The position numbers were made by a program, and so were the translations under genes. The notes below the pieces were generated by a model. It saw only the letters and a list, made by a program, of their open reading frames with translations, made no database searches and was not told the DNA's origin. Positions 1-64,000 of a DNA stretch of 64,000 bases are shown here, in pieces (position 1 is the stretch's first letter; the number at the start of each line of letters is the position of its first letter). Source of the DNA: a virus (Duplodnaviria; Caudoviricetes); IMG/VR virus record IMGVR_UViG_3300017963_000032, positions 15,465-79,464 of that record; one strand, given 5' to 3'.

Positions 1-917
1 TGGATACAGTTATTTTAGAAGTTAACTGGACTGGAACACTCACAAACTTTACTGTAACAAATGTATCAGATACATACTCCTATGAGCTCAACACCACAGA
101 TTATGGAGTAGGAACAATGTATTATAGATGGTATGCAAATAACAGCTTTAGCAATAGCAACCAGACAGGATGGTACAATATAACTCTTGCAAAATTCCAG
201 ACAGTAATAACTATGACTCTTAATGGAGCATCAGCAAACTTGACAATCATAACACCTACAACTGTAGAGATTAATGGAAGCATAACATGTGTTTATTGTA
301 CACAGAACTTGACTCTCTATAATGATACTGGAGATTTGTTAGCTAATCAAGCAAGTCCTTTATCATATAGCGAACTTGTAAACATTAGCATAGGAGAGAA
401 TATAACTTACACCATAAATTTCACAGGAAATGCAAATTACACGGCTGCAAATCAGAGCTATACTGTTTTCATGACAGACAATCAAGCACCAGTATGGAGC
501 ACAATTCCAAATCAGACTCTAAAAAGAGGACATAAACTTATTGTTAATCTAAGCCAATACGTGACAGACCCAGAAGGAGACCCAGTAAATTACTCAGTCT
601 CAGCTCAAAACCTAGAGCAAGTTGCATGTGATATAAACACAACAAATGGGAATGTAACTCTTTGGGGGATGGTTAATCAAACCACAAACCAGACTTGGTA
701 TGGGAATGCAACATGCACAATAGTTGCAACAGACGTAGGAGGCTCATCTAGCACAACACTTAACATAGAAGTTAACAGCACAGGATACGTAGTTATCGGA
801 AACTTCCTAGATAACTATGCAGGATTCTGGAACATAACCACTGTAGTCAACAGAAATATAAACCTGAGCTGTATTGCATGGGATACTTATGACTTTTCAA
901 GGTGGAAATATGAATAA
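1..917 (+). CDS. 5'-truncated surface/virion protein with Ig/cadherin-like repeat
   Basis: Frame is open from the window edge (DTVILEVNWTG...). Thr/Asn-rich with many N-x-S/T sequons. DNQAPVWSTIPNQ...VTDPEGDPVNY resembles cadherin-like repeats. Confidence 0.6.
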   Translation, partial: DTVILEVNWTGTLTNFTVTNVSDTYSYELNTTDYGVGTMYYRWYANNSFSNSNQTGWYNITLAKFQTVITMTLNGASANLTIITPTTVEINGSITCVYCTQNLTLYNDTGDLLANQASPLSYSELVNISIGENITYTINFTGNANYTAANQSYTVFMTDNQAPVWSTIPNQTLKRGHKLIVNLSQYVTDPEGDPVNYSVSAQNLEQVACDINTTNGNVTLWGMVNQTTNQTWYGNATCTIVATDVGGSSSTTLNIEVNSTGYVVIGNFLDNYAGFWNITTVVNRNINLSCIAWDTYDFSRWKYE

Positions 918-3813
918 GAAAATACTTTTGATAATGCTTGTAATGATTTTGCTAGCTGCACCAGTATTCGCAACAGTCTATCAAGTCCCATCCGAATATA
1001 ATTATTCTGCTGCTTACGCACTAGCTAGTGAGAATGATACAATAAATGTTTCTTCAGGAAGTATAGATGCAGTTGTTGCAAAAGGAATAATAATCAGAGC
1101 CTATAATACTTCGGTGTCTTATTTGAACATAACATCAAGTGCAAAAATATTTGGAATCAATGTCACAGGCGGACAATATTTTGGAAGCAAAGGAACGTAC
1201 AACGTTGATGGTTATGATAAGGCAGCGATTTTCGCTTCAGGAAATAACATTTATTTAGAGGATGTAACAATAACTTCAATAGCTGGTCAGAATGGAGGGG
1301 CAAAAAGCGCAGGAAGCGGAGGAGTTAGAAGATGTTATAATGGTGCTGGAGGAAATGGTTATGGTATTTATAGCACAGCGGCAGGCCTCAAGACAGAGAA
1401 CCTTCAAATAACTTCAATCTCAGGAGGAGTTGGGAGCAGTTCCGCAAGAGCCGATTCTGACGATGACGATGACTGCGAGGGAGGAATTGGTGGAGATGCT
1501 TATGGGATTTACAATTCTGAAGGCCACATGCAAATTTATAATTCTCAAATAACTACTGTAAGAAGTGGAAATGGAGGTAATGCAGACGCTGATGATGGAG
1601 ATGCCAGTGGAGGAGTAAACGGATATGCATATGGGATTTACACTGATGATTATACTAGCGTAATAAATTCAACAATAACTTCAGTAACTGGCGGAACTGT
1701 AGGTAAAGCATATAATGATGATGAGTGCGATGCTACAAACGGTCGTTCAGCAAGAGGTTCTTATGCTTTCTATGGGGACGATTACAATTTAATTTCAAAC
1801 TCAACTATAACAACAGTCCAAGGAGGAACAGGAGGCCAAGGGGATATTGATGGCGGTTGCGACGGAGATGATGACGAGAACGGTTGGGACGGAGGTTCAG
1901 GTGGATTTTCTTATGGTATAAGAACAGATAGAAATGCCTATGTTTATGGAAATACCGTCTCAGCAATAACTGGAGGAACTGGAGTTAATGGAGGTTCTGG
2001 AACAGGTGGAGAATGTGAAGACGGAGGAGACGGAGGAAGCTCAGGAGCAGTTTATGCAATAAGGATAGCGGCAAACTCAAATACTTATGATAATATAGTT
2101 TATGATTTAAATGGAGGAGTTGCAGGAAATGGAATAAGTGACAATGGAGACGGGGGAAACGGAGGAACAGCATCAGGTTTGATAGCATTATACTGTACAG
2201 GAGTGGGTTGTGATATTTATTCCAACACAGTTTATGATTTAGAAGGGAGCAATGGAGGTGTAGGTGGAGCTAACACAGATGATGACTGTAAAGACAATGG
2301 GGGAAGCGGAGGTGCAGGTTCTTCAACTTATGCATCATATTTTACTTCAAACTCAAATACTTATGTTTATAATAATAATTTCACAGACTTGAACCCGGGA
2401 GATGGAGCGGCACCGGGAAGCAATAGGAGAGCAGGTTACAGAAGTTATGGTGGAAGTGGAGGAAGCTCTTATGGTATGTTTAGTTCTTCAGGAGCAGTCG
2501 GAGACATAACACATTATAATAATTCAATGAGTGATTTCACATGGGGAAACAGAGGATGTGATAAAATTCAAGGAACTAACAGGTGTGATTTAAACCCTGA
2601 TGATTTTGGGAATGTCATCCCTTTGACAAATTCTTCAGTAACAGAACCAACACCTCAAACTTCACAAAGCGAAGAAACAGGCTCAACTATAACAATAAAT
2701 TGGTATACTACATTAGATATTTATGGAACTGGAACAACTGGTTCGGCTTTAGCAGTTAATTATGATTTGTATCATGGAGACAACAGCTCAGTCCAAACAA
2801 GCAGCATAGGTTCTGCAACATTATCAACTGACTGTTCAAATATTGTTTGCTCAAAGACATGGACTTATGGAGCAGAAACAGGAAGAGCTTACATCAAAGT
2901 CAACAGTTCAACAACAACCCTCACAAGCGCATACACTCTTGAAGAAGTAAGTAAATATTATTATATATTGCCTTATACTTTTACAGTCTCAGCTTATCCA
3001 ACATCAAGCCCGTACAGAACTTCTAACTTAACTTGCAAAGCTTACATAACAAGCACAGAAGTTTATGCAGCAACAGGGAATGTAACTTGGTACAAGAACG
3101 GAGCGTATTTCTCAAACCAAACAGGACAAAGCATAGCCCTGAATTCAAACGTGACAATCTCACCTCAAGTTAATATATCAGACTTAACAGTTGATGATGT
3201 ATGGAATTGTTCTATTTCTGTAACCGACACTGTAAAGTCTTCAAGTGATAGTGATACAACAACTATTTTGAATTACAGACCTACAAATCCAACTGACTTA
3301 CAATGCAATGAGACAACATGTCCTGCAAGCAAAGTTGATTGGTTCTATATTAATTGCAATGGGAGTACGGATACAGAGAATGACACAATCAGTTATTTCA
3401 TCGGAGCAGAAAGTCCAACAATGGAATCTCTTCCAAACATGACTCAAGTTAACAACAGATTAGATATTCAGTTCTGCTCAGGAATAAGCATCTTACAATT
3501 CAGACCTGACATGTCAAACTTCAACTTTACCAGCTTGACTTTGACCCAATATAATGTGACTGCAACAAATGTTTCAACAGCAGGATGCCTTTACAATGCA
3601 ACATGCACTTATGATTGTCCAATAAATGTAACTGCTTATGTTAGCTCTTCATCCAGCACTCATAATATAACATGTAATAATACTGTCTTGACTACTTCAC
3701 CTCAAGTAGTTTATACTGGAGTGAACACAAGTTATTTCCCTTTCAACTGTACAATGGATTATGTGAATGCAACGGGCGGTTACGATTTCAACCTACTATT
3801 TGATATACAATGA
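910..3813 (+). CDS. large secreted beta-helix/Gly-rich repeat protein (adhesin or fibre-like)
   Basis: Signal peptide MNKKILLIMLVMILLAAPVFA from ATG 910. Repeated YGIY...ITxVxGGxGG units with Asp/Cys-rich loops. Many sequons. Confidence 0.6.
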   Translation: MNKKILLIMLVMILLAAPVFATVYQVPSEYNYSAAYALASENDTINVSSGSIDAVVAKGIIIRAYNTSVSYLNITSSAKIFGINVTGGQYFGSKGTYNVDGYDKAAIFASGNNIYLEDVTITSIAGQNGGAKSAGSGGVRRCYNGAGGNGYGIYSTAAGLKTENLQITSISGGVGSSSARADSDDDDDCEGGIGGDAYGIYNSEGHMQIYNSQITTVRSGNGGNADADDGDASGGVNGYAYGIYTDDYTSVINSTITSVTGGTVGKAYNDDECDATNGRSARGSYAFYGDDYNLISNSTITTVQGGTGGQGDIDGGCDGDDDENGWDGGSGGFSYGIRTDRNAYVYGNTVSAITGGTGVNGGSGTGGECEDGGDGGSSGAVYAIRIAANSNTYDNIVYDLNGGVAGNGISDNGDGGNGGTASGLIALYCTGVGCDIYSNTVYDLEGSNGGVGGANTDDDCKDNGGSGGAGSSTYASYFTSNSNTYVYNNNFTDLNPGDGAAPGSNRRAGYRSYGGSGGSSYGMFSSSGAVGDITHYNNSMSDFTWGNRGCDKIQGTNRCDLNPDDFGNVIPLTNSSVTEPTPQTSQSEETGSTITINWYTTLDIYGTGTTGSALAVNYDLYHGDNSSVQTSSIGSATLSTDCSNIVCSKTWTYGAETGRAYIKVNSSTTTLTSAYTLEEVSKYYYILPYTFTVSAYPTSSPYRTSNLTCKAYITSTEVYAATGNVTWYKNGAYFSNQTGQSIALNSNVTISPQVNISDLTVDDVWNCSISVTDTVKSSSDSDTTTILNYRPTNPTDLQCNETTCPASKVDWFYINCNGSTDTENDTISYFIGAESPTMESLPNMTQVNNRLDIQFCSGISILQFRPDMSNFNFTSLTLTQYNVTATNVSTAGCLYNATCTYDCPINVTAYVSSSSSTHNITCNNTVLTTSPQVVYTGVNTSYFPFNCTMDYVNATGGYDFNLLFDIQ

Positions 3814-4139
3814 CACCAAGAGCAACATTCGGAGGCTCAGGAGATTTTCCAAGCCTATTAGCAAGTAAACAGATTCACTTAGGCAATACCATAGTCAGAG
3901 TAAATATAAGGTGTGTCTTTGAAGGAACAATCCGGATGGAGATGACTGCCGATGGAACTAACTGGGAGTATGTTGGAGCATTGACTAGCGGAATTTTATC
4001 AACATATACTTTTACAAATCCCGGGGGAAATGTCCAGTACAGGATAATTGGATATTCTGGAGCCAAACTAAAGAATGAATATAATGCTGACGGCAGTTAC
4101 AGCAAAGCCGCAATAAGAATAGAACTAGCTGAGGTATGA
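3810..4139 (+). CDS. hypothetical beta-rich (structural?) protein
   Basis: ORF with ATGA overlaps at both ends. Confidence 0.55.
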   Translation: MTPRATFGGSGDFPSLLASKQIHLGNTIVRVNIRCVFEGTIRMEMTADGTNWEYVGALTSGILSTYTFTNPGGNVQYRIIGYSGAKLKNEYNADGSYSKAAIRIELAEV

Positions 4140-4972
4140 AAATGGTAAACACACAATATTGGCTTGAGCTAATTAAACGTTATTTCAGGCATGGAAAATT
4201 TGTTTTGGACTTAGAACCTTTAGATGTAGATAAGAGGGATTTAAAGCTTAGAGGAAGGCCTAAATCAGGCACTGTAGACTTATCATGGGATGACCAAGAA
4301 GTAAAATATCAGGGCAGAGTTGGAAGCTGTGCTAGCCATACTGCAATGAGCTTGTTCGAACAGCAGATAAACAAGATTAATGTTAATTTCTTGAGAGACC
4401 CGGTATTCAAAAAGGGCTTCAGCGAGAGATACCATTACTATTTTGCAAGGAAACTCAACGGAGGCTTCCCAAAGTTTGGAGGGATGACAGTTAGAGATAT
4501 GTTCAAAGTGATGCACAAGTATGGGATGGCCCCAGATAAATTATGCCCGTACAAGATAGCAGAACTGAATGATGAACCAAACTTTGCAGCCCAACAATAT
4601 GGGAGGAACTTCTGGAAAATTAAGGACTACTTTTTCATAAAGGATTCCGATGAAGTTGTTACCTGCCTTAACTCTGGAAGAGCCGTAGGGATAGGACTTA
4701 AAGTATGGAATTTCAAAGCCGATAAGACAACAGGGTATATCCCAATGCCTGATTTAAAAAGAGAGACTTACAGGGGAGGGCATGCTGTAACCCTTCTAGG
4801 CTATGATGCCATGCTCGATAGGTTCAAAGGAATCAACAGCTGGGGAACTTGGTGGGGAAAAAAAGGTTATTTTTATATAGATAGAGAGTATGTTGATACT
4901 CACAACGTTGGAATTGGGTCTTGTAACATAGACCCTAAATGGATTAAAACAGGAGGTGCATCAAATGTATGA
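4136..4972 (+). CDS. papain-like C1 family cysteine peptidase
   Basis: QGRVGSC (catalytic Cys), GGHAV (His) and INSWG (Asn) motifs. Confidence 0.88.
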   Translation: MKMVNTQYWLELIKRYFRHGKFVLDLEPLDVDKRDLKLRGRPKSGTVDLSWDDQEVKYQGRVGSCASHTAMSLFEQQINKINVNFLRDPVFKKGFSERYHYYFARKLNGGFPKFGGMTVRDMFKVMHKYGMAPDKLCPYKIAELNDEPNFAAQQYGRNFWKIKDYFFIKDSDEVVTCLNSGRAVGIGLKVWNFKADKTTGYIPMPDLKRETYRGGHAVTLLGYDAMLDRFKGINSWGTWWGKKGYFYIDREYVDTHNVGIGSCNIDPKWIKTGGASNV

Positions 4973-5252
4973 CCATATAATCGGAGGCGCTATTGCTGGG
5001 CTTGGATATTCCTTGCTTGGTTATGGAAAGAACCTCAAAGAAAAAGAAGAAAGTTTTGACTGGACAAAGTTCGGTAAGAGCATAGTAATCTGTACAGTTG
5101 TTGGAGGAGTTACAGGTTACACAGGAGCAGACTTCAATGCGGCTTTAACAGGTAGCATGGGTATTGCTATAACAAGTGTTGTAAACAACGCTGTAAGGTT
5201 TGTAAAGACCTTTCTAGAGAAAAAAGGAGTGAAGCTCAAAAAGAAAAAATAG
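4965..5252 (+). CDS. small membrane protein, holin-like
   Basis: GGAGGTG RBS before ATG 4965. Two to three hydrophobic segments and a highly basic C-terminus. Confidence 0.55.
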   Translation: MYDHIIGGAIAGLGYSLLGYGKNLKEKEESFDWTKFGKSIVICTVVGGVTGYTGADFNAALTGSMGIAITSVVNNAVRFVKTFLEKKGVKLKKKK

Positions 5253-5277
5253 AAACTCTTGAGTTATAACTGGAGCA

Positions 5278-5415
5278 ATGACGCTCAAGAAGAAGGTCCG
5301 GGAGATTCTTTGGAATCTCTTGGACTGGATTATTTCTAAGTACTATACTGCCGAGTATCTTGAGGTAAATACTAGAGGAAAAGTAATTGCAAAAATTAAA
5401 ATAAGAAGAAAGTAA
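5278..5415 (+). CDS. 45-aa basic amphipathic peptide
   Basis: Read manually: MTLKKKVREILWNLLDWIISKYY...KIRRK*. Not in the ORF track. Confidence 0.4.
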   Translation: MTLKKKVREILWNLLDWIISKYYTAEYLEVNTRGKVIAKIKIRRK

Positions 5416-5437
5416 ATTTTCTACTTCTTAATTGTTA

Positions 5438-5451
5438 CAAAAGTTTATATA
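5438..5451 (+). promoter_or_regulatory. archaeal BRE/TATA promoter
   Basis: CAAAAGTTTATATA about 25 nt upstream of ATG 5477. Confidence 0.6.
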
Positions 5452-5476
5452 ATAATTATATCACAAAAATACAAAA

Positions 5477-5710
5477 ATGGGAAAAAATATTACAATTTCT
5501 GATGAGCTGCACAGGAAGCTCAAAGTTGAAGCTGCACAAGCAGGTGATACACTACAAGATTATGTTGAAGAAAAGCTGGAGGGTTCTAAATTGATAAAGA
5601 AAAAAGATGATAAATCCATTGAAGAAATCAAAGAAGGACTTGGAGATGGAAAACAGGTTACTTCAGAAGCACTCGAAGCAGCCAATAGGAAGAAGAGATT
5701 AGCAGAATAG
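5477..5710 (+). CDS. ribbon-helix-helix DNA-binding protein
   Basis: KNITISDELHRKLKVEAAQAGDTLQDYVEE fits the RHH pattern. Confidence 0.65.
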   Translation: MGKNITISDELHRKLKVEAAQAGDTLQDYVEEKLEGSKLIKKKDDKSIEEIKEGLGDGKQVTSEALEAANRKKRLAE

Positions 5711-5721
5711 AGGTAAAGTAA

Positions 5722-6192
5722 ATGTTTGATTGGTGGTTTAAGAAAACAAGGTCCATAGACGATTTGAGGGAGACTCTTGAAGTCCCCGAGTATAGAGAGT
5801 TCTTACTATTTTACACCAAAAACAACAATGAGATAATAAACCCGATGGGGTTCTTTCATCTATTCAGATATTTTCATGTAGAAAAATCTAAGAATCCAAA
5901 CCTCAAAGACATAGGTGCGTACGTTCTAAAGAAAATAAAGGAGCTGAAGAACAAAGAATTTAAAGCTGCACCGCCAATGGTAAAGCTTAACATTAAAAAC
6001 TTCACAAAGTTATGGAAAGATTTAGAAGTGGAATTCAGACACAAAAACAGATACAAGATGCTCAAAGAATTTCTTTTTATGTGCAGTGATGATGACATCC
6101 CATGGGTTGTCAGATTCTTATGCAAAGAAGTAAGATTCCCAAAAGGATGGGATAAAATAATTGAGGAGGCAAAACAAGATGGAAAGATATAG
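5722..6192 (+). CDS. hypothetical protein
   Basis: 156-aa ORF with GAGGT RBS. Confidence 0.6.
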   Translation: MFDWWFKKTRSIDDLRETLEVPEYREFLLFYTKNNNEIINPMGFFHLFRYFHVEKSKNPNLKDIGAYVLKKIKELKNKEFKAAPPMVKLNIKNFTKLWKDLEVEFRHKNRYKMLKEFLFMCSDDDIPWVVRFLCKEVRFPKGWDKIIEEAKQDGKI

Positions 6193-6523
6193 AGTTATCT
6201 GCAAGGCATGTGGTCATGTAGAAAAGGAAGTTGACAAACCGGGACAACCTATAGACCCTCGATGCACTAAGTGCGGTGCTGAAAAGATGGCTGTAGAGCC
6301 TGTGATGAAAGAAGAGATTGACAAAGGCGCAACATTTGATATTGTCATATTCAATAAAGAGACTAACAGAAGCATAAAGGATGGCTTTGCTATGAGTATA
6401 GATGAGCTGAACCTTACAGAGACAAAGAAGAAAAAGCTACTGGTGAAAAAAGTAGCTGATGTGATAGTTTCAATGATGAAGAAGGACCAGAATGTGGCAA
6501 CCTTACTTCAGACACAAAACTAA
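6179..6523 (+). CDS. Zn-ribbon protein
   Basis: CKAC...CTKC. Confidence 0.6.
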   Translation: MERYRVICKACGHVEKEVDKPGQPIDPRCTKCGAEKMAVEPVMKEEIDKGATFDIVIFNKETNRSIKDGFAMSIDELNLTETKKKKLLVKKVADVIVSMMKKDQNVATLLQTQN

Positions 6524-6534
6524 GGAGGAAGAAA

Positions 6535-6882
6535 ATGAAATTAGCAAAAATTATAGAAACAGACGTTAGGAGTAATTTCCAAGAAGCAGAGATGCAAGTC
6601 AACAAACACATGGTTGAACTGCAAAAGAATGGTTGTGAGATTCTAGAATCTCCAAGGATTATTGAGAAGAGTTCAGGATTCTTGATAGGAGTTATTTATT
6701 ATGATGACCCTAAAATGGTTCCTGAAGAAGACAAACCAGAAGAGACAGGCGGTGAAGAAGAGGCAGCTGAAGCTGAAACAGAAGATGATGCTCCAGCTGA
6801 AGAGGAAGAGGCTCCTGAAGAAGAAGCCGAAGAAGAAACAACAGAAGAAGAAAAGCCTGAAAAAGAAGAAAAGAAAAAATGA
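6535..6882 (+). CDS. protein with Glu-rich acidic C-terminus
   Basis: GGAGG RBS and a low-complexity acidic tail. Confidence 0.6.
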   Translation: MKLAKIIETDVRSNFQEAEMQVNKHMVELQKNGCEILESPRIIEKSSGFLIGVIYYDDPKMVPEEDKPEETGGEEEAAEAETEDDAPAEEEEAPEEEAEEETTEEEKPEKEEKKK

Positions 6883-7277
6883 TGAGTGACGACGAGAAGA
6901 GAAAAGCTAAGCTGCAATTAAAAGCTTATGAAGATAAGCTTATGCAGATTGCAGAAGAGCACGGCCAGAAATGGGGAAGGGGAGTGATGGAAGCAACAGA
7001 AGAAAGATTCGCAGAGATTTACAATAAACTCATTGACTTCTTCAACAAGGAGAATCTTCCCGTCACCATAAAAAGAAGGTTGGCTGCTGACTTAGAATAT
7101 GTCGACGGCTATCCCGGACTGGTTCTAGGAGGACAGATTGTAACCGCAGAGTTCAGACTGATGCCTCTTGACCAGACAGGCAAAGAAAAGATAGACGAGA
7201 AAGTTAACCAAGAGGTTAGCGAGATTCTCGCAAAAAAGAATGAATTACAACTGAAGTTGGAGGCAGATGCAAAATGA
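6879..7277 (+). CDS. hypothetical protein
   Basis: ORF translationally coupled to its neighbours. Confidence 0.55.
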   Translation: MMSDDEKRKAKLQLKAYEDKLMQIAEEHGQKWGRGVMEATEERFAEIYNKLIDFFNKENLPVTIKRRLAADLEYVDGYPGLVLGGQIVTAEFRLMPLDQTGKEKIDEKVNQEVSEILAKKNELQLKLEADAK

Positions 7278-7558
7278 GACAAGGAGGATTTAAACCACCT
7301 GTTAATGAAGGTCAAGAAATAGAGCTCGAGATAATGAGCAAGGGAGCTAAAGGAGACCCTATTGGAAAAGTTGATGGTTATACAATTTTTGTTCAAGGAG
7401 ACGTCAACATAGGAGAGAAGGTAAATGTCAGAATTACAAAGACACTTGACAAGTTTGGTTTCGCAGAGATAATAGGAGATTCAGAAGAAGTTCCAGAAGA
7501 ATCTGAACAAGAAAACACAGAAGATTTTGGAGAAGATGAAAGCGGAACTGAAGATTAG
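7274..7558 (+). CDS. single TRAM-domain protein (archaeal RNA chaperone type)
   Basis: PVNEGQEIELEI...GxxGDPIGKVDGYTIFV...GEKVNVRI...FGFAE. Confidence 0.85.
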   Translation: MRQGGFKPPVNEGQEIELEIMSKGAKGDPIGKVDGYTIFVQGDVNIGEKVNVRITKTLDKFGFAEIIGDSEEVPEESEQENTEDFGEDESGTED

Positions 7559-7721
7559 GTGCTCTCATTGCGGTAGCACACTCATAGTTGAGAAGGGGGA
7601 CGAAGTCCAGAAGAACGAGGCGGTCGTTGGGCTTCCCCCTAACTCACTATTCGTATCTTGCATAGTTTGCAAAGCGCCAGTGAGTCTCGGGGTTGAAGAA
7701 TGGAAGAAGAAAAAACAGTAA
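7536..7721 (+). CDS. Zn-ribbon protein
   Basis: CSHC...CIVC. Confidence 0.55.
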   Translation: MKAELKIRCSHCGSTLIVEKGDEVQKNEAVVGLPPNSLFVSCIVCKAPVSLGVEEWKKKKQ

Positions 7722-8953
7722 TGATTTTTGGAGATAGATGGGAAAGTACAACAGGCTATGCTAGAATGGGCAAGATGCTTGCAAGAGATTTATCTAAAGA
7801 CCATAAGGTTATTTATGTTGGGGGCAATTATGGGTGTGACCCTACAGATATAGAAGTTGTAACAAAAGAAGGAGTCATTGTAGTTCCAATGTATCCTCCT
7901 GAAGGAAGCAACGAATACCTGATTCGATTAATGACTTATCTTAACAAGTACTCTCCAGATGTTTTGTTTGTCATAGGAGATGCAATAATAAGAGAATCAT
8001 TACAACATCTTAATTTGATAAATTATAATGATAAAATAAAAAAGATATTCTATTCTTTTGTTGATTCAGAGGGCCTTCCATCGGCAGGCATAGAATTCAT
8101 GAATAAGATGGATATAATTATTCCTCCTTCAAAGTTTGGCGAAGACCAGATGAAAAGGGAAGGGTTCGAAGTAACAGAGCCAGTATTGTGCCCTGTTGAC
8201 AAGACTGTCTTTAAGCCGATAAAGGATTTGGCGAAAAAGAATGTTAGGCGCAAGTATAACTTTGGCAAAGAGCACTTCATAGTGTTCAATTATATGAGGT
8301 TTCAAAGACGGAAGAACCCTTTCCACATTCTGGAAGCTGCAATAAAAGTAGGACTTGAACACAAACATGTGAAGTTCTTTTTCCACTGGGTTAAATACAA
8401 TGATTATCCTCACATGAATGCTATTGATTATCTTGATAGAGTAATTCCTAAAAGGATAGATTTACCTGAAGGATTCAAATGGCAGGATGTAATTTGCATC
8501 CATGATAAACCATTGGAGTACGAAGAAGTTGCAGAATTAATTGCTGCGTCAGACCTTTGCTTGAGTGCAAGTAGTGGGGAAGGATTTAACTTGATGATTC
8601 CAGAGAGTTTGTATTCTCATGTACCAATTCTTGTATCAGACAATAGCACAGCAGTTGAAATAACAAATGGGAGAGCGGGCTTGATTGAAGCACCACACCC
8701 TATTGATGCAGGTTATGGAACTTGGCATTACGCTTCTGATGCAGACAATATTTATTCAGAGCTGAATTTGGCAATAACTGATAAAGAACATTACAATTTA
8801 ATGAAGGAAGATGCTATAAAATATAGGGAAGAGTTTGATTTAGACTCTGAGACTTGGATAAAAAAGATGAGAGGGATAATAGATGGGAGAACTGACACCG
8901 CAGATGGAAAAGATGCTGAAGGACCTGAAGCCAAAGAAGAAAAAGAAAGTTAA
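7700..8953 (+). CDS. GT-B fold glycosyltransferase (GT4-like)
   Basis: TTGYARM N-terminal motif, RFQRRKN and the SSGEGFNLMIPE signature. Confidence 0.88.
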   Translation: MEEEKTVMIFGDRWESTTGYARMGKMLARDLSKDHKVIYVGGNYGCDPTDIEVVTKEGVIVVPMYPPEGSNEYLIRLMTYLNKYSPDVLFVIGDAIIRESLQHLNLINYNDKIKKIFYSFVDSEGLPSAGIEFMNKMDIIIPPSKFGEDQMKREGFEVTEPVLCPVDKTVFKPIKDLAKKNVRRKYNFGKEHFIVFNYMRFQRRKNPFHILEAAIKVGLEHKHVKFFFHWVKYNDYPHMNAIDYLDRVIPKRIDLPEGFKWQDVICIHDKPLEYEEVAELIAASDLCLSASSGEGFNLMIPESLYSHVPILVSDNSTAVEITNGRAGLIEAPHPIDAGYGTWHYASDADNIYSELNLAITDKEHYNLMKEDAIKYREEFDLDSETWIKKMRGIIDGRTDTADGKDAEGPEAKEEKES

Positions 8954-9068
8954 GTACACTGCTTGGCAATATGTCTTATCACTGATTACTCTAGCTTTCG
9001 TGTTAGTTTGCTTATTTGCATTTTATGGTGCCCTGATATTACTCGCTAAATGGTTGTGGTATTTATGA
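8883..9068 (+). CDS. small single-TM membrane protein
   Basis: Lys cluster followed by a hydrophobic helix. Start uncertain. Confidence 0.45.
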   Translation: MGELTPQMEKMLKDLKPKKKKKVKYTAWQYVLSLITLAFVLVCLFAFYGALILLAKWLWYL

Positions 9069-9478
9069 AGAAGAAAATAGTCGCAGTAAGCGGATACTTT
9101 ACATGCCTTCATGAAGGACATGTTCGGCTCATGGAAGAAGCAAAGAAACTCGGAGATGAGCTTGTCGTAATTATAAACAATAATAGACAGCAGATTCTAA
9201 AGCATGGTCAAATAGTCCATGATGAGATGAGCATTAAACATACAATAAGACCTTACGAATTTGTTGATAGAGTTATGATTTCTATAGATAAAGATGGTTC
9301 TCAATGTGAGACTTTAAGAGAGCTCAAGCCAGATATTTTTGCTAATGGTGGGGACAGAGACGAAAATAATATTCCAGAAGCAGAAGTTTGCAAAGAGCTA
9401 AAGATAAAAATGGTCTCTAATGTTGGTGGAGAAAAAGTCAACAGCAGCAGTGAGATAAGAAAGAGGATGGGAAAATGA
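9065..9478 (+). CDS. cytidylyltransferase-like nucleotidyltransferase (HxGH family)
   Basis: VAVSGYF..LHEGH, PDIFANGGDR and KVNSSS motifs. Confidence 0.88.
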   Translation: MKKKIVAVSGYFTCLHEGHVRLMEEAKKLGDELVVIINNNRQQILKHGQIVHDEMSIKHTIRPYEFVDRVMISIDKDGSQCETLRELKPDIFANGGDRDENNIPEAEVCKELKIKMVSNVGGEKVNSSSEIRKRMGK

Positions 9479-11532
9479 AATGGTTTGCTTGTTATATAAC
9501 CCTCAACGGGGGAGAATACATATGGTACAGTATAAAGTCAATATATGATTTCATAAAGGAATCAGGCGGTAAGATAATAATTATAGAAGGAAGCACTGAT
9601 TATGCTAAAGCCGTTAATGAAGAAGGATTATCTCTTGATGACACCGAACACATAATAAATGATTTCATCAAGGACAGCCCTGAAGATTTCATAATCTATA
9701 AAAGACTAGGGAAAGTCAAGGACAAGACTGTTCTAAGACAGGCATACATTGACGCACTGGATAAACTTCCAGATGGCCAAAGACCTGACCACGAGAGAGA
9801 TATGGTCTTGGTAGTTGATGATGACGAGCTGTACAAGAAAGATGATTTAGATAGACTCAATGAATATCTTGAAAGGCACCATCAAGTAATGCATGTGTTC
9901 AATCCTCAAAGATGGTTCTGGAAAGATTTTAACCATGTTGCAGACTCTGACGAGTATGGTTGCATGGAACAAATTGCTAAGGGAAAAAGGGCTGATAGAT
10001 TATTCTTTGATATGATTGGAACAAGAGTAAGGCAAGGGCAATATCATGAGAGAATCTTTAGATGGCAAGACGGAATGCATTACCCTAGTCACGCTACAAT
10101 CAGTGATAAGGAAGGAAGACAAATCTATATTGATGACGAGTACAGAAAAAGAAGGATTGTTTTTCCGGGATGCCCAAGGTACCATTATGGTTATCTCACA
10201 GAAACCAAAAGAATGTGGGAAAGATTCAGGTATTATGAGCTCAGAGACAAAGCCAGAATATCAAGCAATCCTCTAAACGTATGGCTTGATAATTATGGGG
10301 GGTTCTTATTGAAAGGAGCTCCTTTGAATACTGTAACAATGGTGAAGCCTTACTTCGGAGACCATCCAGAAATCATTAAGGAACATCCTTATTGGAAGTT
10401 AGGCAAGTGCCCCATGGCATTAGACGCTGAGAACTTGAAGAAAGAATATGGCGATGATGCATTTGAAAAAATACAACAGGAGGTTATAGGCGTGAAAGAA
10501 CCAATAAACAAAGAGGTCAAACAACAAGAATGGTATGATAAAAAGAAATGCTTAGAGCTTGTTGAAAAGGGCAAGAAACTTGCAGAAAGCGTTGAGGAAC
10601 TTCCAAAGGTTGCTTACTGCTTTATGACACTGAACAGGTCTGACGAATTAAAGACTGCTGTTGGAAGAGTGAAAGATTACGTTGATAAGATTGTAGCTGT
10701 AGATGGAGGAAGTGTTGATGACTCAATCGAGTTCTTACAAAACATCGAGAAATGCGACATCGTAAGAAGGACTTGGGATGATAAGTTTGATGTTCAAAGA
10801 AACCAATATCTTAATCACGTGTTGGAAAAATACCCAGACCATTGGGTTCTAGTATCCGACACTGACGAATGGTATTGCAAAGAATTTATGGAGAATCTCA
10901 AGTACATATTATTAGCTTGTGAAGAAGAAGGATATAACAGGCTAGGAATTATGTGCTGGTTTAAGATGGTTGCAGGAGAGGACAGTCCTAAAGCTTTTGA
11001 GAAACCACCTGAATTCAAGAGTGAGGAACAAGGAGGAATCAAAAAGACATTCTTCAAGAAGTTAGCTTTCAAGGCACAGGACGGAATGAATTATGTTAAG
11101 AGCCCTCACGAAGGATTGTTCGGCACTTGGAATATTCTGAATCTTGGAAACAAGGACTGGTATTTTGAGCATGTCAAAACAAGAAAGGCAGAAGTCGAAA
11201 GAGGAGCAAGGAATTATTTTATTGCGGGTCCCGGAATGAGAAAGCCTAAAGAGTGGGAGAAGTTCAGGAAACTAACAGAAAAGGTTGGCTGGAACATATG
11301 GGCTGATATGAACGCTGCAATGATTAAGGGTTCAATGCCTGAGTTCATTTACGAATGGATTTGGTCTAGGAGAGATTGGGTTATTGATGAGGGACCTAGT
11401 TCAGAACAGAGAGAGTTCTGGATATACTTTTATGAATTCCTACACCCTGAAATGCTCGAGGACCATAAGAAAATGTTTGAGAAATTTGTCTTGAATCACG
11501 AGCAACAAAGAAAGCTTATAGAGGAGGGATAA
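9475..11532 (+). CDS. two-domain GT-A (GT2-like) glycosyltransferase
   Basis: Two GT-A units: IIIIEGS...VVDDDE and IVAVDGGSVD...LVSDTDE. Confidence 0.8.
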   Translation: MKWFACYITLNGGEYIWYSIKSIYDFIKESGGKIIIIEGSTDYAKAVNEEGLSLDDTEHIINDFIKDSPEDFIIYKRLGKVKDKTVLRQAYIDALDKLPDGQRPDHERDMVLVVDDDELYKKDDLDRLNEYLERHHQVMHVFNPQRWFWKDFNHVADSDEYGCMEQIAKGKRADRLFFDMIGTRVRQGQYHERIFRWQDGMHYPSHATISDKEGRQIYIDDEYRKRRIVFPGCPRYHYGYLTETKRMWERFRYYELRDKARISSNPLNVWLDNYGGFLLKGAPLNTVTMVKPYFGDHPEIIKEHPYWKLGKCPMALDAENLKKEYGDDAFEKIQQEVIGVKEPINKEVKQQEWYDKKKCLELVEKGKKLAESVEELPKVAYCFMTLNRSDELKTAVGRVKDYVDKIVAVDGGSVDDSIEFLQNIEKCDIVRRTWDDKFDVQRNQYLNHVLEKYPDHWVLVSDTDEWYCKEFMENLKYILLACEEEGYNRLGIMCWFKMVAGEDSPKAFEKPPEFKSEEQGGIKKTFFKKLAFKAQDGMNYVKSPHEGLFGTWNILNLGNKDWYFEHVKTRKAEVERGARNYFIAGPGMRKPKEWEKFRKLTEKVGWNIWADMNAAMIKGSMPEFIYEWIWSRRDWVIDEGPSSEQREFWIYFYEFLHPEMLEDHKKMFEKFVLNHEQQRKLIEEG

Positions 11533-11534
11533 AA

Positions 11535-11996
11535 ATGTTAACACAACTGCTTCAACAAAAAGAAGAATTGAGTGATTATTGTAAGGAACAAAAAATCCAT
11601 GGTTTCGAAGAAAGATTAAGAAGCCACATAGATGGTTATTGCATAGCAAATGGGGCCACATATAAAGATGAACCCCAGCTTAAATTGCAAGTTGACGCCT
11701 TGAATTATGCGCTTAACGACCAAAGAGCAATACCTGCATTTTTAAGACAACAGTTAGCTTATAGAGAAGAAGCAGAACAAAATGATGGGTATCATTACGG
11801 GGAGATAGTAGAAGAGATAACAGTTCCAGCTCTAAGCAGAAGGATACCTATTCAGAATGTAAGCAATGGCCCTCAAGAAGTAAAGGTTAATTATAAAGAA
11901 CCATTGGTTGTGATAGATGCAGGAGTTGGAGGGGATGTACATTACAACTGGAAAAAGATGGCGGCTCACAGAAAAGAGGTTAAGGAAACAAAATGA
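11535..11996 (+). CDS. hypothetical protein
   Basis: GGAGG RBS; 153-aa ORF inside the glycan cluster. Confidence 0.55.
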   Translation: MLTQLLQQKEELSDYCKEQKIHGFEERLRSHIDGYCIANGATYKDEPQLKLQVDALNYALNDQRAIPAFLRQQLAYREEAEQNDGYHYGEIVEEITVPALSRRIPIQNVSNGPQEVKVNYKEPLVVIDAGVGGDVHYNWKKMAAHRKEVKETK

Positions 11997-12865
11997 GAAT
12001 CGTAGCAGGAACACACGTACATAACGCAGAGAGATGGATTGGCTATGCAATAGCTTCAGTCCTTCCAGCAGTTGATGAAGTGCTTGTAGGAATCAGCAGG
12101 CAAACAACTGATAAGACAAGATTGATTGTTGAATCTATGGCTTCAATGAATGGTAAGATTAAGATTTATGATAATGACAGATGCGACTTAGTTGAAGGCG
12201 GATTTGGAACTGTCAAGACAGATATGATTAAAAGGTGCGGAGAGATGGGAGCTGATTGGATTCTTAATTTCGACCATGACCATGTATATTATCCAATAGA
12301 ACACGGGGTCTTGCACAAGCTCGCTGAAGAACAACAAAAGTTAGGCTTTAATGGGATAAAGTTCAGACAATACTTTGTTTATTCAGGTATCAGGACTCTT
12401 CCTTTAGACCCAGAAGTTAACAAGAAAGCAACCAATGCTGGTTATTCTATGTTCGCTAGCTTCTTCAAGTTCGAACCAGACCTAAAAGTTACAGGAGAAG
12501 TTCATGAGACTGTAAAGATAAAAGGGGCTTGGACATTTCATCCAGAATTTGACTTTGCTCATGTAGGTCCTCTAGGTCTTTCTGATTGGGAGACTGTTGA
12601 GAAAGAATTATTCTATGCAAAACTTAATCACAAGCTTGATAGTGAAGATGAAGAAATAGAATGGCTGAAGAAATGCCAAGAGATAAAATTCTTTCCAGAA
12701 TGCATGATTGATTTCACTGCAAGGAGAAGATTAGAATATCCTCTTGGTCTTCCATTATTGAGTGAAGTTAAAGAGGGAGGACTCCCACCAGTACTTGATA
12801 AGTACATCAATGGAAGTCACGCACTTGACATTGAATACTTAAAAGGGGTTGTAAACAATGAATGA
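11993..12865 (+). CDS. GT2-like glycosyltransferase
   Basis: NAERWI..AIAS...VDEVLV, TTDKT, DWILNFDHD and GEVHE motifs. Confidence 0.8.
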   Translation: MRIVAGTHVHNAERWIGYAIASVLPAVDEVLVGISRQTTDKTRLIVESMASMNGKIKIYDNDRCDLVEGGFGTVKTDMIKRCGEMGADWILNFDHDHVYYPIEHGVLHKLAEEQQKLGFNGIKFRQYFVYSGIRTLPLDPEVNKKATNAGYSMFASFFKFEPDLKVTGEVHETVKIKGAWTFHPEFDFAHVGPLGLSDWETVEKELFYAKLNHKLDSEDEEIEWLKKCQEIKFFPECMIDFTARRRLEYPLGLPLLSEVKEGGLPPVLDKYINGSHALDIEYLKGVVNNE

Positions 12866-13376
12866 TTGGAAGAAAGAACACACGGAACTTCATTATAACA
12901 CTCTAAGGTATTTATTTACCAGCATCAATAAGATTAGAGATGTTAAAGTGATGGTCGAGACAGGGATAGCGTCAGGACAATCTGGTAAAGTAATGCTTGA
13001 ATCTTGTCCTAAAGCAACTTATTACGGATATGATTTGTGGCTTGGTTACGATGAAGTAAATGAGAAACCAGCAAGGGCTTTGCTGGAATCATTTGAGAGA
13101 GTAAATATTCAAAAAATAAATACTCAGACGCTTGAGAAGTTTCCTGATAATGTAGACTTAATTTATGTTGATGGGGACCATTCAACTTTGGGTTGCTTGC
13201 ATGATTTGGAACTTGTTGAAAAACATTTAAGTCCAGAAGGAATCATAGTAGTTCATGATATGGACCATGTGCCCATACAAGAGGCTATTAAAATTTGGAA
13301 CAAAGATGAAAGATTCGGAAGTTTTGAGATTAAATTTGGCAGAGGATACGGAGTATTCTGGAGGAAAGAAAAATGA
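12858..13376 (+). CDS. class I SAM-dependent methyltransferase (Methyltransf_24-like)
   Basis: VETGIASGQS and DLIYVDGDH...IIVVHD. Confidence 0.85.
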   Translation: MNDWKKEHTELHYNTLRYLFTSINKIRDVKVMVETGIASGQSGKVMLESCPKATYYGYDLWLGYDEVNEKPARALLESFERVNIQKINTQTLEKFPDNVDLIYVDGDHSTLGCLHDLELVEKHLSPEGIIVVHDMDHVPIQEAIKIWNKDERFGSFEIKFGRGYGVFWRKEK

Positions 13377-14176
13377 ACAAAGAAATTGATGGAGACAGCG
13401 GAACACCAGTTAAAGATTTACCACCACTTACAATCGGAGACCAAGATGATAGAGAGTATTGGAATCAGCCTAGAGTTCTAGCCAGCACAGGAAAGAACTG
13501 GAAGGTAGACAAAGGAGGAATCCTTGAATGGTTTCAGAAATCTTGTGAAAAGCATGGAGTCCCTAAAGATGCTAAAGTTCTAGTCATAGGTGGAGGCCCG
13601 GGAAGATTGGTCAAAGGAATGCAACAATTACTTCAGCCATTGACTAAAGATTGGCACATCACAGTTGCAGAAGGCAGCGCAGGAATGGTAGAGAATGCAA
13701 AGAAAAACCTTGCAGAAATTCACCCTGATTGCCCAGATTCTAACAACCTTTGCAAAGTAGATTATTTACATAAGAATGCAATGGATTTAGAATATAAAGA
13801 ACAGTTCGATGTTATATGGACTTGCACAGTGTTGCAGCATAACAGCACAAAGAACAAAGATATTTTCGTTCCTAAAATGTACAATGCATTAAAGCCTCAA
13901 GGACTTTATATCTGTCTTGAAGGTACAAAGACTGAAAGAATGTGGGTAGACCCTACGCCTGAATATCCAGAAGGCCAGTTCAAAAAATACAACGAGCGAG
14001 GAAGGTTCACATTTGATTGGAGTGATTCAAAAGGAGCAAAAGGAACTGCTGCTTGGTTCATTAATTACATAGGCAAGCATGGTTTTGAGATTCAAGAGTA
14101 TGGCAGCCATCACATTGATTGGTTCGTGTTCAGAAAAATCAGAGAGGTTGGTGAGAATGGGGCAGAGGAATCCTAA
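13373..14176 (+). CDS. class I SAM-dependent methyltransferase
   Basis: VLVIGGGPG, FDVIWT..VLQH and LKPQG. Confidence 0.8.
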   Translation: MNKEIDGDSGTPVKDLPPLTIGDQDDREYWNQPRVLASTGKNWKVDKGGILEWFQKSCEKHGVPKDAKVLVIGGGPGRLVKGMQQLLQPLTKDWHITVAEGSAGMVENAKKNLAEIHPDCPDSNNLCKVDYLHKNAMDLEYKEQFDVIWTCTVLQHNSTKNKDIFVPKMYNALKPQGLYICLEGTKTERMWVDPTPEYPEGQFKKYNERGRFTFDWSDSKGAKGTAAWFINYIGKHGFEIQEYGSHHIDWFVFRKIREVGENGAEES

Positions 14177-14675
14177 GTTTTTAGATGTTGGAAGTGGAAA
14201 TCATCCACACCCCGAAGCTGGAGTTTTACTAGAGAAGTATAAAGATAACACTAGCCGGGGAGGAGACCTTGTAGTACCTGAAGGAGTAAAGTTTATAGAA
14301 GGTGACGTAGAGGATATGCCCTTCAAAGACAAAGAGTTTGACTTTGTGAATTGCAGCAATGTTCTTGAACACGTTGATGACCCTGAAAAAGCCTGCAAAG
14401 AATTAATGAGAGTTGCAAAAGCAGGGTACATCGAGTGCCCAAGATATTTCTGGGAAGTTCTTTTTGGAAGAAAATATCACAAATGGTTTGTTAACATAAA
14501 AGGTAACAAGATTATCTTTGTCAACAAGGCAGGAAAGATTCCTGAGAATACTTTTGACGGGGATAAGTTGTATTCTAATGTTCCTGAATTCAGGGAGATG
14601 TTTGTTAGTAACCATCACTTGTTCTATGCTAAGTTCCAATGGAAGGAATCATTCGAAGTGGAGGTGTCTAAGTGA
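14157..14675 (+). CDS. methyltransferase type 11-like
   Basis: LDVGSG, MPFKDKEFDFV..SNVLEHV.DP...ELMRVAK. Confidence 0.85.
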   Translation: MGQRNPKFLDVGSGNHPHPEAGVLLEKYKDNTSRGGDLVVPEGVKFIEGDVEDMPFKDKEFDFVNCSNVLEHVDDPEKACKELMRVAKAGYIECPRYFWEVLFGRKYHKWFVNIKGNKIIFVNKAGKIPENTFDGDKLYSNVPEFREMFVSNHHLFYAKFQWKESFEVEVSK

Positions 14676-15493
14676 AGGCATTAATAACTGGAGGTTCAGG
14701 ATTTATTGGAAGCCATATTATGAATCTCTTTGATTACGAATTTGAGAATATAGACATTCAAGTCGACAGGGATATTAGGAAAGCAAACATCAAAGGAAGT
14801 CCAAAAATATGTTTCCATCTGGCAAGCAAGTGTATAGTCAGGGATTGCATAACAACTCCTAACATAGCCTTCAGGAATAATGTTGAAGGAACATTCAATA
14901 TAATGGAAGGGTTGAGAAGAAAGGATGTAAAAGAATTAATATTGTTCAGTTCAAGCAGGGTTCTTTCTAAAGAGAAAAATACCTATACTGCATCTAAGAC
15001 TTATGCTGAAGGATTGGCTGAAGCTTACTGGGAATGTTATGGAATCAAGTACAAGATTATCAGGCCAAGCACAGTTTACGGAGAGCTCGATAAGACAGAT
15101 AGGATAATCCCTAGGTTCATTCGTGCTGCATTCAACGGCAGGCCTTTAGTAATATATGGTGATGACAAAAAGACATTGGACTTGACTTACATTAGAGACT
15201 TCATGAATGCATTTAAATTAGTGATGGACAGCCCGGTGTGGAATACAGATTATAACATTGCTAATGGAAAAGAAGTAAATGTTTTTGAAATAGCAAAGTA
15301 CGTGAAAGATATTACAGGGAGCAAATCAGAAATTGTATTCAGAGATTCTGAAGTTGCACAACCTCAAAGAGTCAAAGTTGATATTAACAAGATAAGAATG
15401 CTTGGTTACAGGCCACAGATGGATTGGAAAAAGGGGGTAGCTAAAACAATAGCTTGGTTGAAAAATGATGAAGAGCTTACTGGAAGAAATTAA
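14672..15493 (+). CDS. NAD-dependent sugar epimerase/dehydratase
   Basis: ITGGSGFIG, YTASK and RPSTVYG; GTG start. Confidence 0.9.
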   Translation: MKALITGGSGFIGSHIMNLFDYEFENIDIQVDRDIRKANIKGSPKICFHLASKCIVRDCITTPNIAFRNNVEGTFNIMEGLRRKDVKELILFSSSRVLSKEKNTYTASKTYAEGLAEAYWECYGIKYKIIRPSTVYGELDKTDRIIPRFIRAAFNGRPLVIYGDDKKTLDLTYIRDFMNAFKLVMDSPVWNTDYNIANGKEVNVFEIAKYVKDITGSKSEIVFRDSEVAQPQRVKVDINKIRMLGYRPQMDWKKGVAKTIAWLKNDEELTGRN

Positions 15494-15770
15494 AGCAATG
15501 CACAAGACTATTCGATTCTCAAATAAAGTCTTGATGATGGTCAACATAGTTAACATACTTACAATAGCGGTCTTGATAATAGCCCTATTTACTATGAGTG
15601 GTTGCACAATGGAAGAACCTGAAGAGCTGTACACTCAAGATGAATGTATAAATAAAACTGTTCCTTTATGCCATAAGGTTTGTAAAGAGAAAGTTCTGGA
15701 AGTTTTGAATGACCAAGAATTTAGAGAAGAATATTGCGAAGGAATAGTTGAAGACGTGGTGGTAATATGA
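15465..15770 (+). CDS. membrane protein/putative lipoprotein
   Basis: Hydrophobic helix ending in LFTMSGC. Confidence 0.5.
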   Translation: MMKSLLEEIKAMHKTIRFSNKVLMMVNIVNILTIAVLIIALFTMSGCTMEEPEELYTQDECINKTVPLCHKVCKEKVLEVLNDQEFREEYCEGIVEDVVVI

Positions 15771-16930
15771 AAAGAAGAATAGTTTATAACAGTCCATTAT
15801 GGAGTCATGAAGGAATAACAAAAAGCAGCAGAGAGTATGTAAAGCAGATAGCAAAGTTCAATAAAGTTTGGTTAACTCAGTTCCCAACAAATTATTTCGG
15901 ACCAGAGTTCACAAAGATGTACAACGCATTCTCAATCAAATCGGACAATCACATTCTTTTCAATTACGGCTGGACAGACCACTGGCATAGATATTTGAAA
16001 CACCACATAACAATAGGATATTCTGTTTATGAAGGAGACAATCCTCCGGGTTGTTGGATTAATAATATGAATCTTCCAACCATAAAAGAGGTTTGGGTTC
16101 CTAGTAATTATGTTAAAGATGTATACAAGAATGCAGGCGTGAAGAATAAACTTAGAGTTGTACCTCATGGTGTAGGTCCTCATGTTAAACCTATAAAAGT
16201 TGAGAGAAAGAAAACATTCAAATCAATCCATGGGGGAGACAAGTTGCTTGATAAATTTATCTTCTTCGGTATGGGTGCAGTGTGCGCTTTCGGAGAGAGA
16301 GACAGGAAAGGTGTTGATATTTTTCTTCAAGCATTCGAGCAAGAGTTCAAGAAAGAAACAGATGTCGCACTGATGCTGAAGCTTAATACAAATTATGCTA
16401 CTTCTATTGCTTTAGACAAAGGAGAACCTTTTGATGTTAATCAATGGTTAGGCCAGTACTTGACTCCAAAATCTAAAAATGTGTTTGTTCTTATACAAGA
16501 CCTGTCTGAAGAGCAATTAATTAGACTGTATAATTCCGTAGATGTTGGAGTATTTGCAAGCAGAGGAGAAGGTTTTGGTATGTGTGAGATGGAAATGATG
16601 GCATGCGACAAGCCAGTAATCACTACAGGATTTGGAGGGACTCTAGATTTTAGTCATCCAAGCTTGAGAATCAAAGTCAAAGAGATGTTAAATGCTGAGA
16701 GAGATAACGTTTCTGACCAGAGATACCCTTATGTTGGCAGCAAATGGGCAGAGCCCGATATAAAGGATTTGAGACGACTTATGAGAAAAGTTTACTCAAA
16801 CTACAAAAGAGCAAAGAAAACGGCTCAGGCTCATGGTAAGCACATCAGAAAGGACTTCTCATGGGATGTTATAGGTAAAGATATAGAGAAGTATATCGAA
16901 GACATCTGGAAGAAAGAAAAGAATCTTTAA
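15767..16930 (+). CDS. GT4-like glycosyltransferase
   Basis: WVPSNY..VPHGV, RKGVDI and SRGEGFGM..MEMMA...VITT. Confidence 0.88.
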   Translation: MKRRIVYNSPLWSHEGITKSSREYVKQIAKFNKVWLTQFPTNYFGPEFTKMYNAFSIKSDNHILFNYGWTDHWHRYLKHHITIGYSVYEGDNPPGCWINNMNLPTIKEVWVPSNYVKDVYKNAGVKNKLRVVPHGVGPHVKPIKVERKKTFKSIHGGDKLLDKFIFFGMGAVCAFGERDRKGVDIFLQAFEQEFKKETDVALMLKLNTNYATSIALDKGEPFDVNQWLGQYLTPKSKNVFVLIQDLSEEQLIRLYNSVDVGVFASRGEGFGMCEMEMMACDKPVITTGFGGTLDFSHPSLRIKVKEMLNAERDNVSDQRYPYVGSKWAEPDIKDLRRLMRKVYSNYKRAKKTAQAHGKHIRKDFSWDVIGKDIEKYIEDIWKKEKNL

Positions 16931-16939
16931 ATACTAATA

Positions 16940-17215
16940 ATGCAATGTTGCTATTGTAAGAGCAAGAAGGCGCATCTGCTCTTTGAAACGAAGAAAGAAT
17001 CATACTATAAGTGTAATACTTGTGGTACGATGTTCTCAATCAAACGTGGTGAAGATATGAAAGACAAATCTGGCCGTAAAATGCATTATTATCATCCAAC
17101 ATTTGATGCAAGTTATTGTACAAGATGTACAAATAAAAATTTTTTAACACATAATATTGATAAAGTTACCTGCATTCTCTGCAAAAACAAGATTGAGAAG
17201 GCACTTCAAGGATAA
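16940..17215 (+). CDS. Cys-rich Zn-finger protein
   Basis: Four CxxC pairs. Confidence 0.55.
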   Translation: MQCCYCKSKKAHLLFETKKESYYKCNTCGTMFSIKRGEDMKDKSGRKMHYYHPTFDASYCTRCTNKNFLTHNIDKVTCILCKNKIEKALQG

Positions 17216-17216
17216 A

Positions 17217-17520
17217 TCATATATACAAATGTATATCACATCCATATATCATTTTCATATTCAGTGGAAATAGAGGTCCACTGGAAATAAAGGCGGTTAA
17301 GTGCTCAAAGGATTGAATTTCTTAATTCTGGCCCCTCCTATTGGGATGCTGACCCCCCCTTATTTCTTGTGGAACTCTATTATATTATATATAGATTAAG
17401 CATATATTATATTATATTATATAAGAACTACATGAGAATTGAATATCACATCTCCAGTGGAAATGAAGGGGGGTGGGTTATATATTAGTATATACTAATC
17501 ATATATACATTTGTATATCT
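17217..17520. other. putative replication origin with ORB elements and AT-rich DUE
   Basis: ORB-like boxes: 17260-17277 TTCAGTGGAAATAGAGGT, 17277-17297 TCCACTGGAAATAAAGGCGGT, 17352-17375 (minus) GTTCCACAAGAAATAAGGGGGGGT, 17453-17474 TCCAGTGGAAATGAAGGGGGGT. (TA)-rich tract at 17378-17424. Confidence 0.78.
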
Positions 17521-17533
17521 TAATGAAATGTAA

Positions 17534-17550
17534 CCGAAAAGTATTTATAT
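17534..17550 (+). promoter_or_regulatory. BRE/TATA promoter
   Basis: CCGAAAAGTATTTATAT upstream of ATG 17606. Confidence 0.6.
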
Positions 17551-17605
17551 TACATATACTTTACACTCAAAATTAAGCATTAATCAATTAAACGAGGCGG
17601 AAAAT

Positions 17606-17791
17606 ATGGAATCGTGGAATAAACTCGTAGGAAAAGAAGTTGTAGTAATATACAATGACAATGGCAGGCATCCAATAAAGAAAATAGGATTTCTGCTGGA
17701 GCATGACTTACACAACTTTGCACTACAATCTGAAAAGAAAGACCCTGAAATTCTGAACAAGGCACAAATCATAAGGGTGGTGCCAAAATGA
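17606..17791 (+). CDS. small protein, possibly Sm/LSm-like fold
   Basis: LVGKEVVV...GFLLEHD...ILNKAQIIRV; GAGGCGG RBS. Confidence 0.4.
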   Translation: MESWNKLVGKEVVVIYNDNGRHPIKKIGFLLEHDLHNFALQSEKKDPEILNKAQIIRVVPK

Positions 17792-18147
17792 AACAACAAA
17801 AATTAATCAGACTTAGTGAAGATGTTCTCAAAGACATTCAACTAAATGACTGCATGGATAACTTCTCTGACTGGGTAGAAAGAGCCTATAGAAATGAGTT
17901 CATGACCATGAAGAACAAGAAAGAGCAACTGGAGAAAATCAAAGCTGAAGCAGAAAGACTAGAGAAAGAAGTTGCATTGATGAAAGAAGAAGATGAGAAG
18001 AGAATGTCAAAGAGTGACAGAGTTTTCTGCAACATCTGCGGAGAGTCAGCAATAGATGAAGTCAAAATTAATGGACTAATCACTTGCAAGCAATGTTACT
18101 TGACAAGAAGTGAAGAGCTCAGAAAAAAGAGAAGGGACGGACAATGA
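17788..18147 (+). CDS. coiled-coil plus Zn-finger protein
   Basis: CNIC...CKQC. Confidence 0.55.
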   Translation: MKQQKLIRLSEDVLKDIQLNDCMDNFSDWVERAYRNEFMTMKNKKEQLEKIKAEAERLEKEVALMKEEDEKRMSKSDRVFCNICGESAIDEVKINGLITCKQCYLTRSEELRKKRRDGQ

Positions 18148-18521
18148 CTTGGCAATGTAAAAAGGGGTGTAGCGAGTGTTGCGGAGTCATACCAATGAAG
18201 AAAGACTGGGCCAAGAAGCACGAGAAAAAAGCAATGGTCCAGCCAGAAGAGATACTTCCATTCATCAAAGATGACGAGATTGTAGTGATGACAGAGGACT
18301 GCAAGTGCGTTTTTTTAGATAGAGTTAATAATAAGTGTGTCGTATATAATGATAGACCTGAGATTTGCAGGAAATATGGGCGTAGCGAAGATATTCCATG
18401 CAAGTACATAAAACCCAATGGAAACCCCAGAAGTCCTGCGCAAGTTAAGAGAGTTAGCAGACAGGTCGACAAACAACTGACGCACTTTATGCAGAGGTTG
18501 GCAAAAGAGGTGGAAAGATGA
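18144..18521 (+). CDS. YkgJ-like cysteine-cluster (Zn/Fe-chelating) protein
   Basis: CxxGCSECC...CVFLD...CVVYNDRPEICRKY. Confidence 0.8.
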   Translation: MTWQCKKGCSECCGVIPMKKDWAKKHEKKAMVQPEEILPFIKDDEIVVMTEDCKCVFLDRVNNKCVVYNDRPEICRKYGRSEDIPCKYIKPNGNPRSPAQVKRVSRQVDKQLTHFMQRLAKEVER

Positions 18522-18712
18522 GCATTGACCAAACAGTGAAGGAGAAACCTAAATACCAACAACCACACAACATACATTTTAATCTGGGTTATCACAACCC
18601 AGCATTGTACGAGCATCTTAGATTGAAGGAACATGCAAGGCAGAAATATGATGCAATGTACAATCAACAAAAAAAAGGAGGCGGTTATAATGAGGATAGA
18701 GTTGGAAGGTAA
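18518..18712 (+). CDS. hypothetical protein
   Basis: Coupled short ORF. Confidence 0.4.
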   Translation: MSIDQTVKEKPKYQQPHNIHFNLGYHNPALYEHLRLKEHARQKYDAMYNQQKKGGGYNEDRVGR

Positions 18713-18962
18713 GCAAGTGCTACTGGGTGTACTCATTACTATATTACTATTGGGTACACTAGTGGCTTTGCCAATGTATACATACAAGTTAGGAAAAGAC
18801 AGTAAAACAACATGCACGTACAGGCCTGCAAAGTGTCCGGTATGTCCTGTGTGTCCTGAGACACCAGAGAATTTAGACATTAATCTGAACAGCAAAGGGG
18901 ATTGTATTATGATAACTCAGCCCGGAGACAAAGAAGGAACCATGAGGTGTAAGTTAACATGA
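18690..18962 (+). CDS. single-TM membrane protein with Cys-Pro repeat
   Basis: GGAGGCGG RBS, TM helix and CPVCPVCP. Confidence 0.55.
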   Translation: MRIELEGKQVLLGVLITILLLGTLVALPMYTYKLGKDSKTTCTYRPAKCPVCPVCPETPENLDINLNSKGDCIMITQPGDKEGTMRCKLT

Positions 18963-19192
18963 CATGGTTCGAGACTTATCTTTATCATCAGTATGGTAGC
19001 AAAAAGACTATGTTGATTGATTGGTACAGAATACCTGATGGGATAGATGCTTACAAAGACAGCCACGGAGTCAACTACAATTACATGAGAGACCAACTCA
19101 AAGACATGGGAGATGTCATGGGCTTTGACAATCCAAAAGCAAAGATAGAGAAGAGGGCAGACGTCACTATAGATGACTGCATTGGACTATGA
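18959..19192 (+). CDS. hypothetical protein
   Basis: Coupled ORF. Confidence 0.5.
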   Translation: MTWFETYLYHQYGSKKTMLIDWYRIPDGIDAYKDSHGVNYNYMRDQLKDMGDVMGFDNPKAKIEKRADVTIDDCIGL

Positions 19193-19473
19193 AAGTAATT
19201 GATTTGCTAAAGAAAGCATTGTCTCATTGGGGGATAGACATGCAAGCTGGAATGTTGAATGAAGAGATGGCAGAGTTAACAATAGCAGTTAATAAGTACA
19301 GAAGAAAGCCAAACAAGATAACCAAAGCAGCTGTTGCAGAAGAGATTGCAGACGTTAGGATAATGCTGGAGCAGATAGAGTTAGCATTCAAAATAACTCC
19401 AGAGCAAAAAGCTTATTGGAGAAAACATAAGTTGTACAAGTTAGAGAGGTTGATTGAACATGGGAGAAGATGA
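19189..19473 (+). CDS. MazG-like NTP pyrophosphohydrolase
   Basis: EEMAEL...EEIADV..MLEQI. Confidence 0.85.
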   Translation: MKVIDLLKKALSHWGIDMQAGMLNEEMAELTIAVNKYRRKPNKITKAAVAEEIADVRIMLEQIELAFKITPEQKAYWRKHKLYKLERLIEHGRR

Positions 19474-19894
19474 TTTTTATGAAGAAGGAGACACTTGCCC
19501 AAGCTGTAAGAAAGGGATGCTTGTTGTTGGAGTACCAAGCGAAGCTACTGGTGGCTTGTGTGAGTTGAGATGTCAGGATTGTAATTATGATGCGACCGAT
19601 GATGACACAAAAGGATACACAAAAAATCCATGGGGATGGGAGAAGATAATACACCAGAACAAGAAGTGGACTGTTAAGCTCTTACATATCAAAGCAGGAC
19701 ACCAACTAAGTGAACAGTATCATACTAAGAAAGGAGAGTTTATGTTTGATGAAGAGAAGATGCGTTATTTTCCTGCAAAGACTGTTCATAGGCCTAGCGC
19801 AAAAGGAAGGAAGACAGACCTAGAAATCATAGAGGTCTCAACAAACGTCAAAGATGAGATAGTCAGACTTAAAGATGACTATGGAAGAAAATGA
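19460..19894 (+). CDS. Zn-ribbon plus cupin (mannose-6-P isomerase type II C-terminal-like)
   Basis: CPSC/CQDC, then NPWGWEKI...LHIKAGHQLSEQYH. Confidence 0.7.
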   Translation: MGEDDFYEEGDTCPSCKKGMLVVGVPSEATGGLCELRCQDCNYDATDDDTKGYTKNPWGWEKIIHQNKKWTVKLLHIKAGHQLSEQYHTKKGEFMFDEEKMRYFPAKTVHRPSAKGRKTDLEIIEVSTNVKDEIVRLKDDYGRK

Positions 19895-20622
19895 AAAACT
19901 TAATCTTAGACATGGATGGAGTTATCAGTGAGAGCAGAACTCCTGCAAGTTCTGATATGATTATTGAGCTTGCAAGACTCGCAGAGAAGTACAGGCTTTG
20001 CGTAATCTCTGGAGGAACTTTATCTTTGATGAAGTATCAGTTCTTAGATAGATTACTTGGAGCCCTCCCACAAAGAGTTTACATTGATTTGCTTCCAACA
20101 TCTGGTCTTGCTTATTATAGGACTGCTATGGGCGAGATTGTGGAATGGTATTTTGAAGAGATGCAGCATGACTTGAGGATAAAAATAGTCAGGATTGCAA
20201 GTGAAGTCTTAAAGAAATCTGCAACCAAACCGATTACTCTTGATGTAATTGAAGACAGGCAAACTCAAATTACAATTTCTGTTCTTGGAAGGAGCGCACC
20301 ATTAGAGGACAAAAAAAGATACGACCCGCTTGGAACAAAGAGAAAGCATTTAGTTACCAAGCTGAAGAGATTGCTCCCGTCTGGACTGTCAATTAAGATT
20401 GGAGGCACAACAAGTATAGATATTACAGAGGATGGAAAGGACAAAGGATATGGCCTAAACAGTTACAGAGAGAGAACAGGGATAAGATTCCAAGATTCGA
20501 TGTATATAGGAGATAGCTTGCACAAAGGAGGCAACGATTATCCTGCAAAACTGCTCATGCCAGAGACAAGCTTTAACGTTAATAGCCCCGAAGAAGCCTT
20601 GAAATTGCTTAAAAGTCTGTAA
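19891..20622 (+). CDS. HAD IIB family phosphomannomutase-like enzyme
   Basis: DMDGVI, ISGG, GGTTSIDI...DKGYGL and GDSL..GGND. Confidence 0.85.
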   Translation: MKNLILDMDGVISESRTPASSDMIIELARLAEKYRLCVISGGTLSLMKYQFLDRLLGALPQRVYIDLLPTSGLAYYRTAMGEIVEWYFEEMQHDLRIKIVRIASEVLKKSATKPITLDVIEDRQTQITISVLGRSAPLEDKKRYDPLGTKRKHLVTKLKRLLPSGLSIKIGGTTSIDITEDGKDKGYGLNSYRERTGIRFQDSMYIGDSLHKGGNDYPAKLLMPETSFNVNSPEEALKLLKSL

Positions 20623-20623
20623 G

Positions 20624-20691
20624 AAAAACGAAACATTTATATACTAGCTATACTTACATAAGTGTAAGACGTTAAATCAAGTCGGAGGCGA
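20624..20691 (+). promoter_or_regulatory. promoter with CTTAC-N6-GTAAG operator (copy 1) and RBS
   Basis: AAAAACGAAACATTTATATA, CTTAC(20653)-ATAAGT-GTAAG(20668), GGAGGCGA at 20684. Confidence 0.7.
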
Positions 20692-20696
20692 GACAA

Positions 20697-20999
20697 ATGG
20701 AAATAAAACAAATCGAATCAAAGGTTAAGGACATGGCGCATATATCTGGGTACAAACCAGAAGAGTACAGCAAGTGTGAACTTGTAGATGCACAAAGGAG
20801 AATTAACGCATTGATGTCATGGGCTAATATAAATGAAGATGCAGACCTAATGCAAGCATGTCATAATGTAGCAAAAGAGTTTGTTTGGCAGAAAGGCTAT
20901 GCACAAGAACCTAACGAATATATCCTTGTACAAGAACAGAATATTCACGAATCAGTTCAAAGAGTAATTGATAAGATTAGGGAAGAGAAAAATGAATAA
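20697..20999 (+). CDS. hypothetical protein
   Basis: First gene after the promoter. Confidence 0.6.
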   Translation: MEIKQIESKVKDMAHISGYKPEEYSKCELVDAQRRINALMSWANINEDADLMQACHNVAKEFVWQKGYAQEPNEYILVQEQNIHESVQRVIDKIREEKNE

Positions 21000-21132
21000 G
21001 AAAGAACTCATACAAGAAATGAAGGAAAACATCAAACCATATGCTTTACCAAGAAGTATTAACAGCAGGAGCAAAGCAGAGCTCGAGAAAACTTATGAAG
21101 AAGCTAAGAGACTGGGGTTGACAAAACAATGA
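20992..21132 (+). CDS. 46-aa hypothetical helical protein
   Basis: Read manually: MNKKELIQEMK...RSKAELEKTYEEAKRLGLTKQ*. Confidence 0.45.
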   Translation: MNKKELIQEMKENIKPYALPRSINSRSKAELEKTYEEAKRLGLTKQ

Positions 21133-21773
21133 AGGCCAAAGCTTCTTTTTCAATTCTTTTACCATACTTGATGACAGAGTACGAGCAACTAAAACCTCTT
21201 GCAATAGCAACAGTCAAGGAGGGCACAAGATACAGATGGTACTTCAACTGGGAAGACTTCGAATCAGTTGCAAAGCTCGTAGGAAAAGACATCGAGTTCG
21301 AGAAAGGAGAAATCGAAAGCATGTTGGAAATGAGCCCTGCAATGAAAAGAGCAATAAAGACAGACAGATACAAAGGCACAGGAAAGTTTGAAATCAAATG
21401 GAGAAGCCCTAAGATTTACATTATAGAAACAATCATTAACAAAAAAGTCGTGCAGAAGAAGATACCTGTTGAAGCAATTCAAACAGCATGGGATGTAATG
21501 AGGAATTACCCCATTAACAAACCTATCAAGACCAGAACAGTTGCTGAAAGAATTTGTGACCTCTTAGGAATAGACCGATTCAACAGGGAAGAGTCAGGAA
21601 CATTTGACTTTGCAAAGTTCTTCGGAGAGAGAGCAGACTATTACCGCTACTTTTATGCGCCAATAAAAGTATTGGAGGCCGAGGGGGTGGTCCTCCATCA
21701 TAAAGATGGGCGTGTAGAGAGAACAGTTGACAGCTGGGAATTACAGACTGAGTTCGATGAGGATGTACAATGA
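21129..21773 (+). CDS. hypothetical protein
   Basis: 214-aa coupled ORF. Confidence 0.65.
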   Translation: MKAKASFSILLPYLMTEYEQLKPLAIATVKEGTRYRWYFNWEDFESVAKLVGKDIEFEKGEIESMLEMSPAMKRAIKTDRYKGTGKFEIKWRSPKIYIIETIINKKVVQKKIPVEAIQTAWDVMRNYPINKPIKTRTVAERICDLLGIDRFNREESGTFDFAKFFGERADYYRYFYAPIKVLEAEGVVLHHKDGRVERTVDSWELQTEFDEDVQ

Positions 21774-21937
21774 GCGCAGTATACAAAGTGATGTGCCCCA
21801 AGTGTGGGGGAAAGCAACTTACAGAACCAAGAGGACTAATAACTACTGCTAGGAAGAAGTGTGTTTATTGTGGCAAGAGCTTCAAGATTCACACCCACAT
21901 AGCAAAGAGCAGTACAATATTGGAGCGAGTGAGGTAA
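21770..21937 (+). CDS. Zn-ribbon microprotein
   Basis: Read manually: MSAVYKVMCPKCG...CVYCGKSF. Confidence 0.55.
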   Translation: MSAVYKVMCPKCGGKQLTEPRGLITTARKKCVYCGKSFKIHTHIAKSSTILERVR

Positions 21938-22125
21938 TAAAAATGGATGATATACATGATGTACACTGCACAGACACAGTTGAGAGTTGTAAAGATTGCC
22001 CAAGATACATGGATGATTGCGATGGAATGGAAGGAACAGACGATGACTAGGTTTCACATGAAAATAACCGAAAATTATATATATGACAAGTGTTTAATGA
22101 ATAAAAACACATGCAGGTGATGTTC

Positions 22126-22257
22126 ATGAAAATAGAAGTAGAGGCGGAAGAAACACTCAACAAAAAGGTGCCAGTGACGAAATCACCTTCGCCAGCCATA
22201 TATGTTCCTAAACATTGGGAAGGGCGGAAAATATTGATTATCTTAGAAAAAGAATAA
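22126..22257 (+). CDS. DUF2080/AbrB-like small DNA-binding protein
   Basis: Read manually: KKVPVTKSPSPAIYVPKHWEGRKILII. AGGTGA RBS and own TATA at 22068-22083. Confidence 0.55.
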   Translation: MKIEVEAEETLNKKVPVTKSPSPAIYVPKHWEGRKILIILEKE

Positions 22258-22272
22258 TTGGAGGCGAGATAC

Positions 22273-22719
22273 ATGACAAACGAAATAGAAGGTATCGTAG
22301 AGAATGTCAGTCAAAAGACTGGCGGAATCTGCATAGGTGGAAAGTGGTACAGCAGTACAGACAGAACAAAGAAATTTGTTTTGCAGGCCAACAAAGGAGA
22401 CAAGGTCAAGATAGAGATTGACGATAAGAACGCAGTCAACTTCATCAAGACATTGCAAAAGAATTCTAATTCTGGAGGCAATTCACAACCTATGAATGTT
22501 CCAGAAGAAAGAGTAGAGACCAACGAAGAGCAAAGAAAAAGGGTAGTCGAAAACATGGGCAACATCCATAGAGATTGCATGGAAAAGACTATTGAGAATC
22601 TTAGCTCAGAGAAGTTTACTTTTATGAAGGAACTTCCGATAGACAAGAAGTCAGAGCTCATTGGCCAACAGACTAGCACACTTTTTATCCAAGTATGCAA
22701 GGCTTTAGGGTACAAATAA
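22273..22719 (+). CDS. possible OB-fold ssDNA-binding protein
   Basis: Beta-rich N-terminus IEGIVENVSQK.GGICIGGKWY, low-complexity linker, GGAGGCGA RBS. Confidence 0.4.
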   Translation: MTNEIEGIVENVSQKTGGICIGGKWYSSTDRTKKFVLQANKGDKVKIEIDDKNAVNFIKTLQKNSNSGGNSQPMNVPEERVETNEEQRKRVVENMGNIHRDCMEKTIENLSSEKFTFMKELPIDKKSELIGQQTSTLFIQVCKALGYK

Positions 22720-22734
22720 ACGGAGGCGGAAACC

Positions 22735-22992
22735 ATGGAATTAAAATACAAAGAACTGAACATAAAAGAGAATGATTCAGACGAGACAGCAATAGCAGTA
22801 TTTGATGGACAGACAGGAGCAAGTATGACCATCAAACTTCAGATAAGAGGGGACAAAGAAGAAATCGACAAGTTCTTGAAAGAACACAAGATAACTGCAT
22901 ACAATCAAGTCATCAGTGCAGAGTTCAAGAACAATCAGAAGACTCTTGCAGAGAGTACAAAAAAACCTGAAGAAGAAAAGAAAGCTGAATGA
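22735..22992 (+). CDS. hypothetical protein
   Basis: GGAGGCGG RBS. Confidence 0.55.
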   Translation: MELKYKELNIKENDSDETAIAVFDGQTGASMTIKLQIRGDKEEIDKFLKEHKITAYNQVISAEFKNNQKTLAESTKKPEEEKKAE

Positions 22993-23264
22993 ATACTGAT
23001 AGATACAAAAAGGCTGAAAAACTAATCACTGAAGGGCAAGTAGTACTAGAGTCAAAAACTCAGAAGGCATTGTACTTCAAAGTCAAATGCTATGATGTAA
23101 GAATAGGTATGGAACAGAACAGTTGCACTTGTCATCATTACACTTATGATGCAGGATTAAAAAAGAACTGTTCCCATATCATTGCAGCTGAAGCATATTT
23201 AGTTTTCCAGTCTTATAAGATTGTGAAAAATGGAACCGCTAATAAAAGAAGAAGACCTAAGTAG
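22989..23264 (+). CDS. SWIM-type Zn-finger protein
   Basis: SCTC...NCSHIIA. Confidence 0.7.
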   Translation: MNTDRYKKAEKLITEGQVVLESKTQKALYFKVKCYDVRIGMEQNSCTCHHYTYDAGLKKNCSHIIAAEAYLVFQSYKIVKNGTANKRRRPK

Positions 23265-23436
23265 GAAATGCAAAAATTGTTATTATATGAGGGAGCATTT
23301 AGAGAATGGGGCTGAACTCCCAGTTGACTGTGAAAGAAGAGTGAGGACAAATAACCTTGTCACTCCATGCAAAAACAAACCAGTCATAGAAAAAATGTTC
23401 AAAACTAATGGAGAAGAAGATGATGAAGAAGATTGA
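23230..23436 (+). CDS. Cys-containing hypothetical protein
   Basis: CKNC...C...C. Confidence 0.45.
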   Translation: MEPLIKEEDLSRKCKNCYYMREHLENGAELPVDCERRVRTNNLVTPCKNKPVIEKMFKTNGEEDDEED

Positions 23437-23848
23437 AGAAGGAGTAGGAGACCTTCAGCAACAGATTCAAGATAATGACAGCTTGATGATTTACAAGAAG
23501 CTTCAAGAGAGCAAGAAGTTCAGACGGATGATGGACACACACTTTGATATAAAAGTCAAAGTAGATACCATGGAACCGATAGAGATAACAGATACTGAGA
23601 AAGGACAATCCATGGTTCAGATTGGAATGAAGAGAGGAGTAACAATCAGAGAGAGAAACATTATTGAAAGATTCTTTGCAAGAATATTAATCAGATGTCA
23701 TGAGATAATCAAAAAATTGGAGGCGAGACATAATGACACTACACGAGGAGACTCAGGAACTTCATGTAAATGCAGTGGAGACAAGCACATGCATGATAGG
23801 GAAGGAAAGGGAAGAGACAAAGGAAGGCTGGATAAGCATAAAAAGTAA
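23408..23848 (+). CDS. hypothetical protein
   Basis: ORF whose 3' end overlaps the next gene. Confidence 0.45.
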   Translation: MEKKMMKKIEEGVGDLQQQIQDNDSLMIYKKLQESKKFRRMMDTHFDIKVKVDTMEPIEITDTEKGQSMVQIGMKRGVTIRERNIIERFFARILIRCHEIIKKLEARHNDTTRGDSGTSCKCSGDKHMHDREGKGRDKGRLDKHKK

Positions 23849-23993
23849 AGACCTTCACAAGTACAAGAACCACACACTCAAGATAAAAATTATTGTAGAA
23901 GAGGACTTAGGAATATTCTGTGTCCACTGCAATACTAAACTAGAAGAAGAAAAAAAGATGTGCGCCAAGTGCGGGAGGAAAGTGTTACGATGA
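23733..23993 (+). CDS. Zn-ribbon protein
   Basis: CVHC...CAKC; GGAGGCGA RBS. Confidence 0.55.
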   Translation: MTLHEETQELHVNAVETSTCMIGKEREETKEGWISIKSKDLHKYKNHTLKIKIIVEEDLGIFCVHCNTKLEEEKKMCAKCGRKVLR

Positions 23994-24787
23994 AGATAGG
24001 AGTTATAGGTTGCGGAGTTGTTGGAGGTACAATCCTCACTGGCTATAAAGCTTTAGGTTATGATGTTCTTGGTTATGACCCTTACAAAGATGAATATATA
24101 ACTACATCTTTTGATGATATAACAAAGTGTGATGTTTTATTCTTATGTTTACCAACAGTCCCAGATTCTTCAGATAAGATGATTATGAAACCTTTGGATG
24201 AAACATTTGAGAAACTAAACGAGAGAGAATACAAGGGCTTAATAATTCTGAAGTCAACAGTAATTCCCGGTACTACAAGAAAGTATGCCCTTAAATATCA
24301 GAAGCTAGATATACTCCATAGCCCGGAATTCTTGACAGAAGCAAGAGCAACATTTGATTTCTTCTGCCCTGACAGAATAGTTGTTGGCAGCACAGACAAG
24401 TACATCAATGAACAATTCTTTGAGATTCATAAAATATTCAACTGTCCAATAATGGAAGTTGATGCAGAAACAAGTGAGCTAGCAAAGTTCATGAGCAATG
24501 CTTTCTTTGCAACAAAGGTAAGCTTCGCAAATGAATGGAACGAGATTGCTTTACACTACAGAGCAGACTATGATGCTGCAAAGAGAGTTCTTTACACAGA
24601 CAAAAGAGTTGGAGCTGACCATCTATCCATCAATGAAGACAGAGCTTACGGTGGAATGTGTTTGCCTAAAGATGTGACACAGATAACCAAGGACTTAAAT
24701 GACCAAGGGATAACACCATTGCAGCTTGAAGCTACTGATGATGTCAATGGTAGAACACAGAAATTAATCAAGAGGGATAAACAATGA
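23990..24787 (+). CDS. UDP-glucose/GDP-mannose dehydrogenase family protein
   Basis: IGVIGCGVVG, KSTVIPG, SPEFLTE, ELAKFMSNAFFATKVSFANE, GGMCLPKD. Confidence 0.92.
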   Translation: MKIGVIGCGVVGGTILTGYKALGYDVLGYDPYKDEYITTSFDDITKCDVLFLCLPTVPDSSDKMIMKPLDETFEKLNEREYKGLIILKSTVIPGTTRKYALKYQKLDILHSPEFLTEARATFDFFCPDRIVVGSTDKYINEQFFEIHKIFNCPIMEVDAETSELAKFMSNAFFATKVSFANEWNEIALHYRADYDAAKRVLYTDKRVGADHLSINEDRAYGGMCLPKDVTQITKDLNDQGITPLQLEATDDVNGRTQKLIKRDKQ

Positions 24788-24939
24788 AATGTCCTAAGTG
24801 CGGAAAAGAAGGATGCAAGTACGTTGATGAGAAAAAGCTCAAAGAAGTTGAAGATAAAAATAAAGTGAAAAGGAAAATGTATGCAAGAGATTCAAACAAA
24901 GTCATATGCAACAAATGCGGTTACGAGGGAAACGCATGA
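24784..24939 (+). CDS. Zn-ribbon microprotein
   Basis: Read manually: MKCPKCG...ICNKCG. Confidence 0.55.
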   Translation: MKCPKCGKEGCKYVDEKKLKEVEDKNKVKRKMYARDSNKVICNKCGYEGNA

Positions 24940-25045
24940 CTCTCGCAATCAGTCAGATGTTTTGCCACGTGTTCACCAAGGGGGTTATCTCTTTTCCCTC
25001 CTTTCTTAGCGCAGCTTTTCATAGACTGGCGATGAGGTTTTGAAT

Positions 25046-25165
25046 ATGGCTAAGTGTTATAACTGCGGAAAGGAACTTGAAGACATCATGAAAGAAGAAG
25101 GTTACGAGACAGTGTTCAGATGTCATAATTGTGGCGCTTTGAACAGTGTAAGGGGGGAAGAATGA
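25046..25165 (+). CDS. Zn-ribbon microprotein
   Basis: Read manually: MAKCYNCG...RCHNCG. Confidence 0.5.
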   Translation: MAKCYNCGKELEDIMKEEGYETVFRCHNCGALNSVRGEE

Positions 25166-25301
25166 TGAGTCCGATTGAATTAATCATATGGGAACTTAAA
25201 CAGATAACTGCTGCTGAACTAATCATCATGGTTATCTTGATAATATTCTTGAGTTGGGACATATATAAATTTTCAATGCTCAAGAGATGGAGGAATGAAA
25301 A

Positions 25302-25943
25302 ATGATAAAAGAAATCATAGACAAGCAAGCGCTTGCACTTAATGAAAAGAACAGAGCAGGAAGAAGTCCAACAAGGAATTACTTTTATGCTTCAGAAGCT
25401 GGCAAATGCCACAGAGCAATATTCTTTAGTATGACTGGAGTGAAAGGAAAGCCTAAAGACGCTAGGACAATCAGAATATTTCAGAACGGAGACTCAGTTC
25501 ATGAAAGACTCTGCAAGTATTTGAAAGAAGCAGGCGTTCTAGTTTGTGAAGAGAAAGAGATGAACAATCAATCTCCAGAGATTCATGGAAGAGTTGATGC
25601 AATCGTTGAGCTTAACGGAGAGCAGATTCCTTTGGAGTTCAAGAGCGCAAATATCAGAACTTTAGCTCAACCATATCCTGAACATGTAAAACAGATAATG
25701 CTCTACATGCACGTAGGAAATTACAAGAAAGGAATGCTCGTTTATGAATCAAAGCAGACTCAGGAAATATTTGAGTTCGAGATTGTTTATGATGAAGAGC
25801 ACGCAAAGAAAATCCTAGAATCATTCAAGGAAGTTGAGGAGTGCTACAAGAAGAACGAGACTCCAAAAAGAGCAGATGTAATGGTCAGAGCAAAGTACCC
25901 ATGTACTTACTGTGATTATGCAGACGAGTGCTGGAAGGAATAA
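25302..25943 (+). CDS. Cas4/RecB-like PD-(D/E)XK exonuclease with 4Fe-4S-type Cys pattern
   Basis: ASEAGKC, IHGRVDAI, LEFKS, QIMLY, CTYCDYADEC. Confidence 0.88.
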   Translation: MIKEIIDKQALALNEKNRAGRSPTRNYFYASEAGKCHRAIFFSMTGVKGKPKDARTIRIFQNGDSVHERLCKYLKEAGVLVCEEKEMNNQSPEIHGRVDAIVELNGEQIPLEFKSANIRTLAQPYPEHVKQIMLYMHVGNYKKGMLVYESKQTQEIFEFEIVYDEEHAKKILESFKEVEECYKKNETPKRADVMVRAKYPCTYCDYADECWKE

Positions 25944-25944
25944 A

Positions 25945-26340
25945 ATGCCAGACAAAAAAACAGATGAGATGATTAAGCAAATCAAAGACCAAGAATGCTG
26001 TTGGCCAGATTGTGAGCAGAAGAACATGATGACATGTAGCTTACCATTTGTAAAAGATGTAGATGGAAAGTTAGAGGTTCAACAGGACGTCCAACTTACT
26101 GCACCATTTTGCAAAGACCATTTCATGTACGGAATGTCAGGGTACTTCAGTGTTCTAGAAAGAAATGGAGTCAAACAAATCTATGGACCTTTTGATGTAT
26201 TCAGAATGGCAGAGATTGTTTATGAGACCAAGCAGGTAAAAGAGGGAAAATGTCCACACCATACCAAAGAGGAGCAAGATTCGAATACAGAATCATCTAC
26301 TACCTCCAAGACAAAGCCGCAATCGAAGGCAGAGAAGTAG
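25945..26340 (+). CDS. hypothetical Cys-containing protein
   Basis: CCWPDC...FCKDH. Confidence 0.5.
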   Translation: MPDKKTDEMIKQIKDQECCWPDCEQKNMMTCSLPFVKDVDGKLEVQQDVQLTAPFCKDHFMYGMSGYFSVLERNGVKQIYGPFDVFRMAEIVYETKQVKEGKCPHHTKEEQDSNTESSTTSKTKPQSKAEK

Positions 26341-26642
26341 AGATAGAAAGAAGCATGGGCAGTAAAGGTCCTGCTGATATTAAAGTCTACTGGCCTGACA
26401 TAGATGAGTGGTGGTTCATACAAGCCAAGCTTCACAAAGTTTCGCTAAGCATAAAAGAAAAAGAAGGCTTACAAAGATTGAAGGAAAAGGCTGAAGCAAG
26501 GAAACATAAAGCAAAATGTTTCATGGTATATTCAGTCAAGGACAGGAGAGATAAAAGAAAGAGACCAATCATATGGGAGGAACTCAAACATGAGCAAGCT
26601 GAAAAGACAGATGAAAGAAAACCAAATGATGCGGATGCTTGA
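26250..26642 (+). CDS. hjc: Holliday junction resolvase (Hjc-like)
   Basis: YQRGARFE, RSMGSKGPADI and FIQAK. Confidence 0.8.
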   Translation: MSTPYQRGARFEYRIIYYLQDKAAIEGREVEIERSMGSKGPADIKVYWPDIDEWWFIQAKLHKVSLSIKEKEGLQRLKEKAEARKHKAKCFMVYSVKDRRDKRKRPIIWEELKHEQAEKTDERKPNDADA

Positions 26643-26931
26643 TGATGCATTCAGGAAAGACCGCAACATGGTGAAGATAGGCAAAGGAAATACTAAAGCT
26701 CATGAGAGAACCAAGTTTGATATTTGTTGGGGGTTACTTCAGGAAGACAGAAACTTCGTAACAGAAGCAAGATTCAAGAGCGGAGGAAGAGCAGACGTTT
26801 TTGATATAACTACTGGGGTGGTTTACGAAGTTATCTGCTCTGAAACAAAGAAACAATGCGAGGAGAAAGTAAAGAAGTATCCTTGCGAACTAGAAATAAT
26901 TATCGTGGAGGCGATTAAGGATGGGACATAA
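26590..26931 (+). CDS. PD-(D/E)XK nuclease-like protein
   Basis: HERTK...FVTEARF...RADVFD...YEVI. Confidence 0.6.
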   Translation: MSKLKRQMKENQMMRMLDDAFRKDRNMVKIGKGNTKAHERTKFDICWGLLQEDRNFVTEARFKSGGRADVFDITTGVVYEVICSETKKQCEEKVKKYPCELEIIIVEAIKDGT

Positions 26932-27148
26932 TATAGATTTACAATGGTTGCTTGGATTACCAGCATACATTAGGTGTCCAAAGTGCAAGGAGAAAACAAG
27001 AAGCTGGTTTGATGATTATGACATTGACTGCGGAGAACCTCAATCTAAAGATGGAGTCATGACATTGGATGTACAATGTGACCATTGTGAGGAAGAGATA
27101 CAGTTCAAAGTAGAAATAAAACAAAAGGAGAGTGATTCAGATGAGTAA
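26921..27148 (+). CDS. Zn-ribbon protein
   Basis: CPKC...CDHC. Confidence 0.55.
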   Translation: MGHNIDLQWLLGLPAYIRCPKCKEKTRSWFDDYDIDCGEPQSKDGVMTLDVQCDHCEEEIQFKVEIKQKESDSDE

Positions 27149-27902
27149 GTTAGTATTCGCAGACATTGACTTTTTTAAGAAAGCAATGAAATCAATAAGT
27201 GTTTTGTTATTGGAAGCAACAATAGAGCTTGACCAAGAAGGTATGAGAATCAAAAGCATGGACCCTGCAAACGTGGCCATGGTTGATTTCTACATCAGGG
27301 CTGATACTTTTCCAGAGTATGATGTGAAAGAAGAGGGAGAAAAGCACACATTCAAGGTTGAGACTTTGCTAGCATTCTTGAAAAGAGCTAATGCAAAAGA
27401 CATAGTGACTCTAGAGTTTGATGAGAAGATGCACGTAAAGATTAAGAGCGAGAACAATAAAGAGTTCGGAACTACATTGATTGGTATTGAACCAGACAAA
27501 ACTCCAGACACTGTCAAGTTAGATTTTGATTTTGAAACAACAATGCCTACAGAACAATTCAATTCAGTATGCAATGATATTGCAACCATGGGTGACAGTG
27601 TGGTGCTTGTTGGAGATAAGGAAAGGATTGTCATGAGGGCAGAATCTGACAAGATGGTTGATAGCTTTGGAGAGATTAAATTGTCAGCTGATAACAAGGT
27701 AAAGATGAAGGAAGGAGTTGAAGCTGCAAAGGTCAAGCTGAGTTCGGAGTATATCAACAAGATTGTAGACTCAATCAAGAAGATAACAGAGAATGTTAAG
27801 ATTCAGTTTGGAAATGATTATCCAATACTATTGACGTATTCAATGGCAGATAGAGCTTCTATAAGCTTCTTGGTTGCTCCAAGGGTGGACAATGAGGGAT
27901 GA
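27141..27902 (+). CDS. pcn: DNA sliding clamp PCNA
   Basis: SMDPANVAMVD, FGNDYPI and SFLVAPRV; about 250 aa. Confidence 0.93.
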   Translation: MSKLVFADIDFFKKAMKSISVLLLEATIELDQEGMRIKSMDPANVAMVDFYIRADTFPEYDVKEEGEKHTFKVETLLAFLKRANAKDIVTLEFDEKMHVKIKSENNKEFGTTLIGIEPDKTPDTVKLDFDFETTMPTEQFNSVCNDIATMGDSVVLVGDKERIVMRAESDKMVDSFGEIKLSADNKVKMKEGVEAAKVKLSSEYINKIVDSIKKITENVKIQFGNDYPILLTYSMADRASISFLVAPRVDNEG

Positions 27903-28083
27903 AGAAGAGTTAAAGAAAGAGGAAGATACTCAAGTACGTTGTAGACGATGTAATAGGGTCTTATGGGGCAAGAAATCAGTTGAGGAAGGAATTGGCAAGG
28001 GCTGTAAAAGAAGGGAGTTCTGGGCCAAGCATAAGCCTCTGACGCACTTCTACAACAAAAACGAGAAATCTGAGGGCAATTAA
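27892..28083 (+). CDS. Zn-finger protein (DUF6011-like)
   Basis: RCRRCNRVL...SVEEGIGKGC. Confidence 0.6.
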   Translation: MRDEEELKKEEDTQVRCRRCNRVLWGKKSVEEGIGKGCKRREFWAKHKPLTHFYNKNEKSEGN

Positions 28084-28145
28084 GTGGGACTTCTTTTTTA
28101 AAGGATTCTCGCCTCCAGCCCTTGGACTCGTCTTTTTATTCTTAC

Positions 28146-28207
28146 AAAAACGAAAGATTTATATAGTAGTTATACTTACCTATACGTAAGACGTTAAACG
28201 GAGGCGA
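28146..28207 (+). promoter_or_regulatory. promoter with CTTAC-N6-GTAAG operator (copy 2) and RBS
   Basis: AAAAACGAAAGATTTATATA, CTTAC(28175)-CTATAC-GTAAG(28190), GGAGGCGA at 28200. Confidence 0.7.
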
Positions 28208-28214
28208 AACCAAT

Positions 28215-28937
28215 ATGAAAGTACCAAAATTCCCAAGCATAAAAGGTGTTGAATTGTACCTAGTAGGCGGATGCGTGAGAGATTCCCTAATGGGTCAGAC
28301 TCCAAAAGATTTGGACTATGTTATGATAACAGACAAGTCTTTCGAAGAAGTCGTAAAGCAAATATCAGAGACACCTAACTGCAAAGTATTCCAAGCTAAG
28401 GCAGAGTTCTTAACAATCAGATGCAAGATACAAGACCAGATAGTAGACTTAGTCATGCCAAGAACTGAAGAAGGATACTCAGACCATAGAAGGCCAGACG
28501 AAGTTAAAGGAACAGATTCTCTATTTGAAGATTCCAAGAGAAGAGACTTCACTATAAATTCAATGTACATGGACAAAGAAGGAACCATACTTGATTATCA
28601 TAAAGGAGTGGTTGACCTGAAGAATAAAGTCATCAAGTGCGTAGGCAACCCAAGGGAAAGATTCCAAGAAGATTACCTAAGAATACTCAGAGCTGTCAGG
28701 TTCTCTTGCAGGTTTGGATTCAAAATAGATAAGAGCACACAAAATCATATGATTAAATTATCAGAGAGATTAACTGATGTTGAACAGAACAGAGTCAGGG
28801 AAGAACTAAACAAATCATTGAAGGCAAATCCTAAGTGGACTATGAAATACATCGAAGCATTGAACTTATATAAAACATTATCAGAATTAGGATTACATTT
28901 TGAGCTTAGCTCTAAGGGGGGAGAAAATGATAAGTAA
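28215..28937 (+). CDS. cca: class II tRNA nucleotidyltransferase (CCA-adding enzyme), short form
   Basis: LVGGCVRD...DLD, RRDFTINSM and FQEDYLRILRAVRF (EDxxR). Confidence 0.88.
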   Translation: MKVPKFPSIKGVELYLVGGCVRDSLMGQTPKDLDYVMITDKSFEEVVKQISETPNCKVFQAKAEFLTIRCKIQDQIVDLVMPRTEEGYSDHRRPDEVKGTDSLFEDSKRRDFTINSMYMDKEGTILDYHKGVVDLKNKVIKCVGNPRERFQEDYLRILRAVRFSCRFGFKIDKSTQNHMIKLSERLTDVEQNRVREELNKSLKANPKWTMKYIEALNLYKTLSELGLHFELSSKGGENDK

Positions 28938-29361
28938 AGCTATGATGTTTGCATTCGAGAAACATAGAGGACAACTATGTGACGAAGGAAAACCATACAT
29001 ACTGCACCCATTCAAGGTTGCAGATATAGTAAGGCTAGTCACAGATGATAAAGAAATTATTGCAGCTGCATACCTGCATGATACAATAGAAGATACAGCA
29101 ACAACTTACGACGAATTAGTTGAAGAGTTCAGCAAGAGAGTTGCAGACTTAGTGATGGAAGTATCACATGAAGGACAGAAGGATGAAGTAGGATATTATT
29201 TTCCTAGATTGAAAACACAAGGAGGAATCATGCTCAAGTTCGCAGATAGATTATCCAACCTCTCAAGGATGAGCGCTTGGGATGATGGAAGAAAAGAACA
29301 TTATTTAAGAAGGTCAAGATTTTGGAAAAGGAAACCCGGGGACAGGTGGGAGAAAAAATGA
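28927..29361 (+). CDS. HD-domain hydrolase, RelA/SpoT-hydrolase (Mesh1-like) type
   Basis: H.GQ...PYILHP...AAYLHDTIEDT...KFADRLSNL. Confidence 0.88.
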   Translation: MISKAMMFAFEKHRGQLCDEGKPYILHPFKVADIVRLVTDDKEIIAAAYLHDTIEDTATTYDELVEEFSKRVADLVMEVSHEGQKDEVGYYFPRLKTQGGIMLKFADRLSNLSRMSAWDDGRKEHYLRRSRFWKRKPGDRWEKK

Positions 29362-29549
29362 AGTTTGCAGAAATGATTTATTGGAATCAGCATAGCTATG
29401 GAAAAGCGTTCAGGATAAAGAGAAGCATAATCATTACTTGTGGCATTGCGCTCTGCCTCCTTACGTTTGGTACTAACTGGCTGATTCCTTTTCTGCATAA
29501 GATAATCAAATCAGATATTGTAATAAGATACGGAGGCGAGATACTATGA
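29358..29549 (+). CDS. small membrane protein
   Basis: Hydrophobic segment IIITCGIALCLLTFG. Confidence 0.5.
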   Translation: MKFAEMIYWNQHSYGKAFRIKRSIIITCGIALCLLTFGTNWLIPFLHKIIKSDIVIRYGGEIL

Positions 29550-29764
29550 GTGAACCACAAAAACATAACAAAGAATTCATCGACGAGACAAGGAAAGCTC
29601 TTGAAGAAAACTTGAAGGGAATGTGCAACAAGAAGGCAACAGTGAGAAAACTTATTGACTTAGACAAAAGAAGCAGAGTCATAATCACTAAGGAAGTCAA
29701 GGCACTTAGAACAAAACATAAAGAGATTGAGAAGGAAGTACTAGGTTCAATATTTAAAGATTAA
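29546..29764 (+). CDS. coiled-coil hypothetical protein
   Basis: GGAGGCGA RBS. Confidence 0.55.
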   Translation: MSEPQKHNKEFIDETRKALEENLKGMCNKKATVRKLIDLDKRSRVIITKEVKALRTKHKEIEKEVLGSIFKD

Positions 29765-29765
29765 A

Positions 29766-29780
29766 CCGAAAGCTTTATAT
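29766..29780 (+). promoter_or_regulatory. BRE/TATA promoter for the Y-RNA/TROVE unit
   Basis: CCGAAAGCTTTATAT about 25 nt upstream of element 1. Confidence 0.65.
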
Positions 29781-29805
29781 TTATGTTGTCATTTTCATGT
29801 TGTTC

Positions 29806-29895
29806 GGGTGGCGTAGAATAGGGTTACTTCGCTTGAAACGAAACCAAAATAGGCTGTAAGAGCCTATTGTCTATACCCTGTTTGATTGTACCCCC
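29806..29895 (+). ncRNA. Y-RNA-like element 1
   Basis: GGTGGCGTAG-AATA-GGGTTACTTCG 5' strand pairs with ACCCTGTT...CCCCC. Internal hairpins TTCG-CTTGAAA-CGAA and AATAGGCT/AGCCTATT. Confidence 0.7.
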
Positions 29896-29910
29896 ACAAC
29901 TCATGTTCAT

Positions 29911-30035
29911 GGTGGCGTAGTCGAGAGTTACTTCGACTCGTAATCGAGAGGTCGCAGGTTCGAATCCTGTCATGTGCTTCGGCACGTGTAGCTCAGTTTG
30001 GTAGAGCGCTAACGTACTCTCGACGACTGTTCCCC
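29911..30035 (+). ncRNA. YrlA-like Y RNA, element 2 (permuted tRNA mimic)
   Basis: Closing stem GTCGAGAG/CTCTCGAC. Anticodon-like arm 29932-29948, T arm 29954-29970 (TTCGAAT), 7-bp acceptor stem closed by UUCG 29971-29988, D arm 29991-30007. Confidence 0.85.
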
Positions 30036-30072
30036 TTCATAATCATAAGCACTAAGGTACCAGATTGACAGT

Positions 30073-30138
30073 ATGCGGTGACGTAAACAAGGGATACTTC
30101 GTTCCTAAGAAAAGACCCTCGTTGCTTGTTTCCCGCAT
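30073..30138 (+). ncRNA. Y-RNA-like element 3 (minimal)
   Basis: GGTGACGTAA-ACAA-GGGATACTTCG; termini ATGCGG/CCGCAT pair. Confidence 0.6.
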
Positions 30139-30155
30139 TCATTATCATAGTCATT

Positions 30156-30270
30156 GGGTGGCGTAGTAAAGAGTTACTTCGGTAAAAAACAAACTTCAAA
30201 ATTTGTTCAACTGGTTCAAATCCAGAATCCCTTCGGGGTTTCAAAACGTACTCTTTACGTCCGTTCCCCC
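30156..30270 (+). ncRNA. Y-RNA-like element 4 (T arm plus capped acceptor, no D arm)
   Basis: GGTGGCGTAG-TAAA-GAGTTACTTCG pairs with GTACTCTTTAC. CTGG-TTCAAAT-CCAG T arm and a cUUCGg-capped stem. Confidence 0.72.
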
Positions 30271-30307
30271 GGACAATTTAATAAATAAGAACATGAGGTG
30301 TTTGAAC

Positions 30308-31855
30308 ATGAGTAAATACAACAAGCCTACTAGAGGCAAAGATAAGACTGTAAACCACGAAGGAGATGTGGCTTACAAATTGGATAGCAAAACAGAACTG
30401 TATTCTACAGTCTGCACATCAATGTTGCAGAACAAGTTCTACGAGAAAGAAGATGAAACTCTGAATAGAATCAGAACTCTCATCAAGACTACAGACCCAG
30501 AGTTTGTGGCTAAGCTAGCAGTGTATGCAAGAGAGAAGATGTACCTTAGAAGTATACCTTTAGTCCTTGCAGTTGAGCTGGCAAAGGTCCACAACGAGGA
30601 CAGCATTCTTGGAAGAACTGTTAGCAGAATAGTCCAAAGGGCTGACGAGATAACAGAGATTCTAGCTTACTACAAAGAAGCTAACAAGGATAACTGGGAG
30701 ACTGAAAAGAATTCTGGAAAGACAAAGCATCTTGGAAGATTATCAAAGCAGATAGCTAAAGGTCTGAACTTTTCTTTTAACAAGTTCGACGAGTACCAGT
30801 TTGCTAAGTACAACAGAAAGGGCCAAGTTACTTTGAAGGATGCACTATTCCTAGTTCACCCAAAGGCAAAGAATAAAGAGCAGCAAAAACTGTTTGATAA
30901 GATTGTCAATGGAGAACTAAAGACACCTGAAACTTGGGAAGTTAAGATGAGTGAAGGTGGAAAGGAAGGAGCTGACAAGAAAGAAGTCTGGGAGAAAATG
31001 ATTAGCTCAGGCAAGATGGGTTACATGGCAATGCTGAGAAACCTAAGAAACTTCTTGGAAGCTGACGTGAGCCAGAAGCACATGGCTGATGTAGCGCAGA
31101 CTCTTGCAGACCCTGAGAAAGTTAGAAAGAGCAAGCAGTTACCATTCAGATTCTTGAGCGCTTACAAAGAGCTGAAAGGAAACAAGAGCTCTAAGGCTAC
31201 AATGATTTTGAACGCTCTGGAAGAAGGAGTGATTACAAGCATTGAGAACTTGAAGGGCTATGATTATAACACAACTGTTTGCGTAGCTTGTGATGTTTCA
31301 GGAAGTATGCAGCATTCAATCAGTGACAGAAGCAAGGTCGAACTTTACGACATTGGATTGCTACTTGGTATGCTATTGCAGTCAAGATGCAAGAGTGTAA
31401 TCACTGGTATATTCGGAGACACTTGGAAGATTAAAGCACTTCCTCAAAAGAGCGTCTTGCAGAATGTGATGGACTTGCATAACATCGAAGGAGAAGTTGG
31501 TTACTCAACTAACGGGTACAAAGTAATCCAAGACTTAATCACTAGAAAGGAGAAAGTGGATAAGATTATGATATTCACTGACTGTCAGATGTGGAACAGT
31601 TACTCTGGAAGTAGAGGAAGCTTTGCTACTTGTTGGTCTGAATACAAGAAGATTCATCCAGAAGCAAAACTCTACTTGTTTGATTTGTCAGGTTACGGAA
31701 ACACTCCTGTATCTGTTAAAGGAGATGGAGTTTACTTGATTGCAGGATGGAGCGAGAAAGTCTTTGATATGCTAGCTGCAATAGATAAGGGCAGTAATGC
31801 AGTGAAGGAGATTGAAAGCATCGACTTGTTCAAGAAACCAAGCAAGAAGAAATAG
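30308..31855 (+). CDS. rsr: Ro60/TROVE-domain RNA-binding protein with vWA domain
   Basis: TVNHEGDVAY, EFVAKLAVYARE..YLR, FDEYQFAKY, ETWE, MGYMAMLRNLRN, SKQLPFRF, CDVSGSM (MIDAS), FTDCQ. GAGGTG RBS before ATG 30308. Confidence 0.95.
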   Translation: MSKYNKPTRGKDKTVNHEGDVAYKLDSKTELYSTVCTSMLQNKFYEKEDETLNRIRTLIKTTDPEFVAKLAVYAREKMYLRSIPLVLAVELAKVHNEDSILGRTVSRIVQRADEITEILAYYKEANKDNWETEKNSGKTKHLGRLSKQIAKGLNFSFNKFDEYQFAKYNRKGQVTLKDALFLVHPKAKNKEQQKLFDKIVNGELKTPETWEVKMSEGGKEGADKKEVWEKMISSGKMGYMAMLRNLRNFLEADVSQKHMADVAQTLADPEKVRKSKQLPFRFLSAYKELKGNKSSKATMILNALEEGVITSIENLKGYDYNTTVCVACDVSGSMQHSISDRSKVELYDIGLLLGMLLQSRCKSVITGIFGDTWKIKALPQKSVLQNVMDLHNIEGEVGYSTNGYKVIQDLITRKEKVDKIMIFTDCQMWNSYSGSRGSFATCWSEYKKIHPEAKLYLFDLSGYGNTPVSVKGDGVYLIAGWSEKVFDMLAAIDKGSNAVKEIESIDLFKKPSKKK

Positions 31856-31868
31856 AAAGCTTTAAATA
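31855..31868 (+). promoter_or_regulatory. BRE/TATA promoter for tRNA array 1
   Basis: GAAAGCTTTAAATA, near-identical to the 29766 promoter. Confidence 0.55.
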
Positions 31869-32056
31869 TTTCTTTATTATTCTTTTTTTGTTTTATTTGA
31901 AACTAGGTGATTAAAGCAATATGTTATACAACACGACAACCGGAATGTGTACATCAGACTTACTTAATAGTCTGGCGTCTCATTGATTCGGGCCTGTCGT
32001 TGTTAAACTTTTTCTGCGCTTTGTTGTTTGATGACGACAAGGCAAAGCTATATCAT

Positions 32057-32141
32057 ACCGAGGTCGGATAGCGGTCAATTCCAAAGGGCTCATGACCCTT
32101 CGCTCATCAGAGCTGCGCAGGTTCAATTCCTGCTCTCGGTA
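32057..32141 (+). tRNA. tRNA-iMet(CAT) with long variable arm
   Basis: A1:U72, three G-C pairs in the anticodon stem (AAGGG/CCCTT), extra GCTC-ATCA-GAGC arm. Confidence 0.85.
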
Positions 32142-32149
32142 TCTTTTAT

Positions 32150-32221
32150 GCCTTCAGAGTGCGTGAGGTAGCACACCTGACTGTTAATCAGGAAGTCCAA
32201 GTTCGACTCTTGGTGAGGGCG
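32150..32221 (+). tRNA. tRNA-Asn(GTT)
   Basis: Cloverleaf; CCTGA-CTGTTAA-TCAGG. Confidence 0.92.
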
Positions 32222-32226
32222 TTCAT

Positions 32227-32364
32227 AGGCGGGTGCCAGAGCCCGGTTGAATGGGCTGGACTTAGGAGCCAAATGGCTTGGTCAAAGGGCCACACTCAAA
32301 ACCGATAGCTTAGAAATCCAGTGCGGTAGCGCTAAACACGTGGGTTCGAATCCCACCCCGCCTA
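32227..32364 (+). tRNA. tRNA-Leu(TAG) with 37/38 intron (32267-32315)
   Basis: CTGGA/TCCAG stem, long V arm, A73; BHB with one U.U pair. Confidence 0.82.
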
Positions 32365-32370
32365 TCAAAT

Positions 32371-32500
32371 GCCGAGGTTGAGCAGCTGGTAGCTCGCTGG
32401 TCTGCTGATTAACTCAGCCCAGAGTGGAGTTCCGGGTTGTTAGCCCAGAGTTGAAAACCAGTTCCCTTGCGGTCTGCGGGTTCGAGTCCCGTCCTCGGCG
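32371..32500 (+). tRNA. tRNA-Ser(TGA) with non-canonical 32/33 intron (32403-32450)
   Basis: Strict BHB: central helix CTGG(32397-400)/CCAG(32445-448) with bulges TCT and AGT. Spliced loop CTTGAAA; G73; extended V region. Confidence 0.8.
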
Positions 32501-32504
32501 TTAC

Positions 32505-32577
32505 GGGCAGGTAGCTCTAATGGTAGAGCGGTTGGCTTGCATCCAACAGGCTTCGGGTTCGAATCCCGACTTGTCCA
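32505..32577 (+). tRNA. tRNA-Ala(TGC)
   Basis: Cloverleaf; G3.U70. Confidence 0.95.
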
Positions 32578-32580
32578 TAA

Positions 32581-32626
32581 GCTCTCCAGCAAGGATACTG
32601 TCAAGTGAGAGTTAAAAAGTCCTTGC
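32581..32626 (+). ncRNA. pseudoknotted RNA element with HDV-like topology
   Basis: P1 GCTCTC/GAGAGT, P2 GCAAGGA/TCCTTGC, P3 ACT/AGT. Confidence 0.45.
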
Positions 32627-32630
32627 GTAT

Positions 32631-32703
32631 GCTGGCGTGGCCTAATTGGTATGGCAGTTGCCTTGTAAGCAGCCGAATGGGGGTTCGAGTCCCTCCGCCA
32701 GCT
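32631..32703 (+). tRNA. tRNA-Thr(TGT)
   Basis: Cloverleaf; U73. Confidence 0.92.
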
Positions 32704-32706
32704 TTC

Positions 32707-32779
32707 GGCACTATGGACAAGCTGGTAAGTCGTCAGGTTGCAACCCTGAAGAACGAGGGTTCAAGCCCCTCTAGTGCCT
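32707..32779 (+). tRNA. tRNA-Cys(GCA)
   Basis: Cloverleaf; TCAGG-TTGCAAC-CCTGA; U73. Confidence 0.92.
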
Positions 32780-32810
32780 TAATTCTACCATTTATAAACA
32801 AATCTCTTAC

Positions 32811-32865
32811 AAAAACGAAAGATTTATATATAAGCTATGCTTACTAATATGTAAGATGGAGGCGA
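32811..32865 (+). promoter_or_regulatory. promoter with CTTAC-N6-GTAAG operator (copy 3) and RBS
   Basis: AAAAACGAAAGATTTATATA, CTTAC(32840)-TAATAT-GTAAG(32855), GGAGGCGA at 32858. Confidence 0.7.
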
Positions 32866-32870
32866 GCAAT

Positions 32871-33023
32871 ATGAATGACGAACCATGGGCAAAAGGATAT
32901 GTCAGCCCAACAGTATGCGCTGACGGAGAAGACTCTCATGAATGGGAGAATACAGTTATGGTAGAAAATGGCTGTATAGAAATACCAGTAAGGCACTGCA
33001 AGAAGTGCGGATTTTATATGTAA
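32871..33023 (+). CDS. 50-aa Cys/His microprotein
   Basis: Read manually: MNDEPW...C...HEW...HCKKCGFYM*. Confidence 0.55.
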   Translation: MNDEPWAKGYVSPTVCADGEDSHEWENTVMVENGCIEIPVRHCKKCGFYM

Positions 33024-33040
33024 AAATGGAGGCGAGAAAT

Positions 33041-33565
33041 ATGAGAAAAACATTATATAAGGAGACGAAAACAACTGGCTGCGAGATGGAAGACGGCAGC
33101 GACACAAGAAAGACTGAATCAACTTTGATTTTGGTCAATGAATCGGAAGAGGAATCCTACCAAGACCACGTGGCTGATGAAGCAGGAAGTCAAGACTACA
33201 GTTACCAGTTCAATAACAAAGCAATCATAACTCTTGAAGATGGAGATTGGGATAAGGTTGCAGACCTTCTTGAAGCTGAAGGCAAGATAGCCAAAGCAGA
33301 GAGTGAAGAGTATAATGGATGGACTAACAGAGAGACATGGGCAGTAAAGCTGCACTGGGACAACAACCAAGGAGATTACGAGTCTCTGATTGATAGAACA
33401 AGACAGATGAAAAAACAAGGTAAGTCACCTTATAACTTAGCATCAGAATTAAAAGAGTATGCTGAAGAAGCATTCAACATGATGTTTGAAGGCCAGAAAC
33501 TTCCAGAGCAAACAGCACACTTCATCAATGATGTGGGCAGCCTTTGGAGAGTTAATTGGAAATAG
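33041..33565 (+). CDS. hypothetical protein
   Basis: GGAGGCGA RBS before ATG 33041; YNGWTNRETW motif. Confidence 0.6.
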   Translation: MRKTLYKETKTTGCEMEDGSDTRKTESTLILVNESEEESYQDHVADEAGSQDYSYQFNNKAIITLEDGDWDKVADLLEAEGKIAKAESEEYNGWTNRETWAVKLHWDNNQGDYESLIDRTRQMKKQGKSPYNLASELKEYAEEAFNMMFEGQKLPEQTAHFINDVGSLWRVNWK

Positions 33566-33597
33566 ATTGCTGAAGCTTACTGGTCAGAGGTGGAACT

Positions 33598-33939
33598 ATG
33601 AAAAAGAAAGAGCGGAAGGTTTACGAGGACGAGGCAAACAACAAGATATTTTTTGACATCAGGAAGTACATGAAGAACTTAACCAACAGCGTGATAGACC
33701 AAGATGCAGAAGCTTCATACTATATCCAAAGAGAGATAAGCATCCATAGGCTTTGGGATTATCATGAAGGAGAGGTTCTAGAAATCTTGAAGAAAAATCC
33801 AGAAGTCACAGAGATATTCAAGGTTGAGAAGATAAAAGATAGGGGCCATCTCACAACTTATGTGCAGTTCAGAGGAGAAGCGGAAGTCAGCACTGGATAT
33901 GACAGGATATTCATCAAGAAGATGGAAGTGGTAAAATGA
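33598..33939 (+). CDS. hypothetical protein
   Basis: GAGGTGG RBS. Confidence 0.55.
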   Translation: MKKKERKVYEDEANNKIFFDIRKYMKNLTNSVIDQDAEASYYIQREISIHRLWDYHEGEVLEILKKNPEVTEIFKVEKIKDRGHLTTYVQFRGEAEVSTGYDRIFIKKMEVVK

Positions 33940-34832
33940 ATACTTGGAAGACCTTCAATAAGTATGTTGATTTCCACAAGAAAGGATTGGACTTGGGCTT
34001 AGAGCCTTACACTATTGGAGAGCCTGAAGAGACATTCATAGAGAAATTAGATAACACCTTCGCACACGGCAAAGTCTTTGATATAAATGAAGATGTTAAG
34101 GATTTGCTTTTGAGAACTAAAGGGACAAAGGAGATTGACAAAGTACCTTTTGAGAGTATCTTTATTGATACAGACTTTGATGTTTCAGAGTTCAAGGAGA
34201 AGCAAGACAATGATGACATAACAAGCGTTGCAGGATTGCTCGTATCTGTGGCCAACAAGGTAGAGATAATAGAGAACAAAGAATATGTGAAGAACTCAAC
34301 TCTAGACTTGAAGACATTAAGGGGTGCTGAAGGATTCAAGATATACTGGCTCGGGCTAGACAAAGGAAAGATAGGTTATTGCTTTCACACAATCAACATA
34401 GTCAACAAGAACAATCTAGACATGGAGTTTGAGATTAGCAGCAAGACACCTAAGATAAGAAAGTTCCTTATTAATTTTGTCAGCAACTTCTTGAACTTAC
34501 TTAACAATCCTCAACCAGACATAGTAATCACAGAAAGAAAAGCCAACGAAGCAAAGAACAAAAGATTGATTAGACATGGACAGATTCCAATGCCAACTAA
34601 AAGTGTTGTGCTCATGATTGGAAAATTAAAGATATACCTTGACCAGCTCCGAAGTAATGGGTACATGTCTTACTCTCATAAGTTCTGGGTCAGAGGCCAT
34701 TGGAGAACTCTTAGAGATGAGGACCGATGGGGAGAAAAGGTAGGAACAAAATTATGGATTCACCCGTTTGTGAAGGGAAGCGGAATCCTAATTGACAAGA
34801 AATACAATGTTACCAAGGAGGCGGAAGCATGA
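33936..34832 (+). CDS. hypothetical protein
   Basis: 298 aa; C-terminal HKFWVRGHWR..WIHPFVKG motif of a type seen in phage proteins. Confidence 0.65.
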   Translation: MNTWKTFNKYVDFHKKGLDLGLEPYTIGEPEETFIEKLDNTFAHGKVFDINEDVKDLLLRTKGTKEIDKVPFESIFIDTDFDVSEFKEKQDNDDITSVAGLLVSVANKVEIIENKEYVKNSTLDLKTLRGAEGFKIYWLGLDKGKIGYCFHTINIVNKNNLDMEFEISSKTPKIRKFLINFVSNFLNLLNNPQPDIVITERKANEAKNKRLIRHGQIPMPTKSVVLMIGKLKIYLDQLRSNGYMSYSHKFWVRGHWRTLRDEDRWGEKVGTKLWIHPFVKGSGILIDKKYNVTKEAEA

Positions 34833-35095
34833 ATGGAAAAGAATTATGGATGAGGATATTCAACACAGACTTTGAGGAAGCAGTCTTATCTCATCTAAAC
34901 TTAGAAAAGAACTTTGAAGATGAAGGAACTGACGAAGAGAACAAAGAGATTGTAGAGGCTCTTGAAGGAAAAACCTTGCAAGACATGATAGATTATAGGT
35001 GTCAATATTTTGGATATGGAATTGATTCAACAGATATAAGAGACATGATTGAGCAACTCCAGATAGAAGACATAAAGGAAATAAAAGGGTGGTAA
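34829..35095 (+). CDS. acidic hypothetical protein
   Basis: GGAGGCGG RBS. Confidence 0.55.
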   Translation: MNGKELWMRIFNTDFEEAVLSHLNLEKNFEDEGTDEENKEIVEALEGKTLQDMIDYRCQYFGYGIDSTDIRDMIEQLQIEDIKEIKGW

Positions 35096-35096
35096 T

Positions 35097-35981
35097 ATGG
35101 CAAAAGAAAAATTCAGAGAGAAACTACATCTCTCACCAAAGAACAAGAAACAACTTGAAGTTATCAATGAAATTATAGATGAGTACGCAGCAGAAGGTTA
35201 CAAGCTAACATTAAGGCAGCTTTATTACCAGTTAGTGTCCAGAGACATAATCCCTAACAAACAATCAGAGTATGCAAAACTTAGCAACTTACTTGTTAAA
35301 GGAAGGATGGCTGGTGTTGTTGACTGGGAAGCTATCGAAGACAGAATCAGAGTACCATTTATTCCTTACTGGGTACATGGAGTTAAGGATGCAATAGATG
35401 ACACAATCAGTCAGTACAGATTAGACAGGCAAGACGAACAAGAAGTTTACATAGAACTCTGGGTAGAGAAGGACGCATTGTCAGGAGTGCTGAAGAGAAT
35501 CACATCACACTATCATATCAATTTGATGGTTAACAGAGGGTACAGTTCTTGCACTGCAATGCATGATGCATACAAAAGATTCAGAACACAAGCTATAGCC
35601 AATGAGAAGAAGATTGTAATACTGTATCTTGGAGACCACGACCCAAGCGGTCTGGATATGATTAGAGATATAAGGGACAGGTTATTTGAGTTCGGAGTTG
35701 ATGTAACAGTCAAACCAATAGGACTTACTATGGCTCAGATTAAGCAATACAATCCACCACCAAACCCTGCAAAGATTACAGACCCAAGGGCAAAGGATTA
35801 TATCGAAGAGCACGGAAACACTTCATGGGAAGTTGACGCTCTGAATCCTAAAGTCTTGCACCAGTTAGTAAGAACAAATGTCGAAGGCATGATTGACATG
35901 GGCTTGTTCGAAGAGATGCTAGAGAAAGAGAAAGAGCACAAGAAAGAACTGGAGAGACTGCGTGAGGAAAGCAAAAAATGA
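35097..35981 (+). CDS. Topo VI-A/Spo11-like winged-helix plus TOPRIM protein
   Basis: TLRQLYYQLV, LWVEKDAL, RGYSS, YLGDHDPSG and WEVDAL. Confidence 0.78.
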   Translation: MAKEKFREKLHLSPKNKKQLEVINEIIDEYAAEGYKLTLRQLYYQLVSRDIIPNKQSEYAKLSNLLVKGRMAGVVDWEAIEDRIRVPFIPYWVHGVKDAIDDTISQYRLDRQDEQEVYIELWVEKDALSGVLKRITSHYHINLMVNRGYSSCTAMHDAYKRFRTQAIANEKKIVILYLGDHDPSGLDMIRDIRDRLFEFGVDVTVKPIGLTMAQIKQYNPPPNPAKITDPRAKDYIEEHGNTSWEVDALNPKVLHQLVRTNVEGMIDMGLFEEMLEKEKEHKKELERLREESKK

Positions 35982-36763
35982 AGGAGAAGATTAAAGGACT
36001 CTGCAAGCAGATAGAGAAAGAAAAAGGAATCAAGATACTATTTGCTGTAGAGAACGGAAGCAGAGCTTGGGGCATGGAGAGTGAAGACTCAGACTATGAC
36101 ATCAGGTTCGTCTATCACAGGGAAGTCAAGGACTATCTTTGCCTGAACCCAAGTGATGAAGTAATCAAAGCAAGCTTCGATAAGGAAGGAAACAAAGCTC
36201 CAGCTGAAGGATGTTTCTTTGATATTGTAGGATTCGATTTGTTCAAGTTCGCAAGGATGTTGAGCAGCTCTAACCCTCAAGTCATTGAATGGCTTTGCAC
36301 GGACATTGTTTACTTAGGAAAGCAGAACAAAGTGTTCCAAGAGTATGCAGAGAAGTGCTTCAAGCAAATCAGTTTGTACTATCATTACAAGAGCATGTGC
36401 AAGCAGAACTATTTGAAGTATTTAAAGTCAGGCAATCTAGTTACATACAAGAAGTATCTATATGCAATGCGAGGATTAATCAACGCAAGGTATGTAGCTA
36501 ACTTCAAAGTATTGCCGCCTATAAACTTCATTCAAACATTGGAGACTCTTGATAAATTACTTCCTTTGTATGTTGTTGAAAGGTTGAAACAGATTGTTGA
36601 GCTCAAGAAAGAAGGAAAAGAAAAGGACATCATAGAGAACGAGACCAAGATAGATAATTACATTGAGGAGTTCTTGAAGGATGACAGCGAAGCTCCAAAA
36701 GAGAAGAAGCTTTCAACACAGACAGAGCTCAATCAAGAAGTACAAAAAATATTGGGGGTGTAA
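35978..36763 (+). CDS. Pol-beta superfamily nucleotidyltransferase (YcgL/NrdC.11-like)
   Basis: ENGSRAWGM.S.DSDYDIRFVY, SSNPQVIEWL and KKYLYAMR. Confidence 0.85.
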   Translation: MKEKIKGLCKQIEKEKGIKILFAVENGSRAWGMESEDSDYDIRFVYHREVKDYLCLNPSDEVIKASFDKEGNKAPAEGCFFDIVGFDLFKFARMLSSSNPQVIEWLCTDIVYLGKQNKVFQEYAEKCFKQISLYYHYKSMCKQNYLKYLKSGNLVTYKKYLYAMRGLINARYVANFKVLPPINFIQTLETLDKLLPLYVVERLKQIVELKKEGKEKDIIENETKIDNYIEEFLKDDSEAPKEKKLSTQTELNQEVQKILGV

Positions 36764-36765
36764 GG

Positions 36766-37137
36766 ATGGTTGAAATATTGTTTAAACAATTCGTGATAGT
36801 GCCTAAGAGACCTAAGATGTCTCCCGGTAAGATTGCAAGCCAAGTAGCTCATGCAACATTCATGGCACTTGAGAATCAGAAGGAACTCAATAAGCATCAA
36901 ACAGATATTATAGACACTTGGAAACATAACGGGATGTGTGTCATAGTATTGCAATGCAAGAGCTCATCACAGTTGATGGGGATTGCTAAGTACTTGGACC
37001 AATGGAAGATTCCAAACCATCTTTACATTGATGAAGGGATGACAGAGGTTGAGATGGGAACTCCTACAGCTCTTGCAACAGGCGTACTTCCTTTAGATAA
37101 ACATTGGATGCTTGGTCAGTTGGAGTTGTTAAAATGA
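36766..37137 (+). CDS. pth2: peptidyl-tRNA hydrolase type 2
   Basis: KMSPGKIASQVAHA and IDEGMTEV..GTPT. Confidence 0.9.
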   Translation: MVEILFKQFVIVPKRPKMSPGKIASQVAHATFMALENQKELNKHQTDIIDTWKHNGMCVIVLQCKSSSQLMGIAKYLDQWKIPNHLYIDEGMTEVEMGTPTALATGVLPLDKHWMLGQLELLK

Positions 37138-37403
37138 TACTGGCAATAGACCCTGATGGGATAATCAGATTAATGTCGGACTGGAGTTTAAGATACAATA
37201 TAGGGTCTGACTGGACTATCATTAAACGATTTGAGATGCCAAAGATGGGCAGGAAAACTCACACTACAAAGCTTGATGAGTACATCCAAGTCCAAAGAGA
37301 AACCAAAGAGAAACTAGAGAAAGAGATTAAAGAGCGAGAGAAGAACATAAAGTTACTCGAAGCATTGAAACAGGAGGCAGAAAAACATGCAAAGAAAAAG
37401 TAG
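37134..37403 (+). CDS. coiled-coil hypothetical protein
   Basis: Coupled ORF. Confidence 0.5.
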   Translation: MILAIDPDGIIRLMSDWSLRYNIGSDWTIIKRFEMPKMGRKTHTTKLDEYIQVQRETKEKLEKEIKEREKNIKLLEALKQEAEKHAKKK

Positions 37404-37563
37404 AATATTCACAAACGCTGAGTTAGAAGTGATAGCTCAGAAAGAGGCAGGCAAGTACAAAGACACAAATGGCTTGTTTGCAGGTAGGATAAAACCTAAA
37501 GTCAAGGAGTTGCTCAAAGAATGGGTACCAAAAAAGAAAAAGCTGGAAAAGTTAATCAAGTAA
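37387..37563 (+). CDS. 58-aa basic protein
   Basis: Read manually: MQRKSRIFTNAELE...KELLKEW. Confidence 0.45.
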   Translation: MQRKSRIFTNAELEVIAQKEAGKYKDTNGLFAGRIKPKVKELLKEWVPKKKKLEKLIK

Positions 37564-37910
37564 TCTGGATGGCTCCCCTTGTTATTTTATCTTTATTCGG
37601 AGTGATTTTCCTAGGATTATTGATTCATGAAGCAACACACGTAGCTCAGAGCAAGGAGCCTATAAGTATATGTTATGATTTTCAACAAGCTACAATGGCT
37701 CATGTTTGGCATGATACTACAGCTTGGGCTTTAGAAAATAATCATACAAGAGCTGCAACTCTGGCCGAGTTTCATGACTGGCAGATATACACAGAGAAGT
37801 GGGCGTATAATATTCAAGGATTTTTATTGGCTATATTGCCATTCTTACTAGGAATAAGCACGACAATGTGCTGGAGGAAATACAATGAGCGGAAAAGAAA
37901 AGAAGATTGA
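37521..37910 (+). CDS. membrane protein with HExxH motif (M50-like)
   Basis: Two TM segments and LLIHEATH. True start probably near 37569. Confidence 0.55.
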   Translation: MGTKKEKAGKVNQVIWMAPLVILSLFGVIFLGLLIHEATHVAQSKEPISICYDFQQATMAHVWHDTTAWALENNHTRAATLAEFHDWQIYTEKWAYNIQGFLLAILPFLLGISTTMCWRKYNERKRKED

Positions 37911-38236
37911 GAAGGTCACAGTCAGGGAATTGATTCATATGCTACTTGATTACCCTAATGACTGGGAAGTTATTATAAGGAGCAAAGGAGGCAACAGGTT
38001 ATCCGGGGCCACAATCAATGTAAAAGAGCCAGAAGGATTAGCTTGTTTGTTTGGATAAAATGAGAGCGAGATTCCATAAGCAAAGTTGGAGGAGTCCAGC
38101 ATACAAGTATGAATTGTTTAAGATATTATTCCATAGACATTCTTACATCAGTCCAGATAAGATAGCTTATTCATTCGAGCTTGTGATATTTGGATATGAA
38201 TTGCACTTAGAGATACTCAGACCAAAACCAAAATAA

Positions 38237-38252
38237 CCAAAACATTTAAATA
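38237..38252 (+). promoter_or_regulatory. BRE/TATA promoter for tRNA array 2
   Basis: CCAAAACATTTAAATA. Confidence 0.55.
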
Positions 38253-38431
38253 TATGTAAGAGTTTCTCGCAAATTATGAGTACCGTAATTTGGAAAAGGG
38301 ATAGAGAACAGGGCATCGGGATAGTCGATGTGCCGTTTCAATATCATCAGTGATTCCAGAGCTGCGGTCAAGACCTTCTAAAATTTTATTCAACCCCTCG
38401 AATCGTTTTGTATCGCAGTTCTAATTTATAT

Positions 38432-38503
38432 GCCCCTATGGTGTAGCAGCAATCACACTCGATTTTCGGTCGAGTAACTTGGGTGCGAGTCCCAATGGGG
38501 GTG
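38432..38503 (+). tRNA. tRNA-Glu(TTC)
   Basis: CTCGA-TTTTCGG-TCGAG; atypical T loop TGCGAGT. Confidence 0.85.
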
Positions 38504-38507
38504 TTTC

Positions 38508-38581
38508 GGGCATGTGGTCTAATCTGGTAGGTCACTTGGCTTACATCCAAGAAGGTGCAGGTTCAAATCCTGTCATGCCCA
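38508..38581 (+). tRNA. tRNA-Val(TAC)
   Basis: Cloverleaf. Confidence 0.92.
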
Positions 38582-38582
38582 T

Positions 38583-38688
38583 CCAGCGCTGAGCGGAGAA
38601 GCAGGTTCGAGTCCTGTCAGCTTCAGATGAGTGCGCACATAAAATATCTGAAGATGTGGTGTATTGGGAGAGCATACCGCTTTATTGG
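38583..38688 (+). ncRNA. circularly permuted tRNA-like RNA
   Basis: Order is AGCGG, T arm (38601-38617), acceptor 3' strand, linker, acceptor 5' strand (38650-56), D arm, CCGCT (38677-81). Confidence 0.7.
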
Positions 38689-38758
38689 GGTATTGGTGTA
38701 ATGTGTAGCATCCGTGCCTTGGACGCACGAGACAGAGGTTCGATTCCTCTATGCCCCA
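38687..38758 (+). tRNA. tRNA-Pro(TGG)
   Basis: CGTGC-CTTGGAC-GCACG; G1-C72; A73. Confidence 0.82.
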
Positions 38759-38763
38759 TAAAT

Positions 38764-38834
38764 GCCTGTGTGATGTAATGGCAACATACATGCCTGTCCA
38801 GCATGAACCTCGGGTTCGATTCCCGACACGGGCG
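38764..38834 (+). tRNA. tRNA-Asp(GTC)
   Basis: Cloverleaf; G73. Confidence 0.92.
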
Positions 38835-38837
38835 TAC

Positions 38838-38948
38838 GGTGCTGTGGCGCAACTGGTGAGCGCATCCGGCTGATAAGGAGCGTGCAGAGCTTATATGCAC
38901 AGTTGCGAAGAGTCTGGAAGGCTAAGGGTTCAAGTCCCTTCAGCACCA
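38838..38948 (+). tRNA. tRNA-Ile(GAT) with anticodon-loop intron (about 38876-38912)
   Basis: TCCGG-CTGATA...CTGGA; relaxed BHB with tandem G.A pairs. Confidence 0.8.
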
Positions 38949-38953
38949 TTCAT

Positions 38954-39061
38954 AGGCGTGTAGTCTAACGGACAGGACTCTTGGCTTCTATGCAGTGCAT
39001 GGCTAGGAAGAAGTCATGTCGAAGAGACCAAGGAATCTGGGTTCAAATCCCGGCACGCCTA
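38954..39061 (+). tRNA. tRNA-Arg(TCT) with 37/38 intron (38991-39026)
   Basis: BHB central helix CTTC/GAAG. Confidence 0.88.
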
Positions 39062-39065
39062 TTAC

Positions 39066-39148
39066 GAGCAGGTCGCATAATCTGGTATTGCACTGGACTT
39101 TTAATCCAGAGCCATTAGGCATCGAGGGTTCAAATCCCTTCCTGCTCA
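39066..39148 (+). tRNA. tRNA-Lys(TTT) with long variable arm
   Basis: CTGGA-CTTTTAA-TCCAG followed by a GCC-ATTA-GGC arm. Confidence 0.82.
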
Positions 39149-39152
39149 TCAC

Positions 39153-39227
39153 AGCCCCGTAGTGTAGATAGGACAATCATCTTAGACTTTGAATCTAGGG
39201 ACGGCGGTTCGAATCCGCCCGGGGCTA
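39153..39227 (+). tRNA. tRNA-Gln(TTG)
   Basis: A1:U72 (archaeal type); cloverleaf. Confidence 0.9.
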
Positions 39228-39231
39228 TCAT

Positions 39232-39312
39232 GGTGCAGTTGGTGTAAGGGTTATCATAGCACGGAAGACTGTGACTCTTCAGGACCGGGTTCGAGTCCCG
39301 GATTGCACCCCA
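39232..39312 (+). tRNA. tRNA-His(GTG)
   Basis: Encoded G-1:C73 and CCA; enlarged D loop. Confidence 0.85.
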
Positions 39313-39313
39313 T

Positions 39314-39385
39314 GGGATTATAGCTTAACCGGGAGAGCACCTCGCTGAAGACGAGAAGGTCCGAGTTCAAATCTCGGTAATCCCA
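39314..39385 (+). tRNA. tRNA-Phe(GAA)
   Basis: Cloverleaf; CTGAAGA loop. Confidence 0.9.
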
Positions 39386-39387
39386 TT

Positions 39388-39451
39388 AAAAGAAGAGAAG
39401 AAGAAAAGGGTTCCCCCCGGACCCCCCTCCCAAAAGAAGAAGAGAAGAAAA
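39388..39451. repeat. perfect 20-nt homopurine mirror repeat around a C-tract spacer
   Basis: AAAAGAAGAGAAGAAGAAAA (39388-407) and its exact reverse (39432-451). Confidence 0.85.
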
Positions 39452-39949
39452 ATGGACTACGCAATTTTCAGAAAGACCCTGTCAAAGGAGGAGTTCTTTG
39501 GCAAGTGGACTAGGGATGATTTTGCTAGCGCAAGCGATGCAGACAAAGAGAAGGGATATAATGATTATGTTGTGAAGAGCATTGTATTTCAGAGGGATGG
39601 TTTTAAATGTCAGAATGTGAACTGCGAGCATCCACACAGTGGATTAACTCTTCACCATATAAAACATCAAAGGAACGGGGGAAAGACAACAGTAAGGAAC
39701 TGTATAACAATTTGTTTAAGATGTCATGAGTTGTTTAACAAGAAGGCCATAGGCCTAACGTTCGCTGACAGACCAGAGCTGCCAGCTCACGTAAGGAACA
39801 GGACTTTTAAGATTAACAAGGACAACAGTATTAATTGGAAACAAGTTAGAGCGGAAGGAAAGAAGATAAGAAAACAGAACAAAGAGCATCATGGTTATAG
39901 GATTAGCTGGGAGATGATGCTTAAACTAATCAGATTTTTGAAACTTTAA
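39452..39949 (+). CDS. HNH endonuclease
   Basis: VFQRDGFKCQ..C...LTLHHI...GG.T..RNCITICLRCH. Confidence 0.9.
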   Translation: MDYAIFRKTLSKEEFFGKWTRDDFASASDADKEKGYNDYVVKSIVFQRDGFKCQNVNCEHPHSGLTLHHIKHQRNGGKTTVRNCITICLRCHELFNKKAIGLTFADRPELPAHVRNRTFKINKDNSINWKQVRAEGKKIRKQNKEHHGYRISWEMMLKLIRFLKL

Positions 39950-39950
39950 T

Positions 39951-40023
39951 GCGTCCATATCCTAATCTGGCAGGGAACTCGGCTTCCACCCGAGGTATGC
40001 GGGTTCAAATCCCGCTGGGCGCA
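39951..40023 (+). tRNA. tRNA-Gly(TCC)
   Basis: Cloverleaf. Confidence 0.92.
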
Positions 40024-40027
40024 TCAA

Positions 40028-40098
40028 CTCCTCTTGGTGTAAGGGCTGCATAACTGGCTGTAACCCAGCAGGACTGAGTTCGACTCTCAGAGAGGAGA
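40028..40098 (+). tRNA. tRNA-Tyr(GTA), archaeal type
   Basis: C1:G72, short variable loop, A73. Confidence 0.9.
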
Positions 40099-40146
40099 TA
40101 CATTTAAATATGAGTGTACATTACTTGGTCTACACTCAATATTAAA

Positions 40147-40278
40147 GGGAGCGTAGTGTAACGGCACCACGTTGGACTCCAGATTCTAGGGTAGAGTTTA
40201 ACACCCTCCGCCCAAAGAATACCCCTCGGATAACAAAGGAGAAACCCAAAGATGCTGGTTCGAATCCGGCCGTTCCCA
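40147..40278 (+). tRNA. tRNA-Trp(CCA) with 37/38 intron (40183-40243)
   Basis: BHB central helix CTCC/GGAG; A31.C39 mismatch. Confidence 0.85.
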
Positions 40279-40342
40279 TTCTTGAATATCAATTAAATTA
40301 CAATCAAAACTCACATGATATTAGGGTTAACTAACGTAACAA

Positions 40343-40357
40343 CGAAAGATTTAAATA
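40343..40357 (+). promoter_or_regulatory. BRE/TATA promoter
   Basis: CGAAAGATTTAAATA. Confidence 0.6.
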
Positions 40358-40413
40358 TAACCAACACTTATTAAACTAAGGAAAGGTCAATTAGTAGTCG
40401 GCTGAACCCGCAA

Positions 40414-40932
40414 ATGCTAACCCGACCGTACACCAAAGATTCCCTAAAAGAAAGGAGGTACCTCCAAATGAGGCGGTTCGAGGCGGTTTTATTAAAGACA
40501 GACAAAGCTAACGCAGCAAACATCAAGTTCATGAGGCGAAGCCTAAAAGGCAAGCTTGACGATGTTCTATGGATTCATCATGGCAGAGGCTCTGTTGAAA
40601 ACCCAGCTAAAATCATTGGTGAAGCTAAAGCCAGACTCGAAGGAAACAATCTTATTCTTGCAGGAAAACTCAACAGCACTGAGATAACTAACAGGTTAGA
40701 AGAGCTAGACAAGATAACCTGTTTGCTTGACATTAACAAATCAATCAAAAGAGGAAAGGTTGAGATGGTAATTGACGCAGACTTCAAGGCTTTAATCATT
40801 GATGAAGAAAGCTTTGGAAACAAGAAGCGCCACCAAAAACTAGGGATTGGCATAACTAACATTGAAGATGTCGAAGGCCCAGAGATTGAATACAACAAAG
40901 ATAAGGGGGAAAAAACTCATGACACAGAATAA
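40414..40932 (+). CDS. hypothetical protein
   Basis: 172-aa ORF after the promoter. Confidence 0.6.
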   Translation: MLTRPYTKDSLKERRYLQMRRFEAVLLKTDKANAANIKFMRRSLKGKLDDVLWIHHGRGSVENPAKIIGEAKARLEGNNLILAGKLNSTEITNRLEELDKITCLLDINKSIKRGKVEMVIDADFKALIIDEESFGNKKRHQKLGIGITNIEDVEGPEIEYNKDKGEKTHDTE

Positions 40933-41248
40933 TGTTATTGGAGTAGATATAGCAAATGGAGAAGAGACAACTGTTTATGGACATTTAGAAGGTGACAAGT
41001 TAATAATCGACAAGATAGAAAGAAGACCAGTTGAAGAGAAAAAGACATTGAGTGATAATTTTGTTTTAATTCCTGCTGCTATGGTTGGGATAAGGCATCC
41101 CGGAGAAGAAGCAGTTTACAGAGAATATGACGTAAAGCATTACTTGAAAAAGTTCATTGAATTTACAGAAGAGATGACTCTTGGTGGATGGAACAAGACT
41201 GTTAGAGACAAAGCAAAAAGTATATTCGGGGAGAGAGTGATAGAATGA
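40919..41248 (+). CDS. hypothetical protein
   Basis: Coupled ORF. Confidence 0.5.
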   Translation: MTQNNVIGVDIANGEETTVYGHLEGDKLIIDKIERRPVEEKKTLSDNFVLIPAAMVGIRHPGEEAVYREYDVKHYLKKFIEFTEEMTLGGWNKTVRDKAKSIFGERVIE

Positions 41249-41529
41249 AAATAAACAAGTGGTTAACAATCAATAGAAACGGAGCTTGCAGGATAACAGC
41301 TAGCAAGCCCCGAATGGAGTGGGACGAGATAAGCGTACTGCTTAATATCAATTTGCCTGATGCATTATTCGAGCGACCAAGACTTGAAGCAAGCATTGAC
41401 ATCCCAGAGGAAGCAGTCAAGGCAGATATAATAAGCGCCGAAGTCTTAGACAATGTAAAAGATGTAGTCAAGAAAGCAACAGACTTAGAGCTGAACATAA
41501 ACGTAATCAAGGAGGATGAAGATGAGTGA
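41245..41529 (+). CDS. hypothetical protein
   Basis: Coupled ORF. Confidence 0.55.
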   Translation: MKINKWLTINRNGACRITASKPRMEWDEISVLLNINLPDALFERPRLEASIDIPEEAVKADIISAEVLDNVKDVVKKATDLELNINVIKEDEDE

Positions 41530-41836
41530 GATAATAATATCAGGACAAAGGCAGGCAGGAAAAACAGAAGTATTAGTCACATTAATTCTGGCAAATATTG
41601 GGGAAGAGATGCTAGTTATAACTCCAACTACACAACACCATGCAATAATAAGAAGCAGAATTTTGAGAAGATACCCTCAATTATCAGTTCTTGAATATAA
41701 TAAAATAAAATTCGCAACAGAGAAGAATTTGCAAACTGTAACTGTGGGTAGAGCATTCGATAAAGTTTTTATGGATGAAATAACCGAATACATTCCAGTA
41801 AAAGCCTCAATGATTTATAAAACGAGGTCAACTTAA
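41522..41836 (+). CDS. stand-alone mini P-loop domain resembling a terminase ATPase
   Basis: ISGQRQAGKT (Walker A), LVITPT and FDKVFMDE (Walker B) in about 104 aa. Confidence 0.6.
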   Translation: MSEIIISGQRQAGKTEVLVTLILANIGEEMLVITPTTQHHAIIRSRILRRYPQLSVLEYNKIKFATEKNLQTVTVGRAFDKVFMDEITEYIPVKASMIYKTRST

Positions 41837-41838
41837 AT

Positions 41839-42384
41839 ATGGCAACACCAGCATTCGAGAAGAGCAAGAACAAGAAGAGGATATTCGAACTACTTGGCAA
41901 AGTCAACAGGAAAGACTTCACCTTCAAGAAATGCAGGATTACAATAAAGAAAGAACTCGGAGAAGATTACAACGAGAAAACTCTTCAGTACTGGAGAAGC
42001 AAGTTCTTAACACCAGAGCAAAGACTCCCACCTAAAGTAGCACAGGTAAGGATGAAAAAGCTCGATGAAACAGTGGATGTTTACAAAGAGAGCATAAGAT
42101 TATTTAACATGCAGAAAGCACGAGTTGAAAAAGAAGTAGAAGCAGAAAATCAATGTCAAAGACTCCTACCATCCGTGAGGGAAGAAATCAAGGTTGCAGG
42201 AGTCCTTCTTGAGGGTATCAAGAACCTAGAGTTTGAGCTTGGAATAAAAGAGAAGAAAACCAACAACGGAGTTGCTGGAGACCTCAATTATTACATCCTC
42301 GACACTATGGAAAAAGTAAAGGCCGCCAAAAAGGAAATAGATGCAGAAGACAAAAAACTTGGAAGTCGAACCCGAATTAGTTGA
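41839..42384 (+). CDS. putative terminase small subunit
   Basis: Directly upstream of and overlapping TerL; helical with an N-terminal HTH-like region. Confidence 0.55.
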   Translation: MATPAFEKSKNKKRIFELLGKVNRKDFTFKKCRITIKKELGEDYNEKTLQYWRSKFLTPEQRLPPKVAQVRMKKLDETVDVYKESIRLFNMQKARVEKEVEAENQCQRLLPSVREEIKVAGVLLEGIKNLEFELGIKEKKTNNGVAGDLNYYILDTMEKVKAAKKEIDAEDKKLGSRTRIS

Positions 42385-44023
42385 AGACTGGTTCCAAAGG
42401 CCCGAACTATTCTTTACAGCGGTGACTGGACTTAAATCTTGTAGATACCAGACTGTATTTCTCAGAGACAAATCACAGAAGATAGCAATGCGTGTAGGCA
42501 GGCAAGGAGGCAAAAGCACAGTAGTTGCAGTAAGAACAGTCTTCAAAGCCATGATGAACAATGGACACTTTAGTTTATTAATCAGCCCAACACTAGAGCA
42601 GACAGGAATTCTATTCAGAAAGATATTAAGGATTGTTAACACCAACCCTTGGATTAAACAAAGAATCAAGGTCCAGACTCAGACAAGGATTTATTTCAAG
42701 AATGAGAGCTGGATTTATACAACAAGTAAAGATACAGTGAGAGGTCACACACCTGATGAGCTCATAGTTGACGAGGCAGCATTCGTACCTGATGAAGTTT
42801 ATGAAGCAGCTGAGCCTTCTCTTGCAGCAACATTCGATACAGGAGGAAGCGTTGTTTATATCAGCACTCCTTTTGGTATGAGGGGAAAATTCTATCAGGC
42901 ATTCCAAGACAGTTCATTTAGCACATATCACGTTCCAAGCACAGAGATTGCTCACGTGAGTCAACAGTACTTAAAAGACAAGGAAGCCAAATGTTTAGAG
43001 AATGAATTCAGGCAGGAGTATCTAGCCGAGTTCGTTGAGGACGTTGACACTTACTTCCCAAGGCCACTAGTTATGAGCGTGGCTGGAGATATTGAAGAAG
43101 TTAAAGAACCAAGGGAAGGATTCCTTTATTTCTTAGGAGTGGACATTGCAAGGTATGGAATGGATGAAACAGTATTCATAGTCTTAGAAGTCGACCCAAC
43201 CACTAGCACTGGACAAGTTGTTGAGATAACAAGAACAGCAAAGAAACCAACAACAGATACTATGGGAAGGATTAAAGAGCTCCATAAGAAATGGAAGTTC
43301 AGGACTATTTACCCAGACGAGACAAGTCTTGGTGGAGGAGTTGTTGATGTACTGCTTGAAGCTAAGCTCCCAGTCAAACCTATATCTTTCGGTGCAAGAG
43401 CTGAGAACAGGAAAGAGTCAAACAAGGAGTACATGTATAAAAGTCTGAAATGGCTCATGGAAAACAAGAAAATCAAAATACCTCACTATCATAAATTAAT
43501 CAACCAGCTGGTAGAGTTAAGAGAAGACTACACTGCTTCAGGCAGACTGATGGTCAAGCACCCAGAGAGAGGCCATGACGATTATCCTGATGCTTTAGCT
43601 CTAGCTTGCTTAGCTCTGGCCAAGACAAGAGACATGCCAAAGGCAGCGTTCGGAGCACTAGGAAAACCCGGAATGGTATCCTATAAGAAGGAAGAGTCTG
43701 AAGGTCAGAAGTTCATCAACAAGAGAGGAAAGGTAAAAAACAAAGACATCAAGATTGTCAGGCAGGACAAGGTCGAAGAGAATATTGACTGGGAAAAGAT
43801 AGATGAAGTAATCAAAGAAGAAGCTGCAAGCGGTGTGGTCACTTGCAATATTTATGGTAAGATTGTAACCCCTCTTTATTGCTGGGGATGTTACAAGGAG
43901 CAATGCGATAATTTTAAAAGAGTAAGCCAGATAGCTCTTAGAAAAGGAATAAAGAAAGAGCAGCTCTGGATGAGACAAACAAGATACAAGAGGGGGGAAC
44001 ATGTCACAAAAAAAACAGATTAG
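42341..44023 (+). CDS. terL: terminase large subunit
   Basis: GRQGGKS, LIVDEAAF, STPFG, LGVDIAR and HDDYPDALA. Confidence 0.95.
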   Translation: MQKTKNLEVEPELVEDWFQRPELFFTAVTGLKSCRYQTVFLRDKSQKIAMRVGRQGGKSTVVAVRTVFKAMMNNGHFSLLISPTLEQTGILFRKILRIVNTNPWIKQRIKVQTQTRIYFKNESWIYTTSKDTVRGHTPDELIVDEAAFVPDEVYEAAEPSLAATFDTGGSVVYISTPFGMRGKFYQAFQDSSFSTYHVPSTEIAHVSQQYLKDKEAKCLENEFRQEYLAEFVEDVDTYFPRPLVMSVAGDIEEVKEPREGFLYFLGVDIARYGMDETVFIVLEVDPTTSTGQVVEITRTAKKPTTDTMGRIKELHKKWKFRTIYPDETSLGGGVVDVLLEAKLPVKPISFGARAENRKESNKEYMYKSLKWLMENKKIKIPHYHKLINQLVELREDYTASGRLMVKHPERGHDDYPDALALACLALAKTRDMPKAAFGALGKPGMVSYKKEESEGQKFINKRGKVKNKDIKIVRQDKVEENIDWEKIDEVIKEEAASGVVTCNIYGKIVTPLYCWGCYKEQCDNFKRVSQIALRKGIKKEQLWMRQTRYKRGEHVTKKTD

Positions 44024-44477
44024 GCCGGGAGTTATTGAGGTAGATTCCATAATTGGAAGAGTTAATCAAGAAGAAGAAAAAACACCAGATATTCCGAAGT
44101 TATTCCCAAAGAAGGATGAAACAGAGGAGATAGTTGAGAAAGCATTCAGCAAGCACCCATTATACGAGAAACCACAAAGATTAAAAGTATCTTTAAATAC
44201 TCTAGCCTCTATTCTTAGACTCAAGGGCAAGAATCTCTTGACGCTTACCAAGTTTTACACTGGGAAAATAATCAAGCCCATACGGGACGCATCAGAAATA
44301 CCAGTATTCATCGTCATACACGGACTCTTAGGATGGAGCGTACTGATAGCATTTTTAGGTTTTCAAATTAGCAAGCTGTCAATAGTACATATCATCGCTT
44401 GTGGAAGTGTGTATTACTTTATTTATGACTTATTAACCCTTCTTAAAACGAAGAGGCAGGAGATAATTAAACGATGA
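44001..44477 (+). CDS. membrane protein between terminase and portal
   Basis: Two C-terminal hydrophobic helices. Confidence 0.55.
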   Translation: MSQKKQIRPGVIEVDSIIGRVNQEEEKTPDIPKLFPKKDETEEIVEKAFSKHPLYEKPQRLKVSLNTLASILRLKGKNLLTLTKFYTGKIIKPIRDASEIPVFIVIHGLLGWSVLIAFLGFQISKLSIVHIIACGSVYYFIYDLLTLLKTKRQEIIKR

Positions 44478-46669
44478 AGCTGATAAGAGAAAGATTCAAC
44501 AGGCCCGTAGCACTAAAAGAAAGGAGTTCTATAGTAGGTTCTATCGGTAATTTCGACAGGGACATCTACAGAGAAAGACTCTGGTCGCCTCATGAAGAAA
44601 TGATTGAGTGCGTTAAGATGTACAATGAGAATTCTCTTGCTCAAGCAGCAATAAACACTATGAAAGAGTTCATCACTGGAGGGCAAATAAAAGTTATAGC
44701 TGATGATGAAAGAACTGCAAGAGCAGGCACAGCTTATATCGAAAGCATAGGGATGCTTGACTTTACCAGTGAAATTGTCGAGAACACAATCAAGACAGGA
44801 AATGGTTATCTTGAGTGTGACTTTGACCGAATGACCAAGTTAAGAAAGAGATTCTATCCAATCGCTGATTCTTCAAGGATGTACTTGAACATTGACATTT
44901 ATGGAAATGCAAAGAAAACTCAAAAGCTCGTAATGAGAAAAGGCGAGTACAAATACATAACAGTTGATAATGATGATGAATTCTTCCTACAACAAGTAGA
45001 CCCTTCACAAATGATACCTCAAGCTAAGTGGTATGATATGAGCTATTATTTTGGGAGTATGCTTAGGAGATTTAGAATTTACGCAATCCCAATTCACAGA
45101 GATAAGATGATTCATTTCAAGCTCAACATAGGGGATACTGGAGTGTACGGACGAAGCTATATGGCTAGTGCATTGAACGATAATCTTGCTTTAAGACAAG
45201 TCGAAGAATCACTGGCCACTATAGCCAAGTTCAAAGCTGTTCCTAGAGATGTCCTACAATATGGTGATGAGAACATGCCAGCAGAAAGTGAAGAGCTGGA
45301 TGAGTTCATAGCTTACATGGAAAGTCTTGAAAAGGACGAGACAGCTATTATTAACAAGCCAATCAAGAGAGAAGTTCTTTCTTATGCAGGCCAAGATATA
45401 AACCTTGATTATGTTATTCAGCACTTGAGAAAGAAAATCATTGCAGGTATTGCTCCTGATTTCATGATGGGTCTTGGAGACCAAGTCAACAGGGCAACAG
45501 CCGGGCAAGCTTTACTCGCTTACGTTCTTGCTATTTATTCAAAGAGAAGATTGTTCTTGAAACCATTAGAGAGATACATACTTTATCCATGGCTATTGCA
45601 TCATGGGTTTAAAGTGGACAATGTACATTTAGAGTTCGGACAGTTAGACTTTGAAACAAAATCAGAAAAAGAATCAAGAGTATTGCAATCATGGAATAGC
45701 AATGTCTTAACACTCAACCAAACACTGGAAGAGCTAGGCAAGCCACAGATTGGAAAAGAAGGTGATGTTTACAGCCTAGACTGGCAGAACCAAATGATGC
45801 CAGATTTAATGGGTGGCTTCGGTGATTTTTCGCAGCCAGAGGAAGGAATGTCAGATTTCTCAACCACCCCCCAAAAAACAACTTCCGATGATGAGGAAGT
45901 TTCCGAAGCCAATTCTTATACTGAAAGTTTGACTAAGTTCCCTCATAATCCTACAGGTACTAAAACATTGCAGAAGCAAATGGCAGTCATGATAAGAAGC
46001 GCTTACAGGGAGAGATTGAAAGAAATCCTTTCAACCCTAGAGAAGAACAAGAAGTTATACGAAGAAAAGATAATGACTGAAGCAACCATAGGTGTTGAGG
46101 CCATTGACAATATTCTTTCTAAGATGATTGGACTTAACTTGTTATTGAAGCCAATAATAAACGAGTTCATCAAGAAAGCTTATGACAAAGGAAACAGCGC
46201 AGTTGCAAGAGTCTTGAATGTTGGAACATTCGTTCCTTATGAGAAGAGACAACTTCAAGCATTGCAGAAGAACGCATTCGGTTACATCAAAGATTTCGGA
46301 GAGGAAAAGAAAGAAGAGCTCAGAGGAATCCTAACTGAAGGGGTAAGCCAAGGAGACAGAGTAAGCGAAATATCTAAAGAGATAAAGCAATCCTTCAATA
46401 CCGTAGCTTGGAAGAGCGAGCAAATAGCTAGGACAGAAATGATAAGGACATACAACGAAGCAGCAGTTCAAGCAACAAACCAGTCAGGAGTCACAAAAGA
46501 AGTCAGATACGTTACTGCTCATGATGACAGGGTTTGCCCAGAGTGCAGGCCTAATCATATGAAGATATTCAAAACAAACCAATTAAAAGAAAACGTGAAC
46601 AAACCGCCACTTCATCCTAATTGCAGGTGCGGTCTTGTACCATACGTTGGACCAAAGGAGGAAGAATAA
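44474..46669 (+). CDS. portal protein fused to MuF (SPP1 gp7-like) head morphogenesis domain
   Basis: Portal motifs (IHFKLN...VYGRS, GNGYLE). C-terminal IARTE...HDDRVCPEC...PPLHPNCRC. Confidence 0.9.
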   Translation: MKLIRERFNRPVALKERSSIVGSIGNFDRDIYRERLWSPHEEMIECVKMYNENSLAQAAINTMKEFITGGQIKVIADDERTARAGTAYIESIGMLDFTSEIVENTIKTGNGYLECDFDRMTKLRKRFYPIADSSRMYLNIDIYGNAKKTQKLVMRKGEYKYITVDNDDEFFLQQVDPSQMIPQAKWYDMSYYFGSMLRRFRIYAIPIHRDKMIHFKLNIGDTGVYGRSYMASALNDNLALRQVEESLATIAKFKAVPRDVLQYGDENMPAESEELDEFIAYMESLEKDETAIINKPIKREVLSYAGQDINLDYVIQHLRKKIIAGIAPDFMMGLGDQVNRATAGQALLAYVLAIYSKRRLFLKPLERYILYPWLLHHGFKVDNVHLEFGQLDFETKSEKESRVLQSWNSNVLTLNQTLEELGKPQIGKEGDVYSLDWQNQMMPDLMGGFGDFSQPEEGMSDFSTTPQKTTSDDEEVSEANSYTESLTKFPHNPTGTKTLQKQMAVMIRSAYRERLKEILSTLEKNKKLYEEKIMTEATIGVEAIDNILSKMIGLNLLLKPIINEFIKKAYDKGNSAVARVLNVGTFVPYEKRQLQALQKNAFGYIKDFGEEKKEELRGILTEGVSQGDRVSEISKEIKQSFNTVAWKSEQIARTEMIRTYNEAAVQATNQSGVTKEVRYVTAHDDRVCPECRPNHMKIFKTNQLKENVNKPPLHPNCRCGLVPYVGPKEEE

Positions 46670-46671
46670 AA

Positions 46672-47055
46672 ATGGCATTAAGAACATTAAAATCAGGAGT
46701 AAGAACAGCTACTGGAGCTACAGATAGTTTCACATTCGACAACATCAGAGGCATAGTTCATGCAATAAGATTCATAGTGAGTGCAAGCACTAACTTTGAA
46801 ATCTCAGAAATAGCACCAGACGGAACAACAGAACTACAGCATTTATTTGGAACAGCAGGTGTACCAGTAACCGTGGCTGCATCATGCGTACATGCAGTAA
46901 GAGGAGTCCCTGTTGATAGAACAGATGGAGCAGACATAGCAACACTAAATGGGGTTGTCCTAGTAGCAATAGATGGAAAAGTCAAAGTAGAAGCTTCAGC
47001 TTTAACAGCAGATGATACTTGGGCTGTTGAAATAATAGTTGAGGTACCAGAATAA
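46672..47055 (+). CDS. putative virion structural protein
   Basis: Beta-rich Ala/Thr/Val protein in the head module. Confidence 0.55.
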   Translation: MALRTLKSGVRTATGATDSFTFDNIRGIVHAIRFIVSASTNFEISEIAPDGTTELQHLFGTAGVPVTVAASCVHAVRGVPVDRTDGADIATLNGVVLVAIDGKVKVEASALTADDTWAVEIIVEVPE

Positions 47056-47080
47056 AAATAATAATCAAGGAGGAAAGAAA

Positions 47081-48799
47081 ATGGAAGATGTAGACCCTAT
47101 CGCAGGAGATGAAGTCGTTCTAAAAGAACCTAAAGATTTCAAGAAGATGAGTGATGAAGAATTAAGTGCTTGGATTGATAATAAGAAAGCACAAATCCAA
47201 CAGGCAGAAGAAGAAGGAGACGCAGAGTCTAAGAAGATTTACGAGAGTGGACTCAAGAAAGCTACTGAGATTCAAGATGCTAGAGCTGGAGTAGAACAGC
47301 CAATGGAAGAAGAGATTAATCCAGAAGAGAATCCTATTCAAGCAAACCCGGGCCAACCTAATGCGCCTAGGACAGAACCTTTACCTGAAACGCCAGAAGA
47401 TGTAGAACCTTCTGATGATGACCCAGAAAAGATAATTGATGCTGGGGAAGTAATCATAGAAGCAGAAGAAGCACCAACAGGAGAGGGCGAAGTAACAGAA
47501 GACAGTTACCAGAAAGGAATAGACATAGAGTCCAAAGAACACCCTGACCTTTCACCAAAAGATATAATCAAATTAGTCAAAGACCACATGATTGAAGACC
47601 CTTATTATTATGATAAGGAAGAAGAAGTCAGCACTGAAGCAGGACCTCAGCTTCCACCGGGAGCAAAGAGCGTGAGCGACCCATCACAAGTACCAAAAGG
47701 ATGGAGAGTAATCAAAGGCCCTAAAGGAGGAACTTACGCAGTGCCACCAGCAGGAGGAGCAGGCGGAGACCAGAAACCATCTGAAGAACCTAAAGGGGAA
47801 GTACCAGATAATAAACAAGATGCAAGGTATGATTCCATTGCTCAAGCATTGTACGGAAAGGATGCAAAAGATTTGACAGACCAAGAATTGGACGCAGTGC
47901 AAGAGTATGACCCAACAACAACATCTAATGTTACAATAAATGATGGGGAATCAGTTATTGGTGACAAAGTTTATTCTGGGACGGATGAAGTAGAAATCAA
48001 AGCAATAGATGAGAATAACCAGATGGTTGTTGTTCAAGACTCTTCAGGAGAATATTCCGTAAAAGATGGAAAAGAACTCACAAAAGCTTCTGATGACAGC
48101 GGCAGTTTCGAAGGCGATGAAAAAGGATTCGCAGATGCAGTTTCTAAATTCACTGACGCAGAAGTTACAGATGTAAGAACAATGAATGACTTTGCTGTTG
48201 ATTATGCTGAAGTAGAAACCAATGAAGGAACATATATGGTTTTCAACAGCGATGAAGATGCAGAGCATTTTGCAACTCAGAGAGTTCTTGATGATTTAAA
48301 GAATGAACCTGAGCTATTCAATCAAGACTGGCTTGCAGGACATGTAGATGAAGAAGCTGCAAAAAATGACATCGCACTTGGAATAGAAAATGATTCTGGA
48401 TTCTATGACCAGTTTGTTGAAGAAGAACAACCAAAAACAGACGAAGACTATGACAAATTTGCAGATTGGGCAAAAGAAAAAGCAGACCAAATCGTAGACA
48501 ATGATGAATACTCAGAGTATGGGTTCGACAAATTGTCTTATATAGATGAAGAAGCCGCTGCCAAAGATGCAATAGCAACAGACGGAGTTGCTCACTTCCT
48601 ATCCACTTATGATGGAGAAGAGAACGAGTCTGATGGTAAAATTCTTTACAGGACAGAAAAAACTTGTGAAGATTGTTCAAAGAAAGAAGGAGAAGAAACT
48701 CCGGGAAAACCAGATGGAACAGGACCTAACCCTGAATGTCCAATGAAGAAAGAAGAAAACTTCGTGATGGTTGATGGAGTGATGACGAGGTTAGGATGA
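47081..48799 (+). CDS. large highly acidic protein
   Basis: D/E-rich. Contains EHPDL...KDHMIEDPYYY (DUF5661-like) and GPKGGTY motifs. Confidence 0.6.
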   Translation: MEDVDPIAGDEVVLKEPKDFKKMSDEELSAWIDNKKAQIQQAEEEGDAESKKIYESGLKKATEIQDARAGVEQPMEEEINPEENPIQANPGQPNAPRTEPLPETPEDVEPSDDDPEKIIDAGEVIIEAEEAPTGEGEVTEDSYQKGIDIESKEHPDLSPKDIIKLVKDHMIEDPYYYDKEEEVSTEAGPQLPPGAKSVSDPSQVPKGWRVIKGPKGGTYAVPPAGGAGGDQKPSEEPKGEVPDNKQDARYDSIAQALYGKDAKDLTDQELDAVQEYDPTTTSNVTINDGESVIGDKVYSGTDEVEIKAIDENNQMVVVQDSSGEYSVKDGKELTKASDDSGSFEGDEKGFADAVSKFTDAEVTDVRTMNDFAVDYAEVETNEGTYMVFNSDEDAEHFATQRVLDDLKNEPELFNQDWLAGHVDEEAAKNDIALGIENDSGFYDQFVEEEQPKTDEDYDKFADWAKEKADQIVDNDEYSEYGFDKLSYIDEEAAAKDAIATDGVAHFLSTYDGEENESDGKILYRTEKTCEDCSKKEGEETPGKPDGTGPNPECPMKKEENFVMVDGVMTRLG

Positions 48800-49200
48800 A
48801 TAAAAAGATAGTCTACTACAGCGTTGTATTTATTGCAGTAGCTATAGTGGTACTTCTTTTATTATCTGGTTGCAAGAAACAGGATGAACCTGTATTAGTT
48901 GGCGCAAGTTATTCTGGCTCTTGCAATGAACAAATTCTAGAATTAATAGGAGACATGAATATTGTAATCTACAGGGTAAATTACGCTGTAGATAAGTATA
49001 ACAGTCTGGAAGAATTAGACGCAGATTATGACTTACTGAAAGCATATCGAGAACAAGGATTAACAATAGCTACAGGTTGTAATGACGAGATGGTTGACGA
49101 GTTTGAGGATATTGAGATTCAGATAAATGACGCCAGTGAAGACCCACACAGACTAGAAAGTAATATGAGGCGAATTCACGACGTAGAATTTGAAATATAA
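48796..49200 (+). CDS. putative lipoprotein
   Basis: Signal peptide ending in LLLSGC. Confidence 0.55.
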   Translation: MNKKIVYYSVVFIAVAIVVLLLLSGCKKQDEPVLVGASYSGSCNEQILELIGDMNIVIYRVNYAVDKYNSLEELDADYDLLKAYREQGLTIATGCNDEMVDEFEDIEIQINDASEDPHRLESNMRRIHDVEFEI

Positions 49201-49201
49201 A

Positions 49202-49471
49202 ATGAGCAAAAAAATGAAGGAAGAAATAGCAAGGTGGAAGAAGACTAATGGTAACGCTACGTTTACCATGAAAGATATGCTCATTTGGAACACTCAAAAA
49301 TTAGAGAAGCTCGATGACAAATTGGACAAACATATAGAAGGAATCCAGAAACAGTTCGGCTCACAGATAAAAGATTGCAACAAGACCTTTGTAACTCAGA
49401 GAGTTGCAACAGGAGGATTCACATTGTTATTGATGTTGATTGGAGCTCTTGCGGGGTATGTCTTACTATGA
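49202..49471 (+). CDS. coiled-coil protein with C-terminal TM helix
   Basis: Terminal hydrophobic helix. Confidence 0.55.
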   Translation: MSKKMKEEIARWKKTNGNATFTMKDMLIWNTQKLEKLDDKLDKHIEGIQKQFGSQIKDCNKTFVTQRVATGGFTLLLMLIGALAGYVLL

Positions 49472-49761
49472 AAACCAAAATAATAACATATGAAACATTG
49501 AAGAAGAACTTTAGTCAGATGTTCATGCAGCCTTTAATCACAGAAGTATTCTATCAAGAAGAAGAAGACAAGTTCACATTAGAATTTGAAAAAGGATTAT
49601 ATTATGTTAAATGTGTAGTTCCAAAGAAGGTCTTAATCAATGAGCTCAAACTAAACCTTGGAGGGAAAGAGCTTGACAAAGAAAGTGTTGATTTGGCCAT
49701 CAAAGCATTCAAAGACCAATTCCTAAGAAATGGTATACTTGCAAAGACGGAGGGTGAATAA
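49468..49761 (+). CDS. hypothetical protein
   Basis: Coupled ORF. Confidence 0.5.
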   Translation: MKTKIITYETLKKNFSQMFMQPLITEVFYQEEEDKFTLEFEKGLYYVKCVVPKKVLINELKLNLGGKELDKESVDLAIKAFKDQFLRNGILAKTEGE

Positions 49762-50003
49762 TGACAGTTTTCCAATACGGCTATTCAACAAGCCTTCAAG
49801 AAAGATGGATTCATGATGCTAGTGGAAGATTAATCTATCATGGAGAAGCAGAGCCGGGAGTTGCAGAAAGCTCTGTTGGTTGGAGAATAAGAAAGTTCAG
49901 TTACACGGGTGATAATTATTATGCAGACAAAACCGAATGGGCAAGTGGAACCAACAAGTTCGACAAGGAATGGGACGAGAGAGAGAACTACGACTACTCT
50001 TGA
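49761..50003 (+). CDS. small phage-type protein
   Basis: WRIRKFSY...WASG...FDKEWDER motif; GGAGGGTG RBS. Confidence 0.6.
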   Translation: MTVFQYGYSTSLQERWIHDASGRLIYHGEAEPGVAESSVGWRIRKFSYTGDNYYADKTEWASGTNKFDKEWDERENYDYS

Positions 50004-50179
50004 TGACAAATGTACTGATGCTCGAACAAACTTTCAGGACACGCAGTATGGTGTAAATGTTTGTACTTTTTATCCCTACAGTGTCGCTCTTTGGAAGCAT
50101 GTCCCTTGTTACGTGAGGGAAGGCCAATACTTCCAGAATCCAAGAACCAAAGAGTTATATTCAATATGTGAAAAACCAA

Positions 50180-53100
50180 ATGAACAAGAATAAATTTATC
50201 GGATTGATTGCATTGATGATTTTCCTAGTTCTATCTACTTCAGCCCTTGCAGTTGTTAAGTACAAACCCATAACAAACCAGTACACAGGAAGGCCTGATA
50301 TGACTCTTAACGAGGAAGCGATTAATATTTCTACGATTAACACAACAGAGATGACAATAGATTACTTGACTGTGATAAACATAACAGGCACCTACTTGAG
50401 TTTTACAACTGGAGTAATTACAAACCTGACAGGAACGAATGGAATTTTCGATTACCTTACTGTTCTTTACAATGCAACCATTGGGGAAGACCTTGTTGTT
50501 AATAACTCAGTGAGTGTAGGAGATACTTCTCAACCAAGAGCTTGCAGGTGGAATAATGATGGAACAGACAACTGGCTTAACTGTTCTAATGGAGAACTTA
50601 GAGCTCCAATAAATATAACTGATGTTGATATAATCACAGCCAACGGATTCGAAGGGCCATTGCTGAATGTAAATGATAATGATGCCCAGATTGTTTCAAA
50701 TGGCAATGGTTGGAATATGATTTCAACTGGAAGCGGACCATTTGGTGGTCAAGGAAATATATATGTTAATACGAATGTTCCAATTATTCAATATGGTCCT
50801 GCAAAAAATACAGAGATAAATGCTCCAACTAGCTATTTAGTTGAGATAGGAAAAGACATAGAGATGAATAGCAATGACATAGATAACTTAGACAGGATGA
50901 ATGTAGAGAACAGAATCGTTTTGGAAACTGGAGCCGACCTCTATGTTGCTGATTCCCCAAGTGTAATATTCTTCGGTGATGGAATAGACGTAGACTTAGG
51001 CTGGGACGATACAAACCAATGGCTTGAGATGAATAACTTTGGGACAATGTTCTGGAACATAGATAATGTAAATGGAAACAACTGGTTACTTGGACACATA
51101 AATGCTTCTGAAGGATATTTTAGAGGAGATGTTGAGATGAACGGCAACAACATCACCAACCCTAATGTAATATTATTCAACACAACAGGCTGTGATGACA
51201 CAACAACAGAAGGTGCGGTTTGTTGGAACTCAGACCAGCAAACTCTTAACATAGTAACTGGCCTTGGAAATGTTTATCAAGTAGGACAAGAACTCACAGG
51301 TGTAGGAAAAAACTTAGAAGGCAGCACAATATATAATGGACAAGTTGTTTATCAATCAGGCTCTCAGGGAGAGATGCCAACCATCATGTTAGCAGATGCA
51401 AGCAATGGAAGCAAGATTCACACACCTGCTGTTGTGACAATCGCATCATGCAACAATAATGCTTTATGTCCAGTAACTACTTTTGGTTATGTCAGAAATA
51501 TTAAAACAAACCAGTGGAGTGAAGGAGATGTTCTTTATCTTTCAAGTGATGGAAGCGGTAATCTTACAAATGTCCAGCAAAGCTATCCTAATTATAATAT
51601 AAGAATGGGGAGGGTGATTAGAAGCCACGTTTCATCAGGAGTAATCTTAGTCCTCCCAGAAATAGACATCGGAGATGGAGTCGTATTAAATTTTTTAGAT
51701 GTAGTTACTGACTTGAGAGTCATGAGGAATGCAGAGTTCAAAGGAGGATATTATAATTTCACAGATACAGAAGACCCTTTAGGGTTTGGTGCAAGTGTAA
51801 TCGAAGTATATTCAAACTCAACTCAGACATCAGGGTGTTTCAGAGGATACAATGAAGAAGATGAATATGTTGCAGTGTGTAAGGTTGGTCCTGATTTGCC
51901 TGTTGGAGTAACCGGAACATTTGCAAACAGCTCAATATTTTTTAACAGTGATGGTGATTCAGTCTTTTGGAATAATGATAATGGAAGTTTCATATTCAGT
52001 GCTGACCCAGATGGGAATAAAAACTTTACAGAGAATATAAGATTTGAATTGAAAGCAAGCGGAGATTCATTCTTTTATGGTAGCTTAGATTTTCAAGCTA
52101 ACAATGTAAGCAACATTAACAGACTTACAGCACCTGATGGTTCGGCCATACAGTTCGGAGCACCATCACCATTCAGCTCATTCGACCAAGCGATAGTATT
52201 TGCTACAAACCAGTCACTTCCAGCAGGAGAGATTTCTCATGCACTTATAGACATAAACGGAGAAAAAATATTAAGAACTTGGCAGGTCGGCCTTCCTTTT
52301 GCAGCAGGTTATATGAGGAACTCCCAAATTGTAGGGGAAGATTTCACAGAGACTAATGCTACAAAAGTAAGCAGGTGCGATATTTATTGGGATATGAGGA
52401 ACTCATTATTGAACAAGACAAGCGCATTAGACATAGATTGTTCTTCTAATGCTTATTCTGGAAGTGGAACAGGAGCAGACCTTCTTATCGAAGACGATAT
52501 CAAAGCAGGAGGAACTATATTCGCAGATGGTGGTTTTGAAGGAACAACAATATTTACATTCTTAGGTACTGACGAAAATCTTGATGCTGATTTCATTGAT
52601 ACAGATATTCACTTGAGAACTGGAAGGTTAGACAATATAACTTTCGGAGCAGGCTTCACAAGCAACTTAGAAAAGTTTGATGCGGGACTAGGAACTTATA
52701 CAAGCCTTTTCTGGTCAGTCACAGCAGATGTTATTTATTGTAATTCAGATGGGTTGTGTGCTGCTACTAGCTCAGGAACAGATGAAGATATGTACAGGAC
52801 TTATGATTTCGCTAATAAGACAAACATCACACTTCAATTTTATTACGGTGGGCTCGGTCTTGATGCAGCTAATGATGATTTATATGCAGTCATAAGCAAT
52901 GGCTCAACTTCTCAACAGATTTGGAATATAACTCTTGTTGGAAGCAATAACAATATACCTAGCACTGCGACAGCAGTTCTAAACATATCAGAGAATTTAT
53001 GGAACCAATCAAATGTTAACATCACATTTTATTGCACTACATCAAACCCTTCAGAAGCTTGTTATATAGATGACATTAATGTAACAACATACGATTCAAC

Positions 53101-53329
53101 CACAAACACTCAAGAAGTCGTTGTGTTGGATGCTCAATTTGATTTAGGGGATAGAGAAAATTCAATAGAAGTTAATGGTACAACAAACACAATGAGTTTA
53201 ATATCACCAAAGAATGTTACTATAGGAGAACCGGGAAAGCCGGGAGGATTAAGATTCAGAGACTCTGATGATGCAGGCTGGACTTGCTGCACTTACTTGA
53301 ACGGAGCTCAATCATGCGGAGTATGCTAA
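50180..53329 (+). CDS. large secreted/fibre-like protein
   Basis: Signal peptide MNKNKFIGLIALMIFLVLSTSALA, an internal fibre/cement-like domain (GDVLYLS..GSG.LT) and many sequons. Confidence 0.65.
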   Translation: MNKNKFIGLIALMIFLVLSTSALAVVKYKPITNQYTGRPDMTLNEEAINISTINTTEMTIDYLTVINITGTYLSFTTGVITNLTGTNGIFDYLTVLYNATIGEDLVVNNSVSVGDTSQPRACRWNNDGTDNWLNCSNGELRAPINITDVDIITANGFEGPLLNVNDNDAQIVSNGNGWNMISTGSGPFGGQGNIYVNTNVPIIQYGPAKNTEINAPTSYLVEIGKDIEMNSNDIDNLDRMNVENRIVLETGADLYVADSPSVIFFGDGIDVDLGWDDTNQWLEMNNFGTMFWNIDNVNGNNWLLGHINASEGYFRGDVEMNGNNITNPNVILFNTTGCDDTTTEGAVCWNSDQQTLNIVTGLGNVYQVGQELTGVGKNLEGSTIYNGQVVYQSGSQGEMPTIMLADASNGSKIHTPAVVTIASCNNNALCPVTTFGYVRNIKTNQWSEGDVLYLSSDGSGNLTNVQQSYPNYNIRMGRVIRSHVSSGVILVLPEIDIGDGVVLNFLDVVTDLRVMRNAEFKGGYYNFTDTEDPLGFGASVIEVYSNSTQTSGCFRGYNEEDEYVAVCKVGPDLPVGVTGTFANSSIFFNSDGDSVFWNNDNGSFIFSADPDGNKNFTENIRFELKASGDSFFYGSLDFQANNVSNINRLTAPDGSAIQFGAPSPFSSFDQAIVFATNQSLPAGEISHALIDINGEKILRTWQVGLPFAAGYMRNSQIVGEDFTETNATKVSRCDIYWDMRNSLLNKTSALDIDCSSNAYSGSGTGADLLIEDDIKAGGTIFADGGFEGTTIFTFLGTDENLDADFIDTDIHLRTGRLDNITFGAGFTSNLEKFDAGLGTYTSLFWSVTADVIYCNSDGLCAATSSGTDEDMYRTYDFANKTNITLQFYYGGLGLDAANDDLYAVISNGSTSQQIWNITLVGSNNNIPSTATAVLNISENLWNQSNVNITFYCTTSNPSEACYIDDINVTTYDSTTNTQEVVVLDAQFDLGDRENSIEVNGTTNTMSLISPKNVTIGEPGKPGGLRFRDSDDAGWTCCTYLNGAQSCGVC

Positions 53330-53330
53330 G

Positions 53331-53972
53331 ATGGTAGAGATAAATATTAAAGACCCGAAACTTGCAGGAGTTATAGTATTTGTATCTATGCTCTTAGGAA
53401 TAGGGGGAACTATGACTCTAACCCAAGAACAGTTTGATAATGCTTATGTCTGTAGCGATACAGATGAATTACAAATCTTTTATGGAGGAATAAGTGACAG
53501 CAAAATAACGGGATACCCTTCAGATGAAACAACGAAAGGGGCTAAGAGATGCTACAAAGTTTATAGAGAATGGGGAGAATGGATTCCTCTTAAAGAATAT
53601 TGTGAAAAGAAAGGCATAGACCCTAAGAAATTCCTAGAAAGCAAGATAGGAGAAGAGAATCTTGATGCCATATTTATCTGCAATGAAGGAGAGAAATGCA
53701 AGTACGCAACTCTTGTGAAGATGGAAGAATGGGTTGGAGATGAAAAGTACGAGGCCGAAGTTCGTAAAGAAGTTAAATCAATACCTCTCCTTTGCATGAA
53801 AGATAATGTCTATTGCGAGTATGAAGTAAAAGACTTCGCAGATAAAGATGCCATATCCACAAGGGTAGCATTGACTGATGCAGATTGCATAAATGAGAGT
53901 TCTTGGAATCAAAGGCCTTTCCCTGAAGGAACTTTCGAGAAGTGTGCTCCTAAGCTTGTAGTCGTAAAATGA
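53331..53972 (+). CDS. membrane-anchored Cys-containing protein
   Basis: N-terminal TM helix. Confidence 0.55.
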   Translation: MVEINIKDPKLAGVIVFVSMLLGIGGTMTLTQEQFDNAYVCSDTDELQIFYGGISDSKITGYPSDETTKGAKRCYKVYREWGEWIPLKEYCEKKGIDPKKFLESKIGEENLDAIFICNEGEKCKYATLVKMEEWVGDEKYEAEVRKEVKSIPLLCMKDNVYCEYEVKDFADKDAISTRVALTDADCINESSWNQRPFPEGTFEKCAPKLVVVK

Positions 53973-53975
53973 AAA

Positions 53976-56900
53976 ATGATGAAGAAATTAATCTTATTAC
54001 CGCTGATTCTTTTATTTTTAATTAGCTCTGCTTCTGCTTATACTTACACGGTCAAAAAAGATGGAACAGGAAACTTTGATTGCTTGGCTGCTTGTCTTGA
54101 TTTCACAGAGAACACAGATAATGAATGCGAGATATACGGAACTTGGAAGATAGAAAATTGCACAAATGCAAATGTTTCTAATCTAAAGATACAAGGTGCT
54201 GATTATATTGAAAGCAGTATGTTAAGAAGTGGAGAAGCTGATGGTGGAAGCTGCACATTTCCTGCTACAAAGAACTTAGACTTTCTTATAGGGGATGATT
54301 TTCCAACAGTTTGCGATGCTCAAAGGCTTGTTATGAGGATACTAAACTCAACATTAGACAAAGCAATATTCTCAGGAACATTTAATATCACAGGACTATG
54401 GTTGTATGTCAATACTAAGAGAGATTTATCAGGAACTAATACCCAGATGTTCAGAAGAGTTAACACTTCTTGGGAGGCAGGAGATACGAGCTGGAATTAT
54501 ACTGATTATTCAGAACTAGAAAAATGGACTAATCCGGGAGCCAACGAGTCACCAGATATTTTAGAAAATGATGATATTAATTTTACTTATCTTACAAGTA
54601 TTGTAACAAACAGATTTCATTATATGGGCAATTCAACTACAAGCCCTTCTGTTTGGCTTGAATGGTTCCAAGAATGGGCCAACGGAATAGTATCAAATAA
54701 TGGCTTCTGGATAGCTTTGCTTGGAGATAATGCAGGAGGTTCTTCAAGAGAGTATCTTATATTTGAAGGCCCAGCAGGAGGAACAGCAAATAATTATCCT
54801 TATTTCAATATGACATCAGCAACATTTAATGTAACTGTAAAGACACAGTATAACTTTACACATACAGCCATAAGCTTTGGAGATGGTAATTCTTCTTTAG
54901 ACTGCAATAATGTAAAGCTTTATGGAGATGGTGGAGGAGATGGTATTGAAGCTTTTAGGATTGGAGACAATATAACAATAAAAAACTGCATTATTGAAAA
55001 CTTTGATAGAGGTATAGATATAGACGCTTATATTACAGGAAGCGATGGATATGAAAACTACACAGTTATTAATATAACAACAATAGGTGGAAGATGTTTA
55101 AATGCTATAAATTTGAATAGTGGAACTGGTTGGTATAATTTCACAGACATAACCTGCAATCAAACAGGGGATGCAGGAGCAGAGAATTATGGATTAATTA
55201 TCTCTCAGTCAACATCTCAACAAGGAGTTACTGCAAGAGATATAAATATGCTTGATTGCACAGCAGATGTTGCATGTATCTGGTTCACTACAAGAGATTC
55301 TACCATAGACAATATTGTATTGAACGTGCAAGGGGCAGGTTATGGTATTGGAACAAGAGCTAATAATGCTACATTTACAAACATAATAATAAATGCTGGC
55401 GGGAACAACGGCTTTGAATTTCAAAATAGTGGAGAGTCTTCAACGCTTCAAGATAGTACAATACATAATTGTTCGACTTGTATAGGTAATGACGGAAGCT
55501 CTAGTTTATATTTAGAGACTATAAGAAGAAATAATATTTACAATGGGGTTATTGGTATAGATACAAATTATATGAATTGGTTCATCCATAACAACAATGT
55601 AACAAACATGAGCTTAGAAGGGATATATTTAGAAGAGGGGGCGATTGGAAATGCTTATGGTGAAGTAATAAACAACACAATAATTAATGCAGGAAACACA
55701 TCTATAACTAACCAGTTCTTAATATCTTTATTCAGGGCAGTTTATAGCGGATTCACTTTCGACCAGTCTACACCTTTAGCCTTGGATAATGCTTTAGGTG
55801 GAGCAGTTGGCGTATCTGCTGACGATACAGATGTAAGCACAATATTTACAGGAGCAAATGATGGAGACTTATGGGCAATAGACTTACCTCTTGCAGCTCT
55901 TCCTTTCTTAACAGCATACGTTGAAGACGGAAGCATTGGATGCTTTGCAGCAGCCGCCGCCTTTGGAGGAACATGCTATCTTGATAGTGATAAATATTAT
56001 ACAGGAAATGGAAACGCTAATTATACAATAGCAACAGTACCCGGTTTGACTGTTAAACCCGGAGATACAGACCCACCTTATTTAAGGTATAATGTCATCG
56101 AAACTCAAGATAATTACCCTTTTTATGTCGTAGCAGATGGAAACAACAATGTAACAGTAGAAGGGAATGTTGTTTACAATAATGATGGTCGGACAACTTA
56201 TGAACAAGCATATTTCGATTTTGATGACACCTCTTCAGGCAGGATAAGCCAAATTCATTTAAACCATTTTGATATAGATGCCCCAATAACAATATCTGGT
56301 ACGGCTGGAACCGATTATTCAGTGTGCAAATATTTAGAAAGTGGTTACTGGCCAACACAATCAGACAATCTTCTTGCAGCATGGACTTTTAATAATGATA
56401 GCAAGAGCTTTTCAAATCTTACTTTCACTCAAGAATACAATAACTTGCTCAATGGAACAATGAACAGCACAAGTTATAATCTTTATCAAGGATATCAATA
56501 TAATGGAAGTGCTGTTTCTGGAGCTTATAGTTATGATGGTGTTTGCAACAGAGCACAGATAGATAATGACACAACAACAGATGTTGCAAACTTACCGGAT
56601 GGATTCACACTTAGCGCTTGGATTTATAGGGAAGGAGAAGTAAAAGATGTAGATGGAACTCCTTTGACAGTTCCCGGAATAAGTCTTGTTGCAGGAAGAG
56701 GCGATACACAAACAGATAACCTTACTGATTTCGGAAGGATAAGTTATGGTTTCTTTGTATCTAATGATGAGTTCCTAAATATAGATGACTTAAACAATCA
56801 ACCCGGAATGGTCGTATCTAACGGGACTCACTTGTATGTTGTCGGCTCAACTCTAGCTGAACACAACATAAACCTAAGCACTTGGTACTTCTTGACTATG

Positions 56901-57578
56901 ACAATCAATGCAAGCAACTTCATGACTTTTTACGTCAATGGAGTAAAAGCCTCAAATGGGGGGTTGGTTATATCAAATAGCACACTAGATGTCCAACTTA
57001 ATCCAGAGTATTCCCCTAACTTGACTTCTACCCCAAATGGAAGCTTTTTCATAGGGGCCATGGACTCAACATTTGCTAGCAATATAACAGGAGGAGACAC
57101 AGGCTACTTTGGATTCGATGGAGTAATAGACCAAGTAGAATTTCATAATAAATCATTGAATGCAACAGAAATATTAGGGTTATATAATTCTTACAGCGTA
57201 GGTCCCAAAGGGAATTATTACCAAGAGAATGCAACAGAGATAACTGGAGACTGTGGAAATCTAGATTTGATAGGGGCTACAACTTACAGGCAGACAATCA
57301 CAATGTTTTACAAGAACGCATCACACGCTCCTAGATTGCCATTGACTTACTATGGGAAAGCAGACAATGTTTTAATCAGCGCATTATCTTCAACAAACAC
57401 TTATGTAGTCCCAGTGGGGACTGTAAATGTCACACTCATCCCTCATGATGGTTATGTTTATGGAAAGCCAGATTCATTGACTCTGGCAATTACTCCATAT
57501 TTAGAAGCTTACATTGATTTATATAATAATTCGGAGGTAGATTTGTACCCAACAGGTAGTGTCGATAATAGAGAATAA
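53976..57578 (+). CDS. large secreted beta-helix plus LamG/concanavalin-like protein
   Basis: Signal peptide, parallel beta-helix repeats, and FTLSAWI...TWYFLT...FYVNG...FDGVIDQV..HNKSL (LamG-like). Confidence 0.75.
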   Translation: MMKKLILLPLILLFLISSASAYTYTVKKDGTGNFDCLAACLDFTENTDNECEIYGTWKIENCTNANVSNLKIQGADYIESSMLRSGEADGGSCTFPATKNLDFLIGDDFPTVCDAQRLVMRILNSTLDKAIFSGTFNITGLWLYVNTKRDLSGTNTQMFRRVNTSWEAGDTSWNYTDYSELEKWTNPGANESPDILENDDINFTYLTSIVTNRFHYMGNSTTSPSVWLEWFQEWANGIVSNNGFWIALLGDNAGGSSREYLIFEGPAGGTANNYPYFNMTSATFNVTVKTQYNFTHTAISFGDGNSSLDCNNVKLYGDGGGDGIEAFRIGDNITIKNCIIENFDRGIDIDAYITGSDGYENYTVINITTIGGRCLNAINLNSGTGWYNFTDITCNQTGDAGAENYGLIISQSTSQQGVTARDINMLDCTADVACIWFTTRDSTIDNIVLNVQGAGYGIGTRANNATFTNIIINAGGNNGFEFQNSGESSTLQDSTIHNCSTCIGNDGSSSLYLETIRRNNIYNGVIGIDTNYMNWFIHNNNVTNMSLEGIYLEEGAIGNAYGEVINNTIINAGNTSITNQFLISLFRAVYSGFTFDQSTPLALDNALGGAVGVSADDTDVSTIFTGANDGDLWAIDLPLAALPFLTAYVEDGSIGCFAAAAAFGGTCYLDSDKYYTGNGNANYTIATVPGLTVKPGDTDPPYLRYNVIETQDNYPFYVVADGNNNVTVEGNVVYNNDGRTTYEQAYFDFDDTSSGRISQIHLNHFDIDAPITISGTAGTDYSVCKYLESGYWPTQSDNLLAAWTFNNDSKSFSNLTFTQEYNNLLNGTMNSTSYNLYQGYQYNGSAVSGAYSYDGVCNRAQIDNDTTTDVANLPDGFTLSAWIYREGEVKDVDGTPLTVPGISLVAGRGDTQTDNLTDFGRISYGFFVSNDEFLNIDDLNNQPGMVVSNGTHLYVVGSTLAEHNINLSTWYFLTMTINASNFMTFYVNGVKASNGGLVISNSTLDVQLNPEYSPNLTSTPNGSFFIGAMDSTFASNITGGDTGYFGFDGVIDQVEFHNKSLNATEILGLYNSYSVGPKGNYYQENATEITGDCGNLDLIGATTYRQTITMFYKNASHAPRLPLTYYGKADNVLISALSSTNTYVVPVGTVNVTLIPHDGYVYGKPDSLTLAITPYLEAYIDLYNNSEVDLYPTGSVDNRE

Positions 57579-57593
57579 AATAGAGGTGGTTAA

Positions 57594-57818
57594 ATGAGCG
57601 AGGCGGAAAAACACATAGACAATAGGATTCTGGATTGTATAAGTTCAGAGTTCAAATCATGCAAAGATATAGCAGAGGAACTAAAGGAACCAGAGAAACT
57701 GATTTATCAGAGGCTTAGATTCCTTAGAAAGGCCCGGTGGGTAACATTCATTAAGAGTAGTGAAAAGCCAGCTAGAGGCTTCCCACCCACTAAGTACAAG
57801 AAAAAGGAGGGGATTTAA
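57594..57818 (+). CDS. winged-helix DNA-binding protein
   Basis: SCKDIAEEL...IYQRLRFL.K...V. Confidence 0.65.
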   Translation: MSEAEKHIDNRILDCISSEFKSCKDIAEELKEPEKLIYQRLRFLRKARWVTFIKSSEKPARGFPPTKYKKKEGI

Positions 57819-57833
57819 AAGTATCTTTAAATA
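57817..57833 (+). promoter_or_regulatory. promoter for the capsid operon
   Basis: AAAAGTATCTTTAAATA followed by a two-hairpin leader. Confidence 0.5.
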
Positions 57834-57932
57834 GTTAAGACATTATTATTGGACATATACGAGATTTAACCGCCTCGTTTCTTCTGGGGAGACCTAGTTT
57901 CCCCCGAAGACCTTTATAATCCGGATGATAAA

Positions 57933-58901
57933 ATGGCAGCTGAAGCAAAACAAAAATTCAAAGAACAGGTCAAACTTCTATGCGAGACCTACCGTCTGAA
58001 GGAAGACATTGATGAAAACACAGGCGAGTTAAAGGGCGTAATTCTAGAGGGTGTTGCGATAACATTTGATAAGCCTACAAGAAATGGAGTTAGCTATACG
58101 TATAAAAGCGGTTTAGAGACTCACAAAGGTCTTGTAGGAAAACCATTCCTAGATAGTCACCATGATGATTCTATCAGAGATTATCCTCCTTTTGGGCATG
58201 TTATAGAAACTTGGATACAACAAAATAAGGAGACTGGTTTTTATCAGTTAATGTATAAAGTAGATATAGACCCTAAAGAAGAACAATTCATAAGGAAGGC
58301 TAGGAGGCATGACATTCCCGGCGTAAGCATTCAGGTTCTAGTTGATGAAGCTGACGAAGCTACTGGAGATAATGGGGAAGTTTATGTTGTGGCTAACATA
58401 ACAGAATTCTTAGAGTTATCATCTGTTCTAATCCCGGGCGATGGGGACACAACTATGAGATTCCTTGAGAAGCTAAAGAACAGGCATAAGAACACTCTTA
58501 GCATGAGGGGAGAAATAGAAGATGATGACGGTAAAATTAGGCCTTTCTCAATGCAGATAGGAGAAGAAGATGTTACAACTCTTGGAGGACATCAAATAAA
58601 TGAGCCAAAGGACAAGGACGATAAAGAAGAGCTCAACACAGATAATGGCGGAGCACTCATAGGAGAAGGAGAACCTAAGAAAGTAAAGCCAGCTGAAGAG
58701 AATATCAAGTTCACAAAAATAACCAAGCAGAAATGCATCAAGTGCAAGAAGCTACCACTTCTTGAAGGTAAAGCTCAAGATGGGTCAATAGCATTAAAGT
58801 GTCATAAGTGTAAGAAAGTCTATAGGCCTAATGAGGCGCTCTTAAAAAAGACAAGAGCTGAAAATTATAAACAGAAAATTTTACAACAAATGAGGAGGTA
58901 G
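57933..58901 (+). CDS. prohead (capsid maturation) protease with C-terminal Zn ribbon
   Basis: LEGVAI....TRNG, GKPFLDSH, GVSIQ, ELSSVLIPGD; CIKC/CHKC. Confidence 0.85.
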   Translation: MAAEAKQKFKEQVKLLCETYRLKEDIDENTGELKGVILEGVAITFDKPTRNGVSYTYKSGLETHKGLVGKPFLDSHHDDSIRDYPPFGHVIETWIQQNKETGFYQLMYKVDIDPKEEQFIRKARRHDIPGVSIQVLVDEADEATGDNGEVYVVANITEFLELSSVLIPGDGDTTMRFLEKLKNRHKNTLSMRGEIEDDDGKIRPFSMQIGEEDVTTLGGHQINEPKDKDDKEELNTDNGGALIGEGEPKKVKPAEENIKFTKITKQKCIKCKKLPLLEGKAQDGSIALKCHKCKKVYRPNEALLKKTRAENYKQKILQQMRR

Positions 58902-58907
58902 AGTACC

Positions 58908-59759
58908 ATGGTAAAGAAAGAAGAACTCGCCCCTGAAGCACCAAAACCTGAAGAGGAAACCCCTATGGACGATGTTCCAAAGGAAGAACCTAAGACGGAG
59001 ATGGACGAAGAAGGCGATGATGTTTTAGAAGCATTACTTGTTAAGGTTCAACAACTTGAGAACGAAGTTGCAGAATTGAAAACTAGAAATGCACCTGTAG
59101 AAGAAAAGTGCAAAGAGCAATCTGATACAGAAGAAGATGAGGACAAGAAGAAAGAAGACCTTAACCCAGAACAAGGAGAAAGAGATACTGGTGAGACAAA
59201 AAAACCTGTTGAACCTATCATGAACACTCCAGATGATTCTGATGGAAGAGGTAAGAGTCATAGTCCGATGCAGATTCCGGACACAACTCAGCCACCAACA
59301 GGCACTCCACCGGGTGAAGACCTAGAGGACAAAATGCCAGTAGGACCTGAGACAAATAGTGCAGAACCAGAGGATGCAAAGAAGGAGATGGAAGGAGAAG
59401 TCACAGCTGGAACAGCTAAAGACCCAACCAAACCAGACCCGGGCGCATCAACAAAAGACCCTAAACCAATGGAAGGGGCTTCAGCACAGAAACTGCAAAA
59501 GAACAAAGTCACAAGACCAGCAGACCCATTGAAGGAAATATATAATGATTTGAAAAAGGAGATACTTTCAGAAAAAGAAAGTGTTACCATGACTGAATCA
59601 TTAGTGTCTAAACAGACAACTCAAGGGATGTCAGCTGAGAAAGTAGACCCTGCTTTAGAAGCTAAGAAGGAAGAGTTGAGTACTTCAAGTTCTAGAGTGA
59701 CAGACACAGTGAAAGAGTTCCTCGGAAAGACGGGACAACTAAACTTACTAACAGCATAA
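58908..59759 (+). CDS. scaffold-like acidic protein
   Basis: Low-complexity P/E/D/K protein between the protease and the MCP. Confidence 0.65.
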   Translation: MVKKEELAPEAPKPEEETPMDDVPKEEPKTEMDEEGDDVLEALLVKVQQLENEVAELKTRNAPVEEKCKEQSDTEEDEDKKKEDLNPEQGERDTGETKKPVEPIMNTPDDSDGRGKSHSPMQIPDTTQPPTGTPPGEDLEDKMPVGPETNSAEPEDAKKEMEGEVTAGTAKDPTKPDPGASTKDPKPMEGASAQKLQKNKVTRPADPLKEIYNDLKKEILSEKESVTMTESLVSKQTTQGMSAEKVDPALEAKKEELSTSSSRVTDTVKEFLGKTGQLNLLTA

Positions 59760-59773
59760 GGAGGTAGAAAAGA

Positions 59774-60784
59774 ATGCCACAAGTAGAAATATCAGGAGGC
59801 ACACAGTTGTGCGAAGCAGCAGGTAAACTGCTGGTTAAAGAGATGGTGAAGAAAGGTGTAAACCTAGAATCACTTAAAGAACATGTCCGACTAAAAGAAG
59901 GTATGAGATTCAGAGAGGATGTATCAACAGCTAACGCTTCAGCTTTATATATCACTGCACTTGCAAGTGTTATCAGAGCTGCTGTAGAACCAAACATGGT
60001 GGGCTTAGAACTTCTTCAGATGAACACAGACCTGATGGCAGGCGGTGGAAAGGGAGCTATTAAGTTGCCTAAAGAGAAGAGAGTAACAGCTGCTGAAGTT
60101 TCAGAAGGCGGAAACGTTACTTACACAGGTGAAGGATACGAGAGTATCACTGTAAGCCCAACCAAGAAGGTTGCTGCTTCCAAAATCACTTGGGAGATGA
60201 TTCACAGGGGAATGATTTCAATGATAACAGCTGAAGCTGCTAGAGTTGGTAAAGCCCTTGCAAGAAAAGTGGATAGCGACATCATTGCTGGAATAACTGC
60301 TGTATGCACAGCTGCAAACAGTAACAGGAAAGCAACTGGCGGAGCTACAACAAGAGTAAGCTACAACAACTTGATTGATGCGAGAGCATATGTTGAAGGT
60401 TACGACGTTGGTGGATTCAAGTGTACACACTTAATCCTACACCCTGATGACTACGCTGCTTTAATGAAGGACACTGACTTTAAGCAGTCACTGCACAGAG
60501 GAATAACTGTTTCAGGAGGCCAAGGAACTGCTGGCGCTGCTGTATTCCCACAAGTGGAATATTTCGGACCGCAGAAGGTTATCCAGTCTGCACAGACTAC
60601 AACTGGAACAAGCTTGTTTGTTGACTCAAATGAACTTGGAACATTTGTTCAGGAATCCGATGTGGAAATAGTTGATGGAAGAATCAGCGGAACCGTTGAT
60701 ACAGAAATCATCGCAGTACAGTCATACGGAATAGGTATCCAAAACGTAAGAGCTGCTGCTTCAGTAGTAATGGCTGCATCTTAG
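59774..60784 (+). CDS. major capsid protein, HK97 fold
   Basis: Position; AEVSEG, ITVSPTKKVAASKITWEMI, LARKVDSDII, LILHPDDYAAL. Confidence 0.9.
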   Translation: MPQVEISGGTQLCEAAGKLLVKEMVKKGVNLESLKEHVRLKEGMRFREDVSTANASALYITALASVIRAAVEPNMVGLELLQMNTDLMAGGGKGAIKLPKEKRVTAAEVSEGGNVTYTGEGYESITVSPTKKVAASKITWEMIHRGMISMITAEAARVGKALARKVDSDIIAGITAVCTAANSNRKATGGATTRVSYNNLIDARAYVEGYDVGGFKCTHLILHPDDYAALMKDTDFKQSLHRGITVSGGQGTAGAAVFPQVEYFGPQKVIQSAQTTTGTSLFVDSNELGTFVQESDVEIVDGRISGTVDTEIIAVQSYGIGIQNVRAAASVVMAAS

Positions 60785-60820
60785 ATGCACCATTAACTTA
60801 GTTTTTTTCGGTGATACCCA

Positions 60821-61078
60821 ATGGCTAAAACTGTAAACGCATCAGGAACAGGAACTCTTCCTGTCTCAGGCCCGGGTGTTCAGTCAACTGTAACAGTTAC
60901 CGACGCTAACGTGTTGGCAGCGGATAAAGTTATGCTGACTGAGACAAAGAGGGTGAGAGACTCAGAAGGAGCTTTCCACGCATATGTATCTAGTGCTGGA
61001 GCTGGAACGTTCATTGTAGCTTCTAGCAGAGACCAGTTACCAGAGACATTGACGTTTAATTACATCTCAGTAACTTAA
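60821..61078 (+). CDS. putative head decoration protein
   Basis: Small beta-rich protein after the MCP. Confidence 0.55.
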   Translation: MAKTVNASGTGTLPVSGPGVQSTVTVTDANVLAADKVMLTETKRVRDSEGAFHAYVSSAGAGTFIVASSRDQLPETLTFNYISVT

Positions 61079-61150
61079 TTGTTACTGACTTGTGATTCAA
61101 CTTAAAATAAAAAAAATCCTGTCACTACGGGGGCAGGTGGAGAAAAGAAA

Positions 61151-61660
61151 ATGGCATTAAATGGAACAATTACAGCATCCGCACCTACAAGGTATGGATT
61201 GATTTCAAGAGGAGATAGACAGGACTTGGTTCTGACACTCCCATGTGCTGCAACAGCAGACATAAATGCAAACGATTTGTTAGTTTTGAGTTCAAGCTAT
61301 GTAACACCTTGCACAGCTGTAACTGACAAAGTTTGTGGTATGGCTACAGAAACAAAAGACAATTCAAGTGGCTCAGCAGGAGATTTGAATGTTGGAGTTT
61401 GTGTTAGAGGAATCATCATACAAGATGGTCTGACAGCATCAGCAACACACACAAGTCTTGCAGTTGGAACACCACTTTACCTTGCACCAGCAGTTTCAAG
61501 TTATTGTGCAGTCGCTCAGGCGCTTTCTGCATCAACAGCTAACTCTGCGGTAGAAGTAGGTAAGTGCTTGGATGTAGTAACTGCACCGGGCTCAGGAAGC
61601 CAGATTAACGCAGTAAGATGCTTAATCGACTTAGCTGACCAAGCAGTTGACTGGGTATAA
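61151..61660 (+). CDS. capsid cement/decoration protein (DUF2190-like)
   Basis: INANDLLV...VCGMATE...GTPLY...VGKCL. Confidence 0.6.
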   Translation: MALNGTITASAPTRYGLISRGDRQDLVLTLPCAATADINANDLLVLSSSYVTPCTAVTDKVCGMATETKDNSSGSAGDLNVGVCVRGIIIQDGLTASATHTSLAVGTPLYLAPAVSSYCAVAQALSASTANSAVEVGKCLDVVTAPGSGSQINAVRCLIDLADQAVDWV

Positions 61661-61712
61661 ACCCAGCTTTTTTTATTTTTTTTATATTAAATAAACTCGA
61701 GGTGGTTAAAAA

Positions 61713-62012
61713 ATGTCAAAAGAAATATTGGTAACAACAGATAATGATTATTTCAATAGCGCAGATGGAGCAAATTTTCATTTGCTAAAAGAACAAGTCA
61801 AACCTTTACCTGAAAAACTCACTCCAATCATTGAGCGAGCTTTGGAAGAAGGATTGATTAGGGAAGCTACTGAAAAAGAGATTGCAAAACAGAAAAAGCA
61901 GGATGAGGAAGAGAAGATGATTAAACAGGGACAAGCAGTTCCGGTTTATGGAAAGACTCATACTGAAACTCTCAAGCTGAGAGAAAAGAAGGCCGAAGAT
62001 AAGAAAGCCTAA
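61713..62012 (+). CDS. hypothetical protein
   Basis: GAGGTGG RBS. Confidence 0.55.
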   Translation: MSKEILVTTDNDYFNSADGANFHLLKEQVKPLPEKLTPIIERALEEGLIREATEKEIAKQKKQDEEEKMIKQGQAVPVYGKTHTETLKLREKKAEDKKA

Positions 62013-62083
62013 GTCCAAGCGGGACTATAAATGAAATCCAAGCTGGATAGAGATTTAGCTATTTCTATCTGGAGGAACAAAGC

Positions 62084-62818
62084 ATGACCATAACAAGCTA
62101 TTGCACCCTTGCCAGATTCAGGACGATAACAGGTTTAGGTAGTTCTGTTATCAGTGATTCGGTCGCCAATGAGAAGATTACTCAAGCGCATTATCAAATT
62201 CTACGAGAAGGTTTCGTTAAGATTAGCGAAGAGCTCGCTTCTAAGGATGACAATGATAGGTACTTTACAGAGTACAGGTACATTGCTGATGGAGACCTTG
62301 ATGGAGATGTTGACACTGGAGACTTGCTCGTTTACGAGTATGATTCTACAAACAAACTATTGGTTGATATTTCTAGCCAAGTAGCAAGCATTGACGGATT
62401 GAACAATTTCTTCACATTAAGTACAGGATACCCTACAGAGAGCAGGTCAGTGTATGTGACTTATTATATCTCAAACAGACCGATAGCTCAGTTGAAAGGG
62501 GATTACAGCATCCTTGAAGAAGCTGTTGCAAGATTCGCAGAGCAACTTTGTTATGCAACCCTAAAGAAAACTAGGATGTATGATGGGGTTATCAGCTGGA
62601 GCGCAGGAGACAAAACCTTAACTAGAGACGAGAAAGAATTTGATGCTATGGTTCAAAAAATAATGCAGAGATACAACACCTTGATTCAAAAAATAAGACC
62701 CTTCTATGGAAAGAGAGCAAGAGTAGGAAGAGGACTGAGCCAGAGAAGAGGAAGAAGACTTCAAGGAATGATGTATAACGAACCATTAACTCATAACGGC
62801 AGATTGCTTTACTACTGA
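62084..62818 (+). CDS. head-tail adaptor/connector
   Basis: Position; N-terminal SYCT...R.ITG pattern. Confidence 0.6.
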   Translation: MTITSYCTLARFRTITGLGSSVISDSVANEKITQAHYQILREGFVKISEELASKDDNDRYFTEYRYIADGDLDGDVDTGDLLVYEYDSTNKLLVDISSQVASIDGLNNFFTLSTGYPTESRSVYVTYYISNRPIAQLKGDYSILEEAVARFAEQLCYATLKKTRMYDGVISWSAGDKTLTRDEKEFDAMVQKIMQRYNTLIQKIRPFYGKRARVGRGLSQRRGRRLQGMMYNEPLTHNGRLLYY

Positions 62819-62820
62819 AA

Positions 62821-63219
62821 ATGGTAAATGTAGAACAGAAGAGAAATGATTTGGACAGGAATATTTTCATCATGCCTGTAACACTTCATAAGAGAACAAA
62901 GAATGTCACAGATAATATTAGAGGCAGCACTGAACCTACATTTACTGATTATGTAGTGTGGGCCCAATGTAGCATTATCAGGGACAGCCATAATTATGTA
63001 AAGCAAGGTTTGTTAAAGGACGGCGATGGAGCTGGAAACTTCAGGTACGAGTATACAGAAACAACTGATGGAACAGCAATTAGCCCGGCAATAACAATAG
63101 CCCAATTTGATGAAGTTACTTTTGGAGGGTCAAGATACAAAGTCCAAGAGGTTCATGCAATACTTGATGAGTATGGGAATGTAATCTGCTATGATGCAGA
63201 ACTAGTGAGGAACGGATAA
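62821..63219 (+). CDS. head closure protein
   Basis: Position; VTLHKRT...VWAQ...DEVTFGGSRYKV. Confidence 0.6.
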   Translation: MVNVEQKRNDLDRNIFIMPVTLHKRTKNVTDNIRGSTEPTFTDYVVWAQCSIIRDSHNYVKQGLLKDGDGAGNFRYEYTETTDGTAISPAITIAQFDEVTFGGSRYKVQEVHAILDEYGNVICYDAELVRNG

Positions 63220-63671
63220 TGCCAAACAATAAGGAATTGAAACTAGCATTGAAGAGTAGATTGATTAGAGGCCTCACTAAAGCAACACTTATAGTTTTTG
63301 AAGACGCATTTATCAGATGTCCTGTGAATAAGAAAGGAGGACATCCAGAATTAAGAAGTGCATTGAGATGGGAAGTAGATGAAAAGAATCTTGTAGGAAA
63401 AGTCTATGTAGATACAAAGCTTGCACCTTATGCACCTTATGTAGAATATAACACTAAACCTCATGTAATCAAGCCTAAAGGAGGAAAGAAATTTCTAGCA
63501 TGGAAAGACCCGGGTAGCGTGTATGCTGTAAAGAAAGGAAAATACATGGGATTTGTTTTCAGCAAAATAGTTTATCATCCGGGAACAACAGCTCAGCCTT
63601 TTTTGAGGCCTGCACTTTGGACTAACAAGACTAGAATTCTTCAAGCTTTTGCGGGGGAACTAACAATATGA
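63219..63671 (+). CDS. HK97 gp10-like tail completion/neck protein
   Basis: YAPYVEY.T.PH.I.P...V.HPGT.AQPFLRPA. Confidence 0.8.
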   Translation: MPNNKELKLALKSRLIRGLTKATLIVFEDAFIRCPVNKKGGHPELRSALRWEVDEKNLVGKVYVDTKLAPYAPYVEYNTKPHVIKPKGGKKFLAWKDPGSVYAVKKGKYMGFVFSKIVYHPGTTAQPFLRPALWTNKTRILQAFAGELTI

Positions 63672-64000
63672 CTCAATTCGATTTCGACCCTAACGCTATA
63701 AGCGATGAGCAAGTTAATTTCATTAGAAAGAGTGTTACAGACCCAAAGAGCAGAACAACAAATACTACTCAGAATTTCTCAGGTACCGGAGTTCAAACAG
63801 AATTTCAAGTTACTAATGCAACTTCTTTTCAATTTGTAAATTCAGTTACAGTTGGAGGAGTAGCTCAAGTTTATGGAACAGATTATACTGCTTCATTCAC
63901 TGGAGCTAACAGAGGAAAAATCACATTCACAACAGCACCAGCAGATGGTGCAGCAATAGTAGTAGATTATGATTATGGAGATAGTTGTATAGCTTATGAA
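63668..64000 (+). CDS. 3'-truncated tail/structural protein
   Basis: Open to the window end; FSGTGVQTEF...ITFTTAPADGAAI.VDY. Confidence 0.6.
   Translation, partial: MTQFDFDPNAISDEQVNFIRKSVTDPKSRTTNTTQNFSGTGVQTEFQVTNATSFQFVNSVTVGGVAQVYGTDYTASFTGANRGKITFTTAPADGAAIVVDYDYGDSCIAYE

What the first reader, a model, noticed from the sequence alone, without database searches (positions are those of the whole stretch)
29911..30035. Y RNAs retain anticodon-arm mimics (possible anticodon-nuclease decoys) and a built-in alternative pairing
Seen: element 2 has a 5-bp stem with 7-nt loop CU-CGU-AA (Thr-like) plus T arm, 7-bp UUCG-capped acceptor and D arm, so all four tRNA arms hang off the closing stem. 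Element 1 has a CU-UGA-AA loop (Ser-like) and element 4 an 8-nt CU-UCA-AAA loop. TCGAGAG occurs twice (29921, 29944) and either copy can pair with CTCTCGA (30017-23). In typical YrlA the Ro stem replaces the anticodon arm. Inference: these are non-chargeable anticodon decoys or sensors, and the duplicate pairing may allow a conformational switch after cleavage.
Basis: partly seen in the sequence, partly recalled or inferred. Interest (0 to 1): 0.78.

Follow-up and report, generated by a model that had tools for sequence, protein, structure and literature searches.

The report
Y RNA carrying a whole permuted tRNA
This viral Ro60-partner RNA (a Y RNA) contains a complete tRNA look-alike, including a conserved anticodon-type hairpin, which extends known tRNA mimicry by Y RNAs, but the proposed built-in structural switch is peculiar to this one sequence.

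Summary
Element 2 (29911-30035) is a YrlA-class Y RNA, the second of four upstream of a Ro60/TROVE gene in a complete 79-kb tailed virus that is probably archaeal.

The 5-bp/7-nt hairpin is conserved. In viral contigs, with the stems fixed and loop length left free, 42 of 46 distinct Y RNAs have a 7-nt loop. Among those, U33 is 42/42, purine 37 is 42/42 and A38 is 40/42. Positions 34-35 are at random-level variability. The loop-closing pair covaries.

Read in tRNA order, ARAGORN of 31 such RNAs complete tRNAs (here Thr-CGU). The hairpin is the "V" stem-loop of Chen et al. 2014, read here as an anticodon arm. The published YrlA structure paper says YrlA lacks an anticodon loop.

- **Alternative pairing:** the second-copy TCGAGAG pairing is at chance level in relatives and unique to this window.
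- **Elements 1 and 4:** their loops are not conserved.
- **Decoy role:** untested. Hughes et al. 2020 already suggested that YrlA might inhibit an anticodon nuclease.

The scan noted this same stretch before, in another window of the same genome. I rate it a new variant of a known kind, of moderate interest.

The parts
29807..29894 (+). Element 1: short Y RNA without a tRNA-like module. It has a small hairpin UUCG/CUUGAAA/CGAA at 29828-29842.
   Evidence: R1 covariance model 34.5 bits. Fold z-score -3.0. The 7-nt loop is not conserved in short Y RNAs, being seen in 4 of 39.
29911..30035 (+). Element 2: YrlA-class Y RNA with a complete, circularly permuted tRNA module.
   Evidence: Rfam YrlA 43.8 bits, E 2.5e-8, below the gathering score of 69. 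R1 117 bits. 79% identical over its whole length to Y RNAs of Xanthomonas phages and 74% to those of Caulobacter phages.
29911..29919 (+). 5' strand of the Ro60-binding stem, GGUGGCGUA. It holds a one-off variant (GGCGUAG) of the published GNCGAAN0-1G motif.
   Evidence: G2, U3, G4 and G7 are invariant and A9 and G10 nearly invariant in 23 homologues. The motif is defined in PMC4201824.
29920..29927 (+). Closing stem, 5' strand. It contains the first TCGAGAG copy.
   Evidence: Pairs with 30017-30024. Paired in 92.9% of cells, with compensatory changes in 7 of 8 pairs.
29928..29931 (+). UUAC, the conserved YUAY motif of YrlA RNAs.
   Evidence: UUAC or AUAC in 113 of the 128 Bacteroidota Y RNAs tabulated. 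YUAY is described in PMC4201824.
29932..29948 (+). Anticodon-arm mimic: 5-bp stem (29932-29936 with 29944-29948) and 7-nt loop CUCGUAA (29937-29943). The CGU triplet is at 29939-29941. The 3' strand is part of the second TCGAGAG copy.
   Evidence: 7-nt loop, U33, R37 and A38 are conserved. The 31:39 pair covaries as AU 8, CG 7, UA 2. The Rfam tRNA model aligns it to the anticodon arm.
29949..29953 (+). 5-nt variable loop AGGUC.
   Evidence: The hairpin ends 5 nt before the T stem in 26 of 38 cases. G41 and U42 are nearly invariant.
29954..29970 (+). T arm, GCAGG / UUCGAAU / CCUGU.
   Evidence: Paired in 99% of cells, with compensatory changes in 4 of 5 pairs.
29971..29988 (+). 7-bp acceptor-like stem closed by a UUCG tetraloop. 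There are no free ends and no CCA.
   Evidence: Read directly from the sequence. The outer three pairs covary.
29989..30008 (+). U8-A9, the D arm (GCUC / AGUUUGGUA / GAGC) and G26.
   Evidence: D stem paired in 100% of cells. The nucleotides that form tRNA tertiary contacts are present, by direct reading.
30009..30016 (+). 3' linker CUAACGUA between G26 and the closing stem.
   Evidence: The GCUAA stretch is conserved. GUA can pair with UAC at 29929-29931, which adds -2.2 kcal/mol, but this pairing is only partly conserved.
30017..30024 (+). Closing stem, 3' strand. It contains CTCTCGA.
   Evidence: It can also pair with the second copy at 29944-29950, which the minimum-free-energy fold of this RNA uses. 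That pairing is not conserved.
30025..30035 (+). 3' strand of the Ro60-binding stem, GACUGUUCCCC.
   Evidence: The terminal CCCC pairs with GG.GG in 97.8% of cells.
30075..30136 (+). Element 3: short Y-like RNA with a variant 5' motif, GGUGACGUAA.
   Evidence: Fold z-score -3.05. Motif scan. It was not reported by R1 at E 0.01 or better.
30157..30269 (+). Element 4: Y RNA with a T arm and an acceptor-like stem but no D arm. It has a 4-bp hairpin with an 8-nt loop at 30190-30205.
   Evidence: R1 39.8 bits. Fold. No such 8-nt-loop hairpin is seen in L048.
30308..31855 (+). Ro60 (TROVE plus vWA) gene.
   Evidence: Pfam TROVE 1.8e-38. vWA_Ro60 5.1e-6, 26.9 bits, just under its 27.7-bit cut-off. 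53-59% identical to Bacteroidota Ro60.

Best explanation
Element 2 is a YrlA-class Y RNA. A conserved bulged stem (GGUGGCGUAG... with ...CUGUUCCCC) is the predicted Ro60 binding site. An 8-bp closing stem carries the effector module.

In this subfamily the module is a complete tRNA, circularly permuted between positions 26 and 27. In order it has:
- an anticodon arm;
- a 5-nt variable loop;
- a T arm;
- an acceptor stem closed by a loop;
- U8-A9, a D arm and G26.

The anticodon-type hairpin is the stem-loop that Chen et al. 2014 called V. Selection keeps the architecture of an anticodon loop:
- 7 nt;
- invariant U33;
- purine 37;
- A38;
- U36-A37 or G36-G37.

The anticodon itself (positions 34-35) is free to vary.

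Inferred mechanism: the RNA does not decode. Bound to Ro60, it shows a full tRNA shape to one or more tRNA-binding proteins that touch the anticodon loop as well as the elbow. Candidates are a nuclease, a repair ligase or nucleotidyltransferase, or a modification enzyme. It would act as a tether or a competitor within the virus's tRNA-maintenance gene island.

The anatomy and its conservation are shown. Ro60 binding, the partner and the direction of the effect are inferred.
For: **Identity as a Y RNA**
- Rfam YrlA E 2.5e-8.
- It lies 273 nt upstream of a TROVE gene on the same strand.
- It is 79% identical over 125 nt to Y RNAs next to TROVE genes in Xanthomonas phages and 74% in Caulobacter phages. 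Their Ro60 proteins are only about 32% identical to this one.

**Structure**
- All helices covary on a MAFFT alignment that was not fitted to the structure and on 144 distinct matches of the covariance model.

**Anticodon-arm character**
- 7-nt loop in 38 of 92, against 7.7 expected. The stem is 5 bp in 34 of 38. The hairpin starts 4 nt after the closing stem in 29 of 38 and ends 5 nt before the T stem in 26 of 38.
- With fixed stems, 42 of 46 have a 7-nt loop. U33 is 42/42, R37 42/42 and A38 40/42. G37 occurs only after G36, in 6 of 8 against 0 of 34.
- In-silico de-permutation makes ARAGORN of 31 as tRNAs. The window gives a 76-nt tRNA-Thr(CGU).
- The nucleotides for the U8-A14, G15-C48, G18G19-U55C56, G26-A44, 10-25-45 and 13-22-46 contacts are all present (direct reading).

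**Hypervariable anticodon**
- Positions 34-35 differ in 60-76% of pairs at nearly every level of flank divergence, and in 33% of the three closest pairs. Position 33 differs in 0% and position 38 in 0-14%.

**Context**
- A CCA-type nucleotidyltransferase and an HD hydrolase lie directly upstream. RlaP, Pth2 and about 20 tRNA genes lie downstream.

**Literature**
- YrlA folds as tRNA and is modified by tRNA enzymes (PMC4201824; 10.1101/312249).
- A phage Ro60-like protein counters a defence system (PMC11482910).
Against: - No experiment exists on this RNA.
- The nearest-neighbour energy model gives the isolated hairpin only about 2% probability in this sequence. The minimum-free-energy fold uses the other pairing.
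- More than half of viral tRNA-like Y RNAs, and about 85% of Bacteroidota ones, lack the 7-nt hairpin. They use a stem formed in trans next to the D arm instead. The hairpin is therefore not needed for Y RNA function in general.
- The covariance model was seeded with hairpin-bearing viral sequences, so the frequencies are biased.
- Rfam's gathering score for YrlA is not reached.
- The published expectation is an effector that reads the elbow, not the anticodon loop (10.1101/312249).
Confidence: 0.6

Rival explanations
1. Anticodon-nuclease decoy or sensor. The loop is bound or cut by host anticodon nucleases, which spares viral and host tRNAs or signals their attack.
For: - The conserved anticodon-loop framework with variable positions 34-35 and several different loops per array would fit an arms race.
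- The virus invests heavily in tRNA supply and repair genes.
- Hughes et al. proposed that the YrlA tRNA-like domain may competitively inhibit an anticodon nuclease (PMC7790460).
- The phage Bas63 Ro60-like gp130 counters the ppl defence (PMC11482910).
Against: - Nothing here links the loop to any nuclease.
- Free variation at positions 34-35 is equally what neutral drift predicts.
- A decoy for a specific nuclease should keep that nuclease's target anticodon.
- Salmonella YrlA, which has no loop, was not cut by the DNA-damage-induced anticodon nuclease (PMC7790460).
- The host of this virus is unknown.
Confidence: 0.15
2. Evolutionary relic. The hairpin is the surviving anticodon arm of the first tRNA of a dimeric tRNA ancestor. 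It is kept only because it stabilises the junction, and no partner reads the loop.
For: - The dimeric-tRNA origin model is published (10.1101/312249, Discussion).
- The 5' part of element 2 aligns to tRNA model positions 7-64.
- The commonest triplets, UGU and GUU, look like one ancestral Thr/Asn-type loop.
- Many Y RNAs have lost the hairpin.
Against: A purely structural hairpin does not need exactly 7 nt, an invariant U33, a purine at 37 and A38. These stay fixed where the flanks differ by 45% and positions 34-35 are saturated. The U36-A37 / G36-G37 coupling mirrors the rules of real tRNAs.
Confidence: 0.18
3. Conformational switch. TCGAGAG at 29944 competes with the copy at 29921 for CTCTCGA, giving two functional folds, for example after cleavage.
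For: In this one RNA the two folds are within about 2 kcal/mol (-43.9 against -42.1). The alternative helix has 12% ensemble probability. No shuffle in 300 reaches 7 nt of complementarity.
Against: - The helix is paired in 52% of cells in 23 homologues, which is control level.
- The family mean longest complement is 3.55 against 3.45 for the null. Only 1 of 42 has 7 nt.
- CcrColossus and L057 have no such pairing.
- UCGA is self-complementary and occurs four times, so alternative pairings arise easily.
Confidence: 0.04
4. Precursor of a working or split tRNA. Either RNase P opens the 7-bp acceptor stem and the viral CCA enzyme adds CCA, as in M. smegmatis YrlA, or the archaeal splicing machinery processes it like a permuted pre-tRNA.
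For: - The acceptor stem is exactly 7 bp.
- M. smegmatis YrlA, which also has a 7-bp stem, is cut by RNase P and receives CCA in vivo (PMC4201824).
- A CCA-type enzyme gene lies directly upstream.
- The host is probably archaeal.
- The literature raises processing of YrlA in the manner of permuted tRNAs (10.1101/312249).
- G1-C72, C2-G71, G35 and U36 match the E. coli ThrRS identity elements as I recall them. This is not tested.
Against: - By inspection, no bulge-helix-bulge motif lies at the 26/27 junction.
- The same RNA family is conserved in bacterial phages whose hosts lack the splicing endonuclease.
- The Ro60-binding ends are conserved.
- Anticodon positions 34-35 drift freely, which a decoding tRNA could not tolerate.
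- The acceptor base pairs do not track the anticodon, as the window against Tabio shows.
Confidence: 0.03

Closest known systems
Salmonella Typhimurium YrlA (Rfam RF02553; crystal structure 6CU1)
   Same: It is a partner RNA encoded next to Ro60 with a conserved 5' motif and YUAY. The T arm, closed acceptor-like stem and D arm come in the same order, and the tRNA tertiary nucleotides are present (PMC4201824; 10.1101/312249).
   Different: In Salmonella the stem leading to the Ro60 site itself takes the place of the anticodon stem, directly after the D arm, and there is no anticodon loop. Here a separate 5-bp/7-nt hairpin occupies tRNA positions 27-43. The Ro60 stem is joined through 4-nt and 8-nt linkers. 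The match scores below Rfam's gathering threshold (43.8 against 69).
YrlA RNAs with a 'V' stem-loop (Chen et al. 2014: P. fulva, R. etli, actinobacteria, mycobacteriophage)
   Same: A fourth stem-loop lies upstream of the T arm and after YUAY. This is almost certainly the same element. Two tandem Nonomuraea YrlA-like RNAs have loops CUGAUAA and CUCAGGA.
   Different: It was described as less conserved and drawn as a variable arm. Here the loop size, U33, R37, A38 and the following 5-nt variable loop show that it is co-linear with an anticodon arm.
Mycobacterium smegmatis YrlA
   Same: It has a 7-bp acceptor-like stem.
   Different: It is cut by RNase P and receives CCA in vivo (PMC4201824). 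Whether element 2 is processed is unknown.
Deinococcus radiodurans Yrn1
   Same: It is a Y RNA that can be drawn with a potential anticodon arm of 5 bp (PMC4201824).
   Different: Its loop has 6 nt, the arms are arranged differently, there is no clear D arm, and it belongs to a separate lineage.
Circularly permuted tRNA genes (Cyanidioschyzon merolae, Thermofilum pendens)
   Same: The 3' half lies before the 5' half and the acceptor stem is initially closed (10.1101/312249, Discussion).
   Different: Those carry bulge-helix-bulge motifs and mature into decoding tRNAs. Element 2 has Ro60-binding ends, no evident bulge-helix-bulge motif, a break at 26/27 and a drifting anticodon.
b7a-tRNA (Burroughs and Aravind 2016, as cited in 10.1101/312249)
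   Same: It is a predicted non-decoding RNA that strongly resembles a full tRNA, is linked to RtcB repair loci and is sometimes found next to Rsr.
   Different: It is not permuted and has no Ro60-binding stem. I did not examine it here.

Membership tests
YrlA-class Y RNA | Encoded within a few kb of a Ro60/TROVE gene, on the same strand | tested here: met
   Element 2 ends 273 nt upstream of the TROVE gene at 30308-31855 (+).
YrlA-class Y RNA | 5' Ro60 motif GNCGAAN0-1G | tested here: inconclusive
   The sequence is GGCGUAG, one position off (A to U). This variant is nearly invariant in the phage family. Binding was not tested.
YrlA-class Y RNA | T arm, closed acceptor-like stem and D arm in this order, with the tRNA tertiary nucleotides | tested here: met
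   plus direct reading.
YrlA-class Y RNA | Conserved YUAY before the variable region | tested here: met
   UUAC at 29928-29931.
YrlA-class Y RNA | Rfam RF02553 gathering score (69 bits) | tested here: not met
   43.8 bits, E 2.5e-8. The model's middle helix is deleted and the true 5' end is missed.
YrlA-class Y RNA | Bound by Ro60 in vivo | not testable with these tools
   Needs immunoprecipitation.
Canonical tRNA | Four arms with a 7-nt anticodon loop, U33 and purine 37 | tested here: met
   Met after in-silico de-permutation: ARAGORN calls a 76-nt tRNA-Thr(CGU).
Canonical tRNA | Free 5' and 3' acceptor ends and native co-linear order (Rfam RF00005, at least 29 bits) | tested here: not met
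   The acceptor stem is closed by UUCG. The native sequence scores 22.6 bits over model positions 7-64 only.
Canonical tRNA | Anticodon conserved among orthologues | tested here: not met
   Positions 34-35 differ in 60-76% of homologue pairs at nearly every level of flank divergence.
Circularly permuted pre-tRNA | 3' half upstream of the 5' half | tested here: met
   Order shown.
Circularly permuted pre-tRNA | Bulge-helix-bulge motif at the leader/trailer junction | tested here: inconclusive
   By inspection no 3-nt / 4-bp / 3-nt motif lies at 26/27. The internal loop has 4 nt opposite 7 nt. No formal search was run.
Anticodon-nuclease decoy | Bound or cleaved by an anticodon nuclease, with a protective effect | not testable with these tools
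   Needs biochemistry or phage genetics.

The most novel reading that the evidence does not exclude
Ro60-tethered whole-tRNA mimics with an invariant anticodon-loop frame and hypervariable anticodon positions are viral baits for host enzymes that attack or read the anticodon loop. They diversify in an arms race. Ro60 couples capture of the enzyme, or of damaged tRNA, to degradation or repair.
Probability: 0.15. Interest if true: 0.85.

Novelty: new variant of a known kind. Interest (0 to 1): 0.55.

Why it matters
What the tRNA-like domain of bacterial and phage Y RNAs does has been open since 2014. Published work expects an effector that reads the elbow, and states that YrlA lacks an anticodon loop.

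- **A new constraint on the partner:** a large, mostly viral subfamily keeps a true anticodon-loop architecture while letting the anticodon drift. This points to partners that contact the anticodon loop.
- **Origin:** the retained arm gives direct sequence support to the dimeric-tRNA origin model.
- **Testable systems:** homologues 74-79% identical sit in cultivable phages (Xanthomonas phage Tabio and relatives, Caulobacter phage CcrColossus).
- **Annotation:** at least two GenBank phage records in this set list such a Y RNA as a tRNA gene (tRNA-Thr, tRNA-Gln).

Tried and rejected
- **Second-copy pairing as a conserved helix:** rejected.
- **The 5-bp hairpin of the minimum-free-energy fold, GAGUU/GACUC:** paired in only 63% of cells, so not conserved.
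- **UUAC/GUAA alternative hairpin:** absent in Tabio and in the loops ending GGA, by inspection.
- **RNAfold on the isolated segment between closing stem and T arm:** the hairpins are too weak for consistent predictions, so I replaced this with explicit stem and loop enumeration against shuffles.
- **Regex detection of T and D arms:** too strict, with only 13 distinct sequences found. I replaced it with covariance model R1.
- **Acceptor-stem length as a marker of complete tRNA mimicry:** uninformative, because the boundaries are uncertain.
- **Bulge-helix-bulge motif for archaeal permuted-tRNA processing:** none seen by inspection.
- **Y RNAs next to the TROVE gene of haloarchaeal virus HGTV-1:** no R1 match. 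crAss001 gives only weak candidates.
- **R1 hits at 32307-32552:** these are intron-bearing class II tRNAs, not Y RNAs.
- **Plasmid search:** it gave only a Nonomuraea chromosome-sized record and one short hit.
- **Literature gaps:** the supplementary files of Chen et al. 2014 and the 2020 Annual Review are not held. I could not check whether their figures already show 7-nt V loops.

Full report
**What is there**

The stretch 29797-30275 holds four Y-RNA-like elements on the + strand, directly upstream of a 515-aa TROVE/vWA (Ro60) gene at 30308-31855.
- Elements 1, 2 and 4 open with GGUGGCGUAG; element 3 has the variant GGUGACGUAA. An 8-bp variable stem strand and (U/A)UACUUCG follow.
- Elements 1, 2 and 4 close with the complementary strand and a C-rich tail: GUUCCCC in 2 and 4, GUACCCC in element 1, GUUUCCC in element 3.
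- Element 2 (29911-30035) matches Rfam YrlA at 43.8 bits, E 2.5e-8, below the gathering score of 69.
- ARAGORN calls part of element 2 tRNA-Thr(cgt).

The record is a complete 79,464-bp IMG/VR virus with direct terminal repeats. It is a tailed virus (TerL; MuF-like head protein) with signs of an archaeal host.
- TerL hits the haloarchaeal virus HGTV-1 best, and PCNA hits only haloarchaeal viruses.
- It encodes Pth2.
- Several tRNAs carry 38-65-nt introns in the anticodon loop.

**Check of the observation**

Element 2 reads, in order:
- the Ro60-stem 5' strand;
- the closing-stem 5' strand, which contains the first TCGAGAG copy;
- UUAC;
- a 5-bp stem with the 7-nt loop CUCGUAA;
- AGGUC;
- the T arm;
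- a 7-bp stem capped by UUCG;
- UA, the D arm and G;
- an 8-nt linker;
- the closing-stem 3' strand, which contains CTCTCGA;
- the Ro60-stem 3' strand.

The nucleotides that make the tRNA tertiary contacts are all in place by direct reading. These contacts are U8-A14, G15-C48, G18G19 with U55C56, G26-A44, 10-25-45 and 13-22-46.

**Relatives**

- Element 2 is 79% identical over its full length to unannotated stretches upstream of TROVE genes in 43-kb Xanthomonas phages (Tabio and relatives). It is 74% identical to one in Caulobacter phage CcrColossus. The Ro60 proteins are only about 32% identical.
- In two GenBank records the 5' part of such an element is annotated as a tRNA: tRNA-Thr in phage 10KY502B and tRNA-Gln in CcrColossus.
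- Those phages also carry arrays of about five Y RNAs.
- A motif scan and a Ro60-profile scan of IMG/VR gave 136 loci.
- A covariance model built from 23 full-length elements found 205 matches in 94 viral loci. It found 286 matches in 80 Bacteroidota loci, whose Ro60 is 53-59% identical to the window's.

**Which pairing is real**

On the MAFFT alignment, which was not fitted to any structure, I compared two models.
- *Closing stem with the first TCGAGAG copy:* paired in 92.9% of cells, with compensatory changes in 7 of 8 pairs.
- *Hairpin:* paired in 78% of cells, including five members that lack it. Its loop-closing pair switches among A-U (8), C-G (7) and U-A (2).
- *Helix with the second copy:* paired in 52% of cells, equal to the slid controls at 43-51%.

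A register-free test on 42 hairpin-bearing members gives a mean longest complement of 3.55 nt against 3.45 for shuffles. Only the window reaches 7 nt.

In this one RNA the two folds are nearly iso-energetic, at -43.9 against -42.1 kcal/mol. The alternative pairing is therefore physically possible here, but it is not a family trait.

**Is the hairpin an anticodon-arm mimic**

Among 92 distinct viral tRNA-like Y RNAs:
- The best hairpin between closing stem and T arm has a 7-nt loop in 38, against 7.7 expected from shuffles.
- The stem is 5 bp in 34 of 38.
- It starts 4 nt after the closing stem in 29 of 38.
- It ends 5 nt before the T stem in 26 of 38.

A scan of IMG/VR fixed both stem strands and left the loop free at 3-12 nt.
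- It returned 46 distinct Y RNAs, each followed by a T arm.
- 42 have a 7-nt loop, with U33 42/42, purine 37 42/42 and A38 40/42.
- Position 36 is U in 33 or G in 8.
- G37 occurs only after G36.
- The 19 chance hits without a T arm have loops of 5, 7, 8, 11 or 12 nt.

Positions 34-35, and also 32, differ in 55-76% of pairs at nearly every level of flank divergence. That is the level expected for random bases. Position 33 never differs.

Re-ordering the pieces into tRNA order makes ARAGORN of 31 as complete tRNAs, with the hairpin loop as the anticodon. The window gives a 76-nt tRNA-Thr(CGU).

**Limits**

- The hairpin is not universal.
  - More than half of viral tRNA-like Y RNAs and about 85% of Bacteroidota ones lack it.
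  - Several of those inspected (L034, the first Tabio element, L135) form the anticodon-stem equivalent in trans, directly after the D arm, as in Salmonella YrlA.
- Short Y RNAs such as elements 1 and 3 show no consistent 7-nt loop, with 4 of 39.
- No hairpin like element 4's 8-nt loop is seen in L048, a close relative carrying the same element type.
- The nearest-neighbour model gives the isolated hairpin low probability. Support for it is comparative, not thermodynamic.
- Model R1 was seeded with viral, hairpin-bearing sequences, so the frequencies are biased.

**Comparison with the literature**

- Chen et al. 2014 (PMC4201824) described the T, acceptor-like and D stem-loops. [quoted passage not shown] UUAC here is that YUAY, and the hairpin is that V stem-loop.
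- Wang et al. 2018 (10.1101/312249) state that YrlA lacks the anticodon loop. They expect an elbow-reading effector, present the dimeric-tRNA origin model, and note the likeness to permuted pre-tRNAs.
- Hughes et al. 2020 (PMC7790460) suggest that the YrlA tRNA-like domain might competitively inhibit an anticodon nuclease.
- A phage Ro60-like protein, Bas63 gp130, counters the ppl defence (PMC11482910).
- Two tandem YrlA-like RNAs in Nonomuraea carry loops CUGAUAA and CUCAGGA, so the feature also exists in cellular actinobacterial YrlAs.

What is new here:
- The V stem-loop of a large subfamily is co-linear with tRNA positions 27-43.
- It is under selection for anticodon-loop architecture.
- The anticodon itself drifts.

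I could not read the 2014 supplementary figures or the 2020 review.

**Mechanism**

Shown: the anatomy, its covariation and its conservation.

Inferred:
- Ro60 binds the terminal stem.
- The module is displayed as a non-decoding whole-tRNA look-alike.
- The invariant U33, R37 and A38 imply a partner, or a fold requirement, at the loop.
- The free positions 34-35 argue against decoding and against a decoy tuned to a single anticodon.

The gene neighbourhood fits a role in tRNA damage control during infection. It holds a CCA-type enzyme, an HD hydrolase, RlaP, Pth2 and about 20 tRNAs. Whether the RNA is a competitor, a tether or a substrate is open.

**Verdict**

The anticodon-arm reading is supported. 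The switch is not supported. The decoy role is unproven. This is a new variant of a known kind of RNA and of moderate interest. The scan had already noted the same stretch in another window of this same genome.

Noticed in passing
window 30308-31855; L141-L220: The Ro60 of this apparently archaeal tailed virus is 53-59% identical to Ro60 of Bacteroidota (Flavobacterium, Hymenobacter, Chitinophaga, Bacteroidales). Its Y RNA 2 is 74-79% identical to those of proteobacterial phages. This suggests that the Ro60-Y RNA cassette moved across domains.
   Followed up: partly
L141-L220 (e.g. L199 4497-6008, L147 5200-6121, L172 4140-5859): Bacteroidota chromosomes carry long tandem arrays of tRNA-like Y RNAs directly downstream of Ro60, up to seven or more model matches per locus.
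   Followed up: partly
L010 6131-8318 and L014 8900-11087 (also L075, L076): The Ro60 reading frame of this viral relative is interrupted by about 670 nt between residues 168 and 171. This may be an intein, an intron or an inserted gene.
   Followed up: no
L002 3002-3069; L003 3672-3739: The GenBank features tRNA-Thr (Xanthomonas phage 10KY502B) and tRNA-Gln (Caulobacter phage CcrColossus) are the 5' parts of Y RNAs, not tRNA genes.
   Followed up: yes
window 32228-32500, 38838-38948, 38954-39061, 40147-40278: Viral tRNA genes carry 38-65-nt insertions in the anticodon loop, which are archaeal-type introns. Two class II tRNAs at 32228-32500 are missed by ARAGORN and by Rfam at its gathering threshold.
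   Followed up: partly
L221 3944-5473 and 6118-6999: Haloarchaeal virus HGTV-1 has a TROVE gene 34% identical to the window's, followed by a nucleotidyltransferase gene. My model finds no Y RNA nearby, so its partner RNA, if there is one, is divergent.
   Followed up: partly
window 29896-29910, 30036-30052, 30137-30155: The spacers after elements 1, 2 and 3 share a UCAU..AUCAUA-like motif. This may be a processing signal in a polycistronic Y RNA precursor.
   Followed up: no
L292 2479-2775: Nonomuraea gerenzanensis has two tandem YrlA-like RNAs with 7-nt anticodon-like loops, CUGAUAA and CUCAGGA. The 11.8-Mb record is labelled a plasmid in PLSDB.
   Followed up: partly
L222 6691-7413: In crAss001 an SPFH/band-7 protein gene lies about 2 kb downstream of the TROVE gene. 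This recalls the published link between band-7 proteins, tRNA-like RNAs and Rsr.
   Followed up: no

What the first reader, a model, noticed from the sequence alone, without database searches (positions are those of the whole stretch)
32057..40278. Exactly one tRNA for each of the 20 amino acids
Seen: iMet, Asn, Leu, Ser, Ala, Thr, Cys (array 1); Glu, Val, Pro, Asp, Ile, Arg, Lys, Gln, His, Phe (array 2); Gly, Tyr, Trp (after the HNH gene). No amino acid is repeated. Anticodons follow one rule: U34 for family boxes and purine-ending codons, G34 for pyrimidine-ending pairs. Only His encodes CCA. Inference: selection has favoured a minimal complete one-per-synthetase set that fits the A-ending codon bias. 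No elongator Met was found.
Basis: seen in the sequence. Interest (0 to 1): 0.75.

Follow-up and report, generated by a model that had tools for sequence, protein, structure and literature searches.

The report
Archaeal virus with one-each tRNA set
A complete 79-kb tailed virus of an uncultured marine-sediment archaeon carries exactly 20 tRNA genes, one for each amino acid and five of them interrupted by archaeal-type introns; this is a tidy, non-redundant version of the spare tRNA sets already known from one other archaeal virus and from many phages.

Summary
Rfam tRNAs and ARAGORN in intron mode calls the same 18 plus Leu and Ser. That gives 20 genes, 20 amino acids and no repeat, and none lie elsewhere in the 79,464-bp genome.

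ARAGORN's 21st call, Thr-CGU at 29905-29978, is the tRNA-like part of a Y RNA beside a Ro60 gene, not a tRNA.

Five genes carry 36-61-nt bulge-helix-bulge introns (Leu, Ser, Ile, Arg, Trp). The splice geometry gives Leu-UAG and favours Ser-UGA over ARAGORN's Ser-GCU.

The CAU tRNA has initiator hallmarks. There is no elongator Met and no AUA reader.

The one-each pattern and the all-U34 choice are far from random and fit the A-ending codon bias. The set is not complete, though: it reads 71% of viral codons by standard wobble, or 88% with four-way U34.

Closest known are the HGTV-1 tRNA island (35 annotated, redundant tRNAs) and the TROVE-linked archaeal tRNA clusters.

New here: each of the two tRNA operons follows a small reading frame spelled in that operon's own amino acids, then a stable hairpin. 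This scan has noted that design before on other DNA.

The parts
31855..31868 (+). Archaeal-type promoter (BRE-like GAAAG plus TATA TTTAAATA) of tRNA operon 1
   Evidence: The pattern GAAAGNTTTAWATW has 5 matches against 0.05 expected. All are on the + strand, between 28152 and 40357.
31921..31986 (+). Leader ORF 1: 21 codons, with an AGGTGA Shine-Dalgarno-like motif 10 nt upstream
   Evidence: 16 of the 20 residues after the start belong to operon 1's seven amino acids (M N L S A T C), and all seven are present. Only 2 of 540 small ORFs in the genome reach 80%.
31990..32043 (+). Stable hairpin between leader 1 and the first tRNA
   Evidence: MFE -22.3 kcal/mol, z -3.64, 0 of 200 shuffles as stable. 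The stem starts 6 nt after the leader's stop codon.
32057..32141 (+). tRNA-iMet(CAU), with a 13-nt insertion in the variable region and G37
   Evidence: Rfam 48 bits. Has A1-U72, G11:C24 and G29-31:C39-41. Archaeal control tRNAs.
32150..32221 (+). tRNA-Asn(GUU)
   Evidence: Rfam 56 bits; ARAGORN.
32227..32364 (+). tRNA-Leu(UAG), with a 49-nt intron at 32267-32315 (position 37/38)
   Evidence: ARAGORN intron mode. Splice motif: central helix 3/4, h' 2, h 6. ARAGORN's UAA splice has h = h' = 0. The spliced form is called as a tRNA.
32371..32500 (+). tRNA-Ser, with a 48-nt intron. The 32403-32450 splice (position 32/33) gives UGA. The alternative 32408-32455 splice (37/38) gives GCU.
   Evidence: 32/33 has 4/4 central pairs, h' 6, h 3; 37/38 has 3/4, h' 2, h 6.: -17.3 against -9.2 kcal/mol. 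Both spliced forms are called as Ser.
32505..32577 (+). tRNA-Ala(UGC), with G3.U70
   Evidence: Rfam 64.5 bits; sequence read.
32631..32703 (+). tRNA-Thr(UGU)
   Evidence: Rfam 64.4 bits.
32707..32779 (+). tRNA-Cys(GCA)
   Evidence: Rfam 64.9 bits.
38243..38254 (+). TATA-like box ACATTTAAATAT of tRNA operon 2. The same 12-mer recurs at 40101-40112, ahead of tRNA-Trp.
   Evidence: Read directly. Function is inferred.
38276..38353 (+). Leader ORF 2: 25 codons, with the ATG about 22 nt after the TATA box
   Evidence: 22 of the 24 residues after the start belong to the 13 amino acids of arrays 2 and 3, and all 13 are present (P = 0.00066 by simulation). Fisher test of leader against operon: 1.5e-6.
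38358..38422 (+). Stable hairpin between leader 2 and the first tRNA
   Evidence: MFE -20.9 kcal/mol, z -4.25, 0 of 200 shuffles as stable.
38432..38503 (+). tRNA-Glu(UUC), with deviant D and T loops
   Evidence: Rfam 49.5 bits. No GG in the D loop; T loop is UGCGAGU.
38508..38581 (+). tRNA-Val(UAC)
   Evidence: Rfam 65.2 bits.
38687..38758 (+). tRNA-Pro(UGG)
   Evidence: Rfam 59.9 bits.
38764..38834 (+). tRNA-Asp(GUC)
   Evidence: Rfam 56.4 bits.
38838..38948 (+). tRNA-Ile(GAU), with a 37-nt intron at 38876-38912 (37/38)
   Evidence: Rfam 58.5 bits. Splice motif: 2 Watson-Crick pairs plus tandem G.A in the central helix, h 5.
38954..39061 (+). tRNA-Arg(UCU), with a 36-nt intron at 38991-39026 (37/38)
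   Evidence: Rfam 51.2 bits. Splice motif: 4/4 central pairs, h 6.
39066..39148 (+). tRNA-Lys(UUU), with a 10-nt insertion in the variable region
   Evidence: Rfam 62.5 bits; alignment.
39153..39227 (+). tRNA-Gln(UUG), with A1-U72
   Evidence: Rfam 55 bits.
39232..39312 (+). tRNA-His(GUG), with encoded G-1, C73 and CCA; the D loop is 6 nt longer than the model
   Evidence: Rfam 49.1 bits; flanks.
39314..39385 (+). tRNA-Phe(GAA)
   Evidence: Rfam 66.3 bits.
39452..39949 (+). HNH endonuclease gene lying between arrays 2 and 3
   Evidence: Pfam PF01844, E 7.1e-7. HGTV-1 also has HNH genes among its tRNAs.
39951..40023 (+). tRNA-Gly(UCC)
   Evidence: Rfam 61.7 bits.
40028..40098 (+). tRNA-Tyr(GUA), with C1-G72 and a short variable loop (archaeal/eukaryal type)
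   Evidence: Rfam 47.8 bits; structure. Identity rule from PMC9976931.
40147..40278 (+). tRNA-Trp(CCA), with a 61-nt intron at 40183-40243 (37/38)
   Evidence: Rfam 44.1 bits. Splice motif: 4/4 central pairs, h' 2.
29905..29978 (+). NOT part of the set: tRNA-like module of a Y RNA, which ARAGORN calls Thr(cgt)
38582..38686 (+). NOT counted: orphan tRNA-like remnant between Val and Pro, with a T arm plus a closed acceptor-like hairpin
   Evidence: T arm found. No Rfam hit at E <= 10. Fold z-score 0.11. No splice motif and no anticodon loop can be rebuilt, by eye, from the sequence.

Best explanation
This is a virus-borne spare tRNA pool of an archaeal tailed virus.

What it holds. Twenty genes, one isoacceptor per amino acid. 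Each is either the U34 species, which reads A- and G-ending codons, or the only available G34 or C34 species.

Layout. Two operons: iMet-Asn-Leu-Ser-Ala-Thr-Cys, and Glu-Val-Pro-Asp-Ile-Arg-Lys-Gln-His-Phe-[HNH]-Gly-Tyr-Trp. Each has an archaeal BRE/TATA-type promoter, then a small leader ORF spelled in that operon's amino acids, then a stable hairpin, then tRNAs packed 3-8 nt apart.

Inferred maturation:
- Host RNase P and tRNase Z cut the precursors.
- The host splicing endonuclease and RtcB remove the five bulge-helix-bulge introns. The virus has neither enzyme.
- CCA is added, plausibly by the virus's own class-II nucleotidyltransferase plus HD protein at 28215-29361.
- Host synthetases charge the tRNAs, which carry archaeal identity elements.

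Inferred role. The set raises or replaces the tRNA supply for the virus's A-rich codon usage during infection. It works together with the neighbouring tRNA-care genes (CCA enzyme, Ro60 with Y RNAs, RlaP, PTH2). It does not make the virus independent of host tRNAs.
For: Genes are real and non-redundant.

Archaeal host:
- Inserts of 36-61 nt, four at position 37/38 and one at 32/33 or 37/38, with splice-motif geometry. The summed motif score is 49 against 36.5 +/- 2.9 in shuffles, with 0 of 2000 shuffles reaching it.
- The geometry is as described in PMC4090602.
- Archaeal identity elements, per PMC9976931: Tyr C1-G72/A73, His G-1/C73, Gly C2-G71/G3-C70/A73, Trp G1-C72/G2-C71/A73. Ala G3.U70 (archaeal row blank in the table excerpt seen; Bac/Euk there), Ser G73 and Leu A73 are also present (sequences).
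- Promoter motif: 5 found against 0.05 expected.
- PTH2 gene.
- The best classified TerL match is the archaeal virus HGTV-1, 30.5% identity. Ten of the 11 best genome hits are archaeal MAGs (Methanosarcinales, Methanomicrobia, Bathyarchaeota, Aenigmatarchaeota, Nitrososphaerales, Calditenuaceae) at 30-36%.

No viral RtcB, EndA or Rnl ligase. The EndA control rings only in the 4 archaeal control genomes.

CCA is absent from 19 of 20 genes, and the viral PolyA_pol-head and HD ORFs are present.

Codon fit. Non-randomness.

Leaders and hairpins.

Precedents: HGTV-1; TROVE-linked archaeal tRNA clusters, 20 of 29.
Against: - There are no expression data. No RNA run holding the sequence was listed, so nothing shows the tRNAs are made, spliced or charged.
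- The host is unknown, so host codon usage and host tRNA pool could not be compared.
- Several tRNAs are structurally odd: G37 and a 16-nt variable region in iMet; a 14-nt variable region in Lys; no G18G19 in Glu and Pro; G8 in Asn; A1-U72 in Leu and Arg.
- The splice motifs of Ile and Trp are not individually better than shuffles: 776 and 454 of 2000 shuffles reach them.
- The Leu anticodon UAG serves only 20% of Leu codons by standard wobble, while UUA is the top Leu codon.
- The leader match is at amino-acid level only. 13 of 20 and 19 of 24 leader codons are readable by the viral tRNAs, close to the genome-wide 71%.
- No relative with the same island was found, so conservation could not be tested.
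Confidence: 0.6

Rival explanations
1. Counter-defence set. The tRNAs exist mainly to survive or replace host tRNAs cut by tRNA-targeting defence nucleases or by virus-induced tRNA decay. Their odd features (introns in the anticodon loop, extra variable arms, G37, A1-U72) would be escape changes.
For: Coverage of all 20 amino acids includes 8 with no anticodon choice (and the reasoning above). Neighbouring RNA repair and quality-control genes are present: RlaP, Ro60 with Y RNA, PTH2 and the CCA enzyme. The tRNAs have unusual structures. Phage precedents: PMC10264068 and PMC11464382, of which I saw only the listing and the start of each abstract.
Against: No defence system or nuclease target is known for this unknown host. 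No host tRNAs are available for comparing anticodon loops. The U34-only choice and the fit to A-ending codons are explained more simply by supply tuning.
Confidence: 0.2
2. Passive cargo. The virus captured a mobile 'spare tRNA set' cassette, tRNAs plus an HNH nuclease, of the kind seen on archaeal chromosomes and plasmids. The one-each pattern would be a property of the cassette, not of selection in this virus.
For: An HNH gene lies inside the array. HGTV-1 has HNH and LAGLIDADG genes among its tRNAs. Archaeal tRNA clusters are linked to mobile elements and to TROVE genes. An earlier scan note, e1-5775937, describes a 20-tRNA plus HNH cassette in an archaeal chromosome; I did not check it.
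Against: The anticodons match this virus's own codon preferences for 9 of 11 free choices. The island shares a virus-wide promoter motif. No look-alike cassette was found in 240 TerL-related loci, in IMG/VR by pattern, or in the scan's index.
Confidence: 0.1
3. The CAU tRNA is tRNA-Ile2, the agmatidine-modified reader of AUA, not Met. The set would then have two Ile and no Met.
For: AUA is the commonest Ile codon, 694 or 48% of Ile codons, and is otherwise unserved.
Against: The tRNA has A1-U72, G11:C24 and G29-31:C39-41, as do 2 of 2 initiator-type CAU tRNAs fetched from archaeal MAGs. The elongator-type CAU tRNA from two MAGs has none of these. A1-U72 is described as highly conserved in archaeal initiators (PMC5393177). 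Caveat: A1-U72 also occurs in this virus's Leu, Arg and Gln, and R11:Y24 also in Ser and Cys.
Confidence: 0.07
4. Some or many of the genes are decaying pseudogenes, so the 'complete set' is only nominal.
For: Deviant conserved positions in Glu, Pro and Asn, long inserts in iMet, Lys and His, and weak splice motifs for Ile and Trp. The HGTV-1 reanalysis counts 3 pseudogenes and 2 undetermined among 34.
Against: 18 of 20 score 44-66 bits, against a cut-off of 29. All 20 keep intact stems and 7-nt anticodon loops with U33. Tight 3-8-nt packing and the exact one-each pattern argue for maintained function.
Confidence: 0.05

Closest known systems
tRNA island of Halogranum tailed virus 1 (HGTV-1, Hagravirus)
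   Same: It is an archaeal tailed virus and the best classified TerL match (30.5% identity). The order of the head module is similar: TerS, TerL, portal fused to Mu-F, protease, capsid. tRNAs are clustered in an island that covers (nearly) all amino acids, with HNH nuclease genes between them, at least one intron-bearing tRNA, and a viral CCA-adding enzyme.
   Different: HGTV-1 has 35 annotated tRNAs in the 42.3-53.4-kb stretch I read. Papers give 36, or 34 on reanalysis with His disputed. It has up to 4 per amino acid and mixed G34, U34 and C34. This virus has exactly 20, no repeat, and U34 wherever there is a choice. It has five introns against one. It has no viral RtcB, Rnl ligase or LysRS (HGTV-1 has them). 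The genome is 79 kb at 39% GC, from marine sediment or seawater rather than a saltern. I could not see that paper's supplementary tRNA tables.
Archaeal chromosomal and plasmid tRNA gene clusters (Morgado & Vicente 2019, PMC6333295)
   Same: Dense arrays of archaeal-type tRNAs, a TROVE (Ro60) gene beside 20 of 29 clusters, and a link to mobile elements and proviruses. Here a TROVE ORF sits 200 nt upstream of array 1.
   Different: Those clusters were found only in halophiles and methanogens, are redundant (Leu and Ser up to 4 copies) and mostly incomplete (only 1 of 29 has all 20 isotypes), and often hold pseudogenes. This one is viral, complete by amino acid and non-redundant.
Large tRNA sets of bacteriophages (T4, T5, mycobacteriophages, Sf14 and others)
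   Same: Virus-encoded clusters, interspersed homing nucleases, and anticodons biased toward the virus's preferred A/U-ending codons. These points are recalled, apart from the listing for Sf14 (26 tRNAs for 19 amino acids).
   Different: Those are bacterial-type tRNAs with no bulge-helix-bulge introns. They are usually redundant or incomplete.
Minimal ('superwobble') tRNA sets of organelles and Mollicutes (recalled)
   Same: U34 in every four-codon box and G34 in pyrimidine two-codon boxes.
   Different: Those sets read all codons. This one leaves AUA, UUR, AGY, CGN and internal AUG to the host.
Leader-peptide attenuators of amino-acid operons (trp, his, thr, ilvGMEDA; recalled)
   Same: A short ORF enriched in the relevant amino acids, followed at once by a stable hairpin, upstream of the controlled genes.
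   Different: The controlled genes are tRNAs and the host is an archaeon, where no such attenuation is known to me. I did not show alternative terminator and antiterminator pairings, and no U run follows the stems. The match is by amino acid, not by codon.

Membership tests
Functional archaeal-type tRNA genes | Cloverleaf scoring above the Rfam tRNA gathering score | tested here: met
   18 of 20 score 44.1-66.3 bits against a cut-off of 29. Leu and Ser are missed by Rfam because of long introns plus long variable arms, but ARAGORN calls them with introns and after in-silico splicing.
Functional archaeal-type tRNA genes | Introns bounded by a bulge-helix-bulge motif: two 3-nt bulges 4 bp apart | tested here: met
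   Central helix by gene: Arg 4/4, Trp 4/4, Ser 4/4 (at 32/33), Leu 3/4, Ile 2/4 plus tandem G.A. Summed score 49 against 36.5 +/- 2.9, with 0 of 2000 shuffles reaching it. Individually, Ile (776 of 2000) and Trp (454 of 2000) are not significant.
Functional archaeal-type tRNA genes | Archaeal aminoacylation identity elements | tested here: met
   Tyr C1-G72 with A73; His G-1 with C73; Gly C2-G71, G3-C70 and A73; Trp G1-C72, G2-C71 and A73; Ala G3.U70; Ser G73 (sequences; rules from PMC9976931).
Functional archaeal-type tRNA genes | Expressed, spliced, CCA-ended and aminoacylated | not testable with these tools
   No RNA run holding the sequence was listed.
Archaeal initiator tRNA (for the CAU gene) | A1-U72, three G-C pairs at 29-31:39-41, and purine 11:pyrimidine 24 | tested here: met
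   All three are present. 2 of 2 initiator-type CAU tRNAs from archaeal MAGs share them, and the elongator-type CAU tRNA does not. A1-U72 conservation: PMC5393177. The R11:Y24 rule is recalled.
Archaeal initiator tRNA (for the CAU gene) | Standard anticodon loop CUCAUAA and a 5-nt variable loop | tested here: not met
   The loop is CUCAUGA (G37), and there is a 13-nt insertion in the variable region. The two control initiators have A37 and AGAUC.
Virus or mobile-element tRNA gene cluster (tRNA array) | Many tRNA genes at high density on one strand, with mobile-element genes among them | tested here: met
   7 genes in 723 bp, 10 in 954 bp and 3 in 328 bp. Spacers are 3-8 nt in 14 of the 17 within-array gaps. 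An HNH gene lies inside and TROVE lies beside the array.
Complete (self-sufficient) minimal decoding set | Every sense codon is readable by a member of the set | tested here: not met
   AUA, internal AUG, UUR, AGY and CGN are unserved. Coverage is 71% by standard wobble and 88% with four-way U34.
Leader-peptide attenuator | Short translated ORF enriched in the sensed amino acids, directly upstream | tested here: met
   16 of 20 and 22 of 24 residues; Fisher 1.5e-6; each leader is among the 2 most extreme of 540 small ORFs. Translation itself was not tested.
Leader-peptide attenuator | Mutually exclusive terminator and antiterminator structures coupled to ribosome position | tested here: inconclusive
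   There is one very stable hairpin per leader, starting 6-7 nt after the stop codon (z -3.64 and -4.25). No alternative pairing was shown and no U tract follows the stem.
YrlA-type Y RNA (for ARAGORN's Thr-CGU) | Match to Rfam RF02553 and adjacency to a Ro60 gene | tested here: inconclusive
   43.8 bits, E 3.7e-7, below the gathering score of 69. A TROVE/Ro60 ORF lies at 30203-31855.

The most novel reading that the evidence does not exclude
The two small ORFs may be ribosome-read gauges of tRNA supply. When decoding of an operon's own amino acids is slow, the ribosome's position relative to the hairpin just after the stop codon would change how much of the tRNA operon is transcribed or processed. 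That would be leader-peptide attenuation acting on tRNA genes, and in an archaeal system, where I know of no described case. A second, bolder point: the Ser gene holds two anticodon loops and two competing splice motifs, so one gene might yield both Ser-UGA and Ser-GCU.
Probability: 0.25. Interest if true: 0.8.

Novelty: new variant of a known kind. Interest (0 to 1): 0.5.

Why it matters
- Papers name only one archaeal virus, HGTV-1, as having a tRNA gene cluster. This genome gives a second, very different case. It comes from marine sediment or seawater, has low GC, is strictly non-redundant, and is rich in archaeal introns that only host enzymes can remove.
- It shows that a virus can settle on 'one isoacceptor per amino acid, U34 wherever there is a choice'. 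Because 8 of the 20 tRNAs cannot change codon preference at all, this argues that pool supply, not only codon matching, drives tRNA carriage.
- The introns and the archaeal identity elements tie the virus to an archaeal host.
- The two leader ORFs that split the 20 amino acids exactly as the operons do offer a concrete, testable handle on how viral tRNA genes are regulated.

Tried and rejected
Relatives
- TerL as a single query against IMG/VR gave 43 pattern matches, none confirmed.
- TerL homologues (84 proteins) reach 50% identity at most.
- A 15-sequence alignment fetched 80 IMG/VR loci. ARAGORN on the first 40 found 1 tRNA in all.
- The same alignment was too diverse for the metagenome scan. 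A 9-sequence alignment fetched 80 metagenome loci and 80 genome loci.
- ARAGORN intron mode over loci L001-L160 and L161-L240 found no tRNA array near any related TerL. The only locus with 3 calls is L089, where Rfam confirms 2.
- The exact 17-nt iMet anticodon-arm pattern hit 6 IMG/VR loci with 0 tRNAs, so these are chance matches.
- The capsid protein had no match in the phage collection.
- Cluster look-up gave no names.
- The scan index holds no look-alike of this stretch, and only this genome for the HNH gene.

Host
- A DNA search of array 1 against 5 archaeal MAGs gave 0 matches. That is uninformative for 72-nt genes.
- Runs holding the sequence are labelled sediment metagenome and seawater metagenome. 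Both may be the source of this DNA. No RNA holder was listed.

Rejected readings
- The inserts in iMet and Lys are not introns. They form a plain 3-4-bp hairpin with a 4-nt loop and no splice motif.
- The Val-Pro element is not a working permuted tRNA. It has no splice motif between leader and trailer, a 5:68 mismatch, a fold z of 0.11 and no Rfam hit.
- I first read the Y RNA module as a possible permuted tRNA. After the YrlA hit and the TROVE ORF I dropped that reading.
- A contrast in codon usage between late and early genes: none found.
- A codon-level match of the leaders to the viral anticodons: not better than the genome average.

Literature
- ('one tRNA for each' + '20 amino acids' + phage) found 0 papers.
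- In one search, none of the 10 listed papers joins leader peptides with tRNA gene clusters. Neither search proves absence.
- PMC6409571 was opened but my terms had 0 hits.

Full report
WHAT THE DNA IS

The window is bases 15465-79464 of a complete 79,464-bp IMG/VR virus record with direct terminal repeats. It has 39% GC and nearly all genes lie on one strand.

Pfam finds a large terminase, a portal fused to a Mu-F domain and an HK97-type capsid protein. It is therefore a tailed virus.

The best classified TerL match is the archaeal virus HGTV-1, at 30.5% identity over 68% of the query. In a scan of one genome per prokaryote species, 10 of the 11 best TerL relatives lie in archaeal MAGs, at 30-36% identity.

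The sequence occurs in a sediment metagenome and a seawater metagenome. Both may be its source.

THE OBSERVATION

Three detection routes agree.
- Rfam at gathering score gives 18 tRNAs, all on the + strand, between 32057 and 40278. There are none elsewhere in the genome.
- ARAGORN without introns gives 16.
- ARAGORN with introns, on the whole genome, gives 21: the 18, plus Leu and Ser, plus a Thr(cgt) at 29905-29978.

Leu and Ser escape Rfam because each combines a 48-49-nt insert with a long variable arm. After in-silico splicing ARAGORN calls them in plain mode, as it does all 7 spliced variants tested.

My own scan for canonical T arms finds 21 in the genome. Nineteen lie in the 20 tRNAs and two are orphans.

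The Thr(cgt) call is one orphan:
- It scores 22.6 bits on the tRNA model, below the cut-off of 29, but 43.8 bits (E 3.7e-7) on the Y-RNA family YrlA.
- It lacks U8 and G18G19 and has a mismatched acceptor stem.
- Its 3' acceptor strand runs through a UUCG loop into a 5' acceptor strand and D arm.
- It lies just before a TROVE/Ro60 ORF.
- Two earlier scan notes read it the same way.

The second orphan, at 38582-38686 between Val and Pro, has a T arm and a closed acceptor-like hairpin. It has no rebuildable anticodon loop, no splice motif, no Rfam hit and a fold no better than shuffles. I do not count it.

The set is therefore exactly 20 genes for 20 amino acids.

INTRONS AND ANTICODONS

Five genes carry inserts of 36-61 nt in the anticodon loop.

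I scored every splice that restores a 7-nt loop against the archaeal bulge-helix-bulge rule: two 3-nt bulges separated by 4 bp, with the first two anticodon bases inside the central helix. This matches the description in PMC4090602 (passages).

The best splice is at 37/38 for four genes:
- Leu: 3/4 central pairs, gives UAG.
- Ile: 2/4 plus tandem G.A, gives GAU.
- Arg: 4/4, gives UCU.
- Trp: 4/4, gives CCA.

ARAGORN's UAA for Leu needs a splice with no flanking helices.

Ser has two candidates. One is at 32/33, with 4/4 central pairs and a 6-bp outer helix, and gives UGA. The other is at 37/38, with 3/4 and 2 bp, and gives GCU. The first structure is 8 kcal/mol more stable on the isolated arm. 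Either way the tRNA is Ser.

Taken together the motifs beat shuffles: 49 against 36.5 +/- 2.9, with 0 of 2000 shuffles reaching the observed sum. Ile and Trp alone do not.

The virus has no RtcB, splicing endonuclease or Rnl ligase, so splicing must be done by the host.

IDENTITY OF THE CAU tRNA

It has A1-U72, G11:C24 and three G-C pairs at the base of the anticodon stem.

As a control I fetched CAU tRNAs from three archaeal MAGs. The two initiator-type genes have all three features. The elongator-type gene, identical in two MAGs, has none. PMC5393177 calls A1-U72 highly conserved in archaeal initiators.

Caveats:
- A1-U72 also occurs in this virus's Leu, Arg and Gln. For Gln this is the archaeal norm, as I recall.
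- R11:Y24 also occurs in Ser and Cys.
- This tRNA has G37 and a 13-nt extra arm.

I read it as an initiator, with about 7% left for tRNA-Ile2. There is then no elongator Met and no AUA reader.

DOES THE SET FIT THE CODONS?

In 77 + strand ORFs (22,045 codons), A is the commonest third base.

For 9 of the 11 amino acids with a choice of anticodon, the viral anticodon pairs with the top codon. Leu (CUA, rank 4 of 6) and Val (rank 2 of 4) are the exceptions.

The set reads 71% of codons by standard wobble, or 88% if U34 reads four ways. Left to the host are AUA (694), UUR (735), AGY (617), internal AUG (479) and CGN (52).

Structural genes and the rest do not differ: 0.439 against 0.434.

The one-each pattern has P = 1.4e-7 under random choice of 20 of 46 species. 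All-U34 has P = 2.1e-5. The number 46 is recalled.

Eight tRNAs have the only possible anticodon, so they add supply, not codon range.

Only His is followed by CCA, which chance can explain. The other 19 need CCA addition, and the virus encodes a class-II nucleotidyltransferase head and an HD protein.

ARCHAEAL HOST

- Identity elements match the archaeal rows of PMC9976931 for Tyr, His, Gly and Trp; the Ser G73 rule is from that paper's text on H. volcanii, and G3.U70 stands only in its bacterial and eukaryal Ala rows in the excerpt I saw.
- A BRE/TATA-like motif occurs 5 times against 0.05 expected. All five lie in the tRNA island.
- PTH2 is the archaeal/eukaryal hydrolase type (the type is recalled).

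OPERONS AND LEADERS

This part followed a lead from earlier scan notes about other genomes.

Between the promoter at 31855 and iMet lies a 21-codon ORF, 31921-31986. Sixteen of its 20 residues belong to array 1's seven amino acids, and all seven are present.

After a TATA box at 38246 lies a 25-codon ORF, 38276-38353. Twenty-two of its 24 residues belong to the 13 amino acids of arrays 2 and 3, and all 13 are present (simulated P = 0.00066).

The two leaders split the alphabet as the operons do (Fisher 1.5e-6). Among 540 small ORFs in all six frames, only 2 are as extreme as each leader.

Each stop codon is followed after 6-7 nt by a long hairpin: z -3.64 and -4.25, with 0 of 200 shuffles as stable.

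The match is by amino acid, not by codon. 13 of 20 and 19 of 24 leader codons are readable by the viral tRNAs.

That leader 2 names Gly, Tyr and Trp suggests arrays 2 and 3 are one operon split by the HNH gene. This is an inference.

COMPARISON WITH WHAT IS KNOWN

HGTV-1 is reported to hold the record for archaeal viruses, with 36 tRNAs for all 20 amino acids (PMC8651126, passages). A 2026 reanalysis gives 34, with all amino acids except His and one intron (PMC13532342, passages).

Its GenBank record lists 35 tRNAs in the 42.3-53.4-kb stretch I read. There are up to four per amino acid, with mixed first anticodon bases and two HNH genes and one LAGLIDADG gene among them.

Archaeal chromosomal tRNA clusters have a TROVE gene beside 20 of 29. 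Only one has all 20 isotypes (PMC6333295, passages).

This island is therefore of a known kind. Its variations are strict non-redundancy, U34 wherever there is a choice, five introns, a different habitat and the leader design.

I found no relative carrying the same island.

VERDICT

- The function is most likely a spare tRNA pool for viral translation (0.6).
- Counter-defence (0.2) and passive cassette capture (0.1) remain rivals.
- Nothing here shows expression.

Noticed in passing
window 38582-38686: Orphan tRNA-like element between Val and Pro. It has a 3' anticodon-stem strand, a T arm nearly identical to Val's and to the Y RNA's, an 11-bp closed acceptor-like hairpin, a D-arm-like part and a 5' anticodon-stem strand. 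No splice motif, no Rfam hit, fold z 0.11. Possibly a fifth Y-RNA-like module without the Ro handle, or a remnant.
   Followed up: partly
window 32100-32117 and 39110-39123: Class-I tRNAs with an extra hairpin in the variable region: iMet has a 13-nt insertion (4-bp stem, loop AUCA) and Lys a 10-nt insertion (3-bp stem, loop AUUA). These are not splice-motif introns. The iMet also has G37.
   Followed up: partly
window 32227, 38954 (also 39153): The elongator tRNAs Leu and Arg start with A1-U72, a pair otherwise typical of archaeal initiators. Gln has it too.
   Followed up: no
window 38432-38503, 38687-38758, 32150-32221: Glu lacks G18G19 and has the T loop UGCGAGU, a possible compensating change. 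Pro also lacks GG in its D loop. Asn has G8 in place of U8.
   Followed up: no
window 32414-32451: The Ser intron holds a direct repeat, AGCCCAGAGU twice. The 5' exon strand CUGG can therefore form the central splice helix with either copy. The first copy gives a perfect mini motif that would excise only 22 nt.
   Followed up: partly
window 28152-40357: The motif GAAAGNTTTAWATW occurs 5 times (0.05 expected), all on the + strand. The copies sit ahead of the CCA-enzyme gene, the Y RNA array, tRNA operon 1, and the ORFs after arrays 1 and 3. The tRNA island seems to use one strong promoter type.
   Followed up: partly
window 40101-40112: The same 12-mer TATA-like box as before leader 2 (ACATTTAAATAT) lies 35 nt upstream of tRNA-Trp. 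It is followed by an inverted repeat. Trp may have its own promoter.
   Followed up: no
window 28215-29361: The CCA-adding enzyme is in two overlapping ORFs: PolyA_pol head plus RNA-binding part at 28215-28937, and the HD domain at 28900-29361. It is either a split enzyme or a frameshift. It is the bacterial/eukaryal class-II type, in an archaeal virus.
   Followed up: no
window 39387-39451: A purine-rich direct repeat (AAAAGAAGAGAAGAAGAAAA-like) flanks a G+C-rich palindrome-like core, just upstream of the HNH gene.
   Followed up: no
window 35097-35981: A 294-aa ORF beside RlaP matches phrog_6247 at E 1.3e-90 (labelled 'DNA topoisomerase') but no Pfam family. It is probably a partner in the RlaP RNA-repair module.
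   Followed up: no
L089 768-1689 (metagenome contig, TerL 28% identical): Another probable archaeal-virus contig with tRNA-Pro and a 130-nt intron-bearing tRNA (Rfam 44 bits) near its terminase.
   Followed up: partly
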